Source: Thermoproteota archaeon
Lineage (GTDB): Archaea > Korarchaeota > Korarchaeia > Korarchaeales > JAOZGB01
NCBI GenBank assembly: GCA_037917685.1
Contig: JAVCBU010000003.1
Span: 96,001-160,000 of the forward strand
Direction: 5' to 3'
Length of the DNA stretch: 64,000 nucleotides
The notes beneath the pieces are model-generated. The model was not told where the DNA came from and did no database searches. It saw nothing but the letters and a program-made list of their open reading frames with translations. Every line of letters begins with the position of its first letter. Position 1 is the stretch's first letter. Below are positions 1 to 64,000 of this stretch, piece after piece. The translations under genes and the position numbers were made by a program.

Positions 1-635
1 TCATCTAAACGGTTTAAAACGAGGTCGGAAAGATACTCCTCGAACTCCTGTTCTAGCTTAAGGACGTCCTCTACCTCCCTCCTAGCAAGCTTACTCTTCA
101 GCTTGAATTTCGGCTCATACTCTGAGAGAACCTCACTTATAAAGCCCTTCTCCTCCTCTGGGATAACCCATCTACCGTCTGTTTTAATGAGCAAATGAAA
201 ACTCTCCAGCCATCCGAGGAGGCTTGGCTGAAGATGGGGGAAACTCATGGCCCTCATTTTCTCTTTAAGCTTCTCTTTATCGAAATCTCTCAATTCGAGT
301 CCTGCCTTTAGTATATAGTATGCTCTGTCCTCCCACCTCCTCAACGCCTCTTTAACCCTCGCCTTTACATAATCTTCGGAGCTTGACAGCGAGATAGTGC
401 CATCAGCAAGCGTATAATACTCGCCGTGGAAGAACAAATTGGTGCTTGGCTTCACCTCTGTTATAAGCCTGACAATATCCTCATCTTTAAGGTTTTTAAC
501 AAGTTTCTCCAGCCTTTCCTCCAGCTTCTCAAGGTGGTAGTATGAGAGAAGCCTTTTAACGAGTAATTGCTTCTCAACATCTTTTCCAAGTGTTTTATGT
601 TTTAAAGCCTTACTATATCTTTTCCGAGCGGGCAT
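1..635 (-). CDS. Hypothetical protein, runs off the window edge (MPARKRYSKALKHKTLGKDVEKQLLVK...)
   Basis: Open frame from ATG at 635 to the window start with no stop, read by hand; GGAGG upstream; no recognisable motif. Confidence 0.7.
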   Translation of the reverse strand, partial: MPARKRYSKALKHKTLGKDVEKQLLVKRLLSYYHLEKLEERLEKLVKNLKDEDIVRLITEVKPSTNLFFHGEYYTLADGTISLSSSEDYVKARVKEALRRWEDRAYYILKAGLELRDFDKEKLKEKMRAMSFPHLQPSLLGWLESFHLLIKTDGRWVIPEEEKGFISEVLSEYEPKFKLKSKLARREVEDVLKLEQEFEEYLSDLVLNRLD

Positions 636-720
636 CTAGGAACCCTCCACCCTAGGGTAGAATGTTGCAAGATAAATGGTAATAGGGCTCTTAAACCTAT
701 ATAATATGTGGTCGTTTGGT

Positions 721-1116
721 CTATGTCTCATTTGCTATCTTGCCTTCTCTGAAGCTCTTGAATTCTTCAGCCGCTGATATTATCCCCTGAAATGCCAGGA
801 TTAAAGCTTCCTTTGAAAGCCACTCCTTTGCTATTCTACAGTTTATGTAGGGGTAGCCATCCTCATCTAGAGAGAAGAAGGAGAAAGCTAGCTTATGATT
901 CATCCTTAGCATCCAATCCTCCATGCCTTCTATATGCTCGCCTAAAAATGCTGTAGCCGAGATAACGCCTTCGTCTTCTCCTACAAGGATGTAGATGTCA
1001 AGCCTATCTATGTCTTCTGTTTGCCAACGGGTTAGGATAATAGGCTGATCCTCCATCTTAACGTAGCTTATCTGAAGCTGGTCTAAAAGAGATGTGGTAT
1101 CATCTATAAGGCTCAA
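721..1116 (-). CDS. YbjN-like / type III chaperone-fold hypothetical protein
   Basis: 131-aa acidic protein with an LRMNHKL...FSLDEDG pattern typical of YbjN-domain proteins. Confidence 0.5.
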   Translation of the reverse strand: MSLIDDTTSLLDQLQISYVKMEDQPIILTRWQTEDIDRLDIYILVGEDEGVISATAFLGEHIEGMEDWMLRMNHKLAFSFFSLDEDGYPYINCRIAKEWLSKEALILAFQGIISAAEEFKSFREGKIANET

Positions 1117-1185
1117 ACTTATAACCTCAAAGGCTATTATTTCTTCAAAATTTTAAAGTTAACTAGCCACGTTGCTCTTCAGCTT

Positions 1186-3117
1186 TCAGAATGTGCTTTC
1201 TTCAAATACCTGTCTCAGCTTCTCAGCTGCCCTTGCGATCATCCTATCGTAGACACCCTTGAAACTTCTATAGAACAGCTTTGCAAGGTCATATAATATG
1301 AGGATAAACGTGGCTAGTAAGCCCAGCTGTGTGATTCTAGCAGCTGCAATCCCTATCTTCGGTATTATATAGAGTTTTGATGGTGTAACCCACATTAAGA
1401 AGGCAATGAATGCGAGATACAGTATGTCGACAAGACTTCTCTTGACAGCCGCCCTAGTTACAACTCCTATCCTTCTCACAAGCCATCCAGACATCAAGTC
1501 TACAAAGAACTTCAGAGACATCAAAATCCTGTATCCAAAGTAGACTACAGCTACCAGCTCTAGAAATCCGGCTACGTTTGAAGGATAGAGCTTTATACCT
1601 CCTAGAATCAGGGGATCGAGACCGCTGATCAAACCCTCAGCACTTTTGAGGACAAGTATGACTACGGCAAGCTTTATGGTGCTTGAAAGGAACGTGCCAA
1701 GATTCCTTTCAATTTTAGATGGAACCCTTATTCTGTGTGGCTTAACCTTAACCTGTGGCACCGGCGGCCTTTCCAGTATCCTGTACCGAACCCTTGGAAG
1801 CTCTGTTGCTGCAAGGGCCACAACACCTATGGAAAAGGCTAGGGGTACTGAAACAAGGTACAGGATTAAAATCCATGGTGTTCCAGCCGCTATGGTTATA
1901 GCTGCAACAAGTAGCCTGGCATCCCTCCCCGCTGGGCTCCAAGATCTTATGAGTTCAACATCTCTTCTTTCTATCCACCCTGAGATGTGTGATACATAAC
2001 TGGATACAAATACGTTTGCAGCGGCTATAATTAGTAGCACCGTCTGGCTGAAGGTTAATGGCCAGAGCATGTAGCCAGCTGCTCCAACTACAGCTAGGTC
2101 TGCGTACCCATCAAGGAAAGCATCAAATACACCCCCGAAACGGCTTTTGGCCCCGGTAAGTCTTGCTATCTCTCCGTCCACCCCGTCAAGAATGGAGCCT
2201 CCCTGGATTAGAATTCCTGAAAGCATTAAGTGTCCGAGTACAGCCATCCATACACCCGTAAGACAAAGGAGGAACGATGCCACGGAGACAATATTAGGAT
2301 CGATTATTTTCCCCTTCAAGTACATCCAGACTGAAAGCCTTGTGGATAAAGGCCTGTTCAGAAACCTAGATACAGGCCCGTCGCCCGGCTTTATAAGGCT
2401 CTTCCTAAGCAGGTAAGGGAGAGCCTTCCTTGCCTTAACAAGGTCTTCTGGTGTGTCTATATCGGCCCATGTATAGCCTGTAACATCCACATAGCCTACC
2501 TCTCTTTCCCTTATCGCCCTTCTTAAAGCGTCTGCAACGGTGGCTTCAGGGCCTTTCTCTCCTATGGTCTCGTCTATAATTCTTCTAGATCCTGTGGAAC
2601 AGTAGAATAGTCCCGTGTCCACGCCATAGTAGGGTGGAGCGTTTTTCCCAACCTCCATCACCTGGTCTCCTCTAACCACAACTTTCAATCCCTCCTCTAT
2701 CCTATCCCAGGGCGGATTCTGGTCAAGACATAACGTGAAAGCTTTTCCCCCACCCTCCCTTATAAGCTTACGCAGTATTTCAGGCTCGAAAATATGATCT
2801 GACATTAAGACGAGGAATTCATCAGATTTAATAGCATCTAGACCGGTCTTCAAAGAGTAAAGATTGCCAAAACCGTCTTCAAGATCTGTAGACACAACCC
2901 TAACATTCTCATATCTATTTTCAAAAAAGTGGGTGAGGCTATGCCTCGTTACAATAATGATCTCTCCTACATCTTCATCCCTAAGCCATTTCACAATAAG
3001 ATCTAAAAGAGGAAGCCCGGGTGCAAGCTCAAAGAGGCATTTCGGCATCTCTTTAGAGTATTCCCCCATCCTCGTTGCTTTACCCGCAGCAATGATAAGA
3101 GCAGGTAGGCCCCTCAC
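1186..3117 (-). CDS. Bifunctional IPCT/DIPPS-like enzyme (nucleotidyltransferase + CDP-alcohol phosphotransferase) with an extra C-terminal membrane domain
   Basis: N-terminal IIAAGKATRM..PKCL NTP-transferase motif, WADIDT, linker DGPVSRFLNRPLS, CDP-alcohol motif DGVDGEIAR..GGVFDAFLD; about 200 extra hydrophobic residues at the C-terminus. Confidence 0.85.
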   Translation of the reverse strand: MRGLPALIIAAGKATRMGEYSKEMPKCLFELAPGLPLLDLIVKWLRDEDVGEIIIVTRHSLTHFFENRYENVRVVSTDLEDGFGNLYSLKTGLDAIKSDEFLVLMSDHIFEPEILRKLIREGGGKAFTLCLDQNPPWDRIEEGLKVVVRGDQVMEVGKNAPPYYGVDTGLFYCSTGSRRIIDETIGEKGPEATVADALRRAIREREVGYVDVTGYTWADIDTPEDLVKARKALPYLLRKSLIKPGDGPVSRFLNRPLSTRLSVWMYLKGKIIDPNIVSVASFLLCLTGVWMAVLGHLMLSGILIQGGSILDGVDGEIARLTGAKSRFGGVFDAFLDGYADLAVVGAAGYMLWPLTFSQTVLLIIAAANVFVSSYVSHISGWIERRDVELIRSWSPAGRDARLLVAAITIAAGTPWILILYLVSVPLAFSIGVVALAATELPRVRYRILERPPVPQVKVKPHRIRVPSKIERNLGTFLSSTIKLAVVILVLKSAEGLISGLDPLILGGIKLYPSNVAGFLELVAVVYFGYRILMSLKFFVDLMSGWLVRRIGVVTRAAVKRSLVDILYLAFIAFLMWVTPSKLYIIPKIGIAAARITQLGLLATFILILYDLAKLFYRSFKGVYDRMIARAAEKLRQVFEESTF

Positions 3118-3179
3118 ATTAAAAATATGGGGAATCTGCTATTAAAACTCTGCTCTACCTATTAGCCCCGCTTTACAGT

Positions 3180-4280
3180 TCATACTTTACCAGTGTATGC
3201 TTTAAGAACAGCCTCAACTATGTCTTCCTTACTGATCCCGTAAAACCTTAGCCTATATCTTTCGAAAGCCTCGCTAAGCCTGCTTGCCAACTCTTTCTTT
3301 GATATCTTACAGCCCATCAAAGCCTTTTCAACTGTTTCCACTGCGTCTATAGGCTCGGCGAAGAAGTCGCCTGAAAGAATTATATCCCTTATCATATCGG
3401 ATTCAGCCTTGAATATTACCCTGAGAAGCTTCTCCTTCTTGAGTGAGGCCTCACAGAGATAGATATCTCCTGCTATTTTCACCTTTCTACCCCCTGTAGG
3501 CTGGAGATCTCTGTGCCTACGGGAAACCCTAAAAGTCCACTCTTCGCTGCCTATCTCGGATCTAATCCTTTCAAGAGATTCAACTTCGAAATCTGTAAGA
3601 CTACCATCGTAGAATTCCACTCCAAGCTCTGTCCTGAATCCCTCTATTATTCTAGCTTTAACCTCCTCCCTTTCAGGCATGTAGCCAAGCTCTCTCTTAA
3701 GAGATGTAATCCACTCATCTATAGTCTTAGCAAGCTTATCCCTAAACTTTTCGTCTGGAACTTTAAGGATGCGTGAAAGCTTAACTGGGTCAATATCTAG
3801 AATGACGTTTCCTATTAGTATACCACTTCTACCTATCCATGCGGCGGCGTTACCACTAGCCTTCCTACCCGAGACCACTACATCGTTTAAAGGCTTATAT
3901 GCAGCATCAAGACCGAAGCTTCTATACGTGTAAACAGTAGGTCGGAGATACTTTCTATAGAACTCACCTATGTCGGGCATACTTTCCAAATGTACTATTA
4001 TGTGGTAGAACTGCTGGCCATCATCCAGATAGACCGCTCCTCCTCCAAGCTTCCTCCTAACTATCGGAAGCCCGTGTGCCTTGCAGTAGTCGACGTCAAC
4101 CTCAGCCTGTACCATCTGGTTTACACCAACGCATACATAGGGCGTTTTAGGGTAGCAAAGGATTAGGGTGTTGGGTGAAAGCCCTTTGCTGACGGCTTCT
4201 GCAACGGCTTCGTACACCGACTGTATGGTGTAGCCGTCTATTCCCCCAAGATCAACAAGCCTCCATTCAGCCATTCTCAC
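3180..4280 (-). CDS. lplA: Lipoate-protein ligase A with C-terminal domain
   Basis: [26 protein letters not shown] and C-terminal LSGDFF motifs. Confidence 0.9.
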
Positions 4281-4564
4281 CAGTATATTATCCTGAAGCC
4301 TTTAAATTCTCCCTTGTACTCTTCATCTATCACTTCAACTTTTTCAACAACCGCACTTGGAGGGCCCTTATGGCACCATCTTATCATAATTTCCACCTTC
4401 TCTCTTTCGCCTTCGAATACAGCTTCAACTCTGCCGTCTGGTAGATTTTTGACCCATCCTTTAATGCCGAGTATGTCAGCCATCCTCTTGGTGTTAGCCC
4501 TAAAGAAGACCCCCTGCACAAGACCTGAGATATACACATGTTTTCTAACCATCATCTTATTCAC
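4277..4564 (-). CDS. acyP: Acylphosphatase
   Basis: GLVQGVFFR and [12 protein letters not shown] signatures. Confidence 0.95.
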
Positions 4565-4637
4565 CCATGTGGTTCATCCTACGCTACTAACAACATTAAC
4601 ATAAATATTTAACATGAGGATGGGATAATTCAAATAG

Positions 4638-4708
4638 AGGCCGCCTGATGAGATCTTCAGCCTTGCCTGAAGAGTGATGACTCCGTGCAGAAAACGAAGG
4701 CGGCCTGA
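4638..4708 (+). ncRNA. Box C/D guide sRNA; D' guide complementary to 16S rRNA GCAAGGCUGAA
   Basis: Terminal stem AGGCCGCC/GGCGGCCT, C TGATGA (4646), D' CTGA (4667), C' TGATGA (4675); D box either ACGA (4694) or CTGA (4705); guide TTCAGCCTTGC. Confidence 0.8.
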
Positions 4709-4722
4709 ATTATGGTGATAAC

Positions 4723-5256
4723 ATGGATGTTAGAGTTATTAAGGGAGACATCACAAAGTTGGCTGTGGATGCAATAGTAAACGCAGCTAACTCTCTAATG
4801 GTTATGGGAGGTGGAGTTGCGGGCGCTATAAAGAGGGCTGGTGGCTCAGAGATAGAGCAGGAAGCCATGAAATACGCCCCTGTCCCAGTGGGCGAAGCAA
4901 TATCCACAGGGGGTGGACGGTTGAAGGCGAAATATGTAGTTCATGCCCCCACGATGGAGAGGCCCGCTGTAAAAATAGAGCTGTCTAACGTAAAACTTGC
5001 CATGGATGCTGCCATAAGAAAAGCCCTTGAACTTAACATCACATCTCTCGCGATTCCAGCCCTTGGAACCGGGGTAGGCGGGGTTGACAGGTGCGATGCC
5101 GCTAGAGCGATGGTGGAGGTCCTAAAGAAATATATTGACTCAGGTATTCACGTTCCAGACATATTGTTTGTCGATATCAGCGAAGAGCAGGTTAAATGTT
5201 TCAAAGAAGCAATAAGCGAAATCTTAGGTTTAAATGTGGAGATTGAATTTTTATAG
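4723..5256 (+). CDS. Macro-domain protein (ADP-ribose binding / O-acetyl-ADP-ribose deacetylase, Af1521-like)
   Basis: GDIT..VDAIVNAAN..GGGVAGAI and PALGTGVGG motifs. Confidence 0.95.
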   Translation: MDVRVIKGDITKLAVDAIVNAANSLMVMGGGVAGAIKRAGGSEIEQEAMKYAPVPVGEAISTGGGRLKAKYVVHAPTMERPAVKIELSNVKLAMDAAIRKALELNITSLAIPALGTGVGGVDRCDAARAMVEVLKKYIDSGIHVPDILFVDISEEQVKCFKEAISEILGLNVEIEFL

Positions 5257-5272
5257 TGGCTGGTGTTAGCGG

Positions 5273-7432
5273 TTGAGCGACGGCTTATATCTTGGTAAGT
5301 ATCTTGATTCTAACGGAAACATAAAGGGAAAGTTTCAGATTGGCCTGGAGGATTTGATGACACACGCATTCATACTCGGGATGACAGGTTCCGGGAAAAC
5401 TGTTCTAGGCAAATGCATAGTTGAAGAGGCAGCTCTGAATGGGGTGCCATCGATAGTAATCGACATTAAGGGTGATCTGACATCGCTAGCCCTCGTCCCG
5501 GAATCCCCGAGATTCGAACATGTTGCTCCAATTATGAAGTACTTCGGCCTTGAACCCAAGGATTTCACCCGAAATGCTGAGCTTTACGATCTTAAACCTG
5601 AAAATTATAGGCGTCTTAGAGAAAATGTCAGGTTTAAGGTGTACACTCCCTTTTCGTCTAATGGAATCCTTCTGTCTTCAACTTCGATCCCGGAGTCTCC
5701 TAAAGATTTTAGAAAGATTTATGATGAAAACCCTGAGTATGCTGTTAACCTTGTAGAAACTGTGGCTTCGAGCGTTCTGGCTAGGATCGGCAGGGCTGGT
5801 AGGAGAGAGTGGAAGTTCCTATCAGAGGTTATAAAGGAGGCCTGGCTGAACGACCTCGATCTTCAAGGAGTTGAAGGCCTAAAACTGCTTATTGGCATGA
5901 TCCTTAACCCACCGTTTGAGAAGATTGGGGCGATGGATCTCGAGAGCTATTACCCCCTGAGGGAAAGGAAAAAACTTGCTATTAAGATCAACGATTTAAT
6001 GGTTGGATCAGAGGCAATAATGCAAGTTGGGGAACCCCTTGACATAGACTCTATGATAGGGTCTGAGGATGGAAAAACCGTTGTTGCAATAATAAACCTC
6101 ACCGAGGCCCCGTCTGATGTAGAAATGATGTTCACTGTTTCTAGAATTGCGTATCAACTGTATAGGTGGATGAGGGAAAAAGGCGGCGGGAAAAGGCCCA
6201 GGCTTATATTCTACGTCGACGAACTAGCAACAGGGGGGAAGGCAGGCCTTCTTCCACCATATCCCCATAATCCACCGTCCAAGCAGATTCTCAGCTTGCT
6301 ACTAAAACAGGGTAGAGCATTTGGCCTCTCCTGCATATACTCAACACAAAACCCGGGAGACGTAGACTACAAGGCACTGTCAAACTGTGGGATCTGGGCC
6401 ATAGGACGGCTCACAACTGATAGAGATAGAAGGAAGGCCCTCGAAGGTGTTTCAATGGTAGTCTCAGGGGAGGAAAAACAGAAACTGTCAGAAATAATAG
6501 CGGGTTTGCAGCCCGGCTGCTTCGCTGTTAAGCTTAGAAGTGGGGAGATAAAGCTGATCAGGGAAAGGTGGCTGTACAGTATACATGTAACAATCCCTCC
6601 CTCCATGCTCTCCTACTTTAAACCTAAATCTAAAAAGAAGATGGACAGGATCATTAAAAGGATAGAAAGAGAGGAGTATGAGATAAAATGGTACAATGCC
6701 AAAGAAGAGATATTTGGAAAACTCCAGTCGGATAGAAGAAGGAAGATAATAGGAATCTTCGGGATAACGGAGGCGCTGTCCAAAATATACGTTTTGAAAG
6801 TGCCTATAGCCATATACAGGATAGTATATTTTGAGAAAGCTCTCGTGGGGATAGTAAGAAAAAGATATAGAATATTTGAAAGGAGACGCTACCTTATGGT
6901 TGACTTACATAACGGCCTTATACTACAGCCTGAACCCGGAATGTTTAGGATAGATGATGTAATCTCTAAACTTTACGGGATTCCAACAAAGTGTCTCAAA
7001 ACACTTAAAGAAATATGCGAATCCGGCCAGGCAAGATATTCAAGCCTAGGAAGAAGGTGTGTCCAGAGGCTTGAGGAGGCGGGGCTTGTTTACAGACATA
7101 AACCTGAGGGATTGAGATACTATATTGTTAAACCAAGAATTACCATAAACATATGGAATGTAGCAATAGAGAAGCCGCCCCTGGTAAGCAGGGTTGAAAG
7201 ATTCGGAGACATAGAATATATGCTTAAGGAACGTTACGACCATGAAAAGGTGAGAAGAATACTCGAGGCAATCCTAGGTGCAAAAGTAGAATATGTTAAA
7301 ACTGTGCATCTGAAAGTGTTTGTTGGGGCATATATTGATGAGAAAGGTTCAACCTCGGTTCTTCCCCTCCACCCATACGAGGGTGGTGAGAAAATCATAT
7401 CCGAGATGTTGTCCAATATCTACATACCTTAA
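5273..7432 (+). CDS. HerA/FtsK-superfamily ATPase (DUF87/DUF853-like) with a long basic C-terminal region including a putative winged helix
   Basis: Walker A GMTGSGKT, Walker B FYVDE, KQGRAFG arginine finger, STQNP sensor. Confidence 0.85.
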   Translation: MSDGLYLGKYLDSNGNIKGKFQIGLEDLMTHAFILGMTGSGKTVLGKCIVEEAALNGVPSIVIDIKGDLTSLALVPESPRFEHVAPIMKYFGLEPKDFTRNAELYDLKPENYRRLRENVRFKVYTPFSSNGILLSSTSIPESPKDFRKIYDENPEYAVNLVETVASSVLARIGRAGRREWKFLSEVIKEAWLNDLDLQGVEGLKLLIGMILNPPFEKIGAMDLESYYPLRERKKLAIKINDLMVGSEAIMQVGEPLDIDSMIGSEDGKTVVAIINLTEAPSDVEMMFTVSRIAYQLYRWMREKGGGKRPRLIFYVDELATGGKAGLLPPYPHNPPSKQILSLLLKQGRAFGLSCIYSTQNPGDVDYKALSNCGIWAIGRLTTDRDRRKALEGVSMVVSGEEKQKLSEIIAGLQPGCFAVKLRSGEIKLIRERWLYSIHVTIPPSMLSYFKPKSKKKMDRIIKRIEREEYEIKWYNAKEEIFGKLQSDRRRKIIGIFGITEALSKIYVLKVPIAIYRIVYFEKALVGIVRKRYRIFERRRYLMVDLHNGLILQPEPGMFRIDDVISKLYGIPTKCLKTLKEICESGQARYSSLGRRCVQRLEEAGLVYRHKPEGLRYYIVKPRITINIWNVAIEKPPLVSRVERFGDIEYMLKERYDHEKVRRILEAILGAKVEYVKTVHLKVFVGAYIDEKGSTSVLPLHPYEGGEKIISEMLSNIYIP

Positions 7433-7458
7433 TAATTAAGCTGGGTTGAACACTGACG

Positions 7459-8484
7459 ATGAATGAAAGTCGCTCTACTACAAGTCATAAGGAGACATGG
7501 ATAATATGGCTATTGACACTTGCCGCTGTCCCTTCGGTGATGATTGTCAAGCCCGTCTTTAACGGGTTAGTCTATGGATTCATTTTGGGCTATATAACGC
7601 TCCCGCTGGTTGAGAGGATTGAGTCTAAAATAGGTGGTAGGAGAATATTGTCGCTCCTGCCGGTCCTACTTATAATACCTCTAACAATAGTGGTGTACCA
7701 TTCTACTATAAGTTTTGTAAGAAGTATGATCTCATTCCTCAATAGCGAGCAGTTTATAGATTTCGTGAACTGGCTTGAACATTTTCTAAATAGGGTGATG
7801 GTTACGATAGGAGTGTCAGCTCAAGTTTCTATTAAAGAACCAATACAAAGCTTTGTTGAGAGTATAAGTGTTGAATCCCTTCTTTTCTTTGCAGGAAAAA
7901 TATTCCAGCTGACAATCGAACTTATCCTGGCAGCTACCGTCTCCTACTATACGGTTCTAGAAGGGAGGACCGTGTTTGAAAAGCTCGGAGTAATCTTCAC
8001 ATCTAAGGCCAATACTTTATATTCAAAGTTCGCTGCAGAACTTAAAAGGAATATAGATGGCTTTATCTTCGGCTACATACTTACAGCAGGTTTTCAGGGG
8101 GCAGCTGCATCCATACTCTTCCTGGCTGAAGGCTTAGATTTCTGGATGACGGCGGGATTTCTAACCTTTATCGTCAGCGTCTTACCGGTTCTTGGCGCAC
8201 CTGTAGTATTTACACCTATTGCAGTCTATCAGATCGTGAATGGCTACGTCCTAGAGGCGGCTACTACAATACTATATGGTATTATTGTGTTGACAATAAT
8301 ACCCACATTCATAATATACCCAAAGCTGACGAGCAGAAGGGGAGAAATACATCCTCTAATCGTACTCATAGGTGTTATAGGTGGAGCCACCGCGTTCGGA
8401 GCAGCCGGCATATTCGTTGGACCCTTGATACTTAGCGTTCTGTCCACAATCGTTAGAATGATCCCTGAAATGTTAAAGCGTTGA
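7459..8484 (+). CDS. AI-2E (PerM/UPF0118) family transporter
   Basis: Multi-pass TM; LPVLGAPVV and IHPLIVLIGVIGG..FG..GIFVGP motifs. Confidence 0.9.
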   Translation: MNESRSTTSHKETWIIWLLTLAAVPSVMIVKPVFNGLVYGFILGYITLPLVERIESKIGGRRILSLLPVLLIIPLTIVVYHSTISFVRSMISFLNSEQFIDFVNWLEHFLNRVMVTIGVSAQVSIKEPIQSFVESISVESLLFFAGKIFQLTIELILAATVSYYTVLEGRTVFEKLGVIFTSKANTLYSKFAAELKRNIDGFIFGYILTAGFQGAAASILFLAEGLDFWMTAGFLTFIVSVLPVLGAPVVFTPIAVYQIVNGYVLEAATTILYGIIVLTIIPTFIIYPKLTSRRGEIHPLIVLIGVIGGATAFGAAGIFVGPLILSVLSTIVRMIPEMLKR

Positions 8485-9153
8485 CGGTAAAAGCCTAAGC
8501 ATCTCCAGACATAGATCTACGAGTAACGGCATTTCTTCCCTTGCAAACTTACGGGTAGATGATATCCGTGCAGGAAACCCCCTAAAAACAACAGCTACCC
8601 AGCATGGGCTTTCAACCCTGAAGCTATAGATGTACTTATAAACTTCGGCATCGCTAAAATCAAGGCTACCTACAAAACCTGCAGGTACAATCTTTGAAAA
8701 CCTTATGTTAGGCCTGGGAACCGGCAGAACATATAGCCTGTGAGTATCCTCACTAAAAACCTTTTTTAAAAAACTACTTACGAGTTGAGACGATGCTGCT
8801 GTCCGGGCAAGTCTGTTAGGTCTGGCGGCTCCTGGAACCCTTAGCGTGGAGAAAGCCATCTTTCCATCTTTCCAAACAAGTTTAAAACCATACTTAGCAG
8901 CTGATTTTAAAATCCCCTTAAGAGGTTTATAAGCTGATATAACAATGCATCCCAGACCAGCATAGCTTCCAGGCGATGCCAGAGAGCCTACGAATTCCAT
9001 GAAAACTCTAACGTTCTCTCCGAAAAGATAGGTTACTGCATCCAAGGACGCGTCAACAAGTCTTAGTCTACCTTTAACTGTAGAGTTAAAAGCCTTTACA
9101 ATGGTGGCTGCTGTTGGAAAGAGGTCCATGAATAGGTTTATATTGTCGTTCAA
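8473..9153 (-). CDS. Hypothetical protein
   Basis: 226-aa ORF overlapping the stop of the DUF211 gene (likely operon); no motif recognised. Confidence 0.6.
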   Translation of the reverse strand: MNDNINLFMDLFPTAATIVKAFNSTVKGRLRLVDASLDAVTYLFGENVRVFMEFVGSLASPGSYAGLGCIVISAYKPLKGILKSAAKYGFKLVWKDGKMAFSTLRVPGAARPNRLARTAASSQLVSSFLKKVFSEDTHRLYVLPVPRPNIRFSKIVPAGFVGSLDFSDAEVYKYIYSFRVESPCWVAVVFRGFPARISSTRKFAREEMPLLVDLCLEMLRLLPSTL

Positions 9154-9425
9154 TCTGAGACTTCTCCTTCGATTTTCTCAACTGAAACCTCATCTATACT
9201 TCTTATAGCTGTCCCGACTTCCTTTGCAGCCTCTAAAACCATATCATAGTCTATGTTTCTACCCTCAATCTTTATCCTCACGGTTTCTGTTCTCTCATCT
9301 ACCTCCCTGACGGTTGCAACCACATTTAGTACTCCCGGGACATTACATAGTGCTCTTGACAGGTCTATAATCGTTGTCTCTCTCGGCTTAAGGGCGTCCA
9401 ACACGATTGTCTTAACACCTATCAT
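9150..9425 (-). CDS. DUF211 family protein
   Basis: IVLDALKP..AIRSIDEV pattern; usual partner of the adjacent VIT1-like gene. Confidence 0.85.
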   Translation of the reverse strand: MIGVKTIVLDALKPRETTIIDLSRALCNVPGVLNVVATVREVDERTETVRIKIEGRNIDYDMVLEAAKEVGTAIRSIDEVSVEKIEGEVSD

Positions 9426-9428
9426 ATC

Positions 9429-10070
9429 CTAAACACCTAAATTACCTATTGCAGACAGTATAAGGGCTGTAGCTATTCCCACAATAACCATCCTTAAACC
9501 ATACTTAATCATCCCATTACCAGAAAGTCTGCCGAGATACGCACCTAAAATAAAGAGTAAACTAAATATAATCCCAATTGAAAGTAAGGCTGCATATTCC
9601 ACAGGAATCAAAGTTTTGACTGCTAGAATGTAGGGAACAAGCGATATCACGGATACTGCGGCGGGAGAAGCTCCGTCGATCAAGGCTGCTATAATCGTTG
9701 CGTAATTTAAAGCTTTCTCAAGCCTTGTTCCCGAGAGATCCATAAACATGGCCTCTTCTATCTCTCTTATGTCTTTCTCCCTCTCAGCCTTTTCAGCCAT
9801 GTAAGCCCCTGTGAGGCCTGAAACCATCATTGCAATGGTGGCACCAATTCCTGCTCCGATTATGGTGCTTGGAGACCCGTTCCCAGCAATGTGGGCTCCT
9901 ACTATCACCCCTAGCGTTGTCATAGCACCGTCGAACGCGTTAAGAGCGAAGTACCTCCTTCCAATCTCCCCAAGATCCGAAAACCTGGCGTATTCCTTCA
10001 GATCTCTCCATAACCCCCTTATTTTTACTGGAATAATCGCATTTACAATCTTCTCTGAGGCTTCCCCCAA
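9429..10070 (-). CDS. VIT1/CCC1-like membrane protein (TIGR00267 type)
   Basis: RRYFALNAFDG and GAYMAEKAE motifs; about 5 TM segments. Confidence 0.85.
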   Translation of the reverse strand: MGEASEKIVNAIIPVKIRGLWRDLKEYARFSDLGEIGRRYFALNAFDGAMTTLGVIVGAHIAGNGSPSTIIGAGIGATIAMMVSGLTGAYMAEKAEREKDIREIEEAMFMDLSGTRLEKALNYATIIAALIDGASPAAVSVISLVPYILAVKTLIPVEYAALLSIGIIFSLLFILGAYLGRLSGNGMIKYGLRMVIVGIATALILSAIGNLGV

Positions 10071-10227
10071 CCTCCTTTATTCCTCATAAATACCTGTGAG
10101 CCCCTTAATTAAAAGCTTATCGGTTAGAGTTGAGCATTAAAACCGTACATCCATTGAATATTCTATTTTACATAGGAAAACAACTAAGTAACTACTAATG
10201 TATAATGTTCTACCTAAACCCTCTGTT

Positions 10228-10692
10228 TCATCGTCTCTGACCGAGCTTCATGCTACCATAGGCTTTAAGCCAGAATTTAATAACGCTTGGAAGTATATCA
10301 TCGAGTTCAGGGCCTTTTCCTATTCCTCTACATCTATCTTGGAGGTAAACATAGAATGTTCTATCCTCATACTGGTACAAAGCGGAATCATCCTCATGCG
10401 GCTCTAATGGGCTAGTCCTTATAACGAAGGGGTAAAGCTTACATACCCGTGGCTTATCGGCCTGTATAGTACATACCGACTGGTAAGGCTTAAATATTAG
10501 AAATGGACAGGAAACCCCAGCATCTTTGAGGATTAATCTGTTCGCGGCCATTTTAACTCTGATCCCGTAGATCCTACTGTACTTCAATGCTTCCCAGTAT
10601 GTTATAGGTACCATATACTCTATACAGCAATCCCCGCATCTGATACATTTCCAACGCTTAGCCCTTGTCCATGGAACCAGTCCCATAGACAA
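10228..10692 (-). CDS. YkgJ/UPF0153 family cysteine-cluster protein
   Basis: CIRCGDCC, CPFL, CTI..KPRVCKLYPF and CRGIG motifs. Confidence 0.9.
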   Translation of the reverse strand: MSMGLVPWTRAKRWKCIRCGDCCIEYMVPITYWEALKYSRIYGIRVKMAANRLILKDAGVSCPFLIFKPYQSVCTIQADKPRVCKLYPFVIRTSPLEPHEDDSALYQYEDRTFYVYLQDRCRGIGKGPELDDILPSVIKFWLKAYGSMKLGQRR

Positions 10693-10750
10693 TTATAGTA
10701 TTTGTGGAGGAAGAAAATAAATTCTACCAGTTTATAATATCTAGTCAGAA

Positions 10751-10954
10751 ATGAGGAAAAAGAAAACCCAGGAAGTGATTTCTAGGGCCCTATACGCGGA
10801 CGATCCTCACCTATATACTGTTGTGTACCGTGACTACGACCAGCTGGTAGAGGAGGGTCTAATAGCTTTTTTGGAGAGGGAGATCCCTGCTCATAGGATT
10901 GTTGCAATCTACAGAGACGGGGTGATAGTATATAGGAAAGGGGAAAAGCCCTAA
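10751..10954 (+). CDS. DUF504/MJ1316-like small RNA-repair-associated domain protein
   Basis: VYRD..IPAHRIV.I...G.IVYRK pattern. Confidence 0.75.
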   Translation: MRKKKTQEVISRALYADDPHLYTVVYRDYDQLVEEGLIAFLEREIPAHRIVAIYRDGVIVYRKGEKP

Positions 10955-10964
10955 AGGCTGAGAT

Positions 10965-11036
10965 GGCCGGTCAGACCGCCCGTCCTCCAGCATAGCCCTT
11001 AAAGGCCTACGGGTAAAGAAATTGTCATCATCGGCC
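10965..11036 (-). ncRNA. Box C/D guide sRNA predicted to direct 2'-O-methylation of 16S C1402 (E. coli numbering)
   Basis: Minus strand reads GGCCG-ATGATGA...GACGGGCGGT-CTGA-CCGGCC; guide is a 10-nt perfect complement to ACCGCCCGUC; the D+5 rule gives C1402. Confidence 0.85.
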
Positions 11037-11073
11037 AATATTATAAACCAGTCCACACTTAAAATTCATACGC

Positions 11074-12174
11074 TTATGGTATTATCTCTACGGTATTGTT
11101 ATATTTAGGGTATAGTAAAAAGTCTTTATTTATTATTCCCTCCTCTATAACCTGTGCTATGGTGTCAAGATGTGTTCTCAGGCTGTCTATTGTAGATTTC
11201 ACAGTTTTACAGACACTTCTAAATCCTCTGTCCCCCCAGAGTCTTTCAATATGTGCATATAAGCATCTCCCACCGCAGTACTTAAAGTATTCACAGCTTG
11301 TACACGGCTCACCAATACCGACCTTTTCCAGTAGATCATCGGGTTTTGCAGGTAAATCTGCAAGGTACGCCCATTTTGAATCTACAGCTATTGGACATGC
11401 AATAATTCTACCATCTGTAGTAACTGTGAAGGAGTCGGTTCCAGCGCCGCAGGGTGGGGCTTGAAGCCCCCCTTTCATCATTCCCTTAACAATCCCCTGG
11501 AAGGGAGCTATGCCATAGATGATCCCATTTCTCAGACCTTCAACCCAAAACCTAACTAGCTTACTTACTCCGGGGATGTAGAGACTTTCGGACCAGTCGT
11601 CGAAGTTGCGCCACCTATCACTCCAGACGACGTCTAGCTGCCAGTGTATGTGGTCAAAAACCCTAAGGCTTAAAAGGTGTAATACGTCAAGGTATACATC
11701 GCTAACCGTTGAAACAGTCATCCTAGCTATTAGATCCCCCGTAAACCCTGCTCTGCGGATTTGAGCTGCAGCCTCTAAAACCCTCTTGTAGACTCCTCTA
11801 CCCCGATAGTAATCAGTAACCTCCTCTCTACCGTCGATAGAGAGGAGAACCGCATCAAACCTACGCCAATACTCATCTTGAAGCCTTTTATACACTATTC
11901 CGTTTGTTTGGATCACGAACTTCGCATCATACCTGCTCATAACTTCAACGATGAAATCTGTATTTAGCAAGGGTTCACCGCCATAGAAAGCTATCACAGG
12001 GTTTTCATCTCCTTCTATGAGTGTGTCCAGCACGCTAATATCATACTCTACCCTCCACGGCACTAGCCTTTCAGGAAAGCTTCCACCACAGTATATACAA
12101 TTAAGATTACACCTACCTGTAGTCATCAGTATGTAAAGCATAGTTCTCAACCCTTCCTGTAAGCCTGTACTCAT
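11074..12174 (-). CDS. Radical SAM/SPASM protein, AF0577-like family (true start probably MLYIL at about 12141)
   Basis: CNLNCIYC, FYGGEP, SPASM cysteines (CGAG, CP, CTSC..CGGRC), C-terminal NNTVEIIP. Confidence 0.85.
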   Translation of the reverse strand: MSTGLQEGLRTMLYILMTTGRCNLNCIYCGGSFPERLVPWRVEYDISVLDTLIEGDENPVIAFYGGEPLLNTDFIVEVMSRYDAKFVIQTNGIVYKRLQDEYWRRFDAVLLSIDGREEVTDYYRGRGVYKRVLEAAAQIRRAGFTGDLIARMTVSTVSDVYLDVLHLLSLRVFDHIHWQLDVVWSDRWRNFDDWSESLYIPGVSKLVRFWVEGLRNGIIYGIAPFQGIVKGMMKGGLQAPPCGAGTDSFTVTTDGRIIACPIAVDSKWAYLADLPAKPDDLLEKVGIGEPCTSCEYFKYCGGRCLYAHIERLWGDRGFRSVCKTVKSTIDSLRTHLDTIAQVIEEGIINKDFLLYPKYNNTVEIIP

Positions 12175-13036
12175 TCTCCGGGATTAGGTGGGATCCGTCA
12201 CATGAGGGCCCTGTGTTTAGCTGGGGAAAGTCCTCCCGGCATGTTGAAAAGGTCAAACCGTAGTCAGAAGCAACTTCCCCTACTAGCTTCATAAGCCGGT
12301 ATCTCTCCTTCTTGGGAAGGTATAAGTATCCTGAGATCCTTTCTCCCGATAGGTATAACTCTTTAATCCTACCTGAAACGGTGGGGAAAACCCGGGTAAT
12401 CCTTGCCATGCTGTCCCATCTTGCCTTGAAAGTTGATGAGATAATGTGTTGCGCCCCGGCTTCAGCTGCAGCCTTGACTACTATTCTTATGGACTCTTCT
12501 GAACTGTTTAGTAAGGGTACTATTGGATCAATCCTTACAGAGCATTTTACTCCTTTATCTGAGAGTATTCTGAGAGCTTCTAGTCTTAAATTAGGACTAG
12601 AAGCGTGTGGTTCAAGCTTTTTAGAAAGTTTTTCATCTATGGTTGTGATTGTGAAGCTTACAGATGCTGTTTTCCTAATAAGGTCGGCGTCCCTTACTGC
12701 TAGATGAGACTTTGTAACTATGATAACTTTCACTCCATGCTTCAATGACAATTCAAGTAAAAACCTAGTATACCTATACCTCCTTTCTAGAGGTTGATAT
12801 GGATCTGAGCTGGCTGAAGCTTCCAGTATGCTGCCTGGTTTGATCTTTAAAATCTCTTTTGCAAATCTCCTGTTAAAATCCTTTTTCGGCCTGGGGTTAA
12901 AGGCATCTTTAATATATCCTGTGATGTAGCAATAGATGCATCCATGGCCACAGCCTGTATAGGGGGCTACGCTATACTTGAAGGGGCAGGTACATAGACT
13001 TGAGCGCCAAGGGTCAAACACGTCTATGAGTGGCAA
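12113..13036 (-). CDS. Radical SAM protein, SplB/Rv2578c-like (COG1533)
   Basis: PYTGCGHGCIYCY, SSDPYQPLE, IVTKS and LEP..S motifs. Confidence 0.85.
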   Translation of the reverse strand: MPLIDVFDPWRSSLCTCPFKYSVAPYTGCGHGCIYCYITGYIKDAFNPRPKKDFNRRFAKEILKIKPGSILEASASSDPYQPLERRYRYTRFLLELSLKHGVKVIIVTKSHLAVRDADLIRKTASVSFTITTIDEKLSKKLEPHASSPNLRLEALRILSDKGVKCSVRIDPIVPLLNSSEESIRIVVKAAAEAGAQHIISSTFKARWDSMARITRVFPTVSGRIKELYLSGERISGYLYLPKKERYRLMKLVGEVASDYGLTFSTCREDFPQLNTGPSCDGSHLIPENEYRLTGRVENYALHTDDYR

Positions 13037-13152
13037 GCTCGACCACTATCCTCGAACACTGATTCTACGATCCTCGGTGATCTTATGATCATTATGTGCT
13101 AAGGAAAGCTTTAAATATGTTAAAGTTATGATGCGGGTAAGAGGGGTCATAT

Positions 13153-13377
13153 ATGCCGGTGGTTTACTGTCTTATAAGAACCAGGGTTGGCAGGGAATGG
13201 GATGTTGCAAACAGGATTAAAAAGCTCAAATATGTAACGGAGGCTTTCCCTGTCTACGGGGACTGGGATGTCATTGTGAGAATCGAATCCAAAGTTTACG
13301 AAGTAGTAGATGAAATAATAACTAAGATAAGGGGCATGGAACACATACTTGAAACGAAGACATTATTCGGACCCTAA
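13153..13377 (+). CDS. Lrp/AsnC ligand-binding (RAM) domain protein
   Basis: VYGDWDVIVRI..IRGM..I..TKT pattern; no HTH. Confidence 0.85.
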   Translation: MPVVYCLIRTRVGREWDVANRIKKLKYVTEAFPVYGDWDVIVRIESKVYEVVDEIITKIRGMEHILETKTLFGP

Positions 13378-14602
13378 ACCTCTACTTTTATTAGTCTCAC
13401 CCCCTATATTTTCGGGGGGTATGAACCCGAAGAGGCAACTTTTACTTTTGATTATCGGATGGATAGCGGTAGCATGTAGCTCGGGCCTGATTTCCTTCGC
13501 ATTACCTTTAATAAAGAAAGAGTGGGGGCTCACCGGCGGCCAGTCAGGGATAATGCTCAATGCATTTCTCGTTGGGATGTTGGCTGGAGCGAGCATATTT
13601 GGTAGAATATCGGATGTGAAGGGCAGGAAATATGGATGTATGTTATCCCTACTACTTCTGCTCTTTGGTACTGTTGCCTGTGGTTTAGCCCCTAACTGGA
13701 TGGTTATGGCTCTACTGCGGCTAATAGCTGGGCTGGGTGCTACAGGGTACATGGTGTCCGCAAGCACTTTACTTATTGAAACTTCTCCTTCAAAGGTGCG
13801 GGGTAGATACGTCGCGATACTTGAGTCAGGCTGGGCTTATGGCTGGCTATTGGCGTCATATCTGGGGCTGATACTTGCTCCAACCTACGGGTGGAGGCCT
13901 GTATTCGCAGGAGGATTGATTTCAGCCCTAGCTTTAATCTCTGTTCTCAACGCGGAAGAGTCGGAAGTATATATGCGTGCAGTTAGAGTTCCTTTCACAA
14001 AAGCCCTCAAAACACTGTTGTCAAAAAAGTATTTGAAAACCACAATAATGCTATGGATACATTGGATCTGTATTGTACTCGCCTACTGGGGAATATTCCT
14101 CTGGCTTCCAAACATCTTCTACGAGGAGAGAGGTTTAACTCTAGTTAAATCTCTTAGGTATTCCTTCTTCATAACCCTAGCTCAGATTCCAGGTTACTGG
14201 AGCGGTGCATACTTCATAGAGAAGCTGGGAAGGAAGAAAAGTCTCTCACTTTATATGTTAATCGCCGGGCTTGGAAGCATACTCTACATGTACTCATGGT
14301 CTGAATTGCAAATTGTGGCATCAGCACTCCTAATTTCAATATTCAACCTTGGAGCTTGGGGCATAACCTATGCCTACACTCCTGAGCTCTACCCCACAAA
14401 GGTCAGGGGTCTAGGAGCAGGATGGGCGAACATGATGGGGAGGATAGGTGGAATACTAGGACCATTCATGGTTGGAATAGTAAAAGACATCACTGGAGGA
14501 TACCTCGCAGCATTTATCATGTTCGCAGGCGTACATATAGCCTCAGCCCTGGCAGTCGCCCTTCTAGGAGTTGAAACCATGGGGGAGAAACTGGAGGAGT
14601 AA
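13349..14602 (+). CDS. MFS transporter (start probably ATG 13421)
   Basis: GRISDVKGRK motif A, ETSPSKVRG, ELYPTKVRG; about 12 TM segments. Confidence 0.9.
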   Translation: MKRRHYSDPKPLLLLVSPPIFSGGMNPKRQLLLLIIGWIAVACSSGLISFALPLIKKEWGLTGGQSGIMLNAFLVGMLAGASIFGRISDVKGRKYGCMLSLLLLLFGTVACGLAPNWMVMALLRLIAGLGATGYMVSASTLLIETSPSKVRGRYVAILESGWAYGWLLASYLGLILAPTYGWRPVFAGGLISALALISVLNAEESEVYMRAVRVPFTKALKTLLSKKYLKTTIMLWIHWICIVLAYWGIFLWLPNIFYEERGLTLVKSLRYSFFITLAQIPGYWSGAYFIEKLGRKKSLSLYMLIAGLGSILYMYSWSELQIVASALLISIFNLGAWGITYAYTPELYPTKVRGLGAGWANMMGRIGGILGPFMVGIVKDITGGYLAAFIMFAGVHIASALAVALLGVETMGEKLEE

Positions 14603-14604
14603 CA

Positions 14605-15441
14605 ATGGAAGAGCTTGACAGTGTTTTCGACGGACTGAGCCATCCGATTAGGAGGAAAATAATTGGGCTTATCGGCGGGAAAGGGCCTCAAACATACAGC
14701 CAGCTATTGGAGAAAACCCAACTTCAATCCGGAACCCTAAACTACCATCTTGGAAAGCTCAAAGACCTCCTTGTCAAAGACGAGGACGGTAGATATAGCC
14801 TGTCACACCTCGGTGTTTTAGCCTATAGAACGATGGAATACGCAAGCCAAAACCTGTACAGAGACCAGACAATTGTATTAAAGCCCAACGTATGGTCTAA
14901 CTTTAAAGGCATCGCTACGGAAGCCTATAGGCTAATCTTGAAACCATCAGAAGCCTATAACCCTCTTAAACAATCCAAGATAGTCCCGTTGCTCGTATAT
15001 ACATCCATATTAATTCTATCCTTAAACATGGGCGAAGAAGAATTGATAATCTCAGGTGCAAGCATACCAGCATCCTACATTCTGCTTGACCTACTCTCAA
15101 GAATGCTTTATAAGGCGCATGGAAGCTCCCAAACACTACTACTATTCACACTTAAATCATTTTATCCACAGGCATTCTACGCGGCTTTAAGGCTTCTACT
15201 AAGCCGCTACCTATCCAGAATAGACTATAGACTATACCTGTTAACATCAGAACTCCTGGTAAAGATGGTCCAGCCTATCATAGCGCTTTGGATCTTCATA
15301 CTTCTCCTACTAGCGGTTTTAAATGGTAAGAGGATAGATAGAAGCAAAGCCTTCGTCGTGGTAATTTTCACGTTCCTAATAATAAGAACCGTGTTCGATC
15401 AGCTAGGCATAGAAAGGTCGATAATAGCAATAACCTTCTAG
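14605..15441 (+). CDS. ArsR-type winged-HTH regulator fused to a multi-pass membrane domain
   Basis: LSHPIRRKII..SGTLNYHL..Y.LS..G N-terminus followed by about 5 TM helices. Confidence 0.8.
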   Translation: MEELDSVFDGLSHPIRRKIIGLIGGKGPQTYSQLLEKTQLQSGTLNYHLGKLKDLLVKDEDGRYSLSHLGVLAYRTMEYASQNLYRDQTIVLKPNVWSNFKGIATEAYRLILKPSEAYNPLKQSKIVPLLVYTSILILSLNMGEEELIISGASIPASYILLDLLSRMLYKAHGSSQTLLLFTLKSFYPQAFYAALRLLLSRYLSRIDYRLYLLTSELLVKMVQPIIALWIFILLLLAVLNGKRIDRSKAFVVVIFTFLIIRTVFDQLGIERSIIAITF

Positions 15442-15450
15442 ACAAGATTC

Positions 15451-15479
15451 CTCGTCATGACGAGAAAACCCGTCACGAC
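15451..15479. promoter_or_regulatory. Palindromic operator CTCGTCATGACGAG plus a second imperfect copy CGTCACGAC
   Basis: Perfect 14-bp palindrome at 15451-15464, related site at 15471-15479, TTTATA box at 15498. Confidence 0.6.
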
Positions 15480-15524
15480 ATAAATCTTCAAAATCACTTT
15501 ATACATAGCCAAACAGTATGGTAA

Positions 15525-15929
15525 TTGGTTAAAATGGGTATTGTAGAGTTTCTCGCTGACCTCGGTGGAAGCATAGAAAGGCATATGTCAAGTGCAGGAG
15601 TATGCATACTTCTGATAATACTTTCAATGATATTCCACTGGGCAGCTGTTCTACTGGTAATACTGCTGGCTGCAAACATCTACATAAAAGCCAGAGGGAA
15701 AGTCCCCAAGGAGCTTTCAGAGGTTGAGGTAAAGCCTCCAGAGATTAAGCCCTCAACACTCATGATTCTAATAGGCCTAGCGATGATCGTAGGCGGGGCA
15801 TGGTGGCTAATAAAGGATCTTCTCCTCATAGAAATACCAGGGGAGGTTGGCCTAATAGTACTTGGACTACTACTAGTTATAGCGGGAACCATCACGAGGA
15901 GCGAATGGGAAGGAGGTGAGCAGGAATGA
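15525..15929 (+). CDS. Membrane protein (about 4 TM)
   Basis: Hydrophobic ORF downstream of a TATA box; first gene of a translationally coupled run. Confidence 0.7.
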   Translation: MVKMGIVEFLADLGGSIERHMSSAGVCILLIILSMIFHWAAVLLVILLAANIYIKARGKVPKELSEVEVKPPEIKPSTLMILIGLAMIVGGAWWLIKDLLLIEIPGEVGLIVLGLLLVIAGTITRSEWEGGEQE

Positions 15930-16105
15930 AAAGTAAGGGGTTAGGATACCTATTGAAGGGTGCATTCTTCCTGACCATAGGCGCTGGATGGTACATCGCA
16001 GCATCGACATCAGCGTCCTTCTCAGCGGCAGCGGCGACAGTTCTTATAATGCTTGGACTAATAGTAACCCTTTCAGGTCTGCTCGGAGGTGGCGAAAGTG
16101 AGTAA
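15926..16105 (+). CDS. Small 2-TM membrane protein, 59 aa (MKSKGLGYLLKGAFFLTIGAGWYIAAST...GGGESE), not in the ORF track
   Basis: GGAGGTGA RBS at 15912, ATGA overlap with the upstream stop, fills the operon gap. Confidence 0.75.
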   Translation: MKSKGLGYLLKGAFFLTIGAGWYIAASTSASFSAAAATVLIMLGLIVTLSGLLGGGESE

Positions 16106-17204
16106 GAGCCGCAAGAAAGGTCACGGATCCGCAGCTGCTAGGATAGGATGGGTGCTTATAGGGATTGGCCTGTTCTTCCTATTGCTAACAGAGGTCCCAT
16201 GGAGCCAATATTCCAGCAGGTACAGAGCACTAACACTAATAGGTGTAGGAGCAGGCCTGATACTATGCTACACAGCCCAGCAGAAGGCGAAAAGAGCCGG
16301 GGTAGTCCAGACAATATACGGTGTAAACGTAATGCTAACGGCTGTGGGGCTTGCAGTGATAATAGCCTCAATACCAGCGTTCATAACCATGTGGGGAGGC
16401 TTCCCATTCATATGGTCACCTGGGCCGTACAGCATGACGAGGAACGGAACAGTACCAATAGAAGCGGAAAGCCTATCAGAGGCAGCGTTCAGCATCGAAT
16501 ACGTCAACGGGAACCTTGAAGTGGGCGAATACGAGGGAGAATATATAATGATAAACTACACATTGGAGGGAAGAGGCATAAGCCAAGAATCAGTTGAGGA
16601 TCTAATGGGGAAAACAAAGCTTAACATCGACAGAAGAATCGTAGACGGGAAAGCCGAGATAGACATAAACCTTGAAGCTCCAACAAAATTCTGGGTCTAC
16701 GTGGACCTCCACATAATGGTACCGGAAAGAATAGTGGCCACTATCGAAGCAAACCTTGTTTCATCAGACGTAACCATTAGTGACATAAGCTGCGAAAAAC
16801 TGGAGTTAGAGATGGTAAATGGAGAAATAAAGCTTAGAAACGTCAGCGCCACCAGGGTTAACATAGAAAATGTAAACGGCGAGATAGACCTAGAACTAGC
16901 TGCAAAGCTGGCCAGAGTCCAAAACACAAATGGAGAGATAAAAATAGGAATCTTGGGGCCAGGGGAGTACAATCTTCAGACAATCAACGGGGGAATAACG
17001 GTAAGCTCAGGCTACAAAGGGGATGTAGGCGTATACCTGAATGCTGAGACAATAAATGGGGATATCGACTTCAACATGCCAGGCATCATAGTCGAGAAGA
17101 CGAAGAGGTCGCTAAGAGCACAGTCAGACAACTATGACGTGGCAACGATGAAAGTCTACATATATGCTGAAACCGTAAATGGCTCGATAGAGATTAACCC
17201 GTAA
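16089..17204 (+). CDS. Membrane-anchored DUF4097 (Toastrack/putative adhesin beta-repeat) protein
   Basis: 3 N-terminal TM segments; repeated (T/V)xNGxI beta-strand units (VNGEI, TNGEI, INGGI, INGDI, VNGSI). Confidence 0.85.
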   Translation: MAKVSKSRKKGHGSAAARIGWVLIGIGLFFLLLTEVPWSQYSSRYRALTLIGVGAGLILCYTAQQKAKRAGVVQTIYGVNVMLTAVGLAVIIASIPAFITMWGGFPFIWSPGPYSMTRNGTVPIEAESLSEAAFSIEYVNGNLEVGEYEGEYIMINYTLEGRGISQESVEDLMGKTKLNIDRRIVDGKAEIDINLEAPTKFWVYVDLHIMVPERIVATIEANLVSSDVTISDISCEKLELEMVNGEIKLRNVSATRVNIENVNGEIDLELAAKLARVQNTNGEIKIGILGPGEYNLQTINGGITVSSGYKGDVGVYLNAETINGDIDFNMPGIIVEKTKRSLRAQSDNYDVATMKVYIYAETVNGSIEINP

Positions 17205-17235
17205 AACTTTAAGCCTCTCAAACCCATCCTTTTTT

Positions 17236-17520
17236 ATGCTGAAATTTCTAAGCACACTAATATTTTTCATAGGACTTTACACGTACATTGGAATTGAAAG
17301 GAATAGAATCTCGTTTGAACTATGGCTCATTTCCTGGCTAATCCTTCCATTAGCCTCTATAACACTATGCATTCTAGCCCTCAAATATGGTCACCTCACA
17401 AGCCTGGCCCTGGGTTCATCGGTTTCAAGTCTCACAGCCCTAACACTGCACGTAGCTCATCACATCCAAGAATATAAGAGAGCAAAAGACAATGAGGATA
17501 CGTCTACTAAACTCGCATGA
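17236..17520 (+). CDS. Small membrane protein
   Basis: 94-aa hydrophobic ORF; no motif. Confidence 0.5.
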   Translation: MLKFLSTLIFFIGLYTYIGIERNRISFELWLISWLILPLASITLCILALKYGHLTSLALGSSVSSLTALTLHVAHHIQEYKRAKDNEDTSTKLA

Positions 17521-17583
17521 TGATGCCCGCACTGCCACCGAGCTTTTAATATTAATAGCGGGGATATTGTTACGTAGACCATT

Positions 17584-19860
17584 ATGGATTCATATTCAGG
17601 CCTCTACTATTATGCTGACTATAACGAGAAATACAAAGCTATTTCAATATTCCTTAAAACCCATAATAGCTACGTAGAGTGTCTACTAGAAGATAAACCA
17701 TACTTCTACATCCCCTACGATCCAGCCGTTCACAAAAGCCTAGCCACCTTAGCCTTCAGGTATAAAGGGCGGACTATAAGGCATGCAAAGGTGGAGGCTG
17801 TCGAATCACTGGATATGGGAGTTAAGAAGAGATTCTTAAAGGTTTGTGTGGATCATCCCGACGATAGGAGGCTCATTGAGAGGAGACTTAAGGTTAAAGG
17901 TAGAGAAGTAGACTTTCCGGAATGGCAGCAAATAACCCAGGACTATAATCTTCCACCATTTAGTAATGTAAAAGTCGTGGGATCTATGCATGGAGGAGTT
18001 ATAAGGGCCAAGGAAATAACAGTTATAGGTGAAGGCGATCTTGAGAGCTTAAAGCCCTTATACTTTTACTACATTCCCCATAGCAAGAGGGGCTACCCAA
18101 AACCCGAAGATGACCCCATACTCCTAATAGCATACTATTTCGACGGAGAAAAAGGCTTGTTAAAAGCCGACGGGCTTGACGACAAACAGCTGGTAGAAGA
18201 TTTCATCTCCATAGTGAAAAGGTTAGACCCTGACATCCTCATTAGTCACAGTCAGGACTCCGAGTTCTTCCCTCACCTGTTAACCCGAGCAAAGATCCAC
18301 GGTGTAAAAGTTAGTATAGGGAGAGATGGAAGCGAACCCTTGGAAACTGGGAAGTACTTTAGAGGGATGATACTAAAAGAGTACGTCATAAGGGGGAGAA
18401 TCAACTTTGACATCTTCCCCGTGGCATGGAGAGACTTTCCAGAGCTACCTACGAAGTCTATAGGTGAAATATGCTCTAAGTTGGGCCTAAGAGAGCCTAA
18501 GATAGTGCCTTTACACAAAGTTTCCCGGTACTTCAAAGCCAGCCCAGAAATAGTCGAGCGATCAGCTATTGAGGGGTTAGACGCCATAATAAGAGTATCG
18601 GAGAAGCTTCTGCCATTCCAGTACCAGCTTTCAAGGTTAACGTTGCTCCCTCTGCACCAGCAAATAAGAACAACGGTTGGAGACTTGGTTGAAGCAAAGG
18701 TGTCATACGAGATGAAAAGAAGGGGGTGGGTTCAGCCAAGAAGACCATCTAAGAGAGTGGTAAGCTACTATCTGGGAGGCCTTGTATGGCTTAAGGAGCC
18801 AGGTATTTACGAGAATGTAGGGTACCTCGATTTCAGATCTATGTATCCAAGTATCATCGTAAAATACAACATATCCGCTGAGACGGTTGATCCGCCACCG
18901 GGACTATGCAAGGATGGAATAGAGCTTGTAGAAGTCGGGAATGTTAGGCATGAAGTGTGTAAGACGGTTAAAGGTCTAATAGCTGGAATCGTAGAGGAGC
19001 TTATGGAGACACGTTTTAAACTTAAGGATAAACTTAGAAGTCTTAAGGAGGGAACGCCTGAATACCTGCGGATAGACGCAATGCAACATGCAGTCAAAGT
19101 TATAGCCAATGCCTCCTATGGATACATGGGTTGGACAACATCTCTCATGTACGATAAGTCTGCTGCAGAGCTCATAACAGCTCTCGGCAGGAAATTCATT
19201 GAAGATGTTAGAAACTATGTGGAGGATAAAGGATACACCCCAATATACATGGATACTGATGGAATACAGGTTATAGGTGGAAATGAGGAAAAATATCTTC
19301 AGCTTGTAGATATGATAAATAAGGATTTCCCTCTAATCATAGAATATGAGTATACTGCTAAGAGGGCGGTCTATTTCACCAAGAAAAAATATGCACACCT
19401 AGTGGATGGTAAAATAATAGCTAAAGGGTTTGAATTCATAAGAAAAGACTACCCGAAAATAGTAAAAGACGCCCAGAGGGAGGCTATTACAATAATACTC
19501 AAAGGAGGAACAGTAAAAGATGCGAAAGAAGCATATGACAAGTATATAGAAAAGCTCAGAAGGGGAGACGTAACAATAGAAGATCTAACTATCACAGAGC
19601 AGCTTGGCAAGAAGCTTGGCGAGTTTGAAAGACTTACAAAGGCCTCTGCTGCAGCCATGTGGCTCCTTGAGAAGGAAGGGATAGAGATACACCGCGGACA
19701 AAACATAAACATAGTAATAATAAAAGGCGGGGGAGGAATCAACGAAAGGGCAAGGCCAGCTGAGTTTTACGAGGTGGAAGACTGCGATCTAAACTATTAT
19801 CTCCAGCTATTAACCCAGGTGAAGGAGAGAGACCTCCGGAAGCTTAAACACCAATCGTAG
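17584..19860 (+). CDS. polB: Family B DNA polymerase (PolB3-like) with intact polymerase motifs and degenerate 3'-5' exonuclease motifs
   Basis: DFRSMYPSII, KVIANASYGY and YMDTDG present; the ExoI region reads FYYIPHSKRG rather than FDIE. Confidence 0.9.
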   Translation: MDSYSGLYYYADYNEKYKAISIFLKTHNSYVECLLEDKPYFYIPYDPAVHKSLATLAFRYKGRTIRHAKVEAVESLDMGVKKRFLKVCVDHPDDRRLIERRLKVKGREVDFPEWQQITQDYNLPPFSNVKVVGSMHGGVIRAKEITVIGEGDLESLKPLYFYYIPHSKRGYPKPEDDPILLIAYYFDGEKGLLKADGLDDKQLVEDFISIVKRLDPDILISHSQDSEFFPHLLTRAKIHGVKVSIGRDGSEPLETGKYFRGMILKEYVIRGRINFDIFPVAWRDFPELPTKSIGEICSKLGLREPKIVPLHKVSRYFKASPEIVERSAIEGLDAIIRVSEKLLPFQYQLSRLTLLPLHQQIRTTVGDLVEAKVSYEMKRRGWVQPRRPSKRVVSYYLGGLVWLKEPGIYENVGYLDFRSMYPSIIVKYNISAETVDPPPGLCKDGIELVEVGNVRHEVCKTVKGLIAGIVEELMETRFKLKDKLRSLKEGTPEYLRIDAMQHAVKVIANASYGYMGWTTSLMYDKSAAELITALGRKFIEDVRNYVEDKGYTPIYMDTDGIQVIGGNEEKYLQLVDMINKDFPLIIEYEYTAKRAVYFTKKKYAHLVDGKIIAKGFEFIRKDYPKIVKDAQREAITIILKGGTVKDAKEAYDKYIEKLRRGDVTIEDLTITEQLGKKLGEFERLTKASAAAMWLLEKEGIEIHRGQNINIVIIKGGGGINERARPAEFYEVEDCDLNYYLQLLTQVKERDLRKLKHQS

Positions 19861-19932
19861 AAGGACAAGACTGGCACTCGTAGAACTAACTCTTTATAAG
19901 TCTCGCTTGGTAATAGGCTATTTAGACCTCTC

Positions 19933-21657
19933 ATGAAGTTCATCCAGCTCTCACAGTATTTTAAAAAGCTTGAGGAAACTTCCTCAAGACTAGACATGAT
20001 AGCTATACTCTCCGACCTTCTAAGAAAAGCTGAACCGTCCGAGATTGACAAGGTTGTATACCTCTGTATGGCCCAGCTTAAGCCACCCTATACTGGGGTA
20101 GAACTTGGCATGGGCGAAAAACTTATTATGAGATCCATTGCTATGGCCACCGGGAAGCCTATAGGAGAGGTTTCAAAACTCTACAAGGAAATAGGCGACC
20201 TAGGATCGGTCGCCCAAAAGCTTGTAACCTGGGAGGGAGCCGGCCTGGAGGTTTCCGAGGTCTACGAGAGGCTCCTTAAGATTGCTGAAACATCGGGTGA
20301 AGGGGCGATAAAAAGGAAGGTTGAGCTTCTGGCATCTCTCATAAAAGACTGCTCCCCCCTTGAAGCAGTCTACCTTGTAAGATTCGTAGATGGTAAGCTT
20401 AGGCTAGGAGCTGGAGATGCAACGATCATGGAAGCACTATCACTTGCAAAAACTGGGGCGCGGAAGTTAAAGGCGAGGATTGAGATAAAATATAACTACT
20501 GCTCGGATCTCGGCCTAGTTGCTGGGAAATTCATGGAAAAAGGAATCTCCGGCCTCGAAGAGATTAAGATCACACCCGGCATTCCGGTCAGACCAGCCCT
20601 CGCGGAGAGGCTTCAAAGCCCTGAAGAAATAATTAAAAAGATCGGGAAATGCTCCGTGGAAGCCAAGTATGATGGTTTTAGATGTCAAGTGCATAAGGAC
20701 GGTGAAAAAGTTGAAATCTTCTCTAGAAGGCTTGAAAGAACAACCCATATGTTCCCTGAGATAGTTGAAGGAGCGAGAAAGCAGATAGCGGCTGAGCAGG
20801 CGATAATAGAGGGGGAAGCGCTAGCCTATAATGAAGATACCGGCGAGTTCTACCCATTCCAAGTCACAATCCAAAGGAAGAGAAAGTATGGGGTTGAAGA
20901 AATGGCTAAAGAATACCCGCTAAAACTCTTCTGCTTCGACCTCCTCTATCTTGACGGTGAAGACTATACTAGAAAGCCCTATATTGTAAGATTTAATAAG
21001 TTACTGGAAATACTCAAGGAGGGCGAAGTCCTTGCACCTGCTGACCGTATAATAACTGATGATCCCAAGGAACTCCACGATTACTTCATGAAGCTGATAG
21101 AGAGAGGCCTCGAGGGAATCGTTGCAAAAAGGCTTAACAGCCCCTATCAGGCGGGTGCGAGGAACTTCAACTGGATCAAGCTTAAAAGAAGCTACAGAGG
21201 AAAGCTTGCAGATACGATAGACGTTGTAATAGTTGGATACTTCAAGGGAAGAGGTAAAAGGGCTAAATTCGGAGTAGGAGCCCTCCTTGGAGCCGTATAT
21301 GATAAGGAGACGGATACGTTCAAAACAGTTGCAAAGATAGGCTCAGGACTAACGGAGGAGCAGCTTACCAAGCTAAACGAGATATTCCAGGACATCAAGG
21401 TAGACCATAAGCCTCCAAGAGTTGACAGCCTAATAGAGCCTGACGTGTGGGTTCAGCCCAAGCTTGTATTCACGGTTAAGGCAGACGAAATCACAAGAAG
21501 TCCAGTACATACTTGTGGAAAGGAAGGTGACCAGCCAGGATACGCCCTAAGATTCCCAAGAGTTGAGGGCTGGATAAGGGAGGATAAAGGCCCAGAAGAC
21601 GCAACTACGGTGAAAGAAATTATAGAGATGTACGAACAACAGTTCGTGCATAGGTGA
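19933..21657 (+). CDS. lig: ATP-dependent DNA ligase
   Basis: EAKYDGFR, EGE, FDLL, EGIVAK, WIKLK and LRFPR motifs; own TTTATAA box at about 19893. Confidence 0.97.
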   Translation: MKFIQLSQYFKKLEETSSRLDMIAILSDLLRKAEPSEIDKVVYLCMAQLKPPYTGVELGMGEKLIMRSIAMATGKPIGEVSKLYKEIGDLGSVAQKLVTWEGAGLEVSEVYERLLKIAETSGEGAIKRKVELLASLIKDCSPLEAVYLVRFVDGKLRLGAGDATIMEALSLAKTGARKLKARIEIKYNYCSDLGLVAGKFMEKGISGLEEIKITPGIPVRPALAERLQSPEEIIKKIGKCSVEAKYDGFRCQVHKDGEKVEIFSRRLERTTHMFPEIVEGARKQIAAEQAIIEGEALAYNEDTGEFYPFQVTIQRKRKYGVEEMAKEYPLKLFCFDLLYLDGEDYTRKPYIVRFNKLLEILKEGEVLAPADRIITDDPKELHDYFMKLIERGLEGIVAKRLNSPYQAGARNFNWIKLKRSYRGKLADTIDVVIVGYFKGRGKRAKFGVGALLGAVYDKETDTFKTVAKIGSGLTEEQLTKLNEIFQDIKVDHKPPRVDSLIEPDVWVQPKLVFTVKADEITRSPVHTCGKEGDQPGYALRFPRVEGWIREDKGPEDATTVKEIIEMYEQQFVHR

Positions 21658-21661
21658 AACT

Positions 21662-22471
21662 TTGAATAAGAAATGGAAATACTCACTTCTAGCCTTTCTA
21701 TCCGTAGCCCTGGCATTTGCTGCAAGAACCTTTGACATATTTTATCTAAACTCTCCGAGGTATCCCGGCCACATAATCCTCTCTAAACTTGCAGGAACCA
21801 TAATCCTAGTTTTCTTCATAGGATTTACAGAAGTGTCATGGCGAGAAACTGGGTTCTCACGTGAAAAACTATACTGGAACACTATGGTAGGTGTACTCCT
21901 TTCAATAATATACCTTGCCCTGTTCAACCTTTTTAGCGATGCACTCTCAGCGTTTCTTAAGGGGGGAAGTTTCACGCTAACCTTTAAGTGCAACTTTGAC
22001 CCTTCAAGGAGAGACGATTGGCTTATGTTCTCCATGTTAATCCTGAACATGCCCTGTGAGGAAGGCCTATTCAGAGGCGTCCTCCAGAGCCGGCTGGCCC
22101 AGGTCATAGGCTGGACGAGGGCAAACCTCGTCCAGGCGCTTCTTTTTGGGCTGTGGCATCTGGTATGGCCCAAATACTACACAAAAACAATCTTCAACCT
22201 TTATGCTGCTAGATATGTGGCCTACACATTCGTCTTCGGCCTTCTCATGGGATACATCTTCCAATATACCCGTCTCCTCATTATCCCAATACTGATCCAC
22301 TTTATAGGTGGTGATAACGCTTTTGAAATAAACTTGATCAACATAGTTGATAGCGGACGGGGTAGCTGGATAATAGACGTTTCTATCTTGATTGCCATGT
22401 GGGCTGTATACTTTACGTTAACAATTTACGTGGTCAAAAAGATGAGGGAGAAGATCTCAATAGCATTCTAA
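21662..22471 (+). CDS. CPBP (CAAX/Abi) family intramembrane glutamic endopeptidase
   Basis: EEGLFRG, FGLWH and IHF motifs. Confidence 0.9.
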   Translation: MNKKWKYSLLAFLSVALAFAARTFDIFYLNSPRYPGHIILSKLAGTIILVFFIGFTEVSWRETGFSREKLYWNTMVGVLLSIIYLALFNLFSDALSAFLKGGSFTLTFKCNFDPSRRDDWLMFSMLILNMPCEEGLFRGVLQSRLAQVIGWTRANLVQALLFGLWHLVWPKYYTKTIFNLYAARYVAYTFVFGLLMGYIFQYTRLLIIPILIHFIGGDNAFEINLINIVDSGRGSWIIDVSILIAMWAVYFTLTIYVVKKMREKISIAF

Positions 22472-22484
22472 CCTATGCCATCCG

Positions 22485-23339
22485 TTAAACCTCTATTGTT
22501 ATAACCACGTATAGCTGAGTGGTGAAGGCCTCAAAACCCATTTCCGACAGTTGTTTCGCCACGTTTTCTGCGAATCCCTTATCACCGGGAGCTCTAGGGG
22601 CTAGAATAACCTTCTCGGGGTTATTCAACCAGTTTAGCGCTTGAACTAGCACTTCTGTGTGGGTAGGCGTAAATACGGCTACGTCGCAACTACCAGCTTT
22701 AGAGATGAACTCCTCGACATCAGTTGACTCCCCGTAGAATAGTGAAACTTTCCCCACTTTTATGAGGTAAGCCGCCGTCGACTGAGCAGCTGGATTTATA
22801 AAGGATTCCACTTGTGCTAAGCCAAACCTATAGGTCTTGTTATCCTCAACAGTGACTACAAGTTCCTTAAGGCTATCAGGCAAAGTGAGAGATACAGCTT
22901 CTGTCGTCAGTATTGGGCAACTGTATTTCTTAGCAATCTGTATAAGCAAGTCTGAATCGTAATTATCAGAGCCTGTAATGACTATTACATCTAACCATGG
23001 GATTAATTCAGCTTCATCACCAGAGAAAAGGTTTGGATCCACCAGCATACTAAAACCGCAAACCTCATACAGGAAACTATCCCTTGACAGTTGTACAATA
23101 ATTATTTTGTTCTCAGCCCCGGTTGTAGAAGTGAACTCATCAATGGCATTTTTAAATTCTATCCTAACCTCCACCCTGAAGAACTTGAAGTATATAAATG
23201 CGGCTCCAGTCAGCATAGCTGACAAAGCTATAACAATGTAGATGAGTGATATCACTAACCGGCGTTTCCCACGTGCTGAAGCCATCAGTTCAGCTTTAGA
23301 ACCATAAGGAATTTTAAAGTTGACGCCCCTGAATAGCAT
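22485..23339 (-). CDS. Membrane-anchored metallo-beta-lactamase-fold-like protein lacking metal ligands (start probably 23286)
   Basis: N-terminal TM; MLVDP, DVIVITGSDNYD, AYLIK..SLFYGEST and DVAVF follow the MBL topology but without HxHxDH. Confidence 0.55.
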   Translation of the reverse strand: MLFRGVNFKIPYGSKAELMASARGKRRLVISLIYIVIALSAMLTGAAFIYFKFFRVEVRIEFKNAIDEFTSTTGAENKIIIVQLSRDSFLYEVCGFSMLVDPNLFSGDEAELIPWLDVIVITGSDNYDSDLLIQIAKKYSCPILTTEAVSLTLPDSLKELVVTVEDNKTYRFGLAQVESFINPAAQSTAAYLIKVGKVSLFYGESTDVEEFISKAGSCDVAVFTPTHTEVLVQALNWLNNPEKVILAPRAPGDKGFAENVAKQLSEMGFEAFTTQLYVVITIEV

Positions 23340-24419
23340 GTGACATGTACACTAGGAATAGTCAAGGGGGGCAGATACGCTGAAGTAGCCACCACACCCT
23401 ACAGTCTTAAAGACGTCTGGACAGGCAGGATAAAAATATTCTACGAGCTCGCGCAGAAGCTTGAAAGTATAGTGTATATTCAGCCGCAGCCGGCCAGGCG
23501 TGAAGACCTCCTCTATGCTCACACGGAGGACTACATAGAGTACGTGGCTAAAGAGAGCATGAAAGGCCGGGGCTACCTGGACTATGGGGATACTCCATCG
23601 TATAAGGGGGTTTACGAGGATGTCCTACTTCTTGTAGGGGGAACCCTCAAGGCACTCGAATACGTCTATGAGGGGAAGGTTGACCATGCGTTCGCACCAA
23701 ACGGGGGTTTCCACCACGCTGAAGCCTCATCTGCAGGTGGGTTCTGTGTGTTCAACGATGTTGCCATCGCCGCCAGAAAAGCAGTTAGAGACTACGGGTT
23801 TAGGAGGGTTGCCATTATAGACATCGATGGCCACCACGGTAACGGAACTCAGTGGATACTTTACAAGGATCCAATACTAAAGTTCTCATTCCACAGATAC
23901 GGAGGATACTTCTACCCTGGGACAGGATGGATAGACGAGAGAGGCGAAGGAGAGGGAGAAGGCTACAACTACAATATACCCTTACCAGCAGGCTCCGGGG
24001 ACGATGCATTCCTCTACGCTTTCAAAAACATAGTTGTGCCAATACTGGAGGGCTACAGGCCTGAAGCGATTATATCCCAGCTTGGCGCTGACGGCCACCG
24101 TGGAGATCCCCTTGTAGGGCTAAATCTCACAATTAAGACATACGCAAACGTTGGTTCACACCTTCATAGAATAGCCCACAAATATAATTCAATACTAATA
24201 GGTACCGGAGGAGGCGGATACCAATATAGCGAGGTAGCAAAGGCCTGGCTAACAATAGCAAAGTCATGGATTTACTGCTGGGAAGACTTCTGGAACATAA
24301 TGGGAGAAATTAAGGGGACAGTTTCGGACCCGTCCACCCTACACATGATCAAAGATGTTGTCGAAAAACACAGGAAGGTTGCATCACAGAAGTTAAACAT
24401 AGAATTCCCCGAGGCATGA
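23340..24419 (+). CDS. Histone deacetylase / AcuC family Zn-dependent deacylase
   Basis: GGFHHA, GFCVFND, DIDGHHGNGTQ, YPGTG, GADGH and GGGGY motifs. Confidence 0.95.
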   Translation: MTCTLGIVKGGRYAEVATTPYSLKDVWTGRIKIFYELAQKLESIVYIQPQPARREDLLYAHTEDYIEYVAKESMKGRGYLDYGDTPSYKGVYEDVLLLVGGTLKALEYVYEGKVDHAFAPNGGFHHAEASSAGGFCVFNDVAIAARKAVRDYGFRRVAIIDIDGHHGNGTQWILYKDPILKFSFHRYGGYFYPGTGWIDERGEGEGEGYNYNIPLPAGSGDDAFLYAFKNIVVPILEGYRPEAIISQLGADGHRGDPLVGLNLTIKTYANVGSHLHRIAHKYNSILIGTGGGGYQYSEVAKAWLTIAKSWIYCWEDFWNIMGEIKGTVSDPSTLHMIKDVVEKHRKVASQKLNIEFPEA

Positions 24420-24470
24420 GCTTTTAAAGAGCAGTGTGCTTTTAAATGAACTGTGTGATTTCGCTCATAA

Positions 24471-25394
24471 ATGAGTATCATAATTCATGGAGGTCTCAAA
24501 ATATCTAAGAGGAGAATATCAAAAAGAGCTGTTGAGGAACTTGAAAATGCACTCGGAGTAGGCGTGGAAAACCTTAGTTCAGGTTCAGCCATAGACGCTG
24601 TAGTTGAAGCTGTAGCCTACATGGAAGATTCCCCATTTTTCAATGCGGGTGTAGGCTCCTCACTAAACCTCGAAGGCCAAGCTGAGCTCGACGCGTCTGT
24701 CATGGACGGGACAACCCTTAGGTATGGTGGTGTAGGGTTTGTTAAAAACGTTAAAAATCCTATCCGCCTAGCAAGGATTATCATGGAGAAAACAGAGCAT
24801 TCCCTAATTGTAGGTGAAGGAGCGGAGAAGCTTGCAGCCAAATACGGTCTCAAGCAGAGTTTCGAAACACCCAGCCATGTGGAACAGGCATACGAGTCCC
24901 TGTTAAGAGAGCTGAAGTCTGGAGGGGGATGCGAATACCACAGATGGCTCAGGAAATTCCTCGAACACGGCACAGTAGGCGCAGTAGCCCTGGACAGAGA
25001 TGGGAACATAGCGGTTGCAACGTCGACGGGAGGACTATGGCTGAAGCTCCCAGGCCGGGTTGGAGACACGCCAACCCCCGGCTGCGGGACATACGCGGAC
25101 AGCAGGTCCGGAGGATGCTCAGGCTCAGGAATAGGCGAGGCAGGAATGAGACTATGCACAGCAAAAAGGGTTGTAGACCTTCTAAGCCAGGGATACAGCA
25201 CATGGCAGGCATGCAGGATAGCAATAGAAGAGGTAGAGTTAAGACTAGGCCTAAAGTTCGGCGTAATAGCCCTAGACAGAAAGGGAAACCCAGGATATTA
25301 CCACAACGGATATGCCTTCTACATAGCATTCCACAAGGAAGGCGGAAAATTTGCAGGAGCCGTAGACAGAAATGGAAAACCAATTTACAAATAG
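24471..25394 (+). CDS. Isoaspartyl peptidase / L-asparaginase (Ntn hydrolase)
   Basis: IIHGG, FNAGVGS, HGTVGAVA, TSTGG and GRVGDTP motifs. Confidence 0.95.
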   Translation: MSIIIHGGLKISKRRISKRAVEELENALGVGVENLSSGSAIDAVVEAVAYMEDSPFFNAGVGSSLNLEGQAELDASVMDGTTLRYGGVGFVKNVKNPIRLARIIMEKTEHSLIVGEGAEKLAAKYGLKQSFETPSHVEQAYESLLRELKSGGGCEYHRWLRKFLEHGTVGAVALDRDGNIAVATSTGGLWLKLPGRVGDTPTPGCGTYADSRSGGCSGSGIGEAGMRLCTAKRVVDLLSQGYSTWQACRIAIEEVELRLGLKFGVIALDRKGNPGYYHNGYAFYIAFHKEGGKFAGAVDRNGKPIYK

Positions 25395-25405
25395 CTATAC
25401 AACTA

Positions 25406-25488
25406 TAGCTATAGCTATTCAAACCCAATATTAATAGCTATAGCTATTCAAACCCAATATTAATACAGCTATACAAACCCAATATTAA
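25406..25488. repeat. Tandem repeat of a 29-bp unit TAGCTATAGCTATTCAAACCCAATATTAA, two perfect copies and one degenerate copy
   Basis: Copies at 25406-25434 and 25435-25463; variant at 25464-25488. Confidence 0.9.
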
Positions 25489-25769
25489 GAAAAGGCCGTG
25501 AACCGGGGAGGTTAGGCTTAGTTTGGGTTAAAGAGAACATGTTATATGGGCTGCTGAGACATAACGATGTCTATAATGTTGTCAATTCACAAGCGAAGTT
25601 TCAGCCCAGGAATTTCAATGAAACTTTAAAGTATCCTTCTTATCGCGTGCGAAAATACCCTAGTAGGGAGTGGAATTAGTGAAAGAAGATGTAGGGAAAG
25701 CCGAAGAAATCAGAAATAAAATCTATCAGAGTTGCATGCACCCAAGCGTCTGAAGGCGCCCCATCGTTC

Positions 25770-26066
25770 TTAGTGGCAAAGGCCACGTCTATCGGTCTGT
25801 ACGCCCCGGCGCGCGATGAAATCTAAAATCTCTCTACTTTTAGCAGGATTTAAAGAAATGGTTTCCCCTCTTTTATGGGGTAAGATGTAGCCTCTATTTA
25901 CCATCTCCTTTATGCATTTTCTAACCCTTTTACCGTTTCTCCCAATCTTTCTGCCGAGAAAGTTTACTAAGGTATCTGCAGGGAAATAGTGGGCACCCCA
26001 CCTTCCCTTCTTCAATAAGAATTCTACGATGGAAACTTTAACCTGCTCGTCTGTGAGTTGAGACAT
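25770..26066 (-). CDS. Small basic winged-helix-like protein
   Basis: 98 aa, GRWGAHY..IKEMVNRGYIL..ISLNP; divergent from an HTH gene. Confidence 0.65.
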   Translation of the reverse strand: MSQLTDEQVKVSIVEFLLKKGRWGAHYFPADTLVNFLGRKIGRNGKRVRKCIKEMVNRGYILPHKRGETISLNPAKSREILDFIARRGVQTDRRGLCH

Positions 26067-26123
26067 AGTACAGTTATAGAACTTTAAAGGTAAATATTTA
26101 AATATTTATGCTTAGAATATTTA

Positions 26124-26492
26124 TTGATCGTTGTGGCCAGGGAAGTTAGGTACAAGGACATGGGAGACTCAATTCTGATTAAGGCTTTTGGTTACTCGCC
26201 TAAGCTGAGAATACTCGACATATTCTTAACAAACCCCTACCTCGACTTCAGTAAGGAAGAATTAGTCAGAGAGCTCGGTATGAGCAAGCAAACCCTATAC
26301 AAGAACTTCAAGGATTTAGTAGAGCTTGGAGTGATTAAAGTTTCGAGGAAAATAGGGAGAGCAACAATGTACAGGATAAACAGGGAACACCCATTGGTGA
26401 AAAGATTGGACGAGATGATAAACGAGATATCCCTACAAATAGCTGAGGAAGAAGCAAAGAAGCAAGCTAAACAAATCCCTGTTAGTAAGTGA
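26124..26492 (+). CDS. ArsR-like winged-HTH protein
   Basis: PKLRILD..SKEELVRELGMSKQTLY..SRKIGRATMY pattern. Confidence 0.8.
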   Translation: MIVVAREVRYKDMGDSILIKAFGYSPKLRILDIFLTNPYLDFSKEELVRELGMSKQTLYKNFKDLVELGVIKVSRKIGRATMYRINREHPLVKRLDEMINEISLQIAEEEAKKQAKQIPVSK

Positions 26493-26632
26493 TGGTGCGA
26501 AAGCAGATATTTAAGAAACCCGGTGTCTTGTTCTGTTTAAGCGCATTTTGGCTCTCTGGCTCAGGGTTCCTCAAACCAAACAAGACCAGAAATCCTGTAG
26601 GGATCGCAGATAAAGGAAGCAAGAACGGGTAG

Positions 26633-27049
26633 TTACTTGTAGACGAGCTAACTGTGGGTGTGGATCCGATCTCAGCGGTTGAGATAAGAAAACAGATAAA
26701 ACGGCTGAGTAGGGAGAAGGGTGTGACGACCCTTATAACCAGCCACTATATGCGTGAGATTGAAATGCTTTGCGACAGGATCGCAGTCATGAACAGGGGG
26801 CGTATAGTAGCATGCGGGTCGCTCGAGGATCTTAGGAAGGCTGTCTCACCAGGCAAGGTCGCCTCTATAGAGGTTTTCAACATGTCGGAGAGGGCTCTTC
26901 TCAAAATAAAATCTTTGGAAGGCGTGGAAGGGGTAACCCCAACAGGCGGGTGTAGCCATGTAGCCAGGTCCACCTTACGTGTCGAACTGTCCGGCGGTGA
27001 GGAGGTCCTAGCAGGGGTATTGCGATCTCTCCGGGATGAGATGGTTTAA
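26633..27049 (+). pseudogene. ABC transporter ATP-binding subunit fragment (C-terminal half only)
   Basis: Begins at Walker B LLVDELTVGVDP and has the H-loop TSHYMREIE; no Walker A or signature motif. Confidence 0.8.
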
Positions 27050-27108
27050 TGCGATAAACGTGAGTAATATGCTTCACCGTCATCAACTTAAACTCCTAAA
27101 GCGCATCA

Positions 27109-28023
27109 TCATTTTAGGAGCTCTATTTTCGATGTTCGAGATTGCGGGTTTAATGTGATCTTGAAGTTATAGGTGAACATGAGTCTTCTACCCGTGTAAC
27201 CCCTGCGCTTAGGGTTGGCGAGAAGTAGGGGGCTCTGCCTCCACCTTCTTACAAACCGAACCCGTAGCAATCTACACTTGAATCTTCCACCGGCGTCTTC
27301 CACGCCGATCTTAACTTCCCTAAGGAAGTACAGGTATGTTCTTCCAAGGTGTACTCCCCGATGGGTTTCATAGACTTTAGGAGGGGGCACAATCCCCTCC
27401 CCTAGCTCCTCACTAAAAATGGTATAGTAGGGGTTTCCCGTGTCGAAGTCTGCGGCTACCTTTCTCCCCTCACGTAAAACCCTCCCCTCCTCCCACTCTC
27501 TACCTCCGAGAAACAGCTCCACTGTAGGGTAATAGTCCCCGTTAACCTTGATCCATGACACCTCTTCCACCATATCCTCTCTGCTGAACACGTAGCACGG
27601 TTTACCCATCTCCATCATTAGGTTGTTAACTACTTCTCCCGGGATCCCATCGACGTCGCTCGACCTGTAAATAACATTCCCATCGCAAACTACGACATGG
27701 TGAACATTCTCCTTCTCGAAGATCTTCTCAACCTTCTCTCTACACATCCAATACGCTTTCTCTAGTAGAGACGCGTATTCGTCGAGAGAAAGCCTTTTAA
27801 AGTCCTCTAGAGGAATGTTAAATGGGTCTTCAAACTTCTCTGCCAGAACCCAAACATTCCTACCCCTATTAGAAACCTTTCCCGCCTTCTTCAGAATCCA
27901 TAGGTAGTGGCTAACAACCTCCCTCTTCCTCTTAAGCCTCCTAGCAATCTGGCTGGCCGTAGCTCCCATGCTCCCAACGTTCCTTAACACCTCAAGTATG
28001 TCCTCATCCAACCCTATATACAC
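27109..28023 (-). CDS. HTH + DUF5678-like + retropepsin-like (clan AA) aspartic protease fusion
   Basis: N-terminal wHTH (TASQIARRL..HYLWILKKAGKV), middle VVVCDGNVI segment, C-terminal DFDTG and TGR motifs. Confidence 0.65.
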   Translation of the reverse strand: MYIGLDEDILEVLRNVGSMGATASQIARRLKRKREVVSHYLWILKKAGKVSNRGRNVWVLAEKFEDPFNIPLEDFKRLSLDEYASLLEKAYWMCREKVEKIFEKENVHHVVVCDGNVIYRSSDVDGIPGEVVNNLMMEMGKPCYVFSREDMVEEVSWIKVNGDYYPTVELFLGGREWEEGRVLREGRKVAADFDTGNPYYTIFSEELGEGIVPPPKVYETHRGVHLGRTYLYFLREVKIGVEDAGGRFKCRLLRVRFVRRWRQSPLLLANPKRRGYTGRRLMFTYNFKITLNPQSRTSKIELLK

Positions 28024-28181
28024 TCACCATATATTTCACAGTATAATATTCTATTTAAATATTTTAAGATATTAATTATGATGGGCTCAAGCTTTCTAAG
28101 GAGGGCTTAAAAAGCCCATCTAAGCATTAATGAGCTTAGATGTTAAGCAAAGGCTTCATAAAGGTAAAATGTGTTTCCAAT

Positions 28182-28936
28182 CGACACCCCCGCTTCAGCT
28201 GGGAGATTCTTGCTTCAGGGTATTCATCGGTTGAGTGTTCACTGCCCTTTTAGACTTCCACCCCATTCCATTCCACCTTAGAAGCAAGGGCTGTGCCACC
28301 CGTTATCCCTATCCTCCACGAGGGACTCGGGATTATAATTCTACAACGCTTGGCTATGTCAACACGCCTACTATGTCGCGTGCTCCTATCCTACAGTTAG
28401 GGCAGTAGGATAAGCCTCTATATCTTCTAACGCCCGTTACCCCGCATAGTGGGCATAGCGTTGAAGTCTTGTATTTGTTAACTTCTTCAACCTCTATTCC
28501 ACACTCCTCAACCTTATCTTTGAACCTCTGGACATTGTAGCTGAAGCTCCAAAAATTGTGTATCATCGAATTGGATTTCCTACCCTTATGTTGTTTTCTC
28601 TGATGCCTTTGAGCCTTTTTAAACATCTTTGAAACACATAGCTTGTATCGTCTTCAACTACCTGTCTTATCATGCGTTCACTGCATGCCTGAACCTTCCC
28701 CCTAATCCTGCATAGCCTTCTAGGCCTTCTTGATGGTTTAGCATTGTTTGTTCTTGCCAGTCTGCCCTTTAGCAATCTTCTTCGTCTAATACCATCAATT
28801 GGATAGAGTCGCCCTTCCAGAGTAGGCTTGGCTGTTCTAGTCCCTCAAACCATATTGTTGCAAGGTCGTCGCACCTGAGTCGATGTGGAGGGCTTGTCGC
28901 CTCCACGCTTGGGAGTCCCTCGACTTTAACCGTCAT
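28182..28936 (-). mobile_element. tnpB: Degenerate IS200/IS605-family tnpB relic including its right end
   Basis: Frameshifted fragments: RuvC-I-like HIDSG, HNFWSF..GIEVEEV..TSTLCPLCG..CPNC..RDIVG, PLLLRWNG tail; terminal hairpin GAATCTCCCAGCTGAAGCGGGGGTGTC. Confidence 0.85.
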
Positions 28937-29014
28937 AAAGCTTATACCCTGTTTTGTTGGGTAGAACAGTATCGATAGGGAACTTTAAGAGTTATATAAT
29001 GGTTATTTGGAGGT

Positions 29015-29815
29015 GTGGAGTCCTCTCTTTACGTTGTTGGGCAAGCGTTAAAATTTGATCTTAATAAAGTAAGCAAGCTTAGAACTGAAGTTAGAATCGC
29101 GGTGGAGGAAGCATTCTCTCTATATGTCAATGGGGAACTCTACACAAGAGTGATGCTTACACCTTCCTTCCTTGAAGAGTGGGCTGTCGGCTTTCTCTAC
29201 TATAAGGGTATGGTAGAATCCAAGAAAGATATAGAGAGGATTATTGTTCATGGGAGTAATGTAGCTGTTTCAATCAAGTCTCCAGGGAATACTCAGATGA
29301 GGCTTAGAGGCTATATGCCTGTCCCTTCTAATTACGTGTCCTTAGCGAACGTTGACGGTGAAAGGATGGCCCTAATAAAGAAAGCATCTGTGGAAATAAG
29401 TTCAAACAAAATTTCGATACCTGGGAGTCTTGTAAGGGATATTTCCAGATCGTTGAACGGTCTATCGGAGATTTTCAGGGTGACAGGTGGAACCCACTCG
29501 GCAGCGCTGTTTGACATTAGAGGGAAGTGTTTAACTCACATTGAAGACGTTGGAAGGCACAATGCGGTGGACAAGGTTATAGGAAGCTGCATACTGCATG
29601 ATATCCAGATGAAGGACAAGATTTTAGCAGTCAGCGGCCGGCTTTCAGAAGAAGTCGTCTTCAAATGTGTAAGAGCATACATCCCAATACTCATATCACT
29701 TTCAGCCCCTCTAAGCCGGGGGGTCAGGCTGGCGAGAGCAGCAGGTATTACCCTTATAGGCTTTGCAAGGGGGTCAAAGTTCAATGTCTACACCTACCCG
29801 AATAGAATCACATAA
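29015..29815 (+). CDS. fdhD: Formate dehydrogenase accessory sulfurtransferase FdhD
   Basis: TGGTHSAA, EDVGRHNAVDKVIG, SGRLS.E and TLIGFAR motifs. Confidence 0.9.
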   Translation: MESSLYVVGQALKFDLNKVSKLRTEVRIAVEEAFSLYVNGELYTRVMLTPSFLEEWAVGFLYYKGMVESKKDIERIIVHGSNVAVSIKSPGNTQMRLRGYMPVPSNYVSLANVDGERMALIKKASVEISSNKISIPGSLVRDISRSLNGLSEIFRVTGGTHSAALFDIRGKCLTHIEDVGRHNAVDKVIGSCILHDIQMKDKILAVSGRLSEEVVFKCVRAYIPILISLSAPLSRGVRLARAAGITLIGFARGSKFNVYTYPNRIT

Positions 29816-29869
29816 CTAATGAGTAGTCCTATAAATAGAGGATAATAAGACTTTATTAGAGGGAACGTT

Positions 29870-30199
29870 TTGCTGGTGAACCTGATTAGATTTCCTGAAG
29901 CTGGAATAGAAGATCTTCACGAGCCAGTAGACGGTCTACTCGCTTCATATAGCGAAATAATGCTTAAGTCTAGACCTGTTAGGCGGCTTTTTGAGAGAAA
30001 ACTCAAGCATAACATATTATCAACACTGAAAAGCATGGGATACCATGTGAAAGAATTTATGATAGGAGGAGGTAGAGTATTTATCCAACTAAAGGAACTG
30101 CAACCCTGTGCGAATTATGTAGTGTCATTAAATACAAATACTTCTCTAAAAAATCTAACAGTAAACAGGAAAGAAAGAATAACTTCAATTTATGTATAA
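29870..30199 (+). pseudogene. thiI: ThiI (tRNA sulfurtransferase) N-terminal fragment
   Basis: YSEIMLKSRPVRRLFERKLKHNI..GGRVFI matches the ThiI N-terminus, then degenerates; no PP-loop domain. Confidence 0.7.
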
Positions 30200-30205
30200 A
30201 AACTG

Positions 30206-31465
30206 GTGATCAAAAGTTATAGGGGGTTTATTATGGCGGCAAAAATTTCCAGAGTAAAAGCGCTTCTGGAAGCTCACGGAGAGCCTGAGAGAGAAGTTTA
30301 CTATGACATCGAAAACTCTCCGATCGTCCCAAGAGAGGTTGTAGAGGCGATGCTTCCATACTTTAATTTAAAGGGTTATGGTCACCCTTCAATCACCCAT
30401 AAACCGGGGTGGCAGGCGGCGGAAATAGTGGAATCTACAAGGGAAATAGTAGCAGAAACAATAAATACAAGGCCGGAGAACATAACATTCACACCTTCCG
30501 GAACCGTTGCCAACAATCTAGCATTGGTAGGGGCTTGCCTCCAGAAAGGCAAGGGGAAAATCGTAATCTCAGCAGTTGAACATGAAAGCGTGATCTTCCC
30601 CACTATAAGGACCCTGGGAAGGATGGGTTACCGTGTTGTCCAAGCACCGGTAGATGGAGAAGGATTTGTTGATCCAGAGATAATAGCCTCGATGGTTGAT
30701 AAGTCCACAGTATTGGTTAGCGTTCAACTCGTAAATCACGAGATAGGTACAATACAAAGAGTGCGAGAAATAGTTGAACATGTTAAAGACATAAATAAAG
30801 AAACCCTTGTACACACAGACGCAGCAGATGGTTGGGGGTGGATGCCTATAGATGTTGGAAAGCTAAAAGTCGACTTGTTAACACTTAGCGGGAGGAAGAT
30901 TCAAGCACCTAAAGGCGTGGGGATTCTCTGGGTGAAAGATGGAGTTAGACTTCGAAGAATAGTGGAAGGGCCGCTAAGCACCCAAAACTATTGGCCAGGA
31001 GTCGAAAACACGCCAGCGATCGCCGGATTGAAAAAGGCCGTTGAACTCGCATTCAGTAACATGGAAGAGAACGCTAAGAAAGTAGCAGGGCTAAGAGATA
31101 GGCTTATGAAAGGTGTATTAAGTAACGTGGATGATGTGATTCTCAACGGGCCGGAAAGCAGTTTAAGAAGCCCTGACAATCTGAACCTAAGCTTTCTACA
31201 TATAGAGGGGGAAGCACTGACGATCGAGTTAAGCTTAAAAGGCATCTACGTGTCCAGCGGTTCCGCGTGTACTACCAGAGTTCTTGAGCCGAGCCATGTA
31301 ATGCTAGCGATAGGGAGAAAATACGAGGAGGCCCACGGAAGCATCCTTTTCAAGCTTACAAGGTGCCATACCATAGAAGACGTAAACTATACTATTGAAA
31401 ATATTCCATTAGCTGTTGAAAGGCTAAGAAAGATGAGTGCCACTAAAGGTGAGATAGTTGAGTAG
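30206..31465 (+). CDS. iscS: IscS/NifS-like class I cysteine desulfurase with divergent active-site residues (start probably 30233)
   Basis: EHESV, HTDA, SGRK (PLP Lys), SSGSAC and PSHVM motifs. Confidence 0.85.
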   Translation: MIKSYRGFIMAAKISRVKALLEAHGEPEREVYYDIENSPIVPREVVEAMLPYFNLKGYGHPSITHKPGWQAAEIVESTREIVAETINTRPENITFTPSGTVANNLALVGACLQKGKGKIVISAVEHESVIFPTIRTLGRMGYRVVQAPVDGEGFVDPEIIASMVDKSTVLVSVQLVNHEIGTIQRVREIVEHVKDINKETLVHTDAADGWGWMPIDVGKLKVDLLTLSGRKIQAPKGVGILWVKDGVRLRRIVEGPLSTQNYWPGVENTPAIAGLKKAVELAFSNMEENAKKVAGLRDRLMKGVLSNVDDVILNGPESSLRSPDNLNLSFLHIEGEALTIELSLKGIYVSSGSACTTRVLEPSHVMLAIGRKYEEAHGSILFKLTRCHTIEDVNYTIENIPLAVERLRKMSATKGEIVE

Positions 31466-31994
31466 GATTCCCCTTATTTATACTCCTAAAGTTCTAGAGT
31501 TATTTAAAAACCCGAAAAACCTCGGGAAAATGAGCGATGCCTCAGTTGTCGCTCAGGCGGGAAGTCCAGCGTGCGGAGATGTAATAAACATTTACCTCAA
31601 AGTTACAGTTAGAAACGGGGAAGACTACATCGACAAAGCAAGCTTTGAAAGCTACGGGTGCGCTGCTAACATCGCTGCAGCAAGCATCGTCACAGAGCTC
31701 GTTAAGGGATTATCGTTGAAAGAAGCATGGACGAAAATAAGCTGGAAGCAAGTGTCAGACGAGTTAGGCGGGCTGCCTCCTGTCAAAAGACACTGTAGCA
31801 TCTTAGCGGTTGGAGCACTAAAACGAGCCATCAGAAAATATTATACTAAGATAAAAGGCCAAAGACCTGAATGGCTTCCCTTAGATCTCACCCCGGATGA
31901 GAAACAAGCATTAGAGGCGGAAGAGATGATAGACAGGCTGTATAGGAGGTTTAGAAATGAGGGTGAAAAAGATAGATCTAACAGTACAGCCTGA
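31458..31994 (+). CDS. iscU: IscU/NifU-N Fe-S scaffold with a C-terminal extension
   Basis: FKNPKN.G, SPACGD, GCAANIA and LPPVKRHCS motifs. Confidence 0.92.
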   Translation: MSRIPLIYTPKVLELFKNPKNLGKMSDASVVAQAGSPACGDVINIYLKVTVRNGEDYIDKASFESYGCAANIAAASIVTELVKGLSLKEAWTKISWKQVSDELGGLPPVKRHCSILAVGALKRAIRKYYTKIKGQRPEWLPLDLTPDEKQALEAEEMIDRLYRRFRNEGEKDRSNSTA

Positions 31995-32187
31995 GGGTTG
32001 TGTGAATCCACCGATTGTAAGGCTTACACGGGCTATTAAAGAGCTTAAACTGGGAGAAGAGATAGAGGTAATATATAGAGAGGACATGATACCGCTGAAA
32101 ACGCTACAGCTCTTGTCAAAAAAGTATAACCTTGTCCTAGCCCAGGTTTCAGCTAATAAGTGTGTTATGAAAAGGGAGGGTACATGA
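31957..32187 (+). CDS. TusA/SirA-like sulfur-carrier protein, copy 1
   Basis: 76 aa, IDL..EGCVNPP..AIKELK.GEEIEVI; TusA-like topology. Confidence 0.7.
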   Translation: MRVKKIDLTVQPEGCVNPPIVRLTRAIKELKLGEEIEVIYREDMIPLKTLQLLSKKYNLVLAQVSANKCVMKREGT

Positions 32188-32756
32188 TAGATGTAGAGGC
32201 TATCCGGAAGGACTTTCCAATACTTGAGAGGATAATAAACGGCCAGAAAATAGTGTATTTCGATAATGCCGCTTCCTCGCAGAAGCCGGTTCAAGTAGTG
32301 GAGAGAATGAAAGACTTCTACTATAACACATATGCAAACGTGCATCGCGGCGTTCACACGCTCAGCCAGGAAGCATCCGAACAATACGAGGAGGCACACG
32401 CAGTTGTAGCATCCCTCATAGGCTCCGGGAAAGATGAAATAGTATTCACAATGGGCCAACAGACTCAATAAACCTGCTCGCCCGTAGACTTCATAGCATT
32501 CAGCGGCCACAAAATGCTAGGCCCGACAGGGATAGGTGTACTCTACGGTAAGAAAGACCTTCTTGAAGAGCTAACGCCATACCGGTATGGCGGCGGAATG
32601 ATGAGCAGGGTAACACTCTCAGAAGTCGAGTTTCAAGATGTCCCATGGAGACTTAAAGCGGGAACACCTAACATAGTTCAGGCTGTAGGCCTAGCAGAAG
32701 CGGTAAAATACCTCAAAAGGGTGGGAATGGAGAATATAGAGAGCCATGTAGCTTAG
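32184..32756 (+). pseudogene. sufS: SufS pseudogene (frameshift, internal deletion of about 340 bp, truncated before the catalytic Cys)
   Basis: Matches the intact copy at 38991 up to EIVFTMG, jumps to DFIAFSGHKM, stops after ENIESH. Confidence 0.9.
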
Positions 32757-32835
32757 TGGTCAACCTGCGACTGGAATGTAGTGTTAAACTGTTCGTATGT
32801 TTTAACAAAATATATAGTTAAACTTATATCTATGG

Positions 32836-33075
32836 TTGGATATATCTTTTACGATGATGGTTAAAGTTCTCACCAAAGGGATAATTGTAATTCCAAAGAA
32901 GGTTAGGGAAAAGATTGGGATTTCCGAGGGGAGCTTACTATCGCTAAAGGTTGAGGATGGAAGTATAATTCTAACTCCAGCTGAAAGAAATATAACGGAG
33001 ATCAACCTTCCGTATGACACTGTTGACAAGATTATATCCTCTCTTAGAAGGGAGGAGTTGAAGCTTGAAGGCTAA
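32836..33075 (+). CDS. AbrB/MazE-type antitoxin (VapB)
   Basis: KGIIVIPKKVREKIGI.EG..L motif; overlaps the PIN gene. Confidence 0.85.
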   Translation: MDISFTMMVKVLTKGIIVIPKKVREKIGISEGSLLSLKVEDGSIILTPAERNITEINLPYDTVDKIISSLRREELKLEG

Positions 33076-33574
33076 AACCTTAGGATACACCTTAGATTCT
33101 GGTGTTTTAATAGAATATGTAACCCCAGAGTCGCCCAATTATACCTTAGCTAGAAACCTGCTTTTAATGAGCCTGCTTGGTAGGGTAAAGCTGTACGTTC
33201 AGATAATAAGCCTCACAGAGGTATACTACGTTTCCCTAAGGCTCTATAAGACAATGGGACTTAAGCAGCCCGGGGAAAAAGCTAGAGCCCTCTTCAACTT
33301 CTACATAAACCACCCTGGGATAAATATCGTGGTTCCAGATAGTAAAATAGCCTTAGAGGCAGGAGTGATCAAAGAAAATTATAAGATAAGCCTAGCGGAT
33401 TCATACGTTCTAGCTACAGCGAAAAATAAAGCATCGATACCTCTATTTAGAAAAGTGGAGGAAGAATTCAAAGAAATATATGGGGAGCTTAAAAAAGCGT
33501 TCAGACTTACAACACTGCAGGAAATAAAAACACAACTAGAAGATTCTCTTACCACTGAGGACGAGAATAGTTAG
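33065..33574 (+). CDS. vapC: PIN-domain toxin (VapC)
   Basis: LDSGVLI, LTEVYY and ISLADS..LATA motifs. Confidence 0.85.
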   Translation: MKAKTLGYTLDSGVLIEYVTPESPNYTLARNLLLMSLLGRVKLYVQIISLTEVYYVSLRLYKTMGLKQPGEKARALFNFYINHPGINIVVPDSKIALEAGVIKENYKISLADSYVLATAKNKASIPLFRKVEEEFKEIYGELKKAFRLTTLQEIKTQLEDSLTTEDENS

Positions 33575-33643
33575 TTTAAGAATTTCGCTTGCAACTCTAC
33601 CCTGAATGTTTGATTTATTAATTCTCAAGGGGTATATCTACCT

Positions 33644-33703
33644 AGGCCGGTGATGAGATCTCTTGCCTGAAACAGATGAAGTCTGAACCGCAAGCTGAGG
33701 CCT
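33644..33703 (+). ncRNA. Box C/D sRNA (paralog A)
   Basis: AGGCC stem, GTGATGA, guide GATCTCTTGC, CTGA, C' AGATGA, guide AGTCTGAACCGCAAG, CTGA, GGCCT. Confidence 0.8.
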
Positions 33704-33798
33704 TTTAAATAGTCGGCAAGCTGTTATTATTGCTCTACCATATTCTAGGCTATACTCTAGTCTAATTCTGTCTTACTGCACACTCCCCGATTGGCATT

Positions 33799-34989
33799 TT
33801 ACATTAACTCTACTGCTACGGCGTGTCCTTCGCCTCCGCCATCGCAGAGCGTTGCCAGACCCCTCTTCAAACCTCTGACCTTCAAAGCGTTTATCAGGGT
33901 GACAACTATTCTTGCTCCACTTGCCGCCAATGGGTGACCAATTGCAATTGCCCCCCCGTGGACGTTTAGCTTCTCGTAAGGTATTCCAAGCTGACTGGCA
34001 ACAATAATGGTTGCTAGTGCGAATGCCTCATTATGTTCGTATAGGTCAAAGTCTTCGATGCTCATGTTGAGGGTTTCAAGGAGCTTCCTCACAGCTGGTA
34101 TAGGAGATTCCACAAAGTTCTTTGGATGTAAACCTACACTCGCAAATCCCAGTATTCTAGCTATGGGCTTAAGCCCTAACTCCTCGGCACATGCCATGCT
34201 GGAAACTACAATTGCAGCTGCTCCATCGCTGAGCTGTGATGCGTTTGCGGCTGTGATTATCCCATCTTTTAGGAATACTGGTTTAAGCTTTGAAACCTTC
34301 TCCAAGCTCGTGTCAGGCCTGATCCCCTCGTCTCTTTCTACTGTGCGGCCATCAACCTCTACCGGCACGATCTCGTCCCTAAAATATCCTTCATTGGTTG
34401 CCTTTGCAGCTCTACGATGGCTCATAACAGCGTACCTGTCAGCCATTTCTCTTGTCACACCATGCTTCCTAGCTGTCCTCTCAGCTTCAACTGCTAACAG
34501 CTCTCCTGTAAACGGGTCTGTGAGCCCATCGTGAACCATTAAATCTACCACTTTCTCCCCTGTAAATGAATATTTAAGCCCCCACTTCCACTTTGCAGGT
34601 ATCATGAAGGGGGCGTTACTCATGCTTTCCATGCCTCCAGCGACAACTATGTTGCAGTCTCCAGCGAGCACAGATCTTGATGCAAGGTAGAGGGCCTTCA
34701 TTCCCGAACTGCATACAGTGTTAACTGTGAAAGCTGGTGTTTCAATCGGTATTCCTGCTAAGTGCGCTGTAAGCCTCGCCGGGTTCCCACCTAATCCTCC
34801 TTGAAGGCACGCGCCTACCACTACTTCACTAACCATTTCCGGATCTATGTCTGCCTTGGAGAGTGCACCTCTGATAGCTTCAGCTGCGAGTCTCGGGGCA
34901 GGTAGATGACTAAATACGCCTCCATACTTGCCAATCGGGGTTCTCGCTATTGATAATATTGCTACGTTTTCTGTGCGGATTGATGCCAT
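33799..34989 (-). CDS. Acetyl-CoA acyltransferase (thiolase)
   Basis: NTVCSSG, GGMESMS, NEAF, GHPLAASG and C-terminal LCDGGG motifs. Confidence 0.95.
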   Translation of the reverse strand: MASIRTENVAILSIARTPIGKYGGVFSHLPAPRLAAEAIRGALSKADIDPEMVSEVVVGACLQGGLGGNPARLTAHLAGIPIETPAFTVNTVCSSGMKALYLASRSVLAGDCNIVVAGGMESMSNAPFMIPAKWKWGLKYSFTGEKVVDLMVHDGLTDPFTGELLAVEAERTARKHGVTREMADRYAVMSHRRAAKATNEGYFRDEIVPVEVDGRTVERDEGIRPDTSLEKVSKLKPVFLKDGIITAANASQLSDGAAAIVVSSMACAEELGLKPIARILGFASVGLHPKNFVESPIPAVRKLLETLNMSIEDFDLYEHNEAFALATIIVASQLGIPYEKLNVHGGAIAIGHPLAASGARIVVTLINALKVRGLKRGLATLCDGGGEGHAVAVELM

Positions 34990-35352
34990 TGGTGGTACGA
35001 TATTATTCTATTTCTTCAAGCCTAAAATTTTGTTTAGAGATGATATCAACATTTATACGGTGAAAGTCGAATATGGAATTAACTCCCTTATGTGAAATTT
35101 TAAATAATGGTTTTCTCGTATGCTATGAGATAACATTTGGTAACTTTTAATTTCTTCATGAAACGATACCATAGCCATTGTAAAATGAAGTATAAAACTT
35201 TAAGATAACTTTAGACGTGATGTTACAGCCTCTATATCACTATATCTCTTAGACTACCCCTATATAAACATTTGACGAACAGCAGACTTTATGGAATCGT
35301 GCGTTTAACAAATCTGGACTCATAGATCTGTTGATAGGAGAATTTATTAGTT

Positions 35353-36588
35353 TTGCCTATGTGTAGGTCTTGGTGGAAGAGTATGGATTTCACCTTTACC
35401 GAGGAACAGGAGCTTTTTAGACGAGCGATGAGAGAATTCTGCGAGAAAAAGCTTGCTCCAAGAGCAAGAGAGATAGAGGAGAATGGAAGGATACCCGACG
35501 ATGTGATTAAGGGCTTAGCCGACCTTGGAGTCTTAGGGATGACCTGTAGTAGCGAGTATGGAGCTGCTGGTTCGGACTTCGTCACGGCAGGCATAGCCGC
35601 GGAGGAAATCGCCAGGGCGGACATAAGCTGCGCTACAGCCGTATTCTTCCTGGTTCAGGCTGCATGGGGTAAAATATTAGACAGGTATGGTGGCGACGAG
35701 GTGAAATCTGAGGTAATACCGAAGATGGTTAGAGGAGAAATATTTCTTGGTATCGCAACCACAGAACCCGACGCAGGATCAGATCTTGCCTCGATGAGAA
35801 GCACCGCGAGAAAAGAAGGCGGAAAATACGTATTAAACGGGGAAAAAATGTACATCAGCGGGGTTAGAGAGGTCATGGAGCAGATGAAGGACGGTGGAGG
35901 ACACCTAACCCTTGTTAAAACAGACCCTGAACGTGGAGTACGGGGCATGACATTCTTCTACGTCCCACTTAGACAGGCTAGGGGAATTACCCCCACATAC
36001 ATTGAAGAAATGGGGCGCAGGGGAATCTCTACTGGAGGCTTTGCGATGGAAAATGTAGAGATTCCTGAAAAGTACAGGGTTGGACCTGAGAACAGGGGTT
36101 TCTACATCGCAATGGAGGGCTTCGACTACGCCAGAGCCCTAATAGCCGCTGTCTGCGTGGGAGCTGCCATGTCAGCAATGGAGCAGGGCATAGAGTACAT
36201 CAAACAGAGGAAAACCTTTGGAAAACCAATAGCCAAGTACGAGGGTATCCAGTTTAAACTATCCGAGAACTACGCGTTGATGGATGCTGTAAGACTTCTC
36301 GCCTACAGAGCGCTATGGCTCATAGACAGGGAACTCGAGGGAAAGGCCTCAAGGTTCGAGGTCACAAAGGCCGTTGCAGAGGCGAAGATGCTTGCACCAC
36401 CACTGGCATTCCAGGCGATCAACGATGCAATGCAATGGTTTGGAGCCCTAGGCTACTCCAAGGAATGCCCGATAGAAATGGGGCTTAGAGGAGTGAGATC
36501 GTACATGTGGGCTGAAGGCTCCAACGAGATTATGAAGTTAATAGTGGCGAGAGAGCTCCTAGGGAAAGAATACCTACCCACAAGGTAA
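35353..36588 (+). CDS. Acyl-CoA dehydrogenase (start probably MDFTF at 35383)
   Basis: TEPDAGSD, LNGEKMYIS, QRKTFGKPI, GALGYS and EGSNEIMK motifs. Confidence 0.95.
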   Translation: MPMCRSWWKSMDFTFTEEQELFRRAMREFCEKKLAPRAREIEENGRIPDDVIKGLADLGVLGMTCSSEYGAAGSDFVTAGIAAEEIARADISCATAVFFLVQAAWGKILDRYGGDEVKSEVIPKMVRGEIFLGIATTEPDAGSDLASMRSTARKEGGKYVLNGEKMYISGVREVMEQMKDGGGHLTLVKTDPERGVRGMTFFYVPLRQARGITPTYIEEMGRRGISTGGFAMENVEIPEKYRVGPENRGFYIAMEGFDYARALIAAVCVGAAMSAMEQGIEYIKQRKTFGKPIAKYEGIQFKLSENYALMDAVRLLAYRALWLIDRELEGKASRFEVTKAVAEAKMLAPPLAFQAINDAMQWFGALGYSKECPIEMGLRGVRSYMWAEGSNEIMKLIVARELLGKEYLPTR

Positions 36589-36604
36589 AGAATACCTACC
36601 CACA
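36565..36604. repeat. 18-bp direct repeat AAAGAATACCTACCCACA spanning the acyl-CoA dehydrogenase stop codon
   Basis: Copies at 36565-36582 and 36587-36604. Confidence 0.8.
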
Positions 36605-36677
36605 TCTGGCAAAGCGCGATGGCGATATTGAAGGATAGCTTCTTAATTTAAGCATTAGGAAGCCTGATCCGAATAGC

Positions 36678-37316
36678 CTAGCCTACGATTTTAAGTAGTG
36701 TCAACACAGCCCTCCTGGCTCCGAGCTCCGCTAGCCAGTGGTCGAAAGCAGTGCCAGCTACGATCGCATCCCCCTCCACGGGTTTAAGGGACATGATTAA
36801 ATCGTATGATCTAGGATATTCCTCTCTGAGGCTCCAAGAGACCCCTGGAAGGCGGAGTACCCCATCCCGGAATATGATGGTTGTAGCGCCCTTTGCACCT
36901 GCGAGTAGTGCAGCGTCTCTCAGTTCGAGCCCGGTCCCAACATTGTCTGAAGCACCTCTAATTATGAAGACCACGTCGCAGTCTGAGACTGTCAGTTTCC
37001 CAAGATTGAAGCGGAAGGGACCCCTAACCCTACTCCTAATGGCCTTAAGAACCGAGATTCCCTTCTCCGTCAGGTTGCAGCCCTTCCTATCAGTCCTAAC
37101 GAGGTTAAGACGTGACGTGTTTCTGATTATGCTTCTTACACTTCCTTCTCCTAGCCTCAGCATTGCTGAGAGCTGCTTTCTACCCCTAGGCCCGTCCTTG
37201 AGAGTATCCAGGAAAGCCCACACATGCTCCAGCCTGTAGCTCGGTGTAGGCCCGCGGCCAAGCTTTAAAGCATTTGATAGGATTTTAAAGGCCTGTGTGG
37301 CATCCATAAGGCGCAC
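36678..37316 (-). CDS. HTH transcription regulator-like protein (DUF4443/DUF2111-like)
   Basis: GRKQLS..LRLGEGSVRS..G.NLTEKG HTH; C-terminal GLELRDAA..GA.GATTI. Confidence 0.75.
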   Translation of the reverse strand: MRLMDATQAFKILSNALKLGRGPTPSYRLEHVWAFLDTLKDGPRGRKQLSAMLRLGEGSVRSIIRNTSRLNLVRTDRKGCNLTEKGISVLKAIRSRVRGPFRFNLGKLTVSDCDVVFIIRGASDNVGTGLELRDAALLAGAKGATTIIFRDGVLRLPGVSWSLREEYPRSYDLIMSLKPVEGDAIVAGTAFDHWLAELGARRAVLTLLKIVG

Positions 37317-37325
37317 CAGTTAACT

Positions 37326-37904
37326 CTATAATAGTTTATATGTAGTGGATTTAAAGCTTGACTTAAGTTTGTTTACAAGATGGGAAGCTATGAAGAATAT
37401 AGTGACGTTTGAAAGTAGATGTATGGCTGTGAAAGGCAGTGCTGAGATGAGAGCTAGGATAGGTTTAACATGGAAAACAAGCATGAATGATATGTTTGTT
37501 AATAAGTCGTAGATTAGAGTGGCGACAGCTGCGAGGAGGCTTATCTCGATGGCAAATTCAACTCCCTCGTGGGAAATTCTTCTGCTTATGCAGCCTATAG
37601 CTGAATAGATGGTTTCAGATAGTGCGCAGGCTACCAGTATACCCACATTAAAGCCGTAGGGGTTGAATGTCCCGTATATGAGCCAGGAGATGCATGCTAC
37701 GATCGTCCCAGGCAAAAAGCCGTAGAGGTAGCCGGCAAGGAAAACAAGGAAGTCCAGAAGATTAACATTTGGTATTGAGACTAGTGCATAGCTTGAAGCG
37801 ATGCTTGCAGCTGTAAAAAGCGCTATAGCACATATCAGCCTTGCTTTAGGGTTTGGGAAGCGGTGATACTGAGGTGTCCTCGTAGTACCAGACAAGGATG
37901 TCAC
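37326..37904 (-). CDS. ECF transporter S component (CbrT-like; true start slightly downstream)
   Basis: ALFTAA, IPNV, G..YG..PG, HLLSN motifs; about 6 TM segments. Confidence 0.8.
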   Translation of the reverse strand: MTSLSGTTRTPQYHRFPNPKARLICAIALFTAASIASSYALVSIPNVNLLDFLVFLAGYLYGFLPGTIVACISWLIYGTFNPYGFNVGILVACALSETIYSAIGCISRRISHEGVEFAIEISLLAAVATLIYDLLTNISFMLVFHVKPILALISALPFTAIHLLSNVTIFFIASHLVNKLKSSFKSTTYKLL

Positions 37905-38274
37905 CGTCTGTAATCACATACCTGTCGGCGGCTACCGGCCCCTCATACCAGTCACCCATCCAGTACCACCACATCCAGTAGTAAGGATGTTCGCTGCAAA
38001 GGTCGTTAATGCAGTTTACGAAAGCTCCCATGCCTGGATATGATGTGTAGTTTACATCAGCAACTGCGCATGTAACGTCTAGGAGTGTAGAGCCTGCAGC
38101 TATCTTTGTCGAGTTGTGCCATTCTATAGGCCCGCCTTTCACCTTAAACCCTATTGAAACAGTTATAAATCCTTCCTCGCTTGTTCTAGCCTTCATATAG
38201 AAGTTAGCAGCGAGAGCCGATGCTACAATCGCCCACAAGAGGAGAACTAGACTTAAAGCCTTATATTTATCCAT
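37846..38274 (-). CDS. Membrane-anchored DUF4430 (transcobalamin C-terminal-like) protein
   Basis: N-terminal TM; GAFVNCIN..YWMWW..AADRY.I.DGD.L.W.Y pattern. Confidence 0.8.
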   Translation of the reverse strand: MDKYKALSLVLLLWAIVASALAANFYMKARTSEEGFITVSIGFKVKGGPIEWHNSTKIAAGSTLLDVTCAVADVNYTSYPGMGAFVNCINDLCSEHPYYWMWWYWMGDWYEGPVAADRYVITDGDILVWYYEDTSVSPLPKP

Positions 38275-38283
38275 ATGATCACC

Positions 38284-38304
38284 ATGGATGGATTATCCAT
38301 CCAT
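38284..38304. promoter_or_regulatory. Perfect inverted repeat ATGGATGGA-TTA-TCCATCCAT between the TATA box and start codon of the DUF4430 operon
   Basis: 9-3-9 palindrome; minus-strand TTTATA at 38309-38314 with a GAAA BRE-like element. Confidence 0.7.
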
Positions 38305-38489
38305 AAAATATAAAGGTTTCTAGGCCTCACCCACCAGCAAGATTCTAACAGTCAGTATGAAAGTTAAAATCCGAGAAGAGACCGAAAAAGCCCATTCTAC
38401 ATTCAAGACGTCTACAAGAATGCCGAGAGCATGGGAGATATAGAGTTTAAAACGCCTCTACAGGGGAAGAATCTAAACTATATTCAATA

Positions 38490-38801
38490 TGTGTCGTTAC
38501 CGAACTCGTTAAGGGATTAACATTAAAGGAAGCATGGACCAAGATAAGCTGGAAGCAAGTGTCAGACGAGCTAGGTGGACTTCCGCCTGTCAAAAGACAC
38601 TGTAGCGTGTTGGCCGTAGGCGCACTAAAGCGTGCCATCAGAAAGTATTATACTGAAATAAAAGGCTATAAACCCGAATGGCTTCCTTCAGATCTTACCC
38701 CAGACGAGAAACAGGCTCTAGAAGCGAAGGAGATGATAGACAGGTTGTATAGGAGGTTTAGGAATGGGAGCGAAAAAGATAGACTTGACAATACAGCCTG
38801 A
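38490..38801 (+). pseudogene. iscU: 5'-truncated iscU copy
   Basis: VTELVKGL..WTKISWKQVSDELGGLPPVKRHCS is near-identical to the C-terminal half of 31458..31994; the first two Cys motifs are missing. Confidence 0.9.
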
Positions 38802-38994
38802 GGGATGCGTAAATCCGCCAATTGTAAGGCTTACACGAGCTATTAAAGAGCTTAAACAGGGCGAAGAGATAGAAGTAATATACAAAGAAGACCTGATACC
38901 GCTAAAAACCCTTCAGCTCCTATCAAGAAAGTACAAGCTAATCCTAACCCAGATTTCACCTAATACATGTATTCTGAAGAGGGGGGATTCATGA
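38764..38994 (+). CDS. TusA/SirA-like sulfur-carrier protein, copy 2
   Basis: Paralog of 31957..32187 (58/76 identical by my count); EGCVNPP conserved. Confidence 0.7.
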   Translation: MGAKKIDLTIQPEGCVNPPIVRLTRAIKELKQGEEIEVIYKEDLIPLKTLQLLSRKYKLILTQISPNTCILKRGDS

Positions 38995-40214
38995 TAGACG
39001 TAGAAGCCGTTAGGAAAGACTTTCCAATACTTGAAAGAGAGATAAACGGTCAGAAAATAGTCTATTTCGATAATGCCGCATCCTCTCAGAAGCCGGTTCA
39101 AGTAGTGGAAAAGATGAGAGACTTCTACTATAACACGTACGCAAATGTGCATCGAGGTGTACATACACTCAGCCAGGAAGCATCCGAACAGTACGAAGAA
39201 GCCCACGCAATCATAGCATCACTTATAGGCGCCCGGAAGGATGAGATAGTCTTCACAATGGGGACAACAGACTCTTTAAATATGCTTGCCTACGGCCTTG
39301 AATCCACGTTGGCAGGAGGGGACGAGATAGTAACTACTGTTATGGAGCATCATAGTAACTATCTCCCATGGAAGTTTCTTGCAGAGCGGAAAAAGGCGAA
39401 ACTCAAGATTATAGATGTAGATGATGAGGGCAGACTAAACTATGCCCAGCTAGAAAACCTAATCTCGCCAAGGACGAAAATTGTTGCCGTATGTCATATG
39501 TCAAATGTAACTGGCTTCATTACTGATGTAGGAAAAATTGCTAGGATAGCCCATGAGACTGAAGCTTACGTCGTCGTTGACGGGGCACAGTCTGTTCCCC
39601 ATCTGCCTGTGAATGTTAAAGAGCTTGATATAGACTTCATGGCCTTCAGCGGCCACAAAATGCTGGGGCCTACGGGAATAGGCGTACTCTATGGAAAGAA
39701 AGATCTCCTCGAAGAACTAACTCCATACCGGTACGGTGGTGGAATGATAAGTAGGGTAACACTTTCAGAAGTCGAATTTCAAGATGTCCCATGGAGGCTT
39801 GAGGCTGGAACACCAAACATAGTTCAAGCAGTAGGCCTGGCGGAGGCGGTGAAATACCTCAAGAAGGTGGGAATGGAGAACATAGAGAGCCATGAGAAAC
39901 AGCTGGTTAAAAAGACCCTAACCCTAATTCAGGAGGAGCTTAAAGACAAGATAAAAATAGTTGGGCCTCAAAACCAGCTGGAACGTGGGGGCCTCGTGGC
40001 ATTTACAGTCAAAGGACTAGATCACCATACTGTAGCATCCCTACTAGACGCCTACGGTGTAATGGTTAGGAGCGGTAAACACTGCGCACATCCCCTTCAT
40101 GAAAGGCTGGGCCTAGAAGGAACCGTAAGGGCATCCTTCTACCTATATAACACGGAGCATGAAGTTGAAAGATTTATACAAGCATTAGCCGAAATAGTTG
40201 GTACAGTAGATTAG
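38991..40214 (+). CDS. sufS: SufS/CsdA class II cysteine desulfurase
   Basis: YFDNAASSQKP, EHHSN, DGAQ, SGHKM, EAGTP, RSGKHCA and VRASFYLYN motifs. Confidence 0.95.
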   Translation: MIDVEAVRKDFPILEREINGQKIVYFDNAASSQKPVQVVEKMRDFYYNTYANVHRGVHTLSQEASEQYEEAHAIIASLIGARKDEIVFTMGTTDSLNMLAYGLESTLAGGDEIVTTVMEHHSNYLPWKFLAERKKAKLKIIDVDDEGRLNYAQLENLISPRTKIVAVCHMSNVTGFITDVGKIARIAHETEAYVVVDGAQSVPHLPVNVKELDIDFMAFSGHKMLGPTGIGVLYGKKDLLEELTPYRYGGGMISRVTLSEVEFQDVPWRLEAGTPNIVQAVGLAEAVKYLKKVGMENIESHEKQLVKKTLTLIQEELKDKIKIVGPQNQLERGGLVAFTVKGLDHHTVASLLDAYGVMVRSGKHCAHPLHERLGLEGTVRASFYLYNTEHEVERFIQALAEIVGTVD

Positions 40215-40278
40215 ACCAACTCGCATGTTTTAAGCCCTACGATTAGTTTAATAACTCGTAAATCCATATAACCTACTG

Positions 40279-40337
40279 GGCCTGTGATGATATCTAGCAT
40301 CTGACACCGATGAAGTCTGAACCGCAAGCTGAGGCCT
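40279..40337 (+). ncRNA. Box C/D sRNA (paralog B)
   Basis: GGCC stem, GTGATGA, guide TATCTAGCAT, CTGA, C' CGATGA, guide AGTCTGAACCGCAAG identical to paralog A, CTGA, GGCC. Confidence 0.8.
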
Positions 40338-40434
40338 CCTCCGAAAGGTTGAAACATGTCAAATTACCTACTTTCAAGTTGATAGGCTATACTCTAGCCT
40401 AAACTTCCAGGCTACTTCCACCCCGATTGGTGAT

Positions 40435-40497
40435 TCACATTAATTCAACTGCTACAGCGTGTCCTCCACCACCGCCGTCGCAGATCGCTGCAAGGCC
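40435..40497 (-). pseudogene. Remnant of a thiolase 3' end (GLAAICDGGGGGHAVAVELM*)
   Basis: Aligns with GLATLCDGGGEGHAVAVELM* of 33799..34989; the downstream non-coding flank is also homologous. Confidence 0.9.
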
Positions 40498-40557
40498 ATG
40501 GTTCAATGTCTTGAGGATATATCCAGCTCAACCTTTTCTGGCTCTATTATGCTTAGT

Positions 40558-41673
40558 CTATACGTTTGGGGAGTTGATGTACACTGATATTTTTTCTGCG
40601 ATGCTCTTCCCTATAGATGGGATCTCTAATAGTCCTTTTAAGCCTTTTTCAGAGTATATTTCTTCTACAGGCTTGTCCAGATCGTCTAGCACCCATGCAG
40701 CTTTCCTGTAGGCCCATGCCCTACGCCTCTGTCCCTGGAGTTCAAGCTCGTACGCCTTAAGGTAAAAGTCTGCAGCTAATTTCCTGTTCAGTCTAAGCCT
40801 TTCGGGATATATTTTTTCAGGTCTCCTCAGCCTGTAGTCTACTCCGTGTTTTATGCATATCTCTTTAACCTTCCCTCCAATCTCAGCCTGGTAGCTGGGT
40901 GGAGGCTCATATCCGCCTGCGTAGAGTTCCATAGTCTTCCTGGCTGCATCGGGGTGCACCTTCCTAAGGACTGGCAGGTAAGCATTATACACGTTTCTGT
41001 CGAGGGTTAGGCATCCTGCAATCACGTATTTTCCTCCGGCACGCTTAACCTCCCTGACCACTTCCTCTATGTTTTCTTCATCATCATATACGTATGGGAG
41101 AATCGGTATCATGGCTACACCTACATTTATCCCCTCCTTTGAAAGCTGTCTTATGGCTTCAATCCTCTCCCATGGGCCTGGAGTATTGGGTTCGAACACT
41201 GTGAGGTCATCTCGTAGGGTTATGAGGCTGAACGAAACCGCAAGCCATGAGCTCCTCGAAATCTCTCTTAGAAGCTCTATGTCCTCGAGTAGCATGGTCG
41301 ACTTCTCGTTCATATGTAGCGGAAAACCTTTATCGAAGCAGACCTCAAGCATCCTTCTAAGTAGCCTATATTTCTTTTCGGCTGGCTGGTAGAAGCCTAA
41401 ACCCAGAATGTCAACCTCAACCTTGTCAAGCCCTTTCCTCAACAGTTCAGGTGCGTTAGTCTTAACCTTTATTATCCTCTTGAAATCTTCGGGGTTCTCG
41501 TATGGCGTGTACTTTTTCGACCTAAGGTAGCAGTAGTTGCAGCCATATTCGCATCCCATGTAGGGGTTGGCACTATACCTGTTCCAGAACCACCCTCCAT
41601 CGCAATGCTTATACACATTTAATATTCTTCTAGGCCTATACTCGACGTAGATGGTCACGCTACTCCTCTCCAA
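40558..41673 (-). CDS. SplB/Rv2578c-like radical SAM protein fused to a C-terminal PolX-type 8-kDa HhH domain
   Basis: NPYMGCEYGCNYCY, YQPAE, FEP.TP; C-terminal RAWAYRKAA..L.EIPSIGKSIAEKI. Confidence 0.85.
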   Translation of the reverse strand: MERSSVTIYVEYRPRRILNVYKHCDGGWFWNRYSANPYMGCEYGCNYCYLRSKKYTPYENPEDFKRIIKVKTNAPELLRKGLDKVEVDILGLGFYQPAEKKYRLLRRMLEVCFDKGFPLHMNEKSTMLLEDIELLREISRSSWLAVSFSLITLRDDLTVFEPNTPGPWERIEAIRQLSKEGINVGVAMIPILPYVYDDEENIEEVVREVKRAGGKYVIAGCLTLDRNVYNAYLPVLRKVHPDAARKTMELYAGGYEPPPSYQAEIGGKVKEICIKHGVDYRLRRPEKIYPERLRLNRKLAADFYLKAYELELQGQRRRAWAYRKAAWVLDDLDKPVEEIYSEKGLKGLLEIPSIGKSIAEKISVYINSPNV

Positions 41674-41754
41674 CCTCTCTTAAAGCCATTGCACTCTCTG
41701 TAAGCCATTGCACTGCTGGCCATGGCTTACAGGAGAGGGAGACTCTAACCTCCC

Positions 41755-42957
41755 CTATTTTTGTCCGAGGGATTCTTTCAGCTGCTGGGTTAGTAGTGGT
41801 ACTATCTGGAAAAGGTCTCCTACTATACCGAAGTCTGCAACGTCGAATATTGGTGCTTCAGGGTCTTTATTTATGGCTATGATTGTTTCGGATGTTTGCA
41901 TGCCTACGAGGTGCTGTATTGCTCCTGATATCCCTACTGCTATGTAAAGCTTTGGTGCTACAGTTTTCCCTGTCTGGCCTACCTGCTGGTGGTGTGGAAG
42001 CCATCCAAGATCCACTATCGCCCTTGAACCTCCGACAGCGGCGTGTAGGACGTCTGCGAGTTCTCTTATGATGCTTAGGTTCTCCTTGGATCCTATCCCC
42101 CTCCCTGCTGAGACTATTATGTCAGCCTCCTCTATGTTGGCTGCTGACTCTTGCACCTCTCTGACCACCTCTACTATTCTCGTTCTTATACTGTCGGGGG
42201 CTAGCTTAACTGGGTGGTCTATTATCTCGGCGGTTCGGCCGGGCTCTGGCATGGGCATCTTCATTACTCTTGGCCTTACAGTGGCCATCTGAGGCCTTGT
42301 CCGTGGGCAGAGTATCGTTGCCATGACATTCCCGCCGAAAGCCGGCCTGATCTGGACTAGCTGTCCCGCCTCGTTTACGTCTAGGCCTGTGCAGTCGGCT
42401 GTAAGCCCTGTTTTAAGCCTTGCCGCAACTCTTGGGGCTAGATCCCTACCGTTCATTGTTGCACCCAGCAACACTATTGAGGGTTTATAGTTGGATATCA
42501 TGTCGTAGAGTACCGCTGCATACCCATCTGTAGTGTACTTTTCGAGAAGTTTGTGGTCTGCTACTAAAATCTTGTCTGCACCGTACTCTGCAAGCGTGTC
42601 AGCAAGGTCTCTAACCTTGTACCCTAATAGTACGGCGTAAAGCTCCTCCCCTAGCTTTTCTGCAAGCCTCCTGCCGGCACCTAGCAGCTCGAGTGTAACA
42701 TTCCTTATTTTCCCATCCATTTGTTCAGCTACAACCCAAACCCCTTTATACTGTGATAGGTCAACTGGTCTGAGCTCACCACGGCTTATGCTGATAGCTC
42801 CGACCGGGCAGGCCTTGACGCATGACCCGCAGAGAGTGCATTCGGGGCCTATATTGGCCTTCCCGTCTACAATGCTTACGGCGCCGAACGGGCATACTCT
42901 AACGCACAATCCGCATCCGGTACACTTCTCAGCGTCAACGCTGATTAGGCTGCTCAT
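41755..42957 (-). CDS. etfA: Electron transfer flavoprotein alpha subunit with an N-terminal 2x[4Fe-4S] ferredoxin
   Basis: Two CxxCxxCxxxCP motifs; GLTADC, RPAFGG, QVGQTG and GISGAIQH. Confidence 0.95.
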   Translation of the reverse strand: MSSLISVDAEKCTGCGLCVRVCPFGAVSIVDGKANIGPECTLCGSCVKACPVGAISISRGELRPVDLSQYKGVWVVAEQMDGKIRNVTLELLGAGRRLAEKLGEELYAVLLGYKVRDLADTLAEYGADKILVADHKLLEKYTTDGYAAVLYDMISNYKPSIVLLGATMNGRDLAPRVAARLKTGLTADCTGLDVNEAGQLVQIRPAFGGNVMATILCPRTRPQMATVRPRVMKMPMPEPGRTAEIIDHPVKLAPDSIRTRIVEVVREVQESAANIEEADIIVSAGRGIGSKENLSIIRELADVLHAAVGGSRAIVDLGWLPHHQQVGQTGKTVAPKLYIAVGISGAIQHLVGMQTSETIIAINKDPEAPIFDVADFGIVGDLFQIVPLLTQQLKESLGQK

Positions 42958-43751
42958 CCAACCACCCCCTTGCTCAGTATGAACTCAGCGAGTTTCCTGG
43001 CTACCGTCTCGGGGTCTTCATCCTTAATGATTATCCCCTGCCTCTTCTTCTCAGGTGTGAAAACGTCTATCACCCAGGTGGGGGATCCTCGGAGGCCATA
43101 GGATTCCTCACTTCCTCCGACGTCCTTGAAGGTTACAAGCTTTATTTCCTTCTTCCTTGCAGCCATTATACCCATTAGTGATGGTATCCTCGGTTCGTTT
43201 AGCCCTTTGATCGCTGTTATCAGGACTGGGAGTTCCGCCTCTACGACCTCGTAGCCGGTATCTGTCTCCCTATGAACCACTATTCTCCTTTCTTTAGGGT
43301 AGACCATGACTTTCTTTGCATAGGTTATCTGGGGTATTCCCAGGTGCTCTGCAAGCTCAGGGCCAACCTGGGCTGTGTCACCGTCAGTTGCCTGCTTCCC
43401 ACATATAATTAGGTCATAGTCGAGCTTGGATATAACCTTGGCGAGGGTATAAGAGGTGACATAGGTGTCTGCCCCCGCGAAAACTCTATCTGAAATGTGT
43501 ATTGCACGGTCTGCCCCCATTGCAAGGCACTTTAGAAGGGCTTCCCTAGCCTGTGGCGGCCCCATTGTTACAACGATCACCTCCCCGCCGTGTTTCTCCT
43601 TTATTCTTATAGCCTCCTCAACAGCTATTTCATCGAATGGGTTTACAATGTTCGGTATCCCCTCTCTTATAAGCGTGTGAGTTTCAGGGTCTATCTTAAC
43701 CTCTGTGGTCTCCGGTACCTGTTTAATGCATACAACAATCTTTAGGCTCAA
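42954..43751 (-). CDS. etfB: Electron transfer flavoprotein beta subunit
   Basis: VCIKQVP, NPFD, FAGADT, GKQATDGDTAQVG and GSPT motifs. Confidence 0.95.
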   Translation of the reverse strand: MSLKIVVCIKQVPETTEVKIDPETHTLIREGIPNIVNPFDEIAVEEAIRIKEKHGGEVIVVTMGPPQAREALLKCLAMGADRAIHISDRVFAGADTYVTSYTLAKVISKLDYDLIICGKQATDGDTAQVGPELAEHLGIPQITYAKKVMVYPKERRIVVHRETDTGYEVVEAELPVLITAIKGLNEPRIPSLMGIMAARKKEIKLVTFKDVGGSEESYGLRGSPTWVIDVFTPEKKRQGIIIKDEDPETVARKLAEFILSKGVVG

Positions 43752-43792
43752 CCGGTATTCACCCTCTGTGCAGACACTATGTATGTGATGCT

Positions 43793-44833
43793 GTGGAAAA
43801 TTACAAATATTTAACTTTTCATTTCCGGAATAGACTGATGCAGGAATGGTACTACTTGCCAGAGGATAAGCTTCCCGTCTTGTTTGATGTGCTTAGGGGA
43901 AAATATACTGTGGTTGCACCGATTAAAAATGGTGATAAGTATCTTTATTCGGTTGTCGACGACTTTCATAGTGTTTCGATGGACTATGTGAGGACTGTGT
44001 CGCCTCTTAAGAAATTTCTATTTCCCGACGGGGAGATACTTTACAGCTACAGGATTAGAGAGGAAAAGGTAGAGCTGAAGTATTCCCCTCCGTCAGAGAA
44101 ATACTGTTTCTTCGGGGTTCACCCATGCGACTCCAATGGTTTAGTAGTGCTTGACACCATATTGTCCTCCGTCCATCCAGATTTTCACTATACAAAGAGG
44201 AGGAAGAACTCTTTCCTCGTTGTGTTAGACTGTAGAACGTCAGACGAATACTGCTTCTGCGAAACGGTAGACTCTAGGTTTCCATGGCCGGAAAGCTATG
44301 ATATTCGCCTACACCCGGTCGAGGGTGGCTTTAAACTTCAACCTTACGGGGAGGAAGCCGCTAGACTTACACGTATGCTAGGGCTTGAGAAAACAGCGCC
44401 TCCCTCGGCTGCTGTGAAGATAAATAAGGTTAAGGCTGATCTTCCAACGCCTGAAAAAATTCTTGGAGCATACGAGAGCGATATCTGGAATGAATGGGCT
44501 AAAAAATGCCTCTTCTGCGGGTCCTGTATAGCCGTCTGCCCGACTTGCGCGTGCTTTGACATTAAGGACAAGACAGATGGTAGATTAACCTTTGGCTGTA
44601 GGGTTAGGGTCTACGACGGCTGTGTCTTTAAGGGTTTCACGAAGGTTGCGGGAGGCCGTGTGGATAGGGAATCTGAGGACGAACGGTTTAAGAACAGGTT
44701 TTACCACAAGTTCGTTGAGATTCCTTCTCTTAAAGGGAGGATGGGATGTACTGGATGCGGTAGATGTGCAGCTTTCTGCCCTAGGGGCATAAATCCGGTA
44801 GAAGTCTTAACATCCTTAAAAGGTGAACTGTAA
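43793..44833 (+). CDS. hydB: Group 3b hydrogenase/sulfhydrogenase beta subunit (start probably 43837)
   Basis: GVHPCD, CFC, CLFCGSC..CPTC.CF, RFYHKF and CTGCGRC..CP motifs. Confidence 0.9.
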   Translation: MENYKYLTFHFRNRLMQEWYYLPEDKLPVLFDVLRGKYTVVAPIKNGDKYLYSVVDDFHSVSMDYVRTVSPLKKFLFPDGEILYSYRIREEKVELKYSPPSEKYCFFGVHPCDSNGLVVLDTILSSVHPDFHYTKRRKNSFLVVLDCRTSDEYCFCETVDSRFPWPESYDIRLHPVEGGFKLQPYGEEAARLTRMLGLEKTAPPSAAVKINKVKADLPTPEKILGAYESDIWNEWAKKCLFCGSCIAVCPTCACFDIKDKTDGRLTFGCRVRVYDGCVFKGFTKVAGGRVDRESEDERFKNRFYHKFVEIPSLKGRMGCTGCGRCAAFCPRGINPVEVLTSLKGEL

Positions 44834-45645
44834 TGCTGGAAGCCCCCCTGCTAGTCCCGAGACTTGGTGAGATTACTAAAATAGTGGAAGAGTCGTACGA
44901 TACTAAAACCTTCAGGATTAAGCCTGCAGACTGGGAAGTAGAGTTTAATCCTGGGCAGTTTGCGGAAATAACAGTTTTCGGAGTTGGAGAAGCACCATTT
45001 GCGCTATCCTCAGATCCCGATGTCAAAGAATACTTTGAGGTCTCGGTGAGAGCCGTGGGAAGCGTGACCAACATGCTCCACAAGCTCAAGACAGGAAGCC
45101 TAGTTGGATTTAGAGCCCCGCTAGGTGTTGGCTGGCCGCTGGAGGAACTTGAAGGGCAAAGCATAACGATGGTCGTTGGTGGCACAGGCATATTCGCGGT
45201 TTCCAGTCTGATATGGCACATATACCATCAAAGGGGTAGATTTGGCGATGTAAAAATACTCTACGGCGCTAGAAGCCCGGATCTGCTCTTAAAGAAGAAA
45301 GAATTTGAATTCTGGTTGCAGAAAATTGAGGTTCACCTTACAGTTGACAAACCCTCTGAGGGGTGGACTGGAAACGTTGGTGTAGTAACAAATCTAATCG
45401 ATAAAATTAAACCGAACCCTGAAAGTTACTTCCTGGTTGTTGGGCCACCAATAATGATGAAATTCACACTCCTAAAACTCGACGAGATAGGAGCTAAACC
45501 CGACAGAGTCTACGTCTCACTTGAACGGAACATGAAGTGCGGGCTAGGCCTATGCGGGAGGTGTAGACTCTCAAATGGGCTCTACGTATGTAAAGACGGC
45601 CCAATCTTCAGATCAGATAAGATATGGAGGTGCGATCTAGAATGA
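44833..45645 (+). CDS. hydG: Group 3b hydrogenase gamma subunit (FAD/NAD(P), [2Fe-2S])
   Basis: PGQF, GEAP, GGTG, GPPIMM and SLERNMKCGLGLCGRC..VCKDGP motifs. Confidence 0.92.
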   Translation: MLEAPLLVPRLGEITKIVEESYDTKTFRIKPADWEVEFNPGQFAEITVFGVGEAPFALSSDPDVKEYFEVSVRAVGSVTNMLHKLKTGSLVGFRAPLGVGWPLEELEGQSITMVVGGTGIFAVSSLIWHIYHQRGRFGDVKILYGARSPDLLLKKKEFEFWLQKIEVHLTVDKPSEGWTGNVGVVTNLIDKIKPNPESYFLVVGPPIMMKFTLLKLDEIGAKPDRVYVSLERNMKCGLGLCGRCRLSNGLYVCKDGPIFRSDKIWRCDLE

Positions 45646-46403
45646 TAGATGAACATCCTCACCTGGTTCCAAAGAAGGTTAAGATTGCACTCTACACCCT
45701 AACATGTTGTGAGGGATGCGCGCTAAACACCGCAATAGCGCTGGCATGCCTATCATCACCCTATATTAAAGTAGAGACATTTAGACTGGTAGATGGGGGC
45801 GAACCAGCAGAGGCAGATATTGCACTTGTTGAAGGCGCTGTCGTAACACTGATGGATAAAGAACTACTGAGGCAAGCTGAGAGTATGAGTAAGGTGATGG
45901 TAGCTCTAGGGTCATGTAGTCATAATGCTGGTCTTCTAGCCTTAAAGAACATGTTTGACCATGAAAAAGCCTTCGAGACAGTTTACGGAGAAACAAGGCC
46001 AGCTATCCCCCACCTTTCAAAGGCGTCCTCTATAACAAGCATGGCAAGGGTTGACTACACTATTCCAGGATGTCCGCCCTCCACCGAGGAAATCGTGAAC
46101 TATTTAACCGCAGTAATAGTTGGAAAGAGGCTAGAAGAGTACGAAAAACCGGTGTGCTGGGAGTGCAGGCTTAAAGACTCCGATTGCCTGTTGAAAAACG
46201 GTATACTATGCCTCGGCCCCATAGTTAAGGGTGGGTGTAATGCAAGGTGCCCAGAATACGGGAAGCCCTGCCTTGGATGTCGGGGCCTAGTAAAAGATGC
46301 AAAGATGGAGGAATTCATAGAATCCCTTAGAGAAAACAACATCCCCCTGGAGAAGCTCAAAGAAGCTACTAAGCTATACCTGAGTGCGGAGGTGAGCTTG
46401 TAA
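45624..46403 (+). CDS. hydD: Group 3b hydrogenase small (delta) subunit
   Basis: CCEGC, VEGAV, GSC, PGCPP and C..C..C..CLGP..GC.ARCP..C.GCRG motifs. Confidence 0.92.
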   Translation: MEVRSRMIDEHPHLVPKKVKIALYTLTCCEGCALNTAIALACLSSPYIKVETFRLVDGGEPAEADIALVEGAVVTLMDKELLRQAESMSKVMVALGSCSHNAGLLALKNMFDHEKAFETVYGETRPAIPHLSKASSITSMARVDYTIPGCPPSTEEIVNYLTAVIVGKRLEEYEKPVCWECRLKDSDCLLKNGILCLGPIVKGGCNARCPEYGKPCLGCRGLVKDAKMEEFIESLRENNIPLEKLKEATKLYLSAEVSL

Positions 46404-47641
46404 TGATCCCAGTTGAAGGCCTTGACAGGATTGAAGGCCACGCTCACATCAAGATTTTAGAAAACCCCGAAACCGGGGTGGAAGAGTGCAGAATAATAGT
46501 AGACGAGGGGATAAGATTTTTCGAAGCGTTTCTAACCGAAGTACCGTTGAAAGAGGCTCCAGCAATAGCTTCAAGGATATGTGGGCTGTGCAGTGCATCA
46601 TACTCTATCTGCCTATCCAAGGCAATAGAGAATGCCCTGGGCTACAATGTAGACTATGAAACCGAAAGCTACAGAGAAGCTGTACAGGTGATAAGCACGG
46701 CTAGAAGTCACATAGCCCACGTCTTCCTATTATGGCTTCCCGACATCCTCGGGGTGAAAGGCGCATTCGACATAGCTGAAATATCTCCTGAGGCCTTCAA
46801 GGCTGCGGCCAATCTCATAGTAGAGATGACCAAGGCACATGAGCGCCTTACCGGCGGAGAAATACACCCTGTCAACATGACGTTAGGTGGGTTCACAAAG
46901 CTTCCAAGAGAAAACGTTGACAAAGCAGCAAAAAACCTGGAGAACAGCGTTAAACAAGCAGAAATCCTGTTTGAAAAACTTCTAAACCTTGTAGACAAGA
47001 TCCCCAACCTTGAAGTTCAACTCCCATATGTATCCATAGGGAACGAGGAAAACTACTCCCTAATAAATGGCCCCATAAAAATAGACGGTGTAAAAGCAGG
47101 AAAACCACCCAGAGAACTAATAGTAGAACATGCAGTATCATACTCGACAGCCAAAAGATGCACCATCAACGGCAAAGCCTACATGGTTGGGGCACTCTCA
47201 AGGCTAAACAATAATCCAAACTCCATCTCGCCAGAGGCAAAGAGCCATGCGGAAAAGCTAGGCATAAAAGATGGGGATAGAAACCCATTTAAAATACCTC
47301 TAGCCCAAACCGTAGAAACAGTATATATTCTGCAACATGCCATGACAATAATAGAGAAGGTGAAACCGCCAAAGCAGCTTGTAGAACCAGAGCCGAAGGC
47401 TGGAGAGGGAGATGCAACCATAGAGGCGCCTAGGGGAATCCTACACATAAACCTCTCAATTGCTGAGAATGGAAGGATAAAAGAGATAAACATAATACCC
47501 CCTACAACCCAAAACCTTCTACACATGGAATATTCAGCTACAAAATTCCTGGCAGAACATCCCGACATGCCTCAGAGGAGGAAAATGGTTGAAGTACTCG
47601 TGAGAAGTTACGACCCTTGCATCTCATGCTCTGTACAGTAA
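46403..47641 (+). CDS. hydA: Group 3b [NiFe]-hydrogenase large (alpha) subunit
   Basis: RIEGH, RICGLC, EAPRG, PTTQN and DPCISC motifs; ends SVQ-stop. Confidence 0.92.
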   Translation: MIPVEGLDRIEGHAHIKILENPETGVEECRIIVDEGIRFFEAFLTEVPLKEAPAIASRICGLCSASYSICLSKAIENALGYNVDYETESYREAVQVISTARSHIAHVFLLWLPDILGVKGAFDIAEISPEAFKAAANLIVEMTKAHERLTGGEIHPVNMTLGGFTKLPRENVDKAAKNLENSVKQAEILFEKLLNLVDKIPNLEVQLPYVSIGNEENYSLINGPIKIDGVKAGKPPRELIVEHAVSYSTAKRCTINGKAYMVGALSRLNNNPNSISPEAKSHAEKLGIKDGDRNPFKIPLAQTVETVYILQHAMTIIEKVKPPKQLVEPEPKAGEGDATIEAPRGILHINLSIAENGRIKEINIIPPTTQNLLHMEYSATKFLAEHPDMPQRRKMVEVLVRSYDPCISCSVQ

Positions 47642-47802
47642 GAAAGCCCTCAAGTCAGCAACCTTTAAATTTTTGACTGCGGGTCTCCAACAAGTACAGC
47701 CTAAACGGGTCTTTCATAAGTATTTGTAGGATCATGCTTCGCCTATTAGAGGTTCCAAGCATAACGCTAAGTTTAAATTAACCCGTAGACTATTAATGAC
47801 AC

Positions 47803-47932
47803 GGAGGCTAGGCGGCCATAGCAGCCGGGGATACGCCCGTACCCATTCCGAACACGGAAGCTAAGCCCGGCTGCGTTCCACGGAGTACTGCGGTCCGCAA
47901 GGACGCGGGAAACGTGGAAGCCGCTAACCTCC
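47803..47932 (+). rRNA. rrf: 5S rRNA (stand-alone; exact ends approximate)
   Basis: GCGGCCATAGC..CCCGTACCCATTCCGAACACGGAAGCTAAGCC..AGTACTG..GGGAAAC..GCCGC with a pairing terminal stem; TTTAAA box upstream and T-tract downstream. Confidence 0.95.
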
Positions 47933-47986
47933 ACTCTTTTAGTTTGTCTTCTTGACCTTACTCTTTTAGTTTGTCTTCTTGGCCTT
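47933..47986 (+). terminator. T-rich terminator of 5S rRNA, duplicated as a 27-bp tandem repeat
   Basis: ACTCTTTTAGTTTGTCTTCTTG(A/G)CCTT at 47933-47959 and 47960-47986. Confidence 0.7.
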
Positions 47987-48107
47987 AATCATGTCTTTAA
48001 ATCCATTTGATGGTGACGTCATAGTAGCTGGTACAGCCGAACAATATCTACATGCAGAGATGGGCGCCAGAAAGGCTGTTCTAACACTTCTAGGTGTTCA
48101 AGAATAA
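47985..48107 (+). pseudogene. 3' remnant of a paralog of the DUF4443-like regulator
   Basis: LIMSLNPFDGDVIVAGTAEQYLHAEMGARKAVLTLLGVQE* aligns with LIMSLKPVEGDAIVAGTAFDHWLAELGARRAVLTLLKIVG* of 36678..37316. Confidence 0.85.
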
Positions 48108-48177
48108 ATAGGCGTATTGCTAAATTCTTAAATTAACATGCAACCCTTACTTATGTAAACCCTGAGTAGGTGAAGCC

Positions 48178-48519
48178 ATGGCTAAAGTGGAGTTCGTGGA
48201 GCTTGAATCCTTGGGAGACCTTGGAAGACTAGTTTCAACGGCTAGGATTGATGAAAGTATACCCCAGCTCTACTGTTTTGAACATGAGGGAGAGAGGTAT
48301 GTAGGCTTCTTATACTTTAGCCCTTCATTTGCAGAAAACGGGTCGTTACCTATCTTCTTCTACATAAAGTCTGCAGAAGTGATGGGAAAGAAATTCCTGT
48401 ACTATAAAGTTGAGGAGAAAGGTGAAAGCGTAGGTTTCTCGGTGGGAAAGGTTATGGGAGCCCTCATATATCCTATAATCTTTTTCAAGAAGCCCCCAGA
48501 CTGGTTAAGGCCGAAGTAA
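48178..48519 (+). CDS. Hypothetical protein
   Basis: AGGTGA RBS; 1-bp gap to endoQ. Confidence 0.7.
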   Translation: MAKVEFVELESLGDLGRLVSTARIDESIPQLYCFEHEGERYVGFLYFSPSFAENGSLPIFFYIKSAEVMGKKFLYYKVEEKGESVGFSVGKVMGALIYPIIFFKKPPDWLRPK

Positions 48520-48520
48520 G

Positions 48521-49795
48521 ATGCTTATATTTGCAGATCTGCATGTCCACTCCAAATACAGCCGTGGTACAAGCGGAAAGATGGATCTTGAACATATATC
48601 TGAGAATGCGAAGATTAAAGGCTTAAATCTTGTGGGGACAGGGGACTTTACTCACCCAGGCTGGCTTAGAGAGCTGAAGGAAAGGTTAGAGCCTGCAGGG
48701 AGGGGGCTCTACAGGTATAATGGTATACTATTCATGTTAACCGTTGAGGTTTCAACGATCTACGAGTATGCTGGGAAAACTCGAAAAATACATCACGTAA
48801 TCCTAGCTCCAGACTTTGAGACCGTTGAACAACTAAATGATATATTTAGAAACTGGGGGAGCCTCGAGTCCGACGGGAGGCCTGTCTTCAATAGTGTAAC
48901 GTCGCCGGAGCTTGTTGAAGCAGTCTCCCAAGTATCCAGTATGGTTGAGGTTATACCGGCGCATGCGTGGACCCCCTGGTTCTCACTATTCGGCTCCAGG
49001 TCAGGTTTCAACTCTTTAAATGAATGCTACCAGGACATGGCTAGCAGAATACACGCCCTAGAAACCGGGCTTTCCTCTGATCCACCTATGAACTGGCGCG
49101 TATCAGAATTGGATAGGATAACTCTTCTAAGTAATTCTGACGCCCACAGCCCATGGCCTTTCAGACTCGGCAGGGAACTTAACGTTTTCAGCCTTGAAAA
49201 CCCATCATATGACGAGATAATTGAGGCAATCAGGTCTGGAGACCCGGCAAGGCTTCTCTACACGATAGAGGTTGATCCTAGCTATGGAAAATACCATTTT
49301 GACGGACATAGAAACTGTGGCGTATCACTTCATCCGAGACAGGCCATGGCAAGAGGTAACATTTGCCCCGTTTGCGGCAAACCCTTAACGATAGGTGTGC
49401 TTCACAGGGTTGAAGAACTTGCGGATAGACCAGAGGGATACGTTAGAAAGGACGCGATACCATATAAAAGCCTAATTCCTCTTCAAGAACTAATTGCCCT
49501 ATTAGTAGGCTCCACTCCGACATCTGTCAGGGTTGGAAAAATGTATATGAGGCTAATAGAAAGATTTGGAAGCGAGCTGAACATAGTTTTAAACGTTGAA
49601 ATCTCTGAAATCGCAAAGTTCGACCCTAAACTTGCAAGGATAATATTAGACATGCGTATCGGAAAGCTGAGGATAATTCCAGGCTACGATGGGGTGTATG
49701 GAAAGCTTATCCTTGAGGATGACGGGGAATATAAGGAGATTGAGAGAGACAAGTTAAGATATAATAGGCAGTCTACACTCTCCGATTACATCTAA
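48521..49795 (+). CDS. endoQ: Endonuclease Q (PHP domain + Zn finger) with a C-terminal PIP box
   Basis: DLHVHSKYS, GTGDFTHP, PAHAWTPW, ETGLSSD, SNSDAHS, GKYH.DGHRNC..CPVCG, PGYDGVYG; QSTLSDYI at the C-terminus. Confidence 0.92.
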   Translation: MLIFADLHVHSKYSRGTSGKMDLEHISENAKIKGLNLVGTGDFTHPGWLRELKERLEPAGRGLYRYNGILFMLTVEVSTIYEYAGKTRKIHHVILAPDFETVEQLNDIFRNWGSLESDGRPVFNSVTSPELVEAVSQVSSMVEVIPAHAWTPWFSLFGSRSGFNSLNECYQDMASRIHALETGLSSDPPMNWRVSELDRITLLSNSDAHSPWPFRLGRELNVFSLENPSYDEIIEAIRSGDPARLLYTIEVDPSYGKYHFDGHRNCGVSLHPRQAMARGNICPVCGKPLTIGVLHRVEELADRPEGYVRKDAIPYKSLIPLQELIALLVGSTPTSVRVGKMYMRLIERFGSELNIVLNVEISEIAKFDPKLARIILDMRIGKLRIIPGYDGVYGKLILEDDGEYKEIERDKLRYNRQSTLSDYI

Positions 49796-49829
49796 TAACC
49801 TTTTAAGAATCTGAGGGTTTCAATCCCTG

Positions 49830-50900
49830 GTGATTGGAGCATTGAAGGTCTTATGTACAGGTATAAGTGGTGATAATAGAAGGGAATACCTCATTCATAC
49901 AGTCGAATATGCTAGGGAGCATGGTGAAGACATAGAGATCCTTGACGTAGGTAAGCTCATGTTCAAAACAGCTGAAGACATAGGGATTCAGACAAGCGAG
50001 GAGAAAATCCTGGATCTAAGCCCTACAACCCTCAGGGCCCTCAGGGCAACAGTTTTCGAGAAAATACTAAGCATTACATCTAGAAACGGGAACTACATCA
50101 TAAACACCCATACATGTTTCAGATGGAAGAAGTATCTCACACCAGCATTCGATGTGTTCTATCTAAACCAGATAGACCCAGCCATCTATGTTACTATCGT
50201 GGATTTTATAGCGTCAACAAAAGCAAGACTTGACGCCAGCAGGCAGTGGAAGGGTAGGCTTAGCCTCAAAGAACTGTTGATATGGAGAGATGAGGAGATC
50301 TTCATAACCCAAACCCTAGCAGAATACCAGAGAAAGCCATTCTACATAATCGGCAGGGGGCAGCCGCCTGAAACCCTATATAAGCTTATGTTTAAGCCTG
50401 AAATGAAGAAGATATACCTAAGCTTTCCGATCACATATATGAGAGAGAACGAGGAGAAAATGAGGGAGGTTCAAGAATTCAGAGACCGATTGAGAGAAAA
50501 CTTCATAGTATTTGACCCTATGACTATTAAAGACCTAGATATAATGATAGACATGCAGAAAGCCATCAATGAGGAGAAGGACACTTTCACTGTTGACACT
50601 GATGCCGGACCTGCAGAGTTTACGGTTGAAGAAGTTAAGATGGTTGAGAAAGACCTGGCAGACCAGACTGTTGCAAGGGACTATAAACTGATAGACCAAA
50701 GCGACTATGTAGTAGTTTACTACCCTGTTAAGCTTCCATCTCCGGGCGTGTTAAACGAGATGAGCTACGGCTTTTCAAATAATAAAAAGGTATACGCGGT
50801 TTACCCCTTTGAGACGAGCCCCTTCTTCGAGTACTACTCCACTAGAATCTTTAGGTCGGCGGACGAGTTAATATCCTACCTGCTCGAAAACGAGTCCTAG
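49830..50900 (+). CDS. Adenylate-kinase-fold (degenerate P-loop) + nucleoside deoxyribosyltransferase-fold fusion protein
   Basis: N-terminal CTGISGDNRRE..INTH; C-terminal KIYLSFPI..VFDP..DYKLIDQSD..SPGVLNEMSYG. Confidence 0.65.
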   Translation: MIGALKVLCTGISGDNRREYLIHTVEYAREHGEDIEILDVGKLMFKTAEDIGIQTSEEKILDLSPTTLRALRATVFEKILSITSRNGNYIINTHTCFRWKKYLTPAFDVFYLNQIDPAIYVTIVDFIASTKARLDASRQWKGRLSLKELLIWRDEEIFITQTLAEYQRKPFYIIGRGQPPETLYKLMFKPEMKKIYLSFPITYMRENEEKMREVQEFRDRLRENFIVFDPMTIKDLDIMIDMQKAINEEKDTFTVDTDAGPAEFTVEEVKMVEKDLADQTVARDYKLIDQSDYVVVYYPVKLPSPGVLNEMSYGFSNNKKVYAVYPFETSPFFEYYSTRIFRSADELISYLLENES

Positions 50901-52072
50901 GCAAGCTTCTCCTCGACGAAACCTCTTATTCTCTGAAGCCCCTCTTTTATATTCTCAATGGACGTTGCAAATGAAAGCCTCAGATAACCCTCTCCCTCCG
51001 CCCCGAAGGATGTGCCTGGGAGCAACGCCACAGCCGCCTCTTCCAATATCTTGCTTGCCAAGACCTTCGACGATAACCCCAGTTCCTTAACATTTGGGAA
51101 GGCGTAGAATGCGCCTCTAGGCTTTAGACACTTAAACCCTGGAATCCTGTTTAAGCCGTCGATTATAACATCTCTTCTCTTCTCATACTCCCTCGCCATA
51201 CTTCTAGCTGAATCCATCCCGTTGAGAATAGCCTCTATAGCCCCCTTCTGCGCGAATGATACAGGACAGGAGCAAGCGTTCAGCTGTATCCTTTTAATCT
51301 TATCTGCAACATTTGCTGGGGCTATTGCGTAGCCCAGCCTCCATCCTGTCATAGCATAACTCTTGCTAAACCCACTTATTATAACAGTTCTCTCCTTCAT
51401 CCCAGGGATACTTGCAATGCTGAAGTGCTTTTCACCGTCAAATATTATATCCTCATATATCTCGTCTGAAAAGACCACAAGGTCATACTTCTTGGCTATT
51501 TCCGCCAAGGCTTCTAGATCGCTCTTAGCGATAACACCTCCCGTTGGATTAGATGGCGAGTTCACTATTATAGCCTTTGTTCTATCTGAAATCCGGCCTT
51601 CAACATCTTCCGGCCTGAAGCTGAAGCCCTTCTCCTCGAGCAGGGGAACCTTAACAATACTGCCACCTGCCAGCTCAACGGCTGCCGCATAGGCGGGGTA
51701 GGCAGGGCTGGGCACTATAACCTCGTCTCCAGGGTTTATAAATGTGAGAACCGCGGAGAATATAGCCATTTTTCCCCCAACTGTAACTACAACTTCCTCA
51801 GGTTTTATATCGATGCCCCTCTTCTCACCAGCCTTCTTGGCTATCGCTTCTTTAAGCTCATAAATGCCGTCTGCAGGAGTGTAATGTGTAAATCCCTCCC
51901 TTAATGCTTTAATTGCTGCTTCCTTAATGTTTTCTGGAGTATCAAAGTCGGGTTCGCCTATCTCGAAGTGAATCACTCTTGTTCCGCTTCTCTCCATTGC
52001 TTTAGCCTTCTCAAGAACTATGAATGCGTCTTCAACACCCATACTTTTAACTCTATCCGCGAGCTCAGGCAT
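50897..52072 (-). CDS. Class I/II PLP-dependent (aspartate-type) aminotransferase
   Basis: GEPDF, NSPSNPTG, SDEIY and GFSKSYAMTGWRLGY motifs. Confidence 0.95.
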   Translation of the reverse strand: MPELADRVKSMGVEDAFIVLEKAKAMERSGTRVIHFEIGEPDFDTPENIKEAAIKALREGFTHYTPADGIYELKEAIAKKAGEKRGIDIKPEEVVVTVGGKMAIFSAVLTFINPGDEVIVPSPAYPAYAAAVELAGGSIVKVPLLEEKGFSFRPEDVEGRISDRTKAIIVNSPSNPTGGVIAKSDLEALAEIAKKYDLVVFSDEIYEDIIFDGEKHFSIASIPGMKERTVIISGFSKSYAMTGWRLGYAIAPANVADKIKRIQLNACSCPVSFAQKGAIEAILNGMDSARSMAREYEKRRDVIIDGLNRIPGFKCLKPRGAFYAFPNVKELGLSSKVLASKILEEAAVALLPGTSFGAEGEGYLRLSFATSIENIKEGLQRIRGFVEEKLA

Positions 52073-52144
52073 AACTCATCAGGACTACCACGCCATGAAT
52101 AGTTTAAATATTTAACAGTTGTAGCCGGGTATAAAAATATACAC

Positions 52145-52426
52145 TTATCCTCCACCGACAGGGGGGAAAATAGCTATCACATCACCGTTACTCACAGGTG
52201 TTTCCAACCCCTTTGACAAAACTATGTTCCTACCATTAAGAAGCACTATATAAAACTTGTTCAGCTTCCCATCGTCTTCAAAGAGCATGCTTCTAAACTT
52301 TCCACCAACCATATCTGCTAGCTTGTCTAAAATCTCCCCAACAGTACGCCCTTCAACCACGGTTTCCTTGAATCCTGCCACCTCCCTAAGTATGGTGTAA
52401 AGCTTAACCTCAACCCTCGGCATCAA
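52145..52426 (-). CDS. MoaD/ThiS-family ubiquitin-like sulfur carrier (SAMP1-like)
   Basis: Beta-grasp pattern with C-terminal IFPPVGGG. Confidence 0.9.
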   Translation of the reverse strand: MMPRVEVKLYTILREVAGFKETVVEGRTVGEILDKLADMVGGKFRSMLFEDDGKLNKFYIVLLNGRNIVLSKGLETPVSNGDVIAIFPPVGGG

Positions 52427-52471
52427 TATGTGTAGGGTTTTGGAAAAATAAAATTATACACCTAGCCGTCC

Positions 52472-53962
52472 TTACCGGGTTAGCAAGTCATAATAGAAGC
52501 GTAAAACCCTAGATAACGGTTCAGGCATCATATCCTCTATAATTTCAGCCTCGTCTTCCCCAATAATTCTGAACAAGATCGTTAATGTGTAATAGGATAT
52601 CCCTACTATTACAGCCGACACCGGAACCCTAAAGTACAAGTTTATACCCGAACTGTCAATCATGTAACCTAGCATTCCAGCTATAACGGCTGAAGTGAAA
52701 GATAACCCCATCGTGCTTAGAGAGTCTAAACTCAGAGGTTCCCTGGAAATGAGTAAAATAAGTAAAAACCAGACTACAGTCGATATCGGGTATGATATTG
52801 CAACGGTACGAGCCCCATAATCCTTCATTAGATAGGATGCTGAGAATGAGACTCCTAGCATCACTGGTGCAACACCTATAAGCTTTTTCTCCCCCTTATA
52901 TGCGAGGTACATGTTCAAGGGTAAAATAAACATTAGGGGGAAAGAAAGCCCCATTATGCTCAGAACCCATCTATCTGCGAACGTTGGAGACAACAGTTGA
53001 AGGAGTCCGCTCGACATACCAAGTAAGATAGAGAAAACACCACATGACAAAAAGGAGAAGAAGCCTAGGTATCTGTTAAAAATGTGGGCTTCACCGTTTT
53101 TAACCTTACCTGCTAGATGAGGAATTAATACGGTTCCAAATGATGAGAGAATTATGTAAAAAGCGAAGAAATACCTGTTTGAAGCTCTAAGGATTGCGTT
53201 GTCAATATTACTTCCCGTGGATGAAAAAACTGTAAGCGGGACCTCTATCGTCGAAGCCATAGAAACCTGCAGCATCGCCATAGGTAAGCCGTGGGCAATG
53301 AGCCTTACGTTATTTTTTAGATACTCATATGGCTTCAGCAACTTAAATCCGACTAGCCTCATAAAGTATACACCAAACACTATCGTAGCAGCTAAATTAC
53401 CAATAATCTGCGAGATTAAAGCTCCCATAACACCTTGGCCAGCTTTCAGTAGGACGCCTGTAAGCAGGCATATCAACCCGTTCATTACAAGTTTAAATAC
53501 CACGGTGAAGCTTTCCATCCTCAGGGCAACAGGAAGAGAATATATAAGCCCAGCAACCGGGGAAATAGACAATAGAAATCCGGAAACAATTATTAGACTG
53601 GTAAGATCTTCCCTACTAATATATGTGGCTATTTTCCCTGAAAAGAGGATAAATATAGATCCAGCAATACCAGAGTAGAATATTCTCGAAAATAAAGCGG
53701 ATGAAAAGAGAATTTTTCTCTTGTCAAGCTGGTTCTTGGACTCAGTATCAGGTATAAAACGAAACAAGGCCCAAGCCTCCCCAAGATTGAGAAGGCTCAT
53801 GGCGAGGAAAGAAAATGTTATGACACGACTATAAACACCGTAAAGTTCACCACCCAGCAATCTTGTAAGAAGCAAAGTGTTCAGGAATCCTAGGAAAGCA
53901 CCTGTAAGGTTACCTATTGATAATAGAAGCCCTCCACGTCCGACATTGGGGGTTTTGTGCAT
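52472..53962 (-). CDS. Oligosaccharide flippase (Wzx/MOP superfamily)
   Basis: LLTRLLG..YG motif; about 14 TM segments. Confidence 0.75.
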   Translation of the reverse strand: MHKTPNVGRGGLLLSIGNLTGAFLGFLNTLLLTRLLGGELYGVYSRVITFSFLAMSLLNLGEAWALFRFIPDTESKNQLDKRKILFSSALFSRIFYSGIAGSIFILFSGKIATYISREDLTSLIIVSGFLLSISPVAGLIYSLPVALRMESFTVVFKLVMNGLICLLTGVLLKAGQGVMGALISQIIGNLAATIVFGVYFMRLVGFKLLKPYEYLKNNVRLIAHGLPMAMLQVSMASTIEVPLTVFSSTGSNIDNAILRASNRYFFAFYIILSSFGTVLIPHLAGKVKNGEAHIFNRYLGFFSFLSCGVFSILLGMSSGLLQLLSPTFADRWVLSIMGLSFPLMFILPLNMYLAYKGEKKLIGVAPVMLGVSFSASYLMKDYGARTVAISYPISTVVWFLLILLISREPLSLDSLSTMGLSFTSAVIAGMLGYMIDSSGINLYFRVPVSAVIVGISYYTLTILFRIIGEDEAEIIEDMMPEPLSRVLRFYYDLLTR

Positions 53963-54019
53963 GGTATGTGATACCGAAGAATATAATTTATAATATTACA
54001 TTTCTAGCTATACTCTGTC

Positions 54020-54637
54020 TTGCACATCCTACCGTTGCATTGTAAACTTGATGAAGTGGAGAAACACGTTAAACCAGCTGAAAAAGTGTTACATGTGGGG
54101 ATAGGAGATTCCACAGTCGAACTTTTATGGTCAATAAAGCAACACCGGGAATTAACACTTCTAGATAATGATGAAGTAAAACTGTCACATATAGCCGGTT
54201 TCATCAAGAAATACTTTCCAAACATAGAACTATTTTTAAATGTAAATCCAAGGAAGCCCCATACTACGTTAAGTAGATCTAATGAAATATTGTCGAGGCT
54301 AAGACGTAGCTTAAACTTGCCACAGCTTCCTAACGGTTATGTAACAAGAAAAATAACCATTCTACCCATGAACATTCTAAAAGTGGTAGACTGTAGCCTT
54401 CTCCCATGTGAAAGCTACGATTTTATCTTTGCATTTGGATTTACAGAGATACTCTATGGCAGGGAGGAGACGCTTTACATATTCATCCGAAACCTTCATA
54501 AGCTTTTGAAAAAAGGCGGTAAAGCAGTGCTTTCCGATATCATCCCTAAGGGTGTTGTTAAAGATATAATGGAGAGTTCACACATATTTAGACGGGTGGG
54601 AAAATACACGTTCATCCTCTACAAGCCTCTCAGCTGA
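54020..54637 (+). CDS. Class I SAM-dependent methyltransferase-like protein (divergent)
   Basis: VLHVGIG, SYDFI and LLKKGG motifs. Confidence 0.55.
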   Translation: MHILPLHCKLDEVEKHVKPAEKVLHVGIGDSTVELLWSIKQHRELTLLDNDEVKLSHIAGFIKKYFPNIELFLNVNPRKPHTTLSRSNEILSRLRRSLNLPQLPNGYVTRKITILPMNILKVVDCSLLPCESYDFIFAFGFTEILYGREETLYIFIRNLHKLLKKGGKAVLSDIIPKGVVKDIMESSHIFRRVGKYTFILYKPLS

Positions 54638-54660
54638 AATTTTCCAGCATTACTTTAAGT

Positions 54661-56166
54661 TTATATTGGGATACGAATCCCTGGTGGGTACTCGATCCTG
54701 AAACCATACCTTATCAGATTCACACCTTGTTTAGCTGTAAATCTCCATCTTAATATTCCAAGCCTTAACACTTCAGGTCTAATAGTTGAATGAGTTATCT
54801 TCACCTTGACCTTCGGATGTTTAATTACTGGGATTCTATCATAGATCTCTACATCTACCGATTTTTCCCCGAAGTTCTCAACTTTAAGCTCATACCCAAG
54901 TCTCATACTCATCTTATCTTTAACGATGCCCTTCGTCTCGTCTACTCTTTCAACCAGCTTCTTCACGCCTTTCAGAGTCGCCGCCTTCTCTATCGGAATC
55001 TTAACCCTTTCATTTGGTCTATAGAACTTCATTCTCCCCCATGCCATGTTTAGACCGTTAACTAAGACCCTATACTCTCCGGGAATAATCGATGTCCTTC
55101 TATTCGTAAACTCCAGAACCTTTAGAAAGTCTAAACTCGTAAATGCATCCCATACATACAAGATTTTACCATCAACCTTTTTCGTTTCAAGGAGAAACCT
55201 GCAGGGCCTACCATAGGGGAGGCTGACTCTTCCATGAACGCTGTAAGTCTGGTGAATCCCCTCCTCCACAAAAGCCTCCTCCATACCTTTTCCAACCTCA
55301 GCCTCCAGCCTTTGCTTGGGCGCCAATGCTAAGAGTTTAGGCGCCGTATGGACGGTTTTCTCCATGGTAGTGTCTACAATCCACGGTTGAGGTTCAACCC
55401 ATTCAAGAGCTCTAACTATTCTAGTGGTAAGCTTAAGATTAACATCTACCCAGTCAACCGCTGCTTTCTGGGATGCAACCCCATAAAACATTATTTTAAA
55501 GTCGTCATCGTTAGCTATGATGTCATATTGCGCCTTCCATCCCTCACCAGGGATATTGTAGAAGAATTCGAAGTTTACGTCTCCATCGGCCTTTGAGTTG
55601 ATCGTCAGCTCGACGTTTGAAACACTTACGAAACGTTCGAATCCAACAATGTTCCTTAAGGATTCCAGCTCAGCCTTAACCCTCTCAGCCTGGCCTTCAA
55701 GTTTTACAGCCTCTTCTAAGAGCCAATCTCTAGCTCTAAACATGTCACCGTAAACTTTGGCTGGGTCCTCGCCGGATACTATTTTTGAGATAAAATGGTA
55801 TGCGAACACATCTCCGGAGCCGTCTAAGGCTTCGATAAGCTTCTTTAATCCCTCAATTTTTCTTTCAATCACTCTTAACTCGTTTTTTAACCTTGAAAAC
55901 CTCGACACAGCGTCTTTCATCTCGCCAAGATCGAGATCGAGTTCCATGACATCAATACGTGTTTTAAACATTCTAACATCAAGAATTGAGATGTCAGCAT
56001 TGAAAAAAGCTGTGAACGAGTTTATGTCGATTCCGTCCTCGAGATTCTGAATTATAACCTTTCCCACGCCTCTCTCAACCTTGAAGCTGCCGACTCTGTG
56101 AAGAACATAGCAGTTAGGCTGTATTATCAGGGATTCAACATGGTGTTTTGGCCTATAAAATTTCAT
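54661..56166 (-). CDS. DUF4140/DUF4139 (MuiA-like) protein
   Basis: Coiled coil, W..YDI, Q...DW.DV.L.L.T, DRIPV and G.L.W motifs. Confidence 0.8.
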   Translation of the reverse strand: MKFYRPKHHVESLIIQPNCYVLHRVGSFKVERGVGKVIIQNLEDGIDINSFTAFFNADISILDVRMFKTRIDVMELDLDLGEMKDAVSRFSRLKNELRVIERKIEGLKKLIEALDGSGDVFAYHFISKIVSGEDPAKVYGDMFRARDWLLEEAVKLEGQAERVKAELESLRNIVGFERFVSVSNVELTINSKADGDVNFEFFYNIPGEGWKAQYDIIANDDDFKIMFYGVASQKAAVDWVDVNLKLTTRIVRALEWVEPQPWIVDTTMEKTVHTAPKLLALAPKQRLEAEVGKGMEEAFVEEGIHQTYSVHGRVSLPYGRPCRFLLETKKVDGKILYVWDAFTSLDFLKVLEFTNRRTSIIPGEYRVLVNGLNMAWGRMKFYRPNERVKIPIEKAATLKGVKKLVERVDETKGIVKDKMSMRLGYELKVENFGEKSVDVEIYDRIPVIKHPKVKVKITHSTIRPEVLRLGILRWRFTAKQGVNLIRYGFRIEYPPGIRIPI

Positions 56167-56227
56167 AATGTAAAGTTTGTAATGCTACTTTTTAAACAGT
56201 TACATACACGCGGGCAGTTATAATAGG

Positions 56228-56956
56228 TTATTTAAGAATTCTCCCCGTTTCAAGATACCATAGGTATAAGTCGAGTTCTGCAAGGCTTATGCCAAGCTTT
56301 CCAGCTATCAGCCTAAGGACTTCTTCTATCTCGAAATATTTTTTCCTCGTGATGGTTTTTGGCTTTTTTATTACTCTGTACCTATCAAGCAAGTCTGCTA
56401 TGTGGAAATCTATGATTGCAAGATCCTTGTAGCCGATGTTTCTTAGGAAGTGGCTTGCTTCCTTGTAGCCTATACCCTTAATGCTCTTAACAAGCCACTC
56501 TCTAGCCTCCAGGCTGGAGTTGAATGTTTTCAACCGTTCCTTAAGATTATTTGCGTATCTCCTCGCCTCAACAATATACTTAGCTCTTGTTCTCGGGTAT
56601 CTATGCCCCATTTCCCGTAGTCTTTGCTCAAGATCTTCAAAACTGAGTGTAAAAAATCCATTATTGATTGTCTCCTGTATAACTATCGACTTTTCAGCGT
56701 TGAAGTTAGCGGTTAAAATACAAAAGCAAAGCTCCTTAAAAATCTCCGGGTTTGAGGACTTCCCAGCCAATTCAAACTCTCTTATCCGTCTTTCTACAAC
56801 GGCCTTTATTTCGCCATTCATTAAACGTTTAACATCGTTAATAAGACCTGCAATCCCGCCTCCTTCCACAGGTTCTCCCAATCTATAATCCATATCGTTG
56901 CTGAAGTTATAGAGCCTCGATGAACTTTTCAATTGATGACCCAAGTTTATCTCCAT
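56228..56956 (-). CDS. ogg: 8-oxoguanine DNA glycosylase/AP lyase (OGG2 family); true start probably about 35-45 codons downstream
   Basis: ELCFCILTAN, HRYP, KGIGYKEASHFLRN, AIIDFH, DLYLW; ends in Lys. Confidence 0.92.
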   Translation of the reverse strand: MEINLGHQLKSSSRLYNFSNDMDYRLGEPVEGGGIAGLINDVKRLMNGEIKAVVERRIREFELAGKSSNPEIFKELCFCILTANFNAEKSIVIQETINNGFFTLSFEDLEQRLREMGHRYPRTRAKYIVEARRYANNLKERLKTFNSSLEAREWLVKSIKGIGYKEASHFLRNIGYKDLAIIDFHIADLLDRYRVIKKPKTITRKKYFEIEEVLRLIAGKLGISLAELDLYLWYLETGRILK

Positions 56957-58109
56957 CTATTTTACCCATTTTTCCCTTAAATTCAACTGTGCCTAATATC
57001 TTGAAGCCAGCGTTGCCTAGGACCTCTGCCATTTTTCTTGCAGCTATCCCTCCCCATCCATATGATGAGATTATGAGAACAGGCTTTTCTGCGGATGCCT
57101 TCCATCCTAAAAGATCGATAACATAGCCCATTCTAGGGAATACATGGTTCTCATATGTTGCGGCACCAACTATTATCCCACTCGAGTCCAGGGCCTCCCC
57201 GATAATATCAGATATCCTGGCCTGCTCCCTATCCGTAAACCTGAAGACTACGGGTTTTAAACCCCTTACCTTCAGCATTTCTATAGCCTTCTCTACGGCC
57301 TCTTCCACACTTCCATACATGCTACTATAAACTATGAGGATCTTACCGCTCTCCGGCTCGGCCTTCGCCCAGCTAATATACTTTTCCACGATGAGGGCTG
57401 GGTTCTTCCTCCAGATAAGCCCATGTAGCGGTGCTATAATGTCTATCTTAAGTCCAAGTTGGGAAGTTATCTTCTCAACGCTATCCGTGACCTTCTGCCT
57501 ATAATGGCCGATAACATTTGCGAAGTACTTCTTTGCGAACCACAAGTAGCCTTCAGGCATACTATCATCATAGATTCCATCTGGGATGGAGTAGGAGCCA
57601 AAAGCATCCCCTGAAAATAGAAGCTTCCAGTTTTCAATGTAAGTCATTATTGTCTCCGGCCAGTGAAGCCACGGTGTATAAACGAATTTAAGCTTTAAGC
57701 CATCCATGTCAAGAGTTTCCCCATCCTTTACAGCCCTAAAACGTGGATTAACACCGTAGAAAGACGATAGCATCCCCTTTACAAGAGGGTGTCCTACTAC
57801 CTCGGCTTTGTACCCATTCTCCTTAAGAATCTTCCCTAAACAGCCCGAGTGATCCGGTTCAGTGTGGTGGACAACAATGTAATCTATATTAGAAGGATCT
57901 ACTACCCCCCTTAATTTGCTGATAAATACATCTTCGCAGCCCCTCTTCCATGTGTCAAATAGTATGGTGTGGTTTTTATACCTCAGCAGGTATGAGTTAT
58001 ACGTAATCCCCTCTGGAATCTCCCATAGGGCTTCAAAGAACCTTGTTTCATCGTCGTCAAGCCTTAGCAGATATAATCCATCAATAACTTCTTCTACAAG
58101 GGTATTCAA
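56907..58109 (-). CDS. fprA: Flavodiiron protein (FprA, A-type flavoprotein)
   Basis: TYNSY, HTEPDHSG, LHWPET, SGDAFG, PLHG, SMYGS and SYGWGG motifs. Confidence 0.95.
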   Translation of the reverse strand: MNTLVEEVIDGLYLLRLDDDETRFFEALWEIPEGITYNSYLLRYKNHTILFDTWKRGCEDVFISKLRGVVDPSNIDYIVVHHTEPDHSGCLGKILKENGYKAEVVGHPLVKGMLSSFYGVNPRFRAVKDGETLDMDGLKLKFVYTPWLHWPETIMTYIENWKLLFSGDAFGSYSIPDGIYDDSMPEGYLWFAKKYFANVIGHYRQKVTDSVEKITSQLGLKIDIIAPLHGLIWRKNPALIVEKYISWAKAEPESGKILIVYSSMYGSVEEAVEKAIEMLKVRGLKPVVFRFTDREQARISDIIGEALDSSGIIVGAATYENHVFPRMGYVIDLLGWKASAEKPVLIISSYGWGGIAARKMAEVLGNAGFKILGTVEFKGKMGKIDGDKLGSSIEKFIEAL

Positions 58110-58162
58110 CTATAGAACCCCGTTTACCCATCTAACAATATAATAAAATATTTTCTGGAGGC

Positions 58163-58323
58163 CTAAGACAACTTTTCGAACATGTCCTTTCCAACTCTGC
58201 AAACAGGGCAAACCCAGTCTTCAGGAAGGTTTTCGAAGGGTGTGCCAGGTGGCACGCCTGAGTCTGGGTCGCCGAGTTCAGGGTCATATACATAACCGCA
58301 CACTTTGCAACGATCTTATCCAT
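58163..58323 (-). pseudogene. Rubredoxin with a 1-nt frameshift after codon 3
   Basis: Shifted frame reads [49 protein letters not shown]; the start reads ATG GAT AAG AT CGT, one base short. Confidence 0.85.
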
Positions 58324-58369
58324 GGTCATTCACACCGAACCTTAAGATCTACCCTGTTAGTTCATGGAT

Positions 58370-58549
58370 CTATGCTGGTGCGTAGTAGCAACGTTTAGGA
58401 GAAGTTATTTTCCCCCTCTTCTTAAGCTCTTTAATAATCTTTGAAACCTCATTTTTAGGAAGCCCGGTTAGATCAGCCACTTCTCCAGGTCTTAGGGGCT
58501 TGCCAGCCTTTTTCATCGCTTCTAATATGGCCTTTTCTTTATCCTCCAT
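58370..58549 (-). CDS. Small winged-HTH protein, 59 aa (MEDKEKAILEAMKKAGKPLRPGEVA...SPKRCYYAPA), not in the ORF track
   Basis: Clean ORF with GGTG RBS between the peroxiredoxin and rubredoxin genes; HTH pattern with an SPKRCY tail. Confidence 0.85.
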   Translation of the reverse strand: MEDKEKAILEAMKKAGKPLRPGEVADLTGLPKNEVSKIIKELKKRGKITSPKRCYYAPA

Positions 58550-58606
58550 AAAGTAACACCTACACTAATATACTCCTGAAAGTTAAAAATGTAGGGAGTG
58601 ATTAGC

Positions 58607-59254
58607 TTATAGCTTCTTATAGCAGAACCACCAGTCGTAGCATTCGTACTTCTTGACCCTCTCCTCAGCGGTTTTCTCATCTTCAGCAGGCGGTATGATC
58701 ACCTTGTCTCCAATCAGCTCGTTTTCAGGCCAGTTAGCAGGCATAGCAACGCCGTTCTTGTCGGAGATCTGAAGGGCCTTCACCATCCTCAGGATCTCGT
58801 CCATGTTTCTTCCAAGTTCCTGAGGATAGTATAGTATCGCCCTGAGGATTCCTTCAGGGTCGATTATGAATACAGCTCTGACGGTGTTGGTTCCCTTCTT
58901 TGGATGAATCATTCCAAGCATGCAAGCTATGTTTCCAGTGTCGTCTGCGATTATTGGAAACTCTATTTTGACGTTAAGTTTCTCCTTTATCCACTGCACC
59001 CATTTTATGTGGCTGAACACCTGATCTATGCTTAGACCTATGAGCTCACAGTTTAGCTCCTTGAACTTGTCATACCTTTTCTGGAATGCTACGAACTCTG
59101 TTGTGCATACTGGTGTAAAGTCTGCTGGATGGCTGAATAGTACAACCCATTTGCCTTTATAATCGTCTGGGAATTTTACTACACCTTTCGTTGTTTTCGC
59201 CTCGAAGCTTGGGAATTTCTCACCTATAAGAGGGAGCTTGATCTCTTCGGTCAT
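58607..59254 (-). CDS. Peroxiredoxin (archaeal Prx6 type)
   Basis: [18 protein letters not shown] and CYDWWFC motifs. Confidence 0.95.
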
Positions 59255-59320
59255 ATATTTACACCTCCACGTACATATTGGTTCGGAAATATTATAAATT
59301 TTTCATTATAATATTCATAT

Positions 59321-59743
59321 ATGGTTCGAATTTCGGACATTGATCTTGTAAGGGTGCTCATGGAAAACGCCAGACTGTCCTACGTTAAAATAGCAGATAT
59401 TTTCGGGGTCTCAGAGGCTGCGATTAGGAAGCGTGTTAAGAAGCTTGAAGAAACGGGCGTCATAAAGAAATACACTGTTGAAGTAGACCCTAGGAAGCTT
59501 GGCTATGAGGTTAAAGCATTAATAGGAATAGACACAACCCCCGAGAGGTTTATCCACCTGGTTAACGAGCTTAAAACCATGGATAACGTTATAAGCTTGT
59601 ACACCGCTTCAGGCGACCACATGATAATCATTGAGTGCTGGTTTAAAAACCCAGAAGAACTATCCGTATTTATAAAGCTCCTTGAAGAGAGGGAAGGTGT
59701 CACCAGGGTTTGCCCGGCGATAATACTTGAGAAAATTAAGTAG
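59321..59743 (+). CDS. Lrp/AsnC family transcription regulator (LrpA-like)
   Basis: NAR.S..IA..GVSEAAIRKRVKKLE..GVI and SGDHM..VCPAIILE motifs. Confidence 0.92.
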   Translation: MVRISDIDLVRVLMENARLSYVKIADIFGVSEAAIRKRVKKLEETGVIKKYTVEVDPRKLGYEVKALIGIDTTPERFIHLVNELKTMDNVISLYTASGDHMIIIECWFKNPEELSVFIKLLEEREGVTRVCPAIILEKIK

Positions 59744-59998
59744 GAAGTATGCCAAGGATGAGAAGTGCAGATATCGAATGTAATACACTTTTGAAGTTTG
59801 TACAGTGGACTTTGTGCTAGGTTTATAGGTTTCAGTTCAGATTCTAAAATACCATGCCCAAGGGGGAGCACAGGCTTACGACTTTATCGTGATATTTAAA
59901 GGAAGATTGGCAGGTAAGACCGGTCCTATCTTACCCAAACACTGATGGACAAAGTTAAAGGTAAATAAAATAATCATTCTAGGAATCGGTGGTGTGGT

Positions 59999-60271
59999 AT
60001 GAGTAGCTCGGGAGTAAAGGTTCTGATTAACATGTGTGTAGACCCAAAGGAGCTTGATGAAATAATAGCCCGTCTAAAGGAACATAGATGGGTAAAAGAC
60101 TTGTACGAGGTTACAGGTGACTACGACATAGTAGCCCTAGTGGAGGCAGATGACATTGTAGAATTTAGGAACCTCTTAAAAAGGGAGATACTATCGATCA
60201 AAGGCGTTAAATTGACAAATAGTGTTGTAATTCTGTATACTCATAAGAGGGAAGGGGAACAGGTGGAGTAG
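59999..60271 (+). CDS. Lrp/AsnC ligand-binding domain protein
   Basis: LYEVTGDYDIV..I.GV..T.S pattern. Confidence 0.85.
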   Translation: MSSSGVKVLINMCVDPKELDEIIARLKEHRWVKDLYEVTGDYDIVALVEADDIVEFRNLLKREILSIKGVKLTNSVVILYTHKREGEQVE

Positions 60272-60279
60272 AGCTTAAA

Positions 60280-60646
60280 TTGGGAAAAAATACTAATCTT
60301 AGTCCCAAATCCGGACCTAGACCTTCTAGGACCCATATACCGGGTAGCAGAGCTGTTAAAAGGATGCGAGGTAACGATCTTCTACCCACTTATGGTTCCA
60401 GTAGTTTCTCTTTTGGACGAGGAAGAGTTTAAAGATCAGATAGAGAAGGCCGAAGAGAAGCTTTCACCATTTGTAGCCAAAGTTAAACCGCTTTTCTCAA
60501 AAGTTACGGTGAAGGTATCCCTCGTAAGAGACCAAACCGAAGCGGCTGTTGTTGAAGCTGAAAGCGGAGAGTACAGCCTCATAGTGGTATATAGGAGCCG
60601 TGAGAAAATTAGAAGTATATTTAGGCATGAAAAGTTTGTTAAATAG
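60280..60646 (+). pseudogene. Universal stress protein remnant
   Basis: WEKILILVP at about 60281 lies in a different frame from the GEYSLIVV-containing ORF 60392..60646. Confidence 0.45.
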
Positions 60647-60791
60647 TTGAAAAAACAGATAAACCTGTCCTGTTTATTTGACATCCACCGTTAAGTGAAA
60701 CTTTGCTTATCTATGCTGCTGCACTATTATCCTATTCACTTCCAAGTGTTAAGCCTTTTAACCTAGTCATGGGTGAATAGTTTGATGTTAT

Positions 60792-61343
60792 ATGTTGTGG
60801 CTAATCGTTGGAGTAATAGCTCTGCTCGTCTTGATAGCTGTCTACTACATTAATAGGATAGTGGTTCTATCTAACCGTGTAGACACTGCATGGGCTCAGA
60901 TAGATGTCCAACTGAAAAAGAGGGCTGACCTGGTTCCAAACCTGGTTGAGACTGTTAAGGGCTATATGAAACACGAGCGGAAGGTTATTGAAATGATCAC
61001 CAAGGCTAGGGAAAGAATGATGGGTGCCAGAACCTTTAAGGAGAGAATTGAGGCTGAAGGAGAGCTCACTAGGGCTCTTAAAACGTTGTTCGCGCTTGCT
61101 GAGAACTATCCTAATCTCCGAGCCAGCGAAAACTTCAAACTACTCCAGGAGCAGCTTGAAGGTATAGAGAACAAGATAGCATATGCAAGGCAGTTCTACA
61201 ATGACTCAGTTCTAGAGTTCAACAATACGATATCAACAATTCCAGGCGTATTCTTCGCAAAGCTCATTGGGAAAGATAAGCCTAGAGAGTACTTTGAGAT
61301 CCCTGAGGCTGAGAGGGCGCCGCCAAGGGTAAGCTTCGAGTGA
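60792..61343 (+). CDS. lemA: LemA family protein
   Basis: AWAQIDVQLKKRADLVPNLV, ENYPNL and ARQFYND motifs. Confidence 0.95.
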   Translation: MLWLIVGVIALLVLIAVYYINRIVVLSNRVDTAWAQIDVQLKKRADLVPNLVETVKGYMKHERKVIEMITKARERMMGARTFKERIEAEGELTRALKTLFALAENYPNLRASENFKLLQEQLEGIENKIAYARQFYNDSVLEFNNTISTIPGVFFAKLIGKDKPREYFEIPEAERAPPRVSFE

Positions 61344-61350
61344 TCCAGCC

Positions 61351-62250
61351 TTGGAGAGGAAGCATATAAGCTTCTACGACCAGATAGCCAGAAACAAGAG
61401 GAAGTCTTTCCTGCTGGCTGTTGGGGTTTTCGCGCTCCTGACATCCATGATCTACCTCATCGGACTCGCCGTTGCACCGGAATACTCCACAGCACTCCTA
61501 TTTTTCGGCTTGATCTTTTCATCAGTCCACGTTCTAACCACTTACAACTATGGTGATAAACTCATACTTTCAGCGGTAAAAGCACAGCCTGCTGACCCTA
61601 GAAGGCATGTATACCTTATAAACACCGTTGAGGGGTTAAGCATAGCAGCTGGGATACCGCCTCCTAAAGTCTACATCTTAGACTGGGACGATATTAACGC
61701 CTTCGCCACGGGCAAGGACCCTAAACATGCCAGCATAGCTGTGACAAGGGGTGCATTGGAGAAACTAGATAGGTTGGAGCTTGAGGGCGTGGTAGGACAT
61801 GAGATAGCGCATATAGCAAACTATGATATCAGATTCATGACTGTAGTAGCAGCCATGGTAGGCCTAATAGCGATTGTATCAGACATGTTTCTAAGATCTA
61901 TTAGGTACACGCCTAGGAGAAAGGACGATAAGAAAGGTAAGGGGGGCCTGATAATGCTTATAGCTCTGCTTCTGGCAGTAGTATCGCCGATAATAGCGAG
62001 AATAGTGCAGGCAGCGATCTCCAGGGAAAGAGAGTTCCTTGCGGATGCAACATCAGCTAAGCTAACTCGATACCCTGAGGGGTTAGCCTCCGCCTTGGAA
62101 AAGATAATGAGGTTCAACAAGGCTAAAAACAGGGTTAGTGAGGCTGTATCCCACTTATTCATATCAGATCCTAATAGAAGCCCGTTAGACATGCTGTTTG
62201 CAACACATCCGCCTATTGAAGAGAGAATCAAGATTCTCAGGTCAATGTAG
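61351..62250 (+). CDS. htpX: HtpX M48 membrane metalloprotease
   Basis: NAFATG, HEIAH, SREREFLAD and THPP.EERI motifs. Confidence 0.95.
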   Translation: MERKHISFYDQIARNKRKSFLLAVGVFALLTSMIYLIGLAVAPEYSTALLFFGLIFSSVHVLTTYNYGDKLILSAVKAQPADPRRHVYLINTVEGLSIAAGIPPPKVYILDWDDINAFATGKDPKHASIAVTRGALEKLDRLELEGVVGHEIAHIANYDIRFMTVVAAMVGLIAIVSDMFLRSIRYTPRRKDDKKGKGGLIMLIALLLAVVSPIIARIVQAAISREREFLADATSAKLTRYPEGLASALEKIMRFNKAKNRVSEAVSHLFISDPNRSPLDMLFATHPPIEERIKILRSM

Positions 62251-62408
62251 GCGAACCTTCAAATTCGTTAGCAGCTGATTGTAATAACACTCATATGCCA
62301 GGCGCAAGGGTAATTTTGAGTGATTGATGTATCCGCAGGCCTGTTATGTATACAATTGTCGAATATGATTTATTTTGATGATGCGTTTAACATCAGGGTA
62401 AGGTTGAA

Positions 62409-63620
62409 TTGGAAGAATCCTCCGAGGAAGACGATAGTAGCTTGCTACATAACAGAAATCTAAGAGGTCTAGTGCTATCCAACATGATTTCAGGTTTTAC
62501 GAGAAACATCCCAGGCGCCGCGTTAAACGTCTATATCTATGATATTGCCTCATCATACTCGGTTCTCGGATATCTGTCATCAATTCCCAGTCTACTTTCA
62601 ATATTCTTCTCGAGGTTCTGGAGCGTCCTAAGCGATATGTCGGGGAGGCGTAAGCCTTTCATAATGACTTCGATGATCTTCTCAGTCCTCTTTACCTTGC
62701 TCTACGCCTTCTGGGCTACAAGACCTGAGCATTTCCTCTACATAAGCATCATGGGCTCGATATTTTCGATAGGTGGTGGGGCTTTCAACGCAGCTTTAAC
62801 CTCGGTTTCCTCCAGGATAGGAGAGGCTGTAGGTAAGTATAACTTCGCCGTTGGTGCATCCTCCACAGCTGGTTCTATGATGAGTGGATGGTTTGTGGAG
62901 CACTATGGTATCTCAAAAGCTTTTAAGATAAGCCTAGCTGGTACAGCCGCTTCTGCAGTTTTATTTGCGGTCTACTACCATGAGGAGGGATCCGTAGCAA
63001 ATGTTAAGCGGGACTTGAAAACTGCACTTAAACATACATTAGCCTTCAAGCTTCCATCCATGGGAAATGCAGTGCTACTTATCTCCGTGTTACTGGCTTT
63101 GAAAGGGTCATTTTACGATTTACCTGCTTCTATGAAGCTTTACTTGCTGTCGGAAAATTCGAAAACGATATACACTATAGTTCTAAGCACCGCTGGCGTT
63201 CTTGCATTTATTACATATCCATTCTACGGCAGGCTTGTTGACAGATATGGGCCAGCGAAAACCTTGCTGGCGTCTTCAATAGCCTACTCCTTCTACCTGC
63301 CAGTCTTGGCATTGATTGACTCGTTTCCAATATTTGTATTCCTATGGACAGTGCCTATAGGCTCGCTTCAAGGATTAGCCCTTATGGCAATAAAGGCCCT
63401 TATATCCGAACCGGAAATGAGAGCGCAGACGATGTCCACGATAGACAGCATCTCCTCAATTACGGGTTCTATTGGGACGTTGTTTGTTGGAAGGCTCATG
63501 GATAGTGTAGGGCCTTCGCAGCCCCTCTTTATAGCTGCCTTTTTAAATGCTGCCACCATACCTATACTCATAAACCTTAAAGGAGAGAAATATGGCCAAA
63601 TGCCCGCGTTGTGGCGGTAG
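62409..63620 (+). CDS. MFS transporter
   Basis: LSDMSGRRKP and GRLVDRYG motifs; about 12 TM segments. Confidence 0.88.
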   Translation: MEESSEEDDSSLLHNRNLRGLVLSNMISGFTRNIPGAALNVYIYDIASSYSVLGYLSSIPSLLSIFFSRFWSVLSDMSGRRKPFIMTSMIFSVLFTLLYAFWATRPEHFLYISIMGSIFSIGGGAFNAALTSVSSRIGEAVGKYNFAVGASSTAGSMMSGWFVEHYGISKAFKISLAGTAASAVLFAVYYHEEGSVANVKRDLKTALKHTLAFKLPSMGNAVLLISVLLALKGSFYDLPASMKLYLLSENSKTIYTIVLSTAGVLAFITYPFYGRLVDRYGPAKTLLASSIAYSFYLPVLALIDSFPIFVFLWTVPIGSLQGLALMAIKALISEPEMRAQTMSTIDSISSITGSIGTLFVGRLMDSVGPSQPLFIAAFLNAATIPILINLKGEKYGQMPALWR

Positions 63621-64000
63621 AGTAGAGCTTTTCGCCGGTGGATACTTCGGCCTGATCTATCAGTGCAGGCAATGTGGTTACAGAGGTGTAGTGGTAGTCG
63701 AGGTTGAGCCGTCCGACTTCCAACAGTTCTGGGGGGTAGGCGCTGATGAAGCATGGAGTGAAATAGCTGCTAAGCTCCCGGAAGACTCAGGTATCAGGAT
63801 AAACGGCCGGTTGGAAGTGTATGATAGGGGTAAAGCAGCCAGAGTCTTAGATAAAATAGTGAAAGAGGGTTTATCCAGCTTGCCGCCGGAACTCTCCCGA
63901 AAACTCCGTAAAAACAGCCTTGTAGACCGGCTTTTCGGGAATCCCCTCAGAAACATTTTTATCAAAATGCTTATTGAATCAGCTTGGCGTGTAAAGATTG
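63592..64000 (+). CDS. Zn-ribbon protein, runs off the window end (MAKCPRCGG..YQCRQCGYRG..)
   Basis: AAGGAG RBS, two CxxC pairs, open frame to the end of the window. Confidence 0.75.
   Translation, partial: MAKCPRCGGRVELFAGGYFGLIYQCRQCGYRGVVVVEVEPSDFQQFWGVGADEAWSEIAAKLPEDSGIRINGRLEVYDRGKAARVLDKIVKEGLSSLPPELSRKLRKNSLVDRLFGNPLRNIFIKMLIESAWRVKI

Follow-up and report, generated by a model that had tools for sequence, protein, structure and literature searches.

The locus described here appears to belong to a conserved archaeal cluster for sulfur trafficking and Fe-S assembly. Our tentative reading of its sequences is that a divergent IscS-like protein (IscSx) would not be the main cysteine desulfurase, and that the cluster would work as a relay fed by SufS. 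By predicted gene content, the cluster is an IscSx-IscU pair of the minimal ISC (MIS) type that is extended by a TusA-type carrier and accompanied by SufS in about 40% of genomes. The locus lies in a 64,000-nucleotide stretch of archaeal DNA (the window), and related loci were surveyed in 80 genomes, the window not among them.

In the window, the + strand carries, in order, fdhD, a thiI piece, the IscS-like gene, iscU, a 76-aa TusA-like gene and a sufS-like sequence. The intact fdhD (29015..29815; 266 aa; PF02634, E 2.6e-65) encodes a homologue of the FdhD/NarQ-family accessory sulfurtransferases; a TnpB-like fragment is found at 28354-28626. The thiI piece (29870..30199; 109 aa) is a remnant with only the N-terminal ferredoxin-like domain, PF22025 ThiI_fer (E 3e-7) being its sole domain match. 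The gene for IscSx, a MisS-type class-V PLP protein, follows at 30206..31465 (PF00266, E 1.3e-55), with a likely start at ATG 30233 that gives 410 aa. The MisU-type scaffold gene iscU (31458..31994; PF01592, E 1.1e-36) and the first TusA-like gene (31957..32187) come next, and the sufS-like sequence at 32160..32756 is a pseudogene. Overlapping stop and start codons, reported in the initial annotation from iscS onward, were found at iscS/iscU (8 nt), at iscU/tusA-like (38 nt) and at tusA-like/sufS (ATGA). The six-gene operon proposed there is real in its genes and their order, but it is not intact, as thiI is a remnant and sufS a pseudogene.

Active site of IscSx

IscSx scores below all NCBIfam equivalog cut-offs (NifS 360/530.75, IscS 294/643.2), and in the PDB it matches A. 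fulgidus IscS2 best (4r5f/4eb5, E 2e-83). Its residues were tabulated in E. coli numbering for 81 sequences, those of the 80 genomes and the window. PLP Lys206, Asp180 and loop Cys328 are kept in 81/81, Thr76 in 80/81, His104 in 77/81 and His205 in 76/81. The substrate-carboxylate Arg354 occurs in 0/81 (Leu in 79, Met in 2), and position 356, two residues after the lost Arg, is basic in every sequence (Lys 75, Arg 6). Positions 10-12 invariantly read Glu/Asn/Ser instead of Ser/Ala/Thr; equally invariant are the replacements of Asn155 by His, Gln183 by Asp, Arg240 by Trp and Thr243 by Val. Alignment with the IscS of E. coli and A. fulgidus upheld all of the substitutions that had been listed for this protein. 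They are clade-wide, unlike the lineage-specific SGRK (Arg for the His that precedes the PLP Lys), which was found in 1/81 sequences and is common to one 80%-identical relative. With Arg354 absent throughout and the replacement residues invariant, SGRK excepted, IscSx is a conserved divergent subfamily and not decay peculiar to one genome. The window protein departs from the clade at 6 of the 114 columns conserved at 95% or more (clade median 1); the 80%-identical relative deviates at the same six columns, with the same residue at five and Val here but Ala there at the sixth, so these deviations were inherited.

The review PMC8918507 describes Lys, Arg, His and Cys as strictly conserved in both desulfurase types, with Arg binding the cysteine carboxylate. 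Because the Arg that anchors free L-cysteine is lost, IscSx would probably not be the main cysteine desulfurase. It need not be catalytically dead, since it retains the PLP Lys, Asp and His and has gained a basic residue at position 356. Given the PLP Lys in every sequence, the invariant replacements and the basic position 356, the site looks like a re-tuned one rather than a dead one.

A serious rival to a division of labour, possible although we consider it unlikely, is that IscSx is an active PLP-dependent sulfur hub like E. coli IscS. In a re-tuned pocket, the carboxylate anchor is predicted to have moved from Arg354 to Lys/Arg356; IscSx itself would load IscU, the TusA-like protein, canonical TusA/DsrE, ThiI and ThiF, and SufS would be a parallel or back-up enzyme co-regulated by chance. 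The retained PLP Lys, Asp180, Thr76, His205 and loop Cys are consistent with such a hub, and the invariant replacements and the ever-basic position 356 count for it and against the relay. The same is true of the genes near IscSx, namely canonical TusA in 18, ThiI with a rhodanese domain in 12, ThiF in 11 and DsrE in 7 of the 80 loci (orders such as IscSx>ThiF>TusA and DsrE>TusA>IscSx>IscU occur); they are typical IscS acceptors by the list in PMC13066941, and are similar to the clients served by the active E. coli enzyme. SufS is also missing nearby in 49/80 loci. On the other hand, the lost Arg is the strictly conserved carboxylate binder of both desulfurase types according to PMC8918507, Asn155, Gln183 and Thr243 have changed too, and IscSx lies far under every desulfurase equivalog cut-off. 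A canonical SufS shares the operon-like cluster in 31/80 loci, where it would be redundant if IscSx did the job.

Neighbouring genes and the proposed sulfur relay

The linkage of IscS-like, IscU, TusA-like and SufS genes recurs across archaeal phyla, in at least six gene orders and in records from Thermoproteota, Njordarchaeota and Thermoplasmatota. IscU adjoins IscSx in 73/80 loci. A TusA-type gene is present in 60/80, and in 52/80 (51/70 evaluable loci) the gene right after iscU is the TusA-like one. A full SufS gene, counted within 8 kb, is found in 31/80 loci (17/38 of those flanked by 5 kb or more on each side) and is missing within that distance in the other 49 (21/38 with such flanks), which weakens the interpretation first put forward. 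All three features, IscU adjacency, a TusA-like gene after iscU and full SufS, come together in 24/80. The TusA-like gene tracks iscU and not sufS; it showed no significant co-occurrence with SufS (odds ratio 2.1, p 0.20, uncorrected for phylogeny).

The window IscU has 178 aa versus 128 aa in E. coli, and among PDB entries it is closest to A. fulgidus IscU (4eb5_C, E 8.6e-30). Among 44 sequences, Cys39, Asp41, Cys68, His112, Cys113, P137 and W139 are invariant, and conservation reaches 90% or more in the acidic stretch and at the other positions of the P-x-W-L-P motif. The C-terminal helical extension noticed earlier is conserved, and it appears in the predicted structure (AF2, pLDDT 90.9) as a long helix of residues 146-175. 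With a score of 58 against the SufU model TIGR01994 (cut-off 92.5), the His-Cys pair kept and the SufU insertion not evident, the protein is by its sequence IscU-type and not SufU-type. The 76-aa protein, described as TusA-like from the start, is by profile comparison a true TusA homologue and a member of a new TusA-like family: hhalign matched the family to canonical TusA from related loci at 96.5% (E 8.3e-10), with Cys on Cys. Pfam TusA gave copy 1 only 15 bits (cut-off 28.6). In 44 sequences C15, P19 and P46 are invariant, the G-C-x-x-x-P motif around Cys15 replacing CPxP with C-x3-P, and the predicted fold (AF2 pLDDT 85.4) is beta-alpha-beta-alpha-beta-beta.

The only intact sufS of the two loci in the window is at 38967..40214 (+ strand; PF00266, E 2.7e-146; likely start ATG 38991). 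It encodes a type II cysteine desulfurase with 541.3 bits against TIGR01979 (cut-off 475.1); the closest PDB entries are 8d8s and B. subtilis SufS 5xt5, with which it aligns at the motifs of the Lys, the His-His pair, the catalytic Cys and the Arg, in agreement with its description as fully canonical.

From these data the division of labour first put forward, in which SufS makes persulfide, the carrier shuttles it and IscS-IscU builds clusters, is plausible. SufS, where present, would mobilise the sulfur, as the only canonical cysteine site is in SufS. The invariant TusA-like Cys would carry the persulfide, which might also, or instead, pass straight to IscU; IscSx would bind IscU like A. fulgidus IscS, its loop Cys serving as relay or ligand. 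Both IscSx and IscU best match proteins of the A. fulgidus IscS-IscU complex, which counts for the relay; that IscS is inactive and supplies a Cys ligand to the cluster, according to PMC8918507 and PMC7585200. Counted against it are the PLP Lys of every IscSx, whereas A. fulgidus IscS has lost this Lys, the 49 loci without nearby SufS and the non-significant co-occurrence of TusA-like and SufS genes. The relay would also feed nearby ThiI, ThiF and canonical TusA clients. ThiI, claimed as a client, is a recurrent neighbour in full-length form with the rhodanese domain (12/80 loci); the window thiI is only a remnant, and tblastn with the full ThiI from locus L017 found no further piece in the window. 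FdhD fared worse as a client. It scores 192 bits against TIGR00129 (cut-off 140.9), but it is near an IscS-like gene in only 2/80 loci, and the window copy lacks the CXXC pair, with no Cys aligned to the CGVCG loop of E. coli FdhD (4pde).

It is improbable, in our judgement, that SufS instead passes persulfide straight to the U-type protein, as happens in SufS-SufU, with IscSx only a structural partner and fourth ligand and the TusA-like protein acting elsewhere, e.g. in thiocarboxylate/tRNA-thiolation branches or in modulating IscU. The window SufS is closest to SufU-dependent SufS enzymes (8d8s, B. subtilis 5xt5), six loci have SufS after or flanking iscU (SufS>IscU and IscU>SufS) without a TusA-like gene, which also counts against the relay, and a 2026 review (PMC13066941) regards a MisU ancestor as the probable origin of SufU. 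However, IscU is not SufU-type, and a TusA-like role apart from IscU is unlikely given the translational coupling of the two genes in 51/70 evaluable loci.

Duplication and decay in the window

The iscU-tusA-sufS order reported to recur at 38.5-40.2 kb is homologous to the first locus, but it is a diverged partial duplicate and not a second operon. By blastn, the match is 84% between 31687-32482 and 38494-39290 and 86% between 32485-32748 and 39631-39894. The second locus, also on the + strand, holds an iscU tail, a second TusA-like gene (38764..38994; 76 aa; Pfam TusA E 0.0063) and the intact sufS, and nothing more of the cluster. The iscU fragment (38496..38801) is what remains of a second iscU copy, its final ~100 codons, recognised by blastn from 38494 and by PF01592 at profile positions 93-122 only; the first two cluster Cys are missing, and the first start codon, GTG 38559, gives an 80-aa ORF. 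Of the Aminotran_5 profile, the two ORF pieces of the sufS pseudogene (32160-32471 and 32514-32756) cover only positions 1-69 and 202-279. The pseudogene is interrupted by an in-frame TAA at 32469-32471 and has, relative to the intact copy, an in-frame deletion of 339 nt (113 codons; the copy offset rises from 6807 to 7146); homology ends after 32748, the final ~320 nt being gone. A vapB/vapC pair at 32836..33574 on the + strand (MazE-type antitoxin, PF04014, E 2.1e-12; PIN toxin, PF01850, E 2.6e-13) takes the place of the lost 3' end, between the remnant and a 71-nt element. This element is directly repeated downstream of both sufS copies (33633..33703 and 40267..40337, + strand; 80-84% between copies) and marks the 3' limit of the duplicated segment. 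It has box-like motifs and terminal GGCC/GGCC pairing and is C/D-box-sRNA-like; an Rfam search of it gave nothing at gathering score.

The two iscU sequences are identical at 89/101 aa (dN/dS 0.07) and the TusA-like copies at 58/76 aa (dN/dS 0.17). Between the copies, dN/dS is 0.03-0.17 and dS 0.6-1.1, broken pieces included, which indicates that both were long functional and that the breaks are recent and complementary. The decay of the two old, diverged iscU-tusA-like-sufS copies would thus be reciprocal, with sufS gone from copy 1, and iscS and the 5' portion of iscU from copy 2. That the cluster no longer functions and is decaying within a region prone to rearrangement, so that no function could be inferred from it, is highly improbable despite the sufS pseudogene, the thiI remnant, the iscU fragment, the TnpB-like fragment, the vapBC insertion and the six deviant IscSx columns, as precisely one intact IscSx, IscU and SufS each (with two TusA-like genes) is kept across both copies, dN/dS is low, the six deviations are inherited, and IscSx and IscU are full length with every other clade-invariant residue.

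Comparison with known systems

The A. fulgidus (IscS-IscU)2 complex (4eb5, 4eb7, 4hvk, 4r5f) is the best solved match of IscSx and IscU. Like its IscS, IscSx has Leu for the substrate Arg, loses the Gln after the PLP Asp and keeps the loop Cys; like its IscU, the window IscU extends beyond the E. coli C-terminus. The two IscS proteins differ at the PLP Lys (Asp in A. fulgidus, Lys in 81/81 IscSx), at position 356 (Thr against Lys/Arg), at R-S-G-S (W-P-G-V in IscSx), at N-N (N-H in IscSx) and in the N-terminal motif, which is near-canonical in A. fulgidus and E-N-S in IscSx.

The MIS system (MisS and MisU) of archaea and anaerobic bacteria likewise has an adjacent IscS-like/IscU-like pair (73/80 loci here), found in anaerobic archaea without chaperones or A-type carriers. 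PMC13066941 and PMC12192291 describe it as consisting of two components, by the usual rule an active cysteine desulfurase and a scaffold, with nothing additional. The present cluster differs in the Arg missing from the desulfurase, the TusA-type gene (60/80) and the type II SufS (31/80); no published description of an archaeal MIS system extended in this way to three or four genes was found.

As in the E. coli IscS-TusA-TusBCD(DsrEFH-like)/ThiI/FdhD relay, a type I IscS-family gene stands beside TusA-type, DsrE-type, ThiI and FdhD genes, and a Cys-bearing TusA fold is the presumed persulfide acceptor. E. coli IscS, however, is canonical (Arg354, Gln183, Asn155), its TusA has CPxP whereas the TusA-like family has C-x3-P and scores under the Pfam gathering threshold, and the E. 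coli relay genes are scattered away from iscU, whereas the archaeal loci are clustered.

In the Bacillus-type SufS-SufU system, as here, a type II SufS adjoins a U-type protein, and the window SufS is closest to SufU-dependent enzymes. The window U-type protein differs from SufU in its His-Cys pair and TIGR01994 score, no SufBCD genes were seen beside it in the window, and IscSx loci always encode a second protein, which is type I-like.

The DsrE3-TusA sulfur carriers of sulfur-metabolising archaea serve dissimilatory sulfur metabolism. No DsrE or canonical TusA was found in the examined region of the window; in 7/80 related loci a DsrE>TusA pair lies directly upstream of IscSx-IscU, and unlike the dissimilatory carriers it is linked to an Fe-S scaffold.

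An alternative active site in the IscS-like protein

The IscS-like (MisS-type) protein encoded at 30206-31465 (+; likely start ATG 30233), here called IscSx, is an IscS/NifS-type class-V PLP protein with a class-V aminotransferase fold (PF00266, E 1.3e-55, residues 31-393). It scores below all NCBIfam desulfurase equivalog cut-offs (NifS, 360 vs 530.75; IscS, 294.3 vs 643.2), and among solved structures A. fulgidus IscS2 is the closest to it (4r5f/4eb5, E about 1e-83). The initial annotation reported several substitutions at normally invariant positions of this protein; all of them hold in an alignment with E. coli IscS, whose sequence was taken from MG1655. When species-representative genomes were scanned with two clade-specific peptides, 380 matches were confirmed, pointing to a large clade; residues were counted, in E. 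coli numbering, over the window and 80 genome loci (81 sequences). The PLP Schiff-base Lys206, the catalytic Cys328 in a long mobile loop (S-S-G-S-A-C), Asp180 and Ser203 are kept in 81/81 sequences, Thr76 in 80/81 and His104 in 77/81. Arg354, which binds the L-cysteine carboxylate in canonical enzymes, is replaced by Leu in 79 sequences and by Met in two. Ser356 is Lys in 75 and Arg in 6, and Asn155 is His in 77; Gln183, Arg240 and Thr243 are Asp, Trp and Val, respectively, in all 81. At Ser10, Ala11 and Thr12, the residues are Glu (79), Asn (80) and Ser (79).

The expected conservation of these substitutions in homologs was thus recovered, with Arg354 in 0/81 sequences and replacement residues that are invariant or nearly so. 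Judged by this residue conservation, the IscSx site is a conserved alternative active site rather than a product of decay. Simple decay unique to the window genome was considered for the clade-wide substitutions, and is rejected on the 81-sequence position table. The window protein also departs from the clade at six columns with 95% conservation or more, one of these departures being the His205-to-Arg change ("SGRK") found in 1/81 sequences. The same six positions deviate in an 80%-identical relative, five of them with the same residue, His205-to-Arg included, indicating that these deviations were inherited. In PMC8918507, Lys, Arg, His and Cys are described as strictly conserved in desulfurases, the Arg holding the cysteine carboxylate; IscSx retains three of the four.

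IscU, the TusA-like protein and their genomic neighborhood

IscU (31458-31994, +) has the NifU_N fold (PF01592, E 1.1e-36) and lies under the NCBIfam equivalog cut-offs (129.4 vs 187.9); among solved structures, A. fulgidus IscU matches it best. The ligand set Cys39, Asp41, Cys68, His112 and Cys113 is invariant in 44 sequences. The C-terminal extension described for the window protein is general, since 73/73 full IscU proteins of the related loci have 160-203 aa, compared with 128 aa in E. coli. A P-x-W-L-P motif and an acidic stretch are conserved in it, and the model shows a linker leading into a long helix (residues 146-175; overall pLDDT 90.9).

The 76-aa TusA-like protein, which carries a G-C-x-x-x-P motif, is encoded twice in the window (copy 1, 31957-32187, +; copy 2, 38764-38994). 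With 15-16.8 bits, both copies fall below the PF01206 gathering score (28.6), and no NCBIfam match was found for the protein. Word-based homolog searches gave 3 proteins and exhaustive searches 17 representatives at E <= 0.001; PF01206 was touched by 18/19 members at E <= 1 (best 9.1e-8). When the 44-sequence profile was compared by hhalign with 20 canonical TusA proteins of the related loci, the probability was 96.5% (E 8.3e-10, 79 columns), and Cys fell on Cys with a one-residue gap. Canonical TusA has Cys-Pro-x-Pro at the start of helix 1, whereas the TusA-like family has G-C-x-x-x-P, with Cys15, Pro19 and Pro46 invariant in the 44 sequences. The AF2 model (pLDDT 85.4) shows a beta-alpha-beta-alpha-beta-beta order. 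A Foldseek search of the PDB with this model gave no match at E <= 0.001; its weak matches mixed SepF-like proteins and methyltransferases with the TusA-family structures 8j4c, 1pav and 1dcj, so the fold alone is not decisive. Against PDB sequences, the profile matched only 3hz7 (UPF0033, E 0.015) and 1je3 (E 1.1). The assignment to TusA therefore draws on the hhalign result and the Pfam matches of family members, which identify the protein as a distant TusA paralog with a conserved reactive-site Cys; it is a putative persulfide carrier. A prediction of its complex with IscU, made without controls, scored 0.01 against a mark of 0.32, which weighs neither for nor against binding.

Gene neighborhoods were counted in the best 80 of the 380 matching genomes, with 8 kb on each side. 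IscU adjoins IscSx in 73/80 loci (74 with one cut by a contig end), and the TusA-like gene lies immediately 3' of iscU in 52/80 loci, or 51 of the 70 with room to show it. A full SufS is found within 8 kb in 31/80 loci (17/38 of those with 5 kb or more on each side). The loci belong to Thermoproteota classes, Njordarchaeota and Thermoplasmatota. Operon conservation, proposed earlier as a check, was observed in part, with IscSx, IscU, TusA-like and SufS all together in 24/80 loci. Among these best 80 of 380, the order IscSx>IscU>TusA-like>SufS occurs in 14 loci, SufS>IscU>TusA-like>IscSx in 5 and IscU>TusA-like>IscSx in 11; divergent and convergent SufS also occur, and the iscU>tusA-like pair is kept together across all gene orders. 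The association between TusA-like and SufS was not significant over the 80 loci (odds ratio 2.1, p 0.20, uncorrected for phylogeny). At least one TusA-type gene occurs in 60/80 loci, and in 34/38 of those with long flanks; in loci without the TusA-like gene, DsrE>TusA often lies directly upstream of IscSx>IscU (six loci).

Unbiased clustering of all ORFs in the 80 loci revealed further neighbors: P-type ATPase (22 loci), canonical TusA (18), HTH regulator (16), cysteine-synthase-like PALP enzymes (15), full ThiI with a rhodanese domain (12), ABC ATPase (12), ThiF-family E1 (11), DsrE (7) and FdhD (2). The P-type (E1-E2) ATPase is the most frequent of these (for example, at 4275-6617 of locus L028), and a subset of loci also has ZIP transporters and a PadR/TRASH regulator, which hints at a link to metal supply. 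A ThiF-family E1, one or two PALP genes and canonical TusA lie upstream of IscSx in three loci (L009, L025, L053); an E1, PALP gene(s) and canonical TusA lie downstream of it in two others (L002, L008). This gene set recalls thiocarboxylate-dependent sulfur incorporation, by analogy. FdhD (29015-29815, +; PF02634, E 2.6e-65) was initially proposed as a sulfur client, a role that receives little support: the gene is near IscSx in the window and in 2/80 loci, and alignment with 4pde shows no Cys where E. coli FdhD has the CGVCG sulfur-transfer loop. The requirement for the FdhD CXXC loop is itself described as disputed in PMC6239281.

Duplication and reciprocal decay in the window

From iscSx onward, the genes overlap as described earlier, by 8 nt, by 38 nt and then by ATGA. 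The operon is not intact. Upstream of iscSx, thiI' (29870-30199, +) is a 109-aa ORF with the ThiI ferredoxin-like N-domain only, and a search of the whole window found no further thiI pieces; downstream of the TusA-like gene, sufS copy 1 is represented by two SufS-similar short ORFs (32160-32471 and 32514-32756, +). This copy has an in-frame TAA at 32469-32471 and an in-frame deletion of 339 nt, which shifts the offset between the copies from 6807 to 7146. Its homology ends at 32748, and the last ~320 nt are replaced by vapBC. The vapB (MazE-type)/vapC (PIN) toxin-antitoxin pair (32836-33574, +) stands exactly at the missing 3' end.

The recurrence of the iscU-tusA-sufS order at 38.5-40.2 kb proved to be a decayed duplicate. 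A second complete operon was considered and rejected, because blastn shows a partial duplicate starting inside iscU (31687-32482 matches 38494-39290 at 84%, and 32485-32748 matches 39631-39894 at 86%), so that ~100 C-terminal iscU codons are left. The copy 2 iscU tail contains an 80-aa frame open from GTG (38559-38801, +) and spans the last core helix with His-Cys and the entire C-terminal extension; over 101 aligned residues, it shares 89 with copy 1. For the two copies, dS lies at 0.6-1.1 and dN/dS at 0.03-0.17, broken pieces included. The low dN/dS indicates that both copies were long under purifying selection and that the complementary breaks are recent. The two copies have thus decayed reciprocally, and one IscSx, one IscU, one SufS and two TusA-like genes remain intact across them. 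The sole intact sufS (38967-40214) is canonical, as first annotated (TIGR01979, 541.3 vs 475.1).

Fragmented sufS also occurs in loci L017 (11140-11756, three pieces, adjoining an intact sufS and fdhD) and L071 (2930-4036, four pieces), showing that sufS duplication and decay beside the IscSx cluster recur. Just upstream of fdhD, short ORFs with a TNB domain (Cas12f1-like, TnpB C-terminal; 28354-28775, -; PF07282, E 2.4e-9) are probably a transposon-gene remnant, consistent with a rearrangement-prone region. Downstream of both sufS copies lies a 71-nt element (33633-33703 and 40267-40337, both +; 80-84% identity) with C/D-box-sRNA-like motifs (GTGATGA ... CTGA ... GATGA ... CTGA) between complementary GGCC ends; the two copies agree fully in the second guide-like stretch but not in the first. 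The repeat has no Rfam match at the gathering score, and its folding z-scores (-0.14 and 0.30) indicate a stability no greater than that of shuffles, as is expected of C/D sRNAs. The sole Rfam match in the window at the gathering score is a 5S rRNA gene (47808-47929, +; RF00001, 85.2 bits). Four genes at 43793-47641 (+) form a cluster similar to a soluble [NiFe] hydrogenase of the sulfhydrogenase type; their products are a 4Fe-4S dicluster protein, an NAD-binding/Fe-S protein, the Oxidored_q6 small subunit and the large subunit of a NiFe hydrogenase. The cluster is adjoined by the genes for ETF alpha, which has a ferredoxin domain at its N terminus, and ETF beta (41755-43751, -). The remaining window genes are archaeal and anaerobe-like; the closest DNA ligase, at 97% identity, is attributed to Candidatus Bathyarchaeota archaeon.

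Sulfur routes to IscU and known systems

What is seen in this clade is a conserved cluster: an Arg-less "desulfurase" with an alternative pocket, a scaffold whose acidic C-terminal helix is conserved, a previously undescribed TusA paralog translationally coupled to iscU, and canonical SufS repeatedly recruited. We tentatively favor a relay as the best explanation, although as a whole it falls somewhat short of an even chance. IscSx and IscU would behave as the A. fulgidus complex does, and SufS, where present, would mobilize sulfur; the persulfide would then reach IscU, and likewise ThiI/ThiF-type clients, by way of the Cys of the TusA-like protein, the loop Cys of IscSx or both. A. fulgidus IscS, which has no PLP Lys, is described as inactive and as contributing its Cys to the IscU-bound cluster (PMC8918507; PMC7585200). 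In an IscS of that type, the loop Cys is the fourth ligand of the [2Fe-2S] cluster, and IscSx has this Cys as well. The PLP Lys is gone in A. fulgidus IscS (Asp199 there), whereas IscSx retains it, and the two share no changes other than Arg-to-Leu and a lost Gln.

This difference bears on the main rival, in which IscSx is itself an active hub with the carboxylate anchor shifted to Lys356. Its retained PLP residues, its invariant replacement residues and a client set resembling that of IscS all favor such a hub, which we nevertheless regard as rather unlikely. Direct transfer from SufS to IscU, of the SufS-SufU kind, is improbable. The window SufS aligns over its full length with the SufU-dependent SufS 8d8s and 5xt5 and has their Lys, His-His, Cys and Arg motifs; the SufU model TIGR01994 scores the window IscU at 58.1 vs 92.5, and NifU/IscU models score it better. 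Equally improbable is that IscSx, rather than being a dead desulfurase, is a neofunctionalized PLP protein and persulfide relay, with TusA-type carriers giving IscU carrier-bound sulfane sulfur. The carriers would be the C-x3-P TusA-like protein, or canonical TusA with DsrE, and their sulfur would come either from cysteine, through SufS, or from an inorganic source. If true, this neofunctionalized relay would give Fe-S assembly a third mode of sulfur entry, intermediate between ISC/SUF, which depend on cysteine, and SMS, which depends on sulfide. SMS has been examined by heterologous complementation in E. coli without ISC and SUF (PMC12192291). Plain local decay as the explanation of the window cluster is very hard to credit.

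The minimal ISC system (MIS), composed of MisS and MisU, was reportedly defined by Garcia et al. in 2022. In the full-text literature, a scope with that founding paper and subscription TusA reviews outside it, no description of the IscS-like/IscU/TusA-like/SufS cluster was found. The same full-text literature, the founding paper again lying outside it, gave no description of the Arg-less, Lys-bearing IscS clade and no case of minimal ISC together with TusA; nor, with subscription TusA reviews outside, did it describe the C-x3-P TusA-like family. On the neofunctionalized-relay reading, the adjacency of SufS and MisU could be a living intermediate toward SufS-SufU; the clade may also bear on the origin of that pair. 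A 2026 review (PMC13066941) and PMC12192291 describe MIS as the least studied Fe-S system and as two genes without additional components, and according to the former the self-contained function of IscU-like MIS awaits validation. MIS consists of MisS and MisU only; here, by contrast, the TusA-like gene is coupled to iscU in 52/80 loci, and a TusA-type gene of any kind occurs in 60/80 and SufS in 31/80.

Follow-up and report, generated by a model that had tools for sequence, protein, structure and literature searches.

A palindromic promoter element and a DUF4443 winged-helix protein as a candidate corrinoid-responsive control system of archaea

How do archaea adjust the uptake and use of vitamin B12 when no riboswitch is at hand? 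To our knowledge, the question has stood open for about two decades. It is raised again by a locus within the stretch of archaeal DNA analysed here (64,000 nucleotides; the window), in which a perfect palindrome is placed at the promoter of genes for a DUF4430 protein, the S component of an ECF-type transporter and a protein combining a winged helix-turn-helix (wHTH) with a DUF4443 domain. An Rfam scan of the window detected a 5S rRNA and no riboswitch, and the cobalamin riboswitch RF00174 was found in none of 41 related genomes vs. seven of 14 control genomes. Our literature search returned no paper on DUF4443 and no description of an archaeal B12-responsive transcription factor. The original prediction for this locus held that the DUF4443-like protein is a ligand-responsive repressor standing in for the riboswitch; the data presented below support this interpretation, with the binding and the ligand as putative elements.

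The operon and its promoter

The three open reading frames are transcribed co-directionally from the minus strand, and the features relevant to their expression are as follows.

38307..38314, minus strand: TATA box TTTATATT of the operon promoter, read from the sequence
38284..38304, no strand: candidate operator, perfect palindrome ATGGATGGA-TTA-TCCATCCAT, between TATA box and start codon
38286-38302, no strand: conserved operator core GGATGGATnATCCATCC, inside the palindrome
38278..38283, minus strand: Shine-Dalgarno-like GGTGAT, read from the sequence, 3 nt (cat) upstream of the ATG at 38274
38274..37846, minus strand: DUF4430 protein, 142 aa; Pfam PF14478, 28.5 bits vs. a cut-off of 23.8
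37904..37326, minus strand: ECF-type S component, 192 aa, about six transmembrane segments, CbrT-like; start codon uncertain (GTG 37904 or TTG 37895)
37327..37334, minus strand: internal TATA-like box CTATTATA, read from the sequence, about 24 nt upstream of the regulator ATG
37316..36678, minus strand: regulator, N-terminal PH0730-like wHTH and C-terminal DUF4443 domain, 212 aa

The tight packing of these genes, part of the original prediction, was borne out by the reading frames. Depending on its start codon (GTG 37904 or TTG 37895), the S component gene begins 50-59 nt before the DUF4430 gene ends. For the regulator, the most likely start codon is ATG 37307, 18 nt downstream of the S component stop codon; the public gene call gives the regulator a length of 209 aa. 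The internal CTATTATA box could allow operator-independent, leaderless expression of the regulator, a proposal judged from this one genome, as the gene order of the relatives differs.

On the minus strand, the promoter reads TTTATATT, tt, the palindrome, GGTGAT, cat and ATG (38274). The perfect 9-3-9 palindrome, originally described as starting 4 bp downstream of the TATA box, begins 2-4 nt past it, depending on where the limits of the box are drawn, and is separated from the start codon by 9 nt. When the transcription start is placed by the usual archaeal distance from the TATA box (about 26 nt), the palindrome would cover it. The GGTGAT motif probably serves as a Shine-Dalgarno sequence, and GGTGAT or AGGTG occupies the same position in many relatives. 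With about 33 nt between TATA box and ATG vs. about 190 nt for a cobalamin riboswitch, the leader is indeed too short to hold such an element. Allowing up to three mismatches, the palindrome was found once in the window (0.01 matches expected from 100 shuffles), and the sole further match in the entire 1.81-Mb genome is a three-mismatch site on another contig. A scan of this genome with up to four mismatches yielded no other convincing site, and none is present upstream of nrdD.

The DUF4430 protein is predicted to consist of an N-terminal membrane anchor and an extracellular transcobalamin-beta-like domain that captures corrinoids. Its Pfam score exceeds the PF14478 cut-off, and its AlphaFold model (pLDDT 91.5) shows a helix (residues 3-30) followed by a beta domain; residues from about 35 to 142 make up its soluble part. 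Foldseek ranks 1-15 were all occupied by haptocorrin, transcobalamin or intrinsic factor (TMt 0.73, rmsd 2.8 Å and 103 columns with 5np4), and the best PDB match of the DUF4430 profile was transcobalamin-1 (E 0.044). The likeness to transcobalamin postulated earlier therefore holds at the level of the fold, that of the B12-binding beta domain.

Taken alone, the S component of the window stays below the Pfam cut-offs (ECF-ribofla_trS, 21.8 vs. 26.7; ECF_trnsprt, 20.6 vs. 30.7) and has no match in NCBIfam; several of its homologues pass the Pfam cut-off (e.g., L075, L097 and L146). A profile built from 21 homologues matched 6fnp_A with an E-value of 2.4e-11 over positions 7-181 of 188, where chain A of 6FNP was taken to be CbrT from its length (182 aa) and its label "membrane protein"; the next matches were 4hzu_S (E 1.4e-5) and RibU (E 2e-4). 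Entry 6FNP is named as the B12 transporter ECF-CbrT in the corresponding paper (PMC5997447). Together with the ECF module of the genome, which encodes six CbiQ-type T components, this full-length match bears out the assignment of a CbrT-type S component at the profile level. A physiological need for B12 is apparent in the same genome (95% complete): it encodes four proteins with B12-binding domains, and a search for CbiC, CobS and BtuF-type binding proteins detected none of them. The organism appears to be a corrinoid auxotroph that has this operon as its single importer.

The regulator belongs to both DUF4443 (PF14544; 72.0 bits vs. a cut-off of 27, residues 111-207) and PH0730-like_N (PF22167; 45.6 bits vs. 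a cut-off of 30.2). It matches PDB entry 2p8t by sequence (E 8.7e-18), and its AlphaFold model (pLDDT 95.4) matches the same entry by structure (Foldseek E 4.7e-11; Z 20.5, rmsd 2.7 Å over 176 residues). The wHTH superposes on the DNA-bound DNA-binding domain of CggR (rmsd 1.2 Å, 68 columns). With a CggR_N score of 27.4 bits, below the cut-off of 30, and no match to the SorC domain, the protein does not qualify as a member of the SorC/CggR family. In an alignment of 38 regulator sequences, G45 and R46 are invariant, and the wHTH residues G56, E57, G58 and R61 nearly so; H31, R133, D134 and D183 are conserved as well. No similarity of the DUF4443 domain to known B12-binding domains was detected, and 2p8t is its sole relative in the PDB. 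Foldseek returned weak partial matches of this domain to the insertion domain of bacterial AspRS, a search of the ESM Atlas with residues 100-212 gave no usable match once PF14544 clusters were skipped, and a wide VIA-align search with the whole model, which hardly probed the DUF4443 domain, yielded wHTH matches throughout beyond 2p8t. PF14544 also occurs in Sulfolobus acidocaldarius. Two DUF4443 paralogues are present in Thermoplasmatota, one encoded directly after the SAM synthetase gene and the other fused to DUF2111 and associated with a differently spaced palindrome, so that B12 sensing need not hold for every DUF4443 protein.

Conservation of the palindrome and content of its regulon

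A homologue of the regulator is encoded in 33 of the 41 related genomes. Among the 29 loci that we fetched from relatives, the DUF4430 gene adjoins the regulator gene in 25, and two of the four remaining loci are contig ends. All 25 loci holding both genes, which were picked by protein similarity and not by the motif, carry the core GGATGGATnATCCATCC between the TATA box and the DUF4430 start codon; 20 of these palindromes are perfect, with a single mismatch in four others and two mismatches in the last, although the proteins encoded share no more than 32-58% identity. Information content amounts to 1.87 bits per column in the core vs. 0.40-0.73 in the flanks. All 25 promoters have an AT-rich, TATA-like box whose end lies 0-9 nt before the palindrome. 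The palindrome is thus conserved upstream of DUF4430 genes and DUF4443 proteins are associated with B12 or ECF genes, two expectations on which the original prediction had been staked. Its description of the regulator gene as co-directional is correct for this genome but does not extend to the family: in the relatives, the genes for the regulator and the DUF4430 protein are divergent, and the co-directional layout is peculiar to the genome studied here.

Regulator and site occur together in 29 of the 41 genomes, the regulator alone in four (G015, G037, G038 and G039, which have no canonical site), the site alone in two and neither in six, counts that overstate the statistical support, since related genomes are not independent. 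Both site-only genomes are special cases: one of them (G025 and G029) is 72% complete, and the one-mismatch site of the other lies inside an ORF. A control with the reversed pattern matched five of the 41 genomes, once each. PF14544 was moreover present in each of nine distinct further genomes reached via named site-bearing loci.

In the relatives, sites also precede nrdD-nrdG (11 genomes), a RACo/corrinoid-protein gene pair, a corrinoid-protein gene with an MtaA-like gene, MtaB, a second DUF4430-S operon and, in three genomes, lone S-like genes. We extended the search with the exact pattern to one genome per species, and examined 80 of at least 119 stretches with full flanks. Among the matches listed there are 63 archaeal loci, which we sorted by reading their flanks. 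Thirty-nine adjoin clearly B12-linked genes, a class comprising BtuF/FecCD, S component plus DUF4430, nrdD, corrinoid/Mta proteins, CobT plus CbiZ and the regulator itself; three adjoin an ECF A-A-T module, four adjoin genes for secreted alpha/alpha-toroid+PKD proteins, and five are located upstream of mcrBD. The other 12 of the 63 matches listed fall at unknown or other genes or at contig edges, with no B12 gene recognised in their vicinity. The 15 bacterial loci among the matches listed served as a control; of their 24 site-flanking ORFs, none was B12-related. One-mismatch matches inside ORFs (L058, L066, L067 and L068) were taken as chance occurrences.

The motif search proposed with the original prediction has hence located the palindrome at importer, salvage and corrinoid-protein genes and at nrdD in several archaeal phyla. 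Records of metagenome-assembled genomes bearing the motif are labelled Korarchaeum, Methanomethylicia, Bathyarchaeia, Nitrososphaeria, "Aigarchaeota" and Methanomassiliicoccales. Adjacency of regulator gene and site recurs in records labelled Bathyarchaeia, Nitrososphaeria and Thaumarchaeota (L094, L100, L106, L115, L134, L143 and L154). The wider regulon, the usual divergent gene layout and the sites at activator positions described below had all three escaped the original prediction.

Sites at nrdD, which encodes the B12-independent ribonucleotide reductase, follow a distinct pattern. Of the nrdD-bearing relatives that also have PF02867, 14 could be assessed, and 11 of these carry the site in front of nrdD; in those without detected PF02867, the genome studied here included, it does so in none of ten. 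Two of the PF02867 proteins scored 709 and 740 bits on TIGR02504, the model of the B12-dependent NrdJ, and PF02867 is also present in each of three further distinct genomes that carry an nrdD site. Genomes G017, G038 and G039 possess nrdD, NrdJ and the regulator and have no canonical site at nrdD. A palindrome well upstream of nrdD in G017 (TTGGAT-ATATA-ATCCAA) was not counted, as its spacing differs. We also considered the nrdD sites as DtxR-like or NrdR-like elements and rejected this reading because the same palindrome precedes corrinoid importer and salvage genes.

The position of the site relative to the TATA box divides the promoters into two groups. In promoters of uptake and salvage genes and of nrdD, 0-9 nt separate the end of the TATA box from the site, and a further 0-41 nt lie between the site and the start codon. 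At mcrB (five Methanomassiliicoccales), a UroD-like/corrinoid operon and a corrinoid-protein gene, the TATA box lies 8-9 nt after the site.

Candidate mechanism and competing explanations

We consider it probable that the wHTH-DUF4443 protein is a corrinoid (B12)-responsive transcription factor and that the palindrome is its operator. A dimer carrying corrinoid in its DUF4443 domains would occupy GGATGGATnATCCATCC just past the TATA box and would thereby deny RNA polymerase access to the promoter of the DUF4430, S component and regulator genes. Since the promoter would be blocked whenever B12 is sufficient, the cell would then stop making the capture protein, the ECF substrate subunit and the regulator itself. 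In the genome studied here, the regulon would consist of this single self-regulated operon, and in other archaea the same protein-site pair would govern a whole B12 regulon. Repression by the corrinoid-bound DUF4443 dimer is the most likely outcome at sites after the TATA box; from sites 8-9 nt before it, the regulator may activate B12-dependent pathways. Sites downstream and upstream of the TATA box both make sense only if it is the ligand-bound form that binds DNA.

The same operator-regulator pair might respond to a different effector (cobalt, SAM, methionine or a nucleotide) or to a separate B12-binding partner, a reading that we regard as unlikely. It would fit the DUF4443 fold, which bears no recognisable relation to known B12-binding domains, and the Thermoplasmatota paralogue whose gene immediately follows that of the archaeal SAM synthetase; control of nrdD, viewed alone, could mirror nucleotide or oxygen status. 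The regulon as a whole speaks for a corrinoid, however, for it is composed of BtuF/FecCD, the CbrT-like S component with its transcobalamin-like binder, CbiZ and CobT, corrinoid proteins and RACo, and not of cobalt, methionine or nucleotide genes. A sensor of oxygen or dNTPs would likewise not explain why nrdD carries the site only where NrdJ exists. Still less probable is that the palindrome is a true operator of the B12 regulon read by another transcription factor, with DUF4443 as a frequent neighbour in a different role. That the regulator binds the palindrome is something we infer; two genomes have the site and no detected regulator, four have the regulator and no canonical site, and the majority of sites in many genomes lie well away from the regulator gene. 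Against another reader stand the adjacency in 25 of 29 relatives' loci, which is repeated in distant lineages, and the co-occurrence in the relatives and in all nine distinct further genomes, while the two genomes with the site only (G025 and G029) are weak cases. The superposition of the regulator wHTH on the DNA-bound CggR domain points in the same direction, as do wHTH residues that are nearly invariant across phyla in parallel with the operator.

It is most improbable that the palindrome acts as RNA, be it as a 5' leader hairpin or as a terminator/attenuator, or that it represents a chance occurrence or a mobile repeat. A 9-3-9 element could in principle fold into a hairpin and is located close to the ribosome-binding site, but the conserved unit is 8-1-8, which would leave a loop of 1 nt, and it is the sequence itself that is invariant across phyla, without compensatory changes. 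Because the palindrome abuts the TATA box, transcription should start beyond most of its length, and sites at divergent gene pairs or upstream of a TATA box cannot be part of the mRNA. An expectation of 0.01 matches per window argues against chance, and with one copy in its own genome the palindrome is not a repeat family. The corrinoid-responsive DUF4443 regulator remains our preferred explanation.

In its widest form, this proposal would make DUF4443 proteins near-universal archaeal B12 sensors with a new corrinoid-binding fold and one almost invariant operator across phyla. Repression by them would apply to corrinoid uptake, salvage and the B12-independent ribonucleotide reductase; activation would apply to methyl transfer that depends on corrinoids and, in Methanomassiliicoccales, to the operon of methyl-coenzyme M reductase. 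We advance this joint reading tentatively, as a proposition somewhat more apt to fail than to hold.

Relation to known systems and implications

With the bacterial regulons of the cobalamin riboswitch (RF00174), the proposed archaeal system shares its gene content and the logic by which B12 uptake and salvage are shut off by the cofactor. It also shares the rule that B12-independent isozymes are shut off only where the B12-dependent isozyme exists. A general statement of this riboswitch isozyme rule for ribonucleotide reductases was reportedly made by Rodionov et al. in J Biol Chem in 2003. A further source describes it for metE/metH (PMC9600662). The archaeal system differs in that a palindrome in promoter DNA and a presumed protein reader take the place of a structured leader, and in that some sites are placed for activation, whereas the RF00174 class does not activate.

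A "CBL-box", the predicted signal of a hypothetical archaeal B12 regulator, is said to have been described by Rodionov, Vitreschak, Mironov and Gelfand in J Biol Chem in 2003, reportedly with no protein assigned to it; the term "CBL-box" or "CBL box" was not found in the texts that we searched. Like the element studied here, it is reportedly a DNA signal upstream of archaeal B12 genes proposed as a substitute for a riboswitch, and the CBL-box and the GGATGGATnATCCATCC palindrome may be the same site. What sets the present proposal apart is that DUF4443 is put forward as the reader and that the regulon reaches nrdD, corrinoid methyltransferases and mcr.

The archaeal regulators ThiR, for thiamine, and RbkR, for riboflavin, are among the closest known systems. 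RbkR has a riboflavin kinase sensor domain and responds to CTP and FMN (PMC5397151). It resembles the system proposed here in that an archaeal wHTH protein replaces a bacterial vitamin riboswitch and acts at palindromic operators of uptake transporters and often of its own gene. The RbkR operators vary between lineages, whereas the operator studied here is almost invariant across phyla, and the sensor would here be a DUF4443 domain with a corrinoid as its putative effector. Two-domain architecture and fold are shared with PH0730 of Pyrococcus horikoshii (PDB 2p8t, a structural-genomics "hypothetical protein"), which the one paper found to name it lists as a wHTH family in a table of transcription factor families (PMC6316755) and for which no function, DNA site or ligand was found on record in the literature searched. 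With CggR/SorC-family repressors, the regulator has the N-terminal wHTH in common, but its C-terminal domain is DUF4443 instead of the SorC sugar-phosphate-binding domain, and it comprises 209-212 aa vs. about 340 aa.

The S profile matches chain A of ECF-CbrT along its full length, and the DUF4430 model shares its fold with the beta domain of transcobalamin, haptocorrin and intrinsic factor. ECF-CbrT as solved is without an extracellular binder (6FNP; PMC5997447), whereas a membrane-anchored DUF4430 protein is here encoded together with the S component. This pairing resembles a substrate-capture arrangement, for which we predict binding and transport of corrinoids.

For the question of how archaea regulate B12 genes without a riboswitch, the locus offers a candidate protein (DUF4443, with a solved homologue, 2p8t), a candidate binding site (GGATGGATnATCCATCC) and a candidate regulon. 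If the proposal is true, it provides functions for three families now annotated as unknown or hypothetical, namely the regulator with its DUF4443 domain, the capture protein of the archaeal DUF4430 type and the divergent CbrT-like S component. A thermostable B12 biosensor could also be built from the operator-regulator pair. Since corrinoid importers and salvage genes are flagged by the motif, it would become possible to read B12 auxotrophy and cross-feeding from the sequences of uncultured archaea. There is, finally, a hint that B12 supply controls methyl-reducing methanogenesis; if the joint reading is true, methanogenesis from methyl compounds would be gated by the supply of B12.

The operon, its putative operator and its proposed regulator

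Three genes are tightly packed on the minus strand, and a palindrome that we regard as the predicted operator lies at their promoter. The original observation of this arrangement was borne out by the open reading frames, the Pfam matches and the single occurrence of the palindrome in the window (chance expectation 0.01) and in the whole 1.81-Mb genome.

Features of the operon and of the divergent gene cluster in the window
38314-38307, minus strand: TATA box TTTATATT, read from sequence
38304-38284, minus strand: palindrome ATGGATGGATAATCCATCCAT, read from sequence
38274..37846, minus strand: DUF4430-domain protein, 142 aa (DUF4430 28.5 bits, cut-off 23.8)
37904..37326, minus strand: polytopic membrane protein (ECF S component), 192 aa (S-component matches under Pfam cut-offs)
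37316..36678, minus strand: regulator (PH0730-like winged helix 45.6 bits, cut-off 30.2; DUF4443 72 bits, cut-off 27)
within 38559-40214, plus strand: short ORF, matching NifU_N at its C-terminal end only
within 38559-40214, plus strand: TusA-like ORF (weak)
within 38559-40214, plus strand: class-V aminotransferase, cysteine desulfurase-like (487.8 bits)

In minus-strand orientation the promoter runs TTTATATT, tt, ATGGATGGATAATCCATCCAT, GGTGAT, cat, ATG. The S-component reading frame overlaps the 3' end of the DUF4430 gene by 50-59 nt, and the regulator (209 aa in the public gene call) probably starts at the ATG at 37307. With about 33 nt between TATA box and ATG a riboswitch would not fit, and Rfam detected none within the window, in agreement with the earlier claim of too short a leader. 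The three divergent ORFs are separated from the operon by a 284-nt spacer; downstream of the operon lie an acyl-CoA dehydrogenase ORF and a 396-aa ORF (33799-34989) that we tentatively read as thiolase-like. Elsewhere in the window, a 5S rRNA gene (47808-47929, plus strand; Rfam 85.2 bits) is directly followed by a 42-aa ORF (47979-48107, plus strand) with about 65% identity to the C-terminal 38 residues of the regulator, which looks like what is left of the 3' end of a second DUF4443 gene.

Homologues of the regulator (29-40% identity) are encoded in 33 of 41 related genomes. The DUF4430 gene adjoins the regulator gene in 25 of the 29 loci fetched from these relatives, and two of the remaining four are contig ends. 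Both genes are divergent in the relatives and co-directional in the window, so that their link has outlasted a rearrangement. Although these 25 loci were picked by protein similarity alone, every one of them has GGATGGATnATCCATCC downstream of a TATA-like box and ahead of the DUF4430 start codon (20 perfect copies, four with one mismatch, one with two), and the information content per column is 1.87 bits for the core versus 0.73 and 0.40 for the flanks; conservation of the palindrome had been set as a test of the prediction. When up to one mismatch was allowed, regulator and site were found together in 29 of the 41 genomes, the regulator without the canonical site in four, the site without the regulator in two and neither in six, a co-occurrence to be read as a pattern and not as a statistic because the genomes are not independent. 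PF14544 was present in 9/9 distinct further genomes reached via named loci bearing the site (10 genome handles, of which G049 covers the same places as G026).

The structural model of the regulator (pLDDT 95.4) matches PH0730 (2p8t) with a Z score of 20.5, and its winged helix-turn-helix (wHTH) superimposes on the operator-bound domain of CggR with an rmsd of 1.2 Å over 68 columns. The comparison of 38 homologues, drawn from several phyla, shows two invariant residues, G45 and R46, and four nearly invariant ones in the wHTH, G56, E57, G58 and R61; this parallels the near-invariant operator. H31, R133, D134, A136, G140, G143, A144, P157, G182 and D183 are likewise invariant or nearly so; we infer that they are candidate residues of a ligand pocket. 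The C-terminal domain has no recognisable relation to known B12-binding folds, and this is the chief gap in our argument.

Two DUF4443 paralogues occur in Thermoplasmatota. The short one begins a few bases past the stop codon of another gene (loci L213-L216, from Methanomassiliicoccales and one Thermoplasmata MAG); this gene encodes an archaeal S-adenosylmethionine synthetase (PF01941) in L213 and, judged by similar C-terminal sequence only, probably also in L214-L216. No palindrome was found at these four loci. The long paralogue (wHTH+DUF4443+DUF2111, 321-340 aa) of Methanomassiliicoccales (L218:1186, L219:2087, L220:1185) has a variant palindrome just ahead of its own start, with canonical half-sites and a 5-nt spacer (GGATGGAT-TATAT-ATCCATCC). 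Given these different contexts and the variant spacer, effector and site may vary within the family.

Transport proteins and the genes that carry the site

Both structural genes of the operon point to B12. The model of the DUF4430 protein, built from a 36-sequence alignment (pLDDT 91.5), comprises an N-terminal membrane helix and a beta domain. Its predicted likeness to the B12-binding domain of transcobalamin was upheld: every Foldseek match from rank 1 to rank 15 is a haptocorrin, transcobalamin or intrinsic factor, among them 5np4, the beta domain on its own with B12 bound (TMt 0.73, rmsd 2.8 Å over 103 columns), and transcobalamin-1 is the top PDB match of the sequence profile (E 0.044). 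The S component looks CbrT-like: its profile (21 sequences) matches 6fnp_A over the full length (E 2.4e-11), well ahead of other S components (1.4e-5 and weaker); 6FNP is described as the ECF-CbrT B12 transporter (PMC5997447). The window's genome encodes six CbiQ-type T components. No CbiC, CobS or BtuF-type protein was found there, yet one stand-alone B12-binding domain protein and three B12-binding radical SAM enzymes are present; judged by gene content, the organism therefore looks like a corrinoid auxotroph with the operon as its only recognisable importer, which fits a regulon of a single site.

Second or third copies of the site are frequent in the relatives. They precede nrdD-nrdG (11 genomes), a RACo/corrinoid-protein pair, a corrinoid protein with an MtaA-like gene, MtaB, a second DUF4430-S operon, and lone S-like genes (three genomes). 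An exact-pattern scan that covered a single genome of each prokaryotic species gave at least 119 stretches, 80 of which were listed with their flanks. Judged by record titles or flanking genes, 63 of these 80 are archaeal (L126 is unlabelled and carries mcrB), with labels of Methanomethylicia/Methanosuratincola, Korarchaeum, Bathyarchaeia, Nitrososphaeria/Thaumarchaeota, 'Aigarchaeota' genera, Methanomassiliicoccales, Thermoplasmata and one Halobacteria-labelled MAG. We sorted them by our reading of the flanking ORFs; several loci are close relatives and not independent.

Neighbours of the 63 archaeal sites among the matches listed
39: clearly B12-linked (BtuF-like binding protein with FecCD permease, S component with DUF4430, nrdD, corrinoid/Mta proteins, CobT-like + CbiZ, or the DUF4443 gene itself)
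3: ECF A-A-T module
4: secreted alpha/alpha-toroid+PKD protein
5: about 115 nt upstream of mcrB-mcrD, Methanomassiliicoccales
12: not recognised, unrelated or contig edge

The 17 bacterial stretches among the matches listed, taken as chance matches, served as a control; none of the 24 ORFs flanking 15 of them is B12-related. Association of DUF4443 and the palindrome with B12 or ECF genes, a further test of the prediction, is evident in the archaeal neighbours sorted above and in the adjoining DUF4430 genes.

In three Nitrososphaeria-type MAGs (L105:1285-1998, minus strand; L124:1285-1998, minus strand; L168:2019-2738, plus strand) the site lies 0-3 nt before the gene for a polytopic membrane protein of 237-239 aa, divergent from an ECF A-A-T module. 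Neither Pfam nor the PDB gave a match to this protein, which may be a corrinoid S component of an undescribed type. In Bathyarchaeia MAGs (L102:482-1996, minus strand; L139:2024-3538, plus strand; L167:2027-3538, plus strand; L161:1-1818, minus strand) the site precedes genes for proteins of about 500 aa with a PKD domain and an alpha/alpha-toroid (SQHop_cyclase/Prenyltrans-like) region, reminiscent of the transcobalamin alpha domain; in L132 and L158 PKD+DUF4430 proteins are encoded in their place.

The site at nrdD and the B12-dependent isozyme

Bacterial B12 riboswitches repress the B12-independent isozyme where a B12-dependent one exists (PMC9600662). Among the 41 related genomes, 26 carry nrdD, the gene for the B12-independent ribonucleotide reductase, and 16 of these also have PF02867; two such proteins that were checked scored 709 and 740 bits against TIGR02504, the B12-dependent NrdJ. 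The site is present at nrdD in 11 of the 16 and absent in three (G017, G038 and G039), which break the rule, while in two nrdD is interrupted by a contig end and could not be assessed. It was found in none of the ten nrdD-bearing genomes in which PF02867 was not found. These include the window's genome (95% completeness), which has nrdDG on another contig and in which no class I/II reductase was found. Three further distinct genomes with a site at nrdD all have PF02867. The isozyme rule of bacterial riboswitches also holds for the archaeal site at nrdD, a pattern expected of a B12 sensor but not of one that responds to oxygen, nucleotides or cobalt. A wider form of the bacterial rule was reportedly set out by Rodionov in 2003.

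The nrdD genes of L085, L086 and L087 (genus g6) are without the palindrome and have in common a different conserved upstream block, GGAAAAGTTATTAC..CGTAtAtCCTTCTTAT, which may be another regulatory element. Far upstream of nrdD in L084, from the NrdJ-bearing G017, lies a palindrome with different spacing, TTGGAT-ATATA-ATCCAA; this gene has no canonical site.

Promoter geometry and a probable B12-responsive regulator

The TATA box of archaeal promoters is centred near -26 with the BRE just upstream; factors bound between TATA box and start block recruitment of the polymerase, whereas binding immediately upstream of the BRE can lead to activation. In all lineages examined, the promoters of uptake, salvage and nrdD genes have a TATA box that ends 0-9 nt ahead of the palindrome and a start codon within 0-41 nt after it, which is the position of a repressor; in the window the expected transcription start (about 38284) is the last base of the palindrome. 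In front of five mcrB genes, of a UroD-like/corrinoid operon and of one corrinoid-protein gene, the palindrome stands first and is followed by 8-9 nt and then the TATA box, which is the position of an activator. The mcrB sites (L107, L112, L118, L126 and L145, Methanomassiliicoccales-type records; 114-116 nt upstream of mcrB, TATA box aagcTTATAT) suggest that activation of the operon for methyl-coenzyme M reductase depends on B12.

Repression of uptake and of the B12-independent reductase alongside activation of B12-dependent pathways is sensible only if the corrinoid-bound form binds DNA. The corrinoid-bound regulator would then repress the uptake genes and the B12-independent reductase from the palindrome, and would activate B12-dependent pathways where the site lies upstream of the TATA box. 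Because in the window the target operon ends with the regulator gene itself, negative autoregulation would follow; speculatively, a TATA-like box about 24 nt ahead of the regulator's ATG might provide basal expression. We consider it likely that the DUF4443 protein is a B12-responsive regulator reading the palindrome. Our confidence is higher in the link between operator, regulator and B12 regulon, and lower in direct corrinoid binding and in activation.

Vitamin regulons under a ligand-responsive wHTH regulator are a known kind of system. A 'CBL-box', assigned to a hypothetical B12 regulator of archaea, was reportedly postulated in a comparative study of 2003, and the palindrome may thus already be published as a cis-element. 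Our literature search found no publication on DUF4443 or on an archaeal B12-responsive transcription factor; the DUF4443 regulator resembles in kind RbkR, described as the archaeal riboflavin regulator (PMC5397151). As far as the literature searched goes, DUF4443 as the reader of the palindrome, the archaeal nrdD/NrdJ rule, the sites in activator position and the link to mcr are apparently new, in a system that is the functional counterpart of the bacterial B12 riboswitch regulon.
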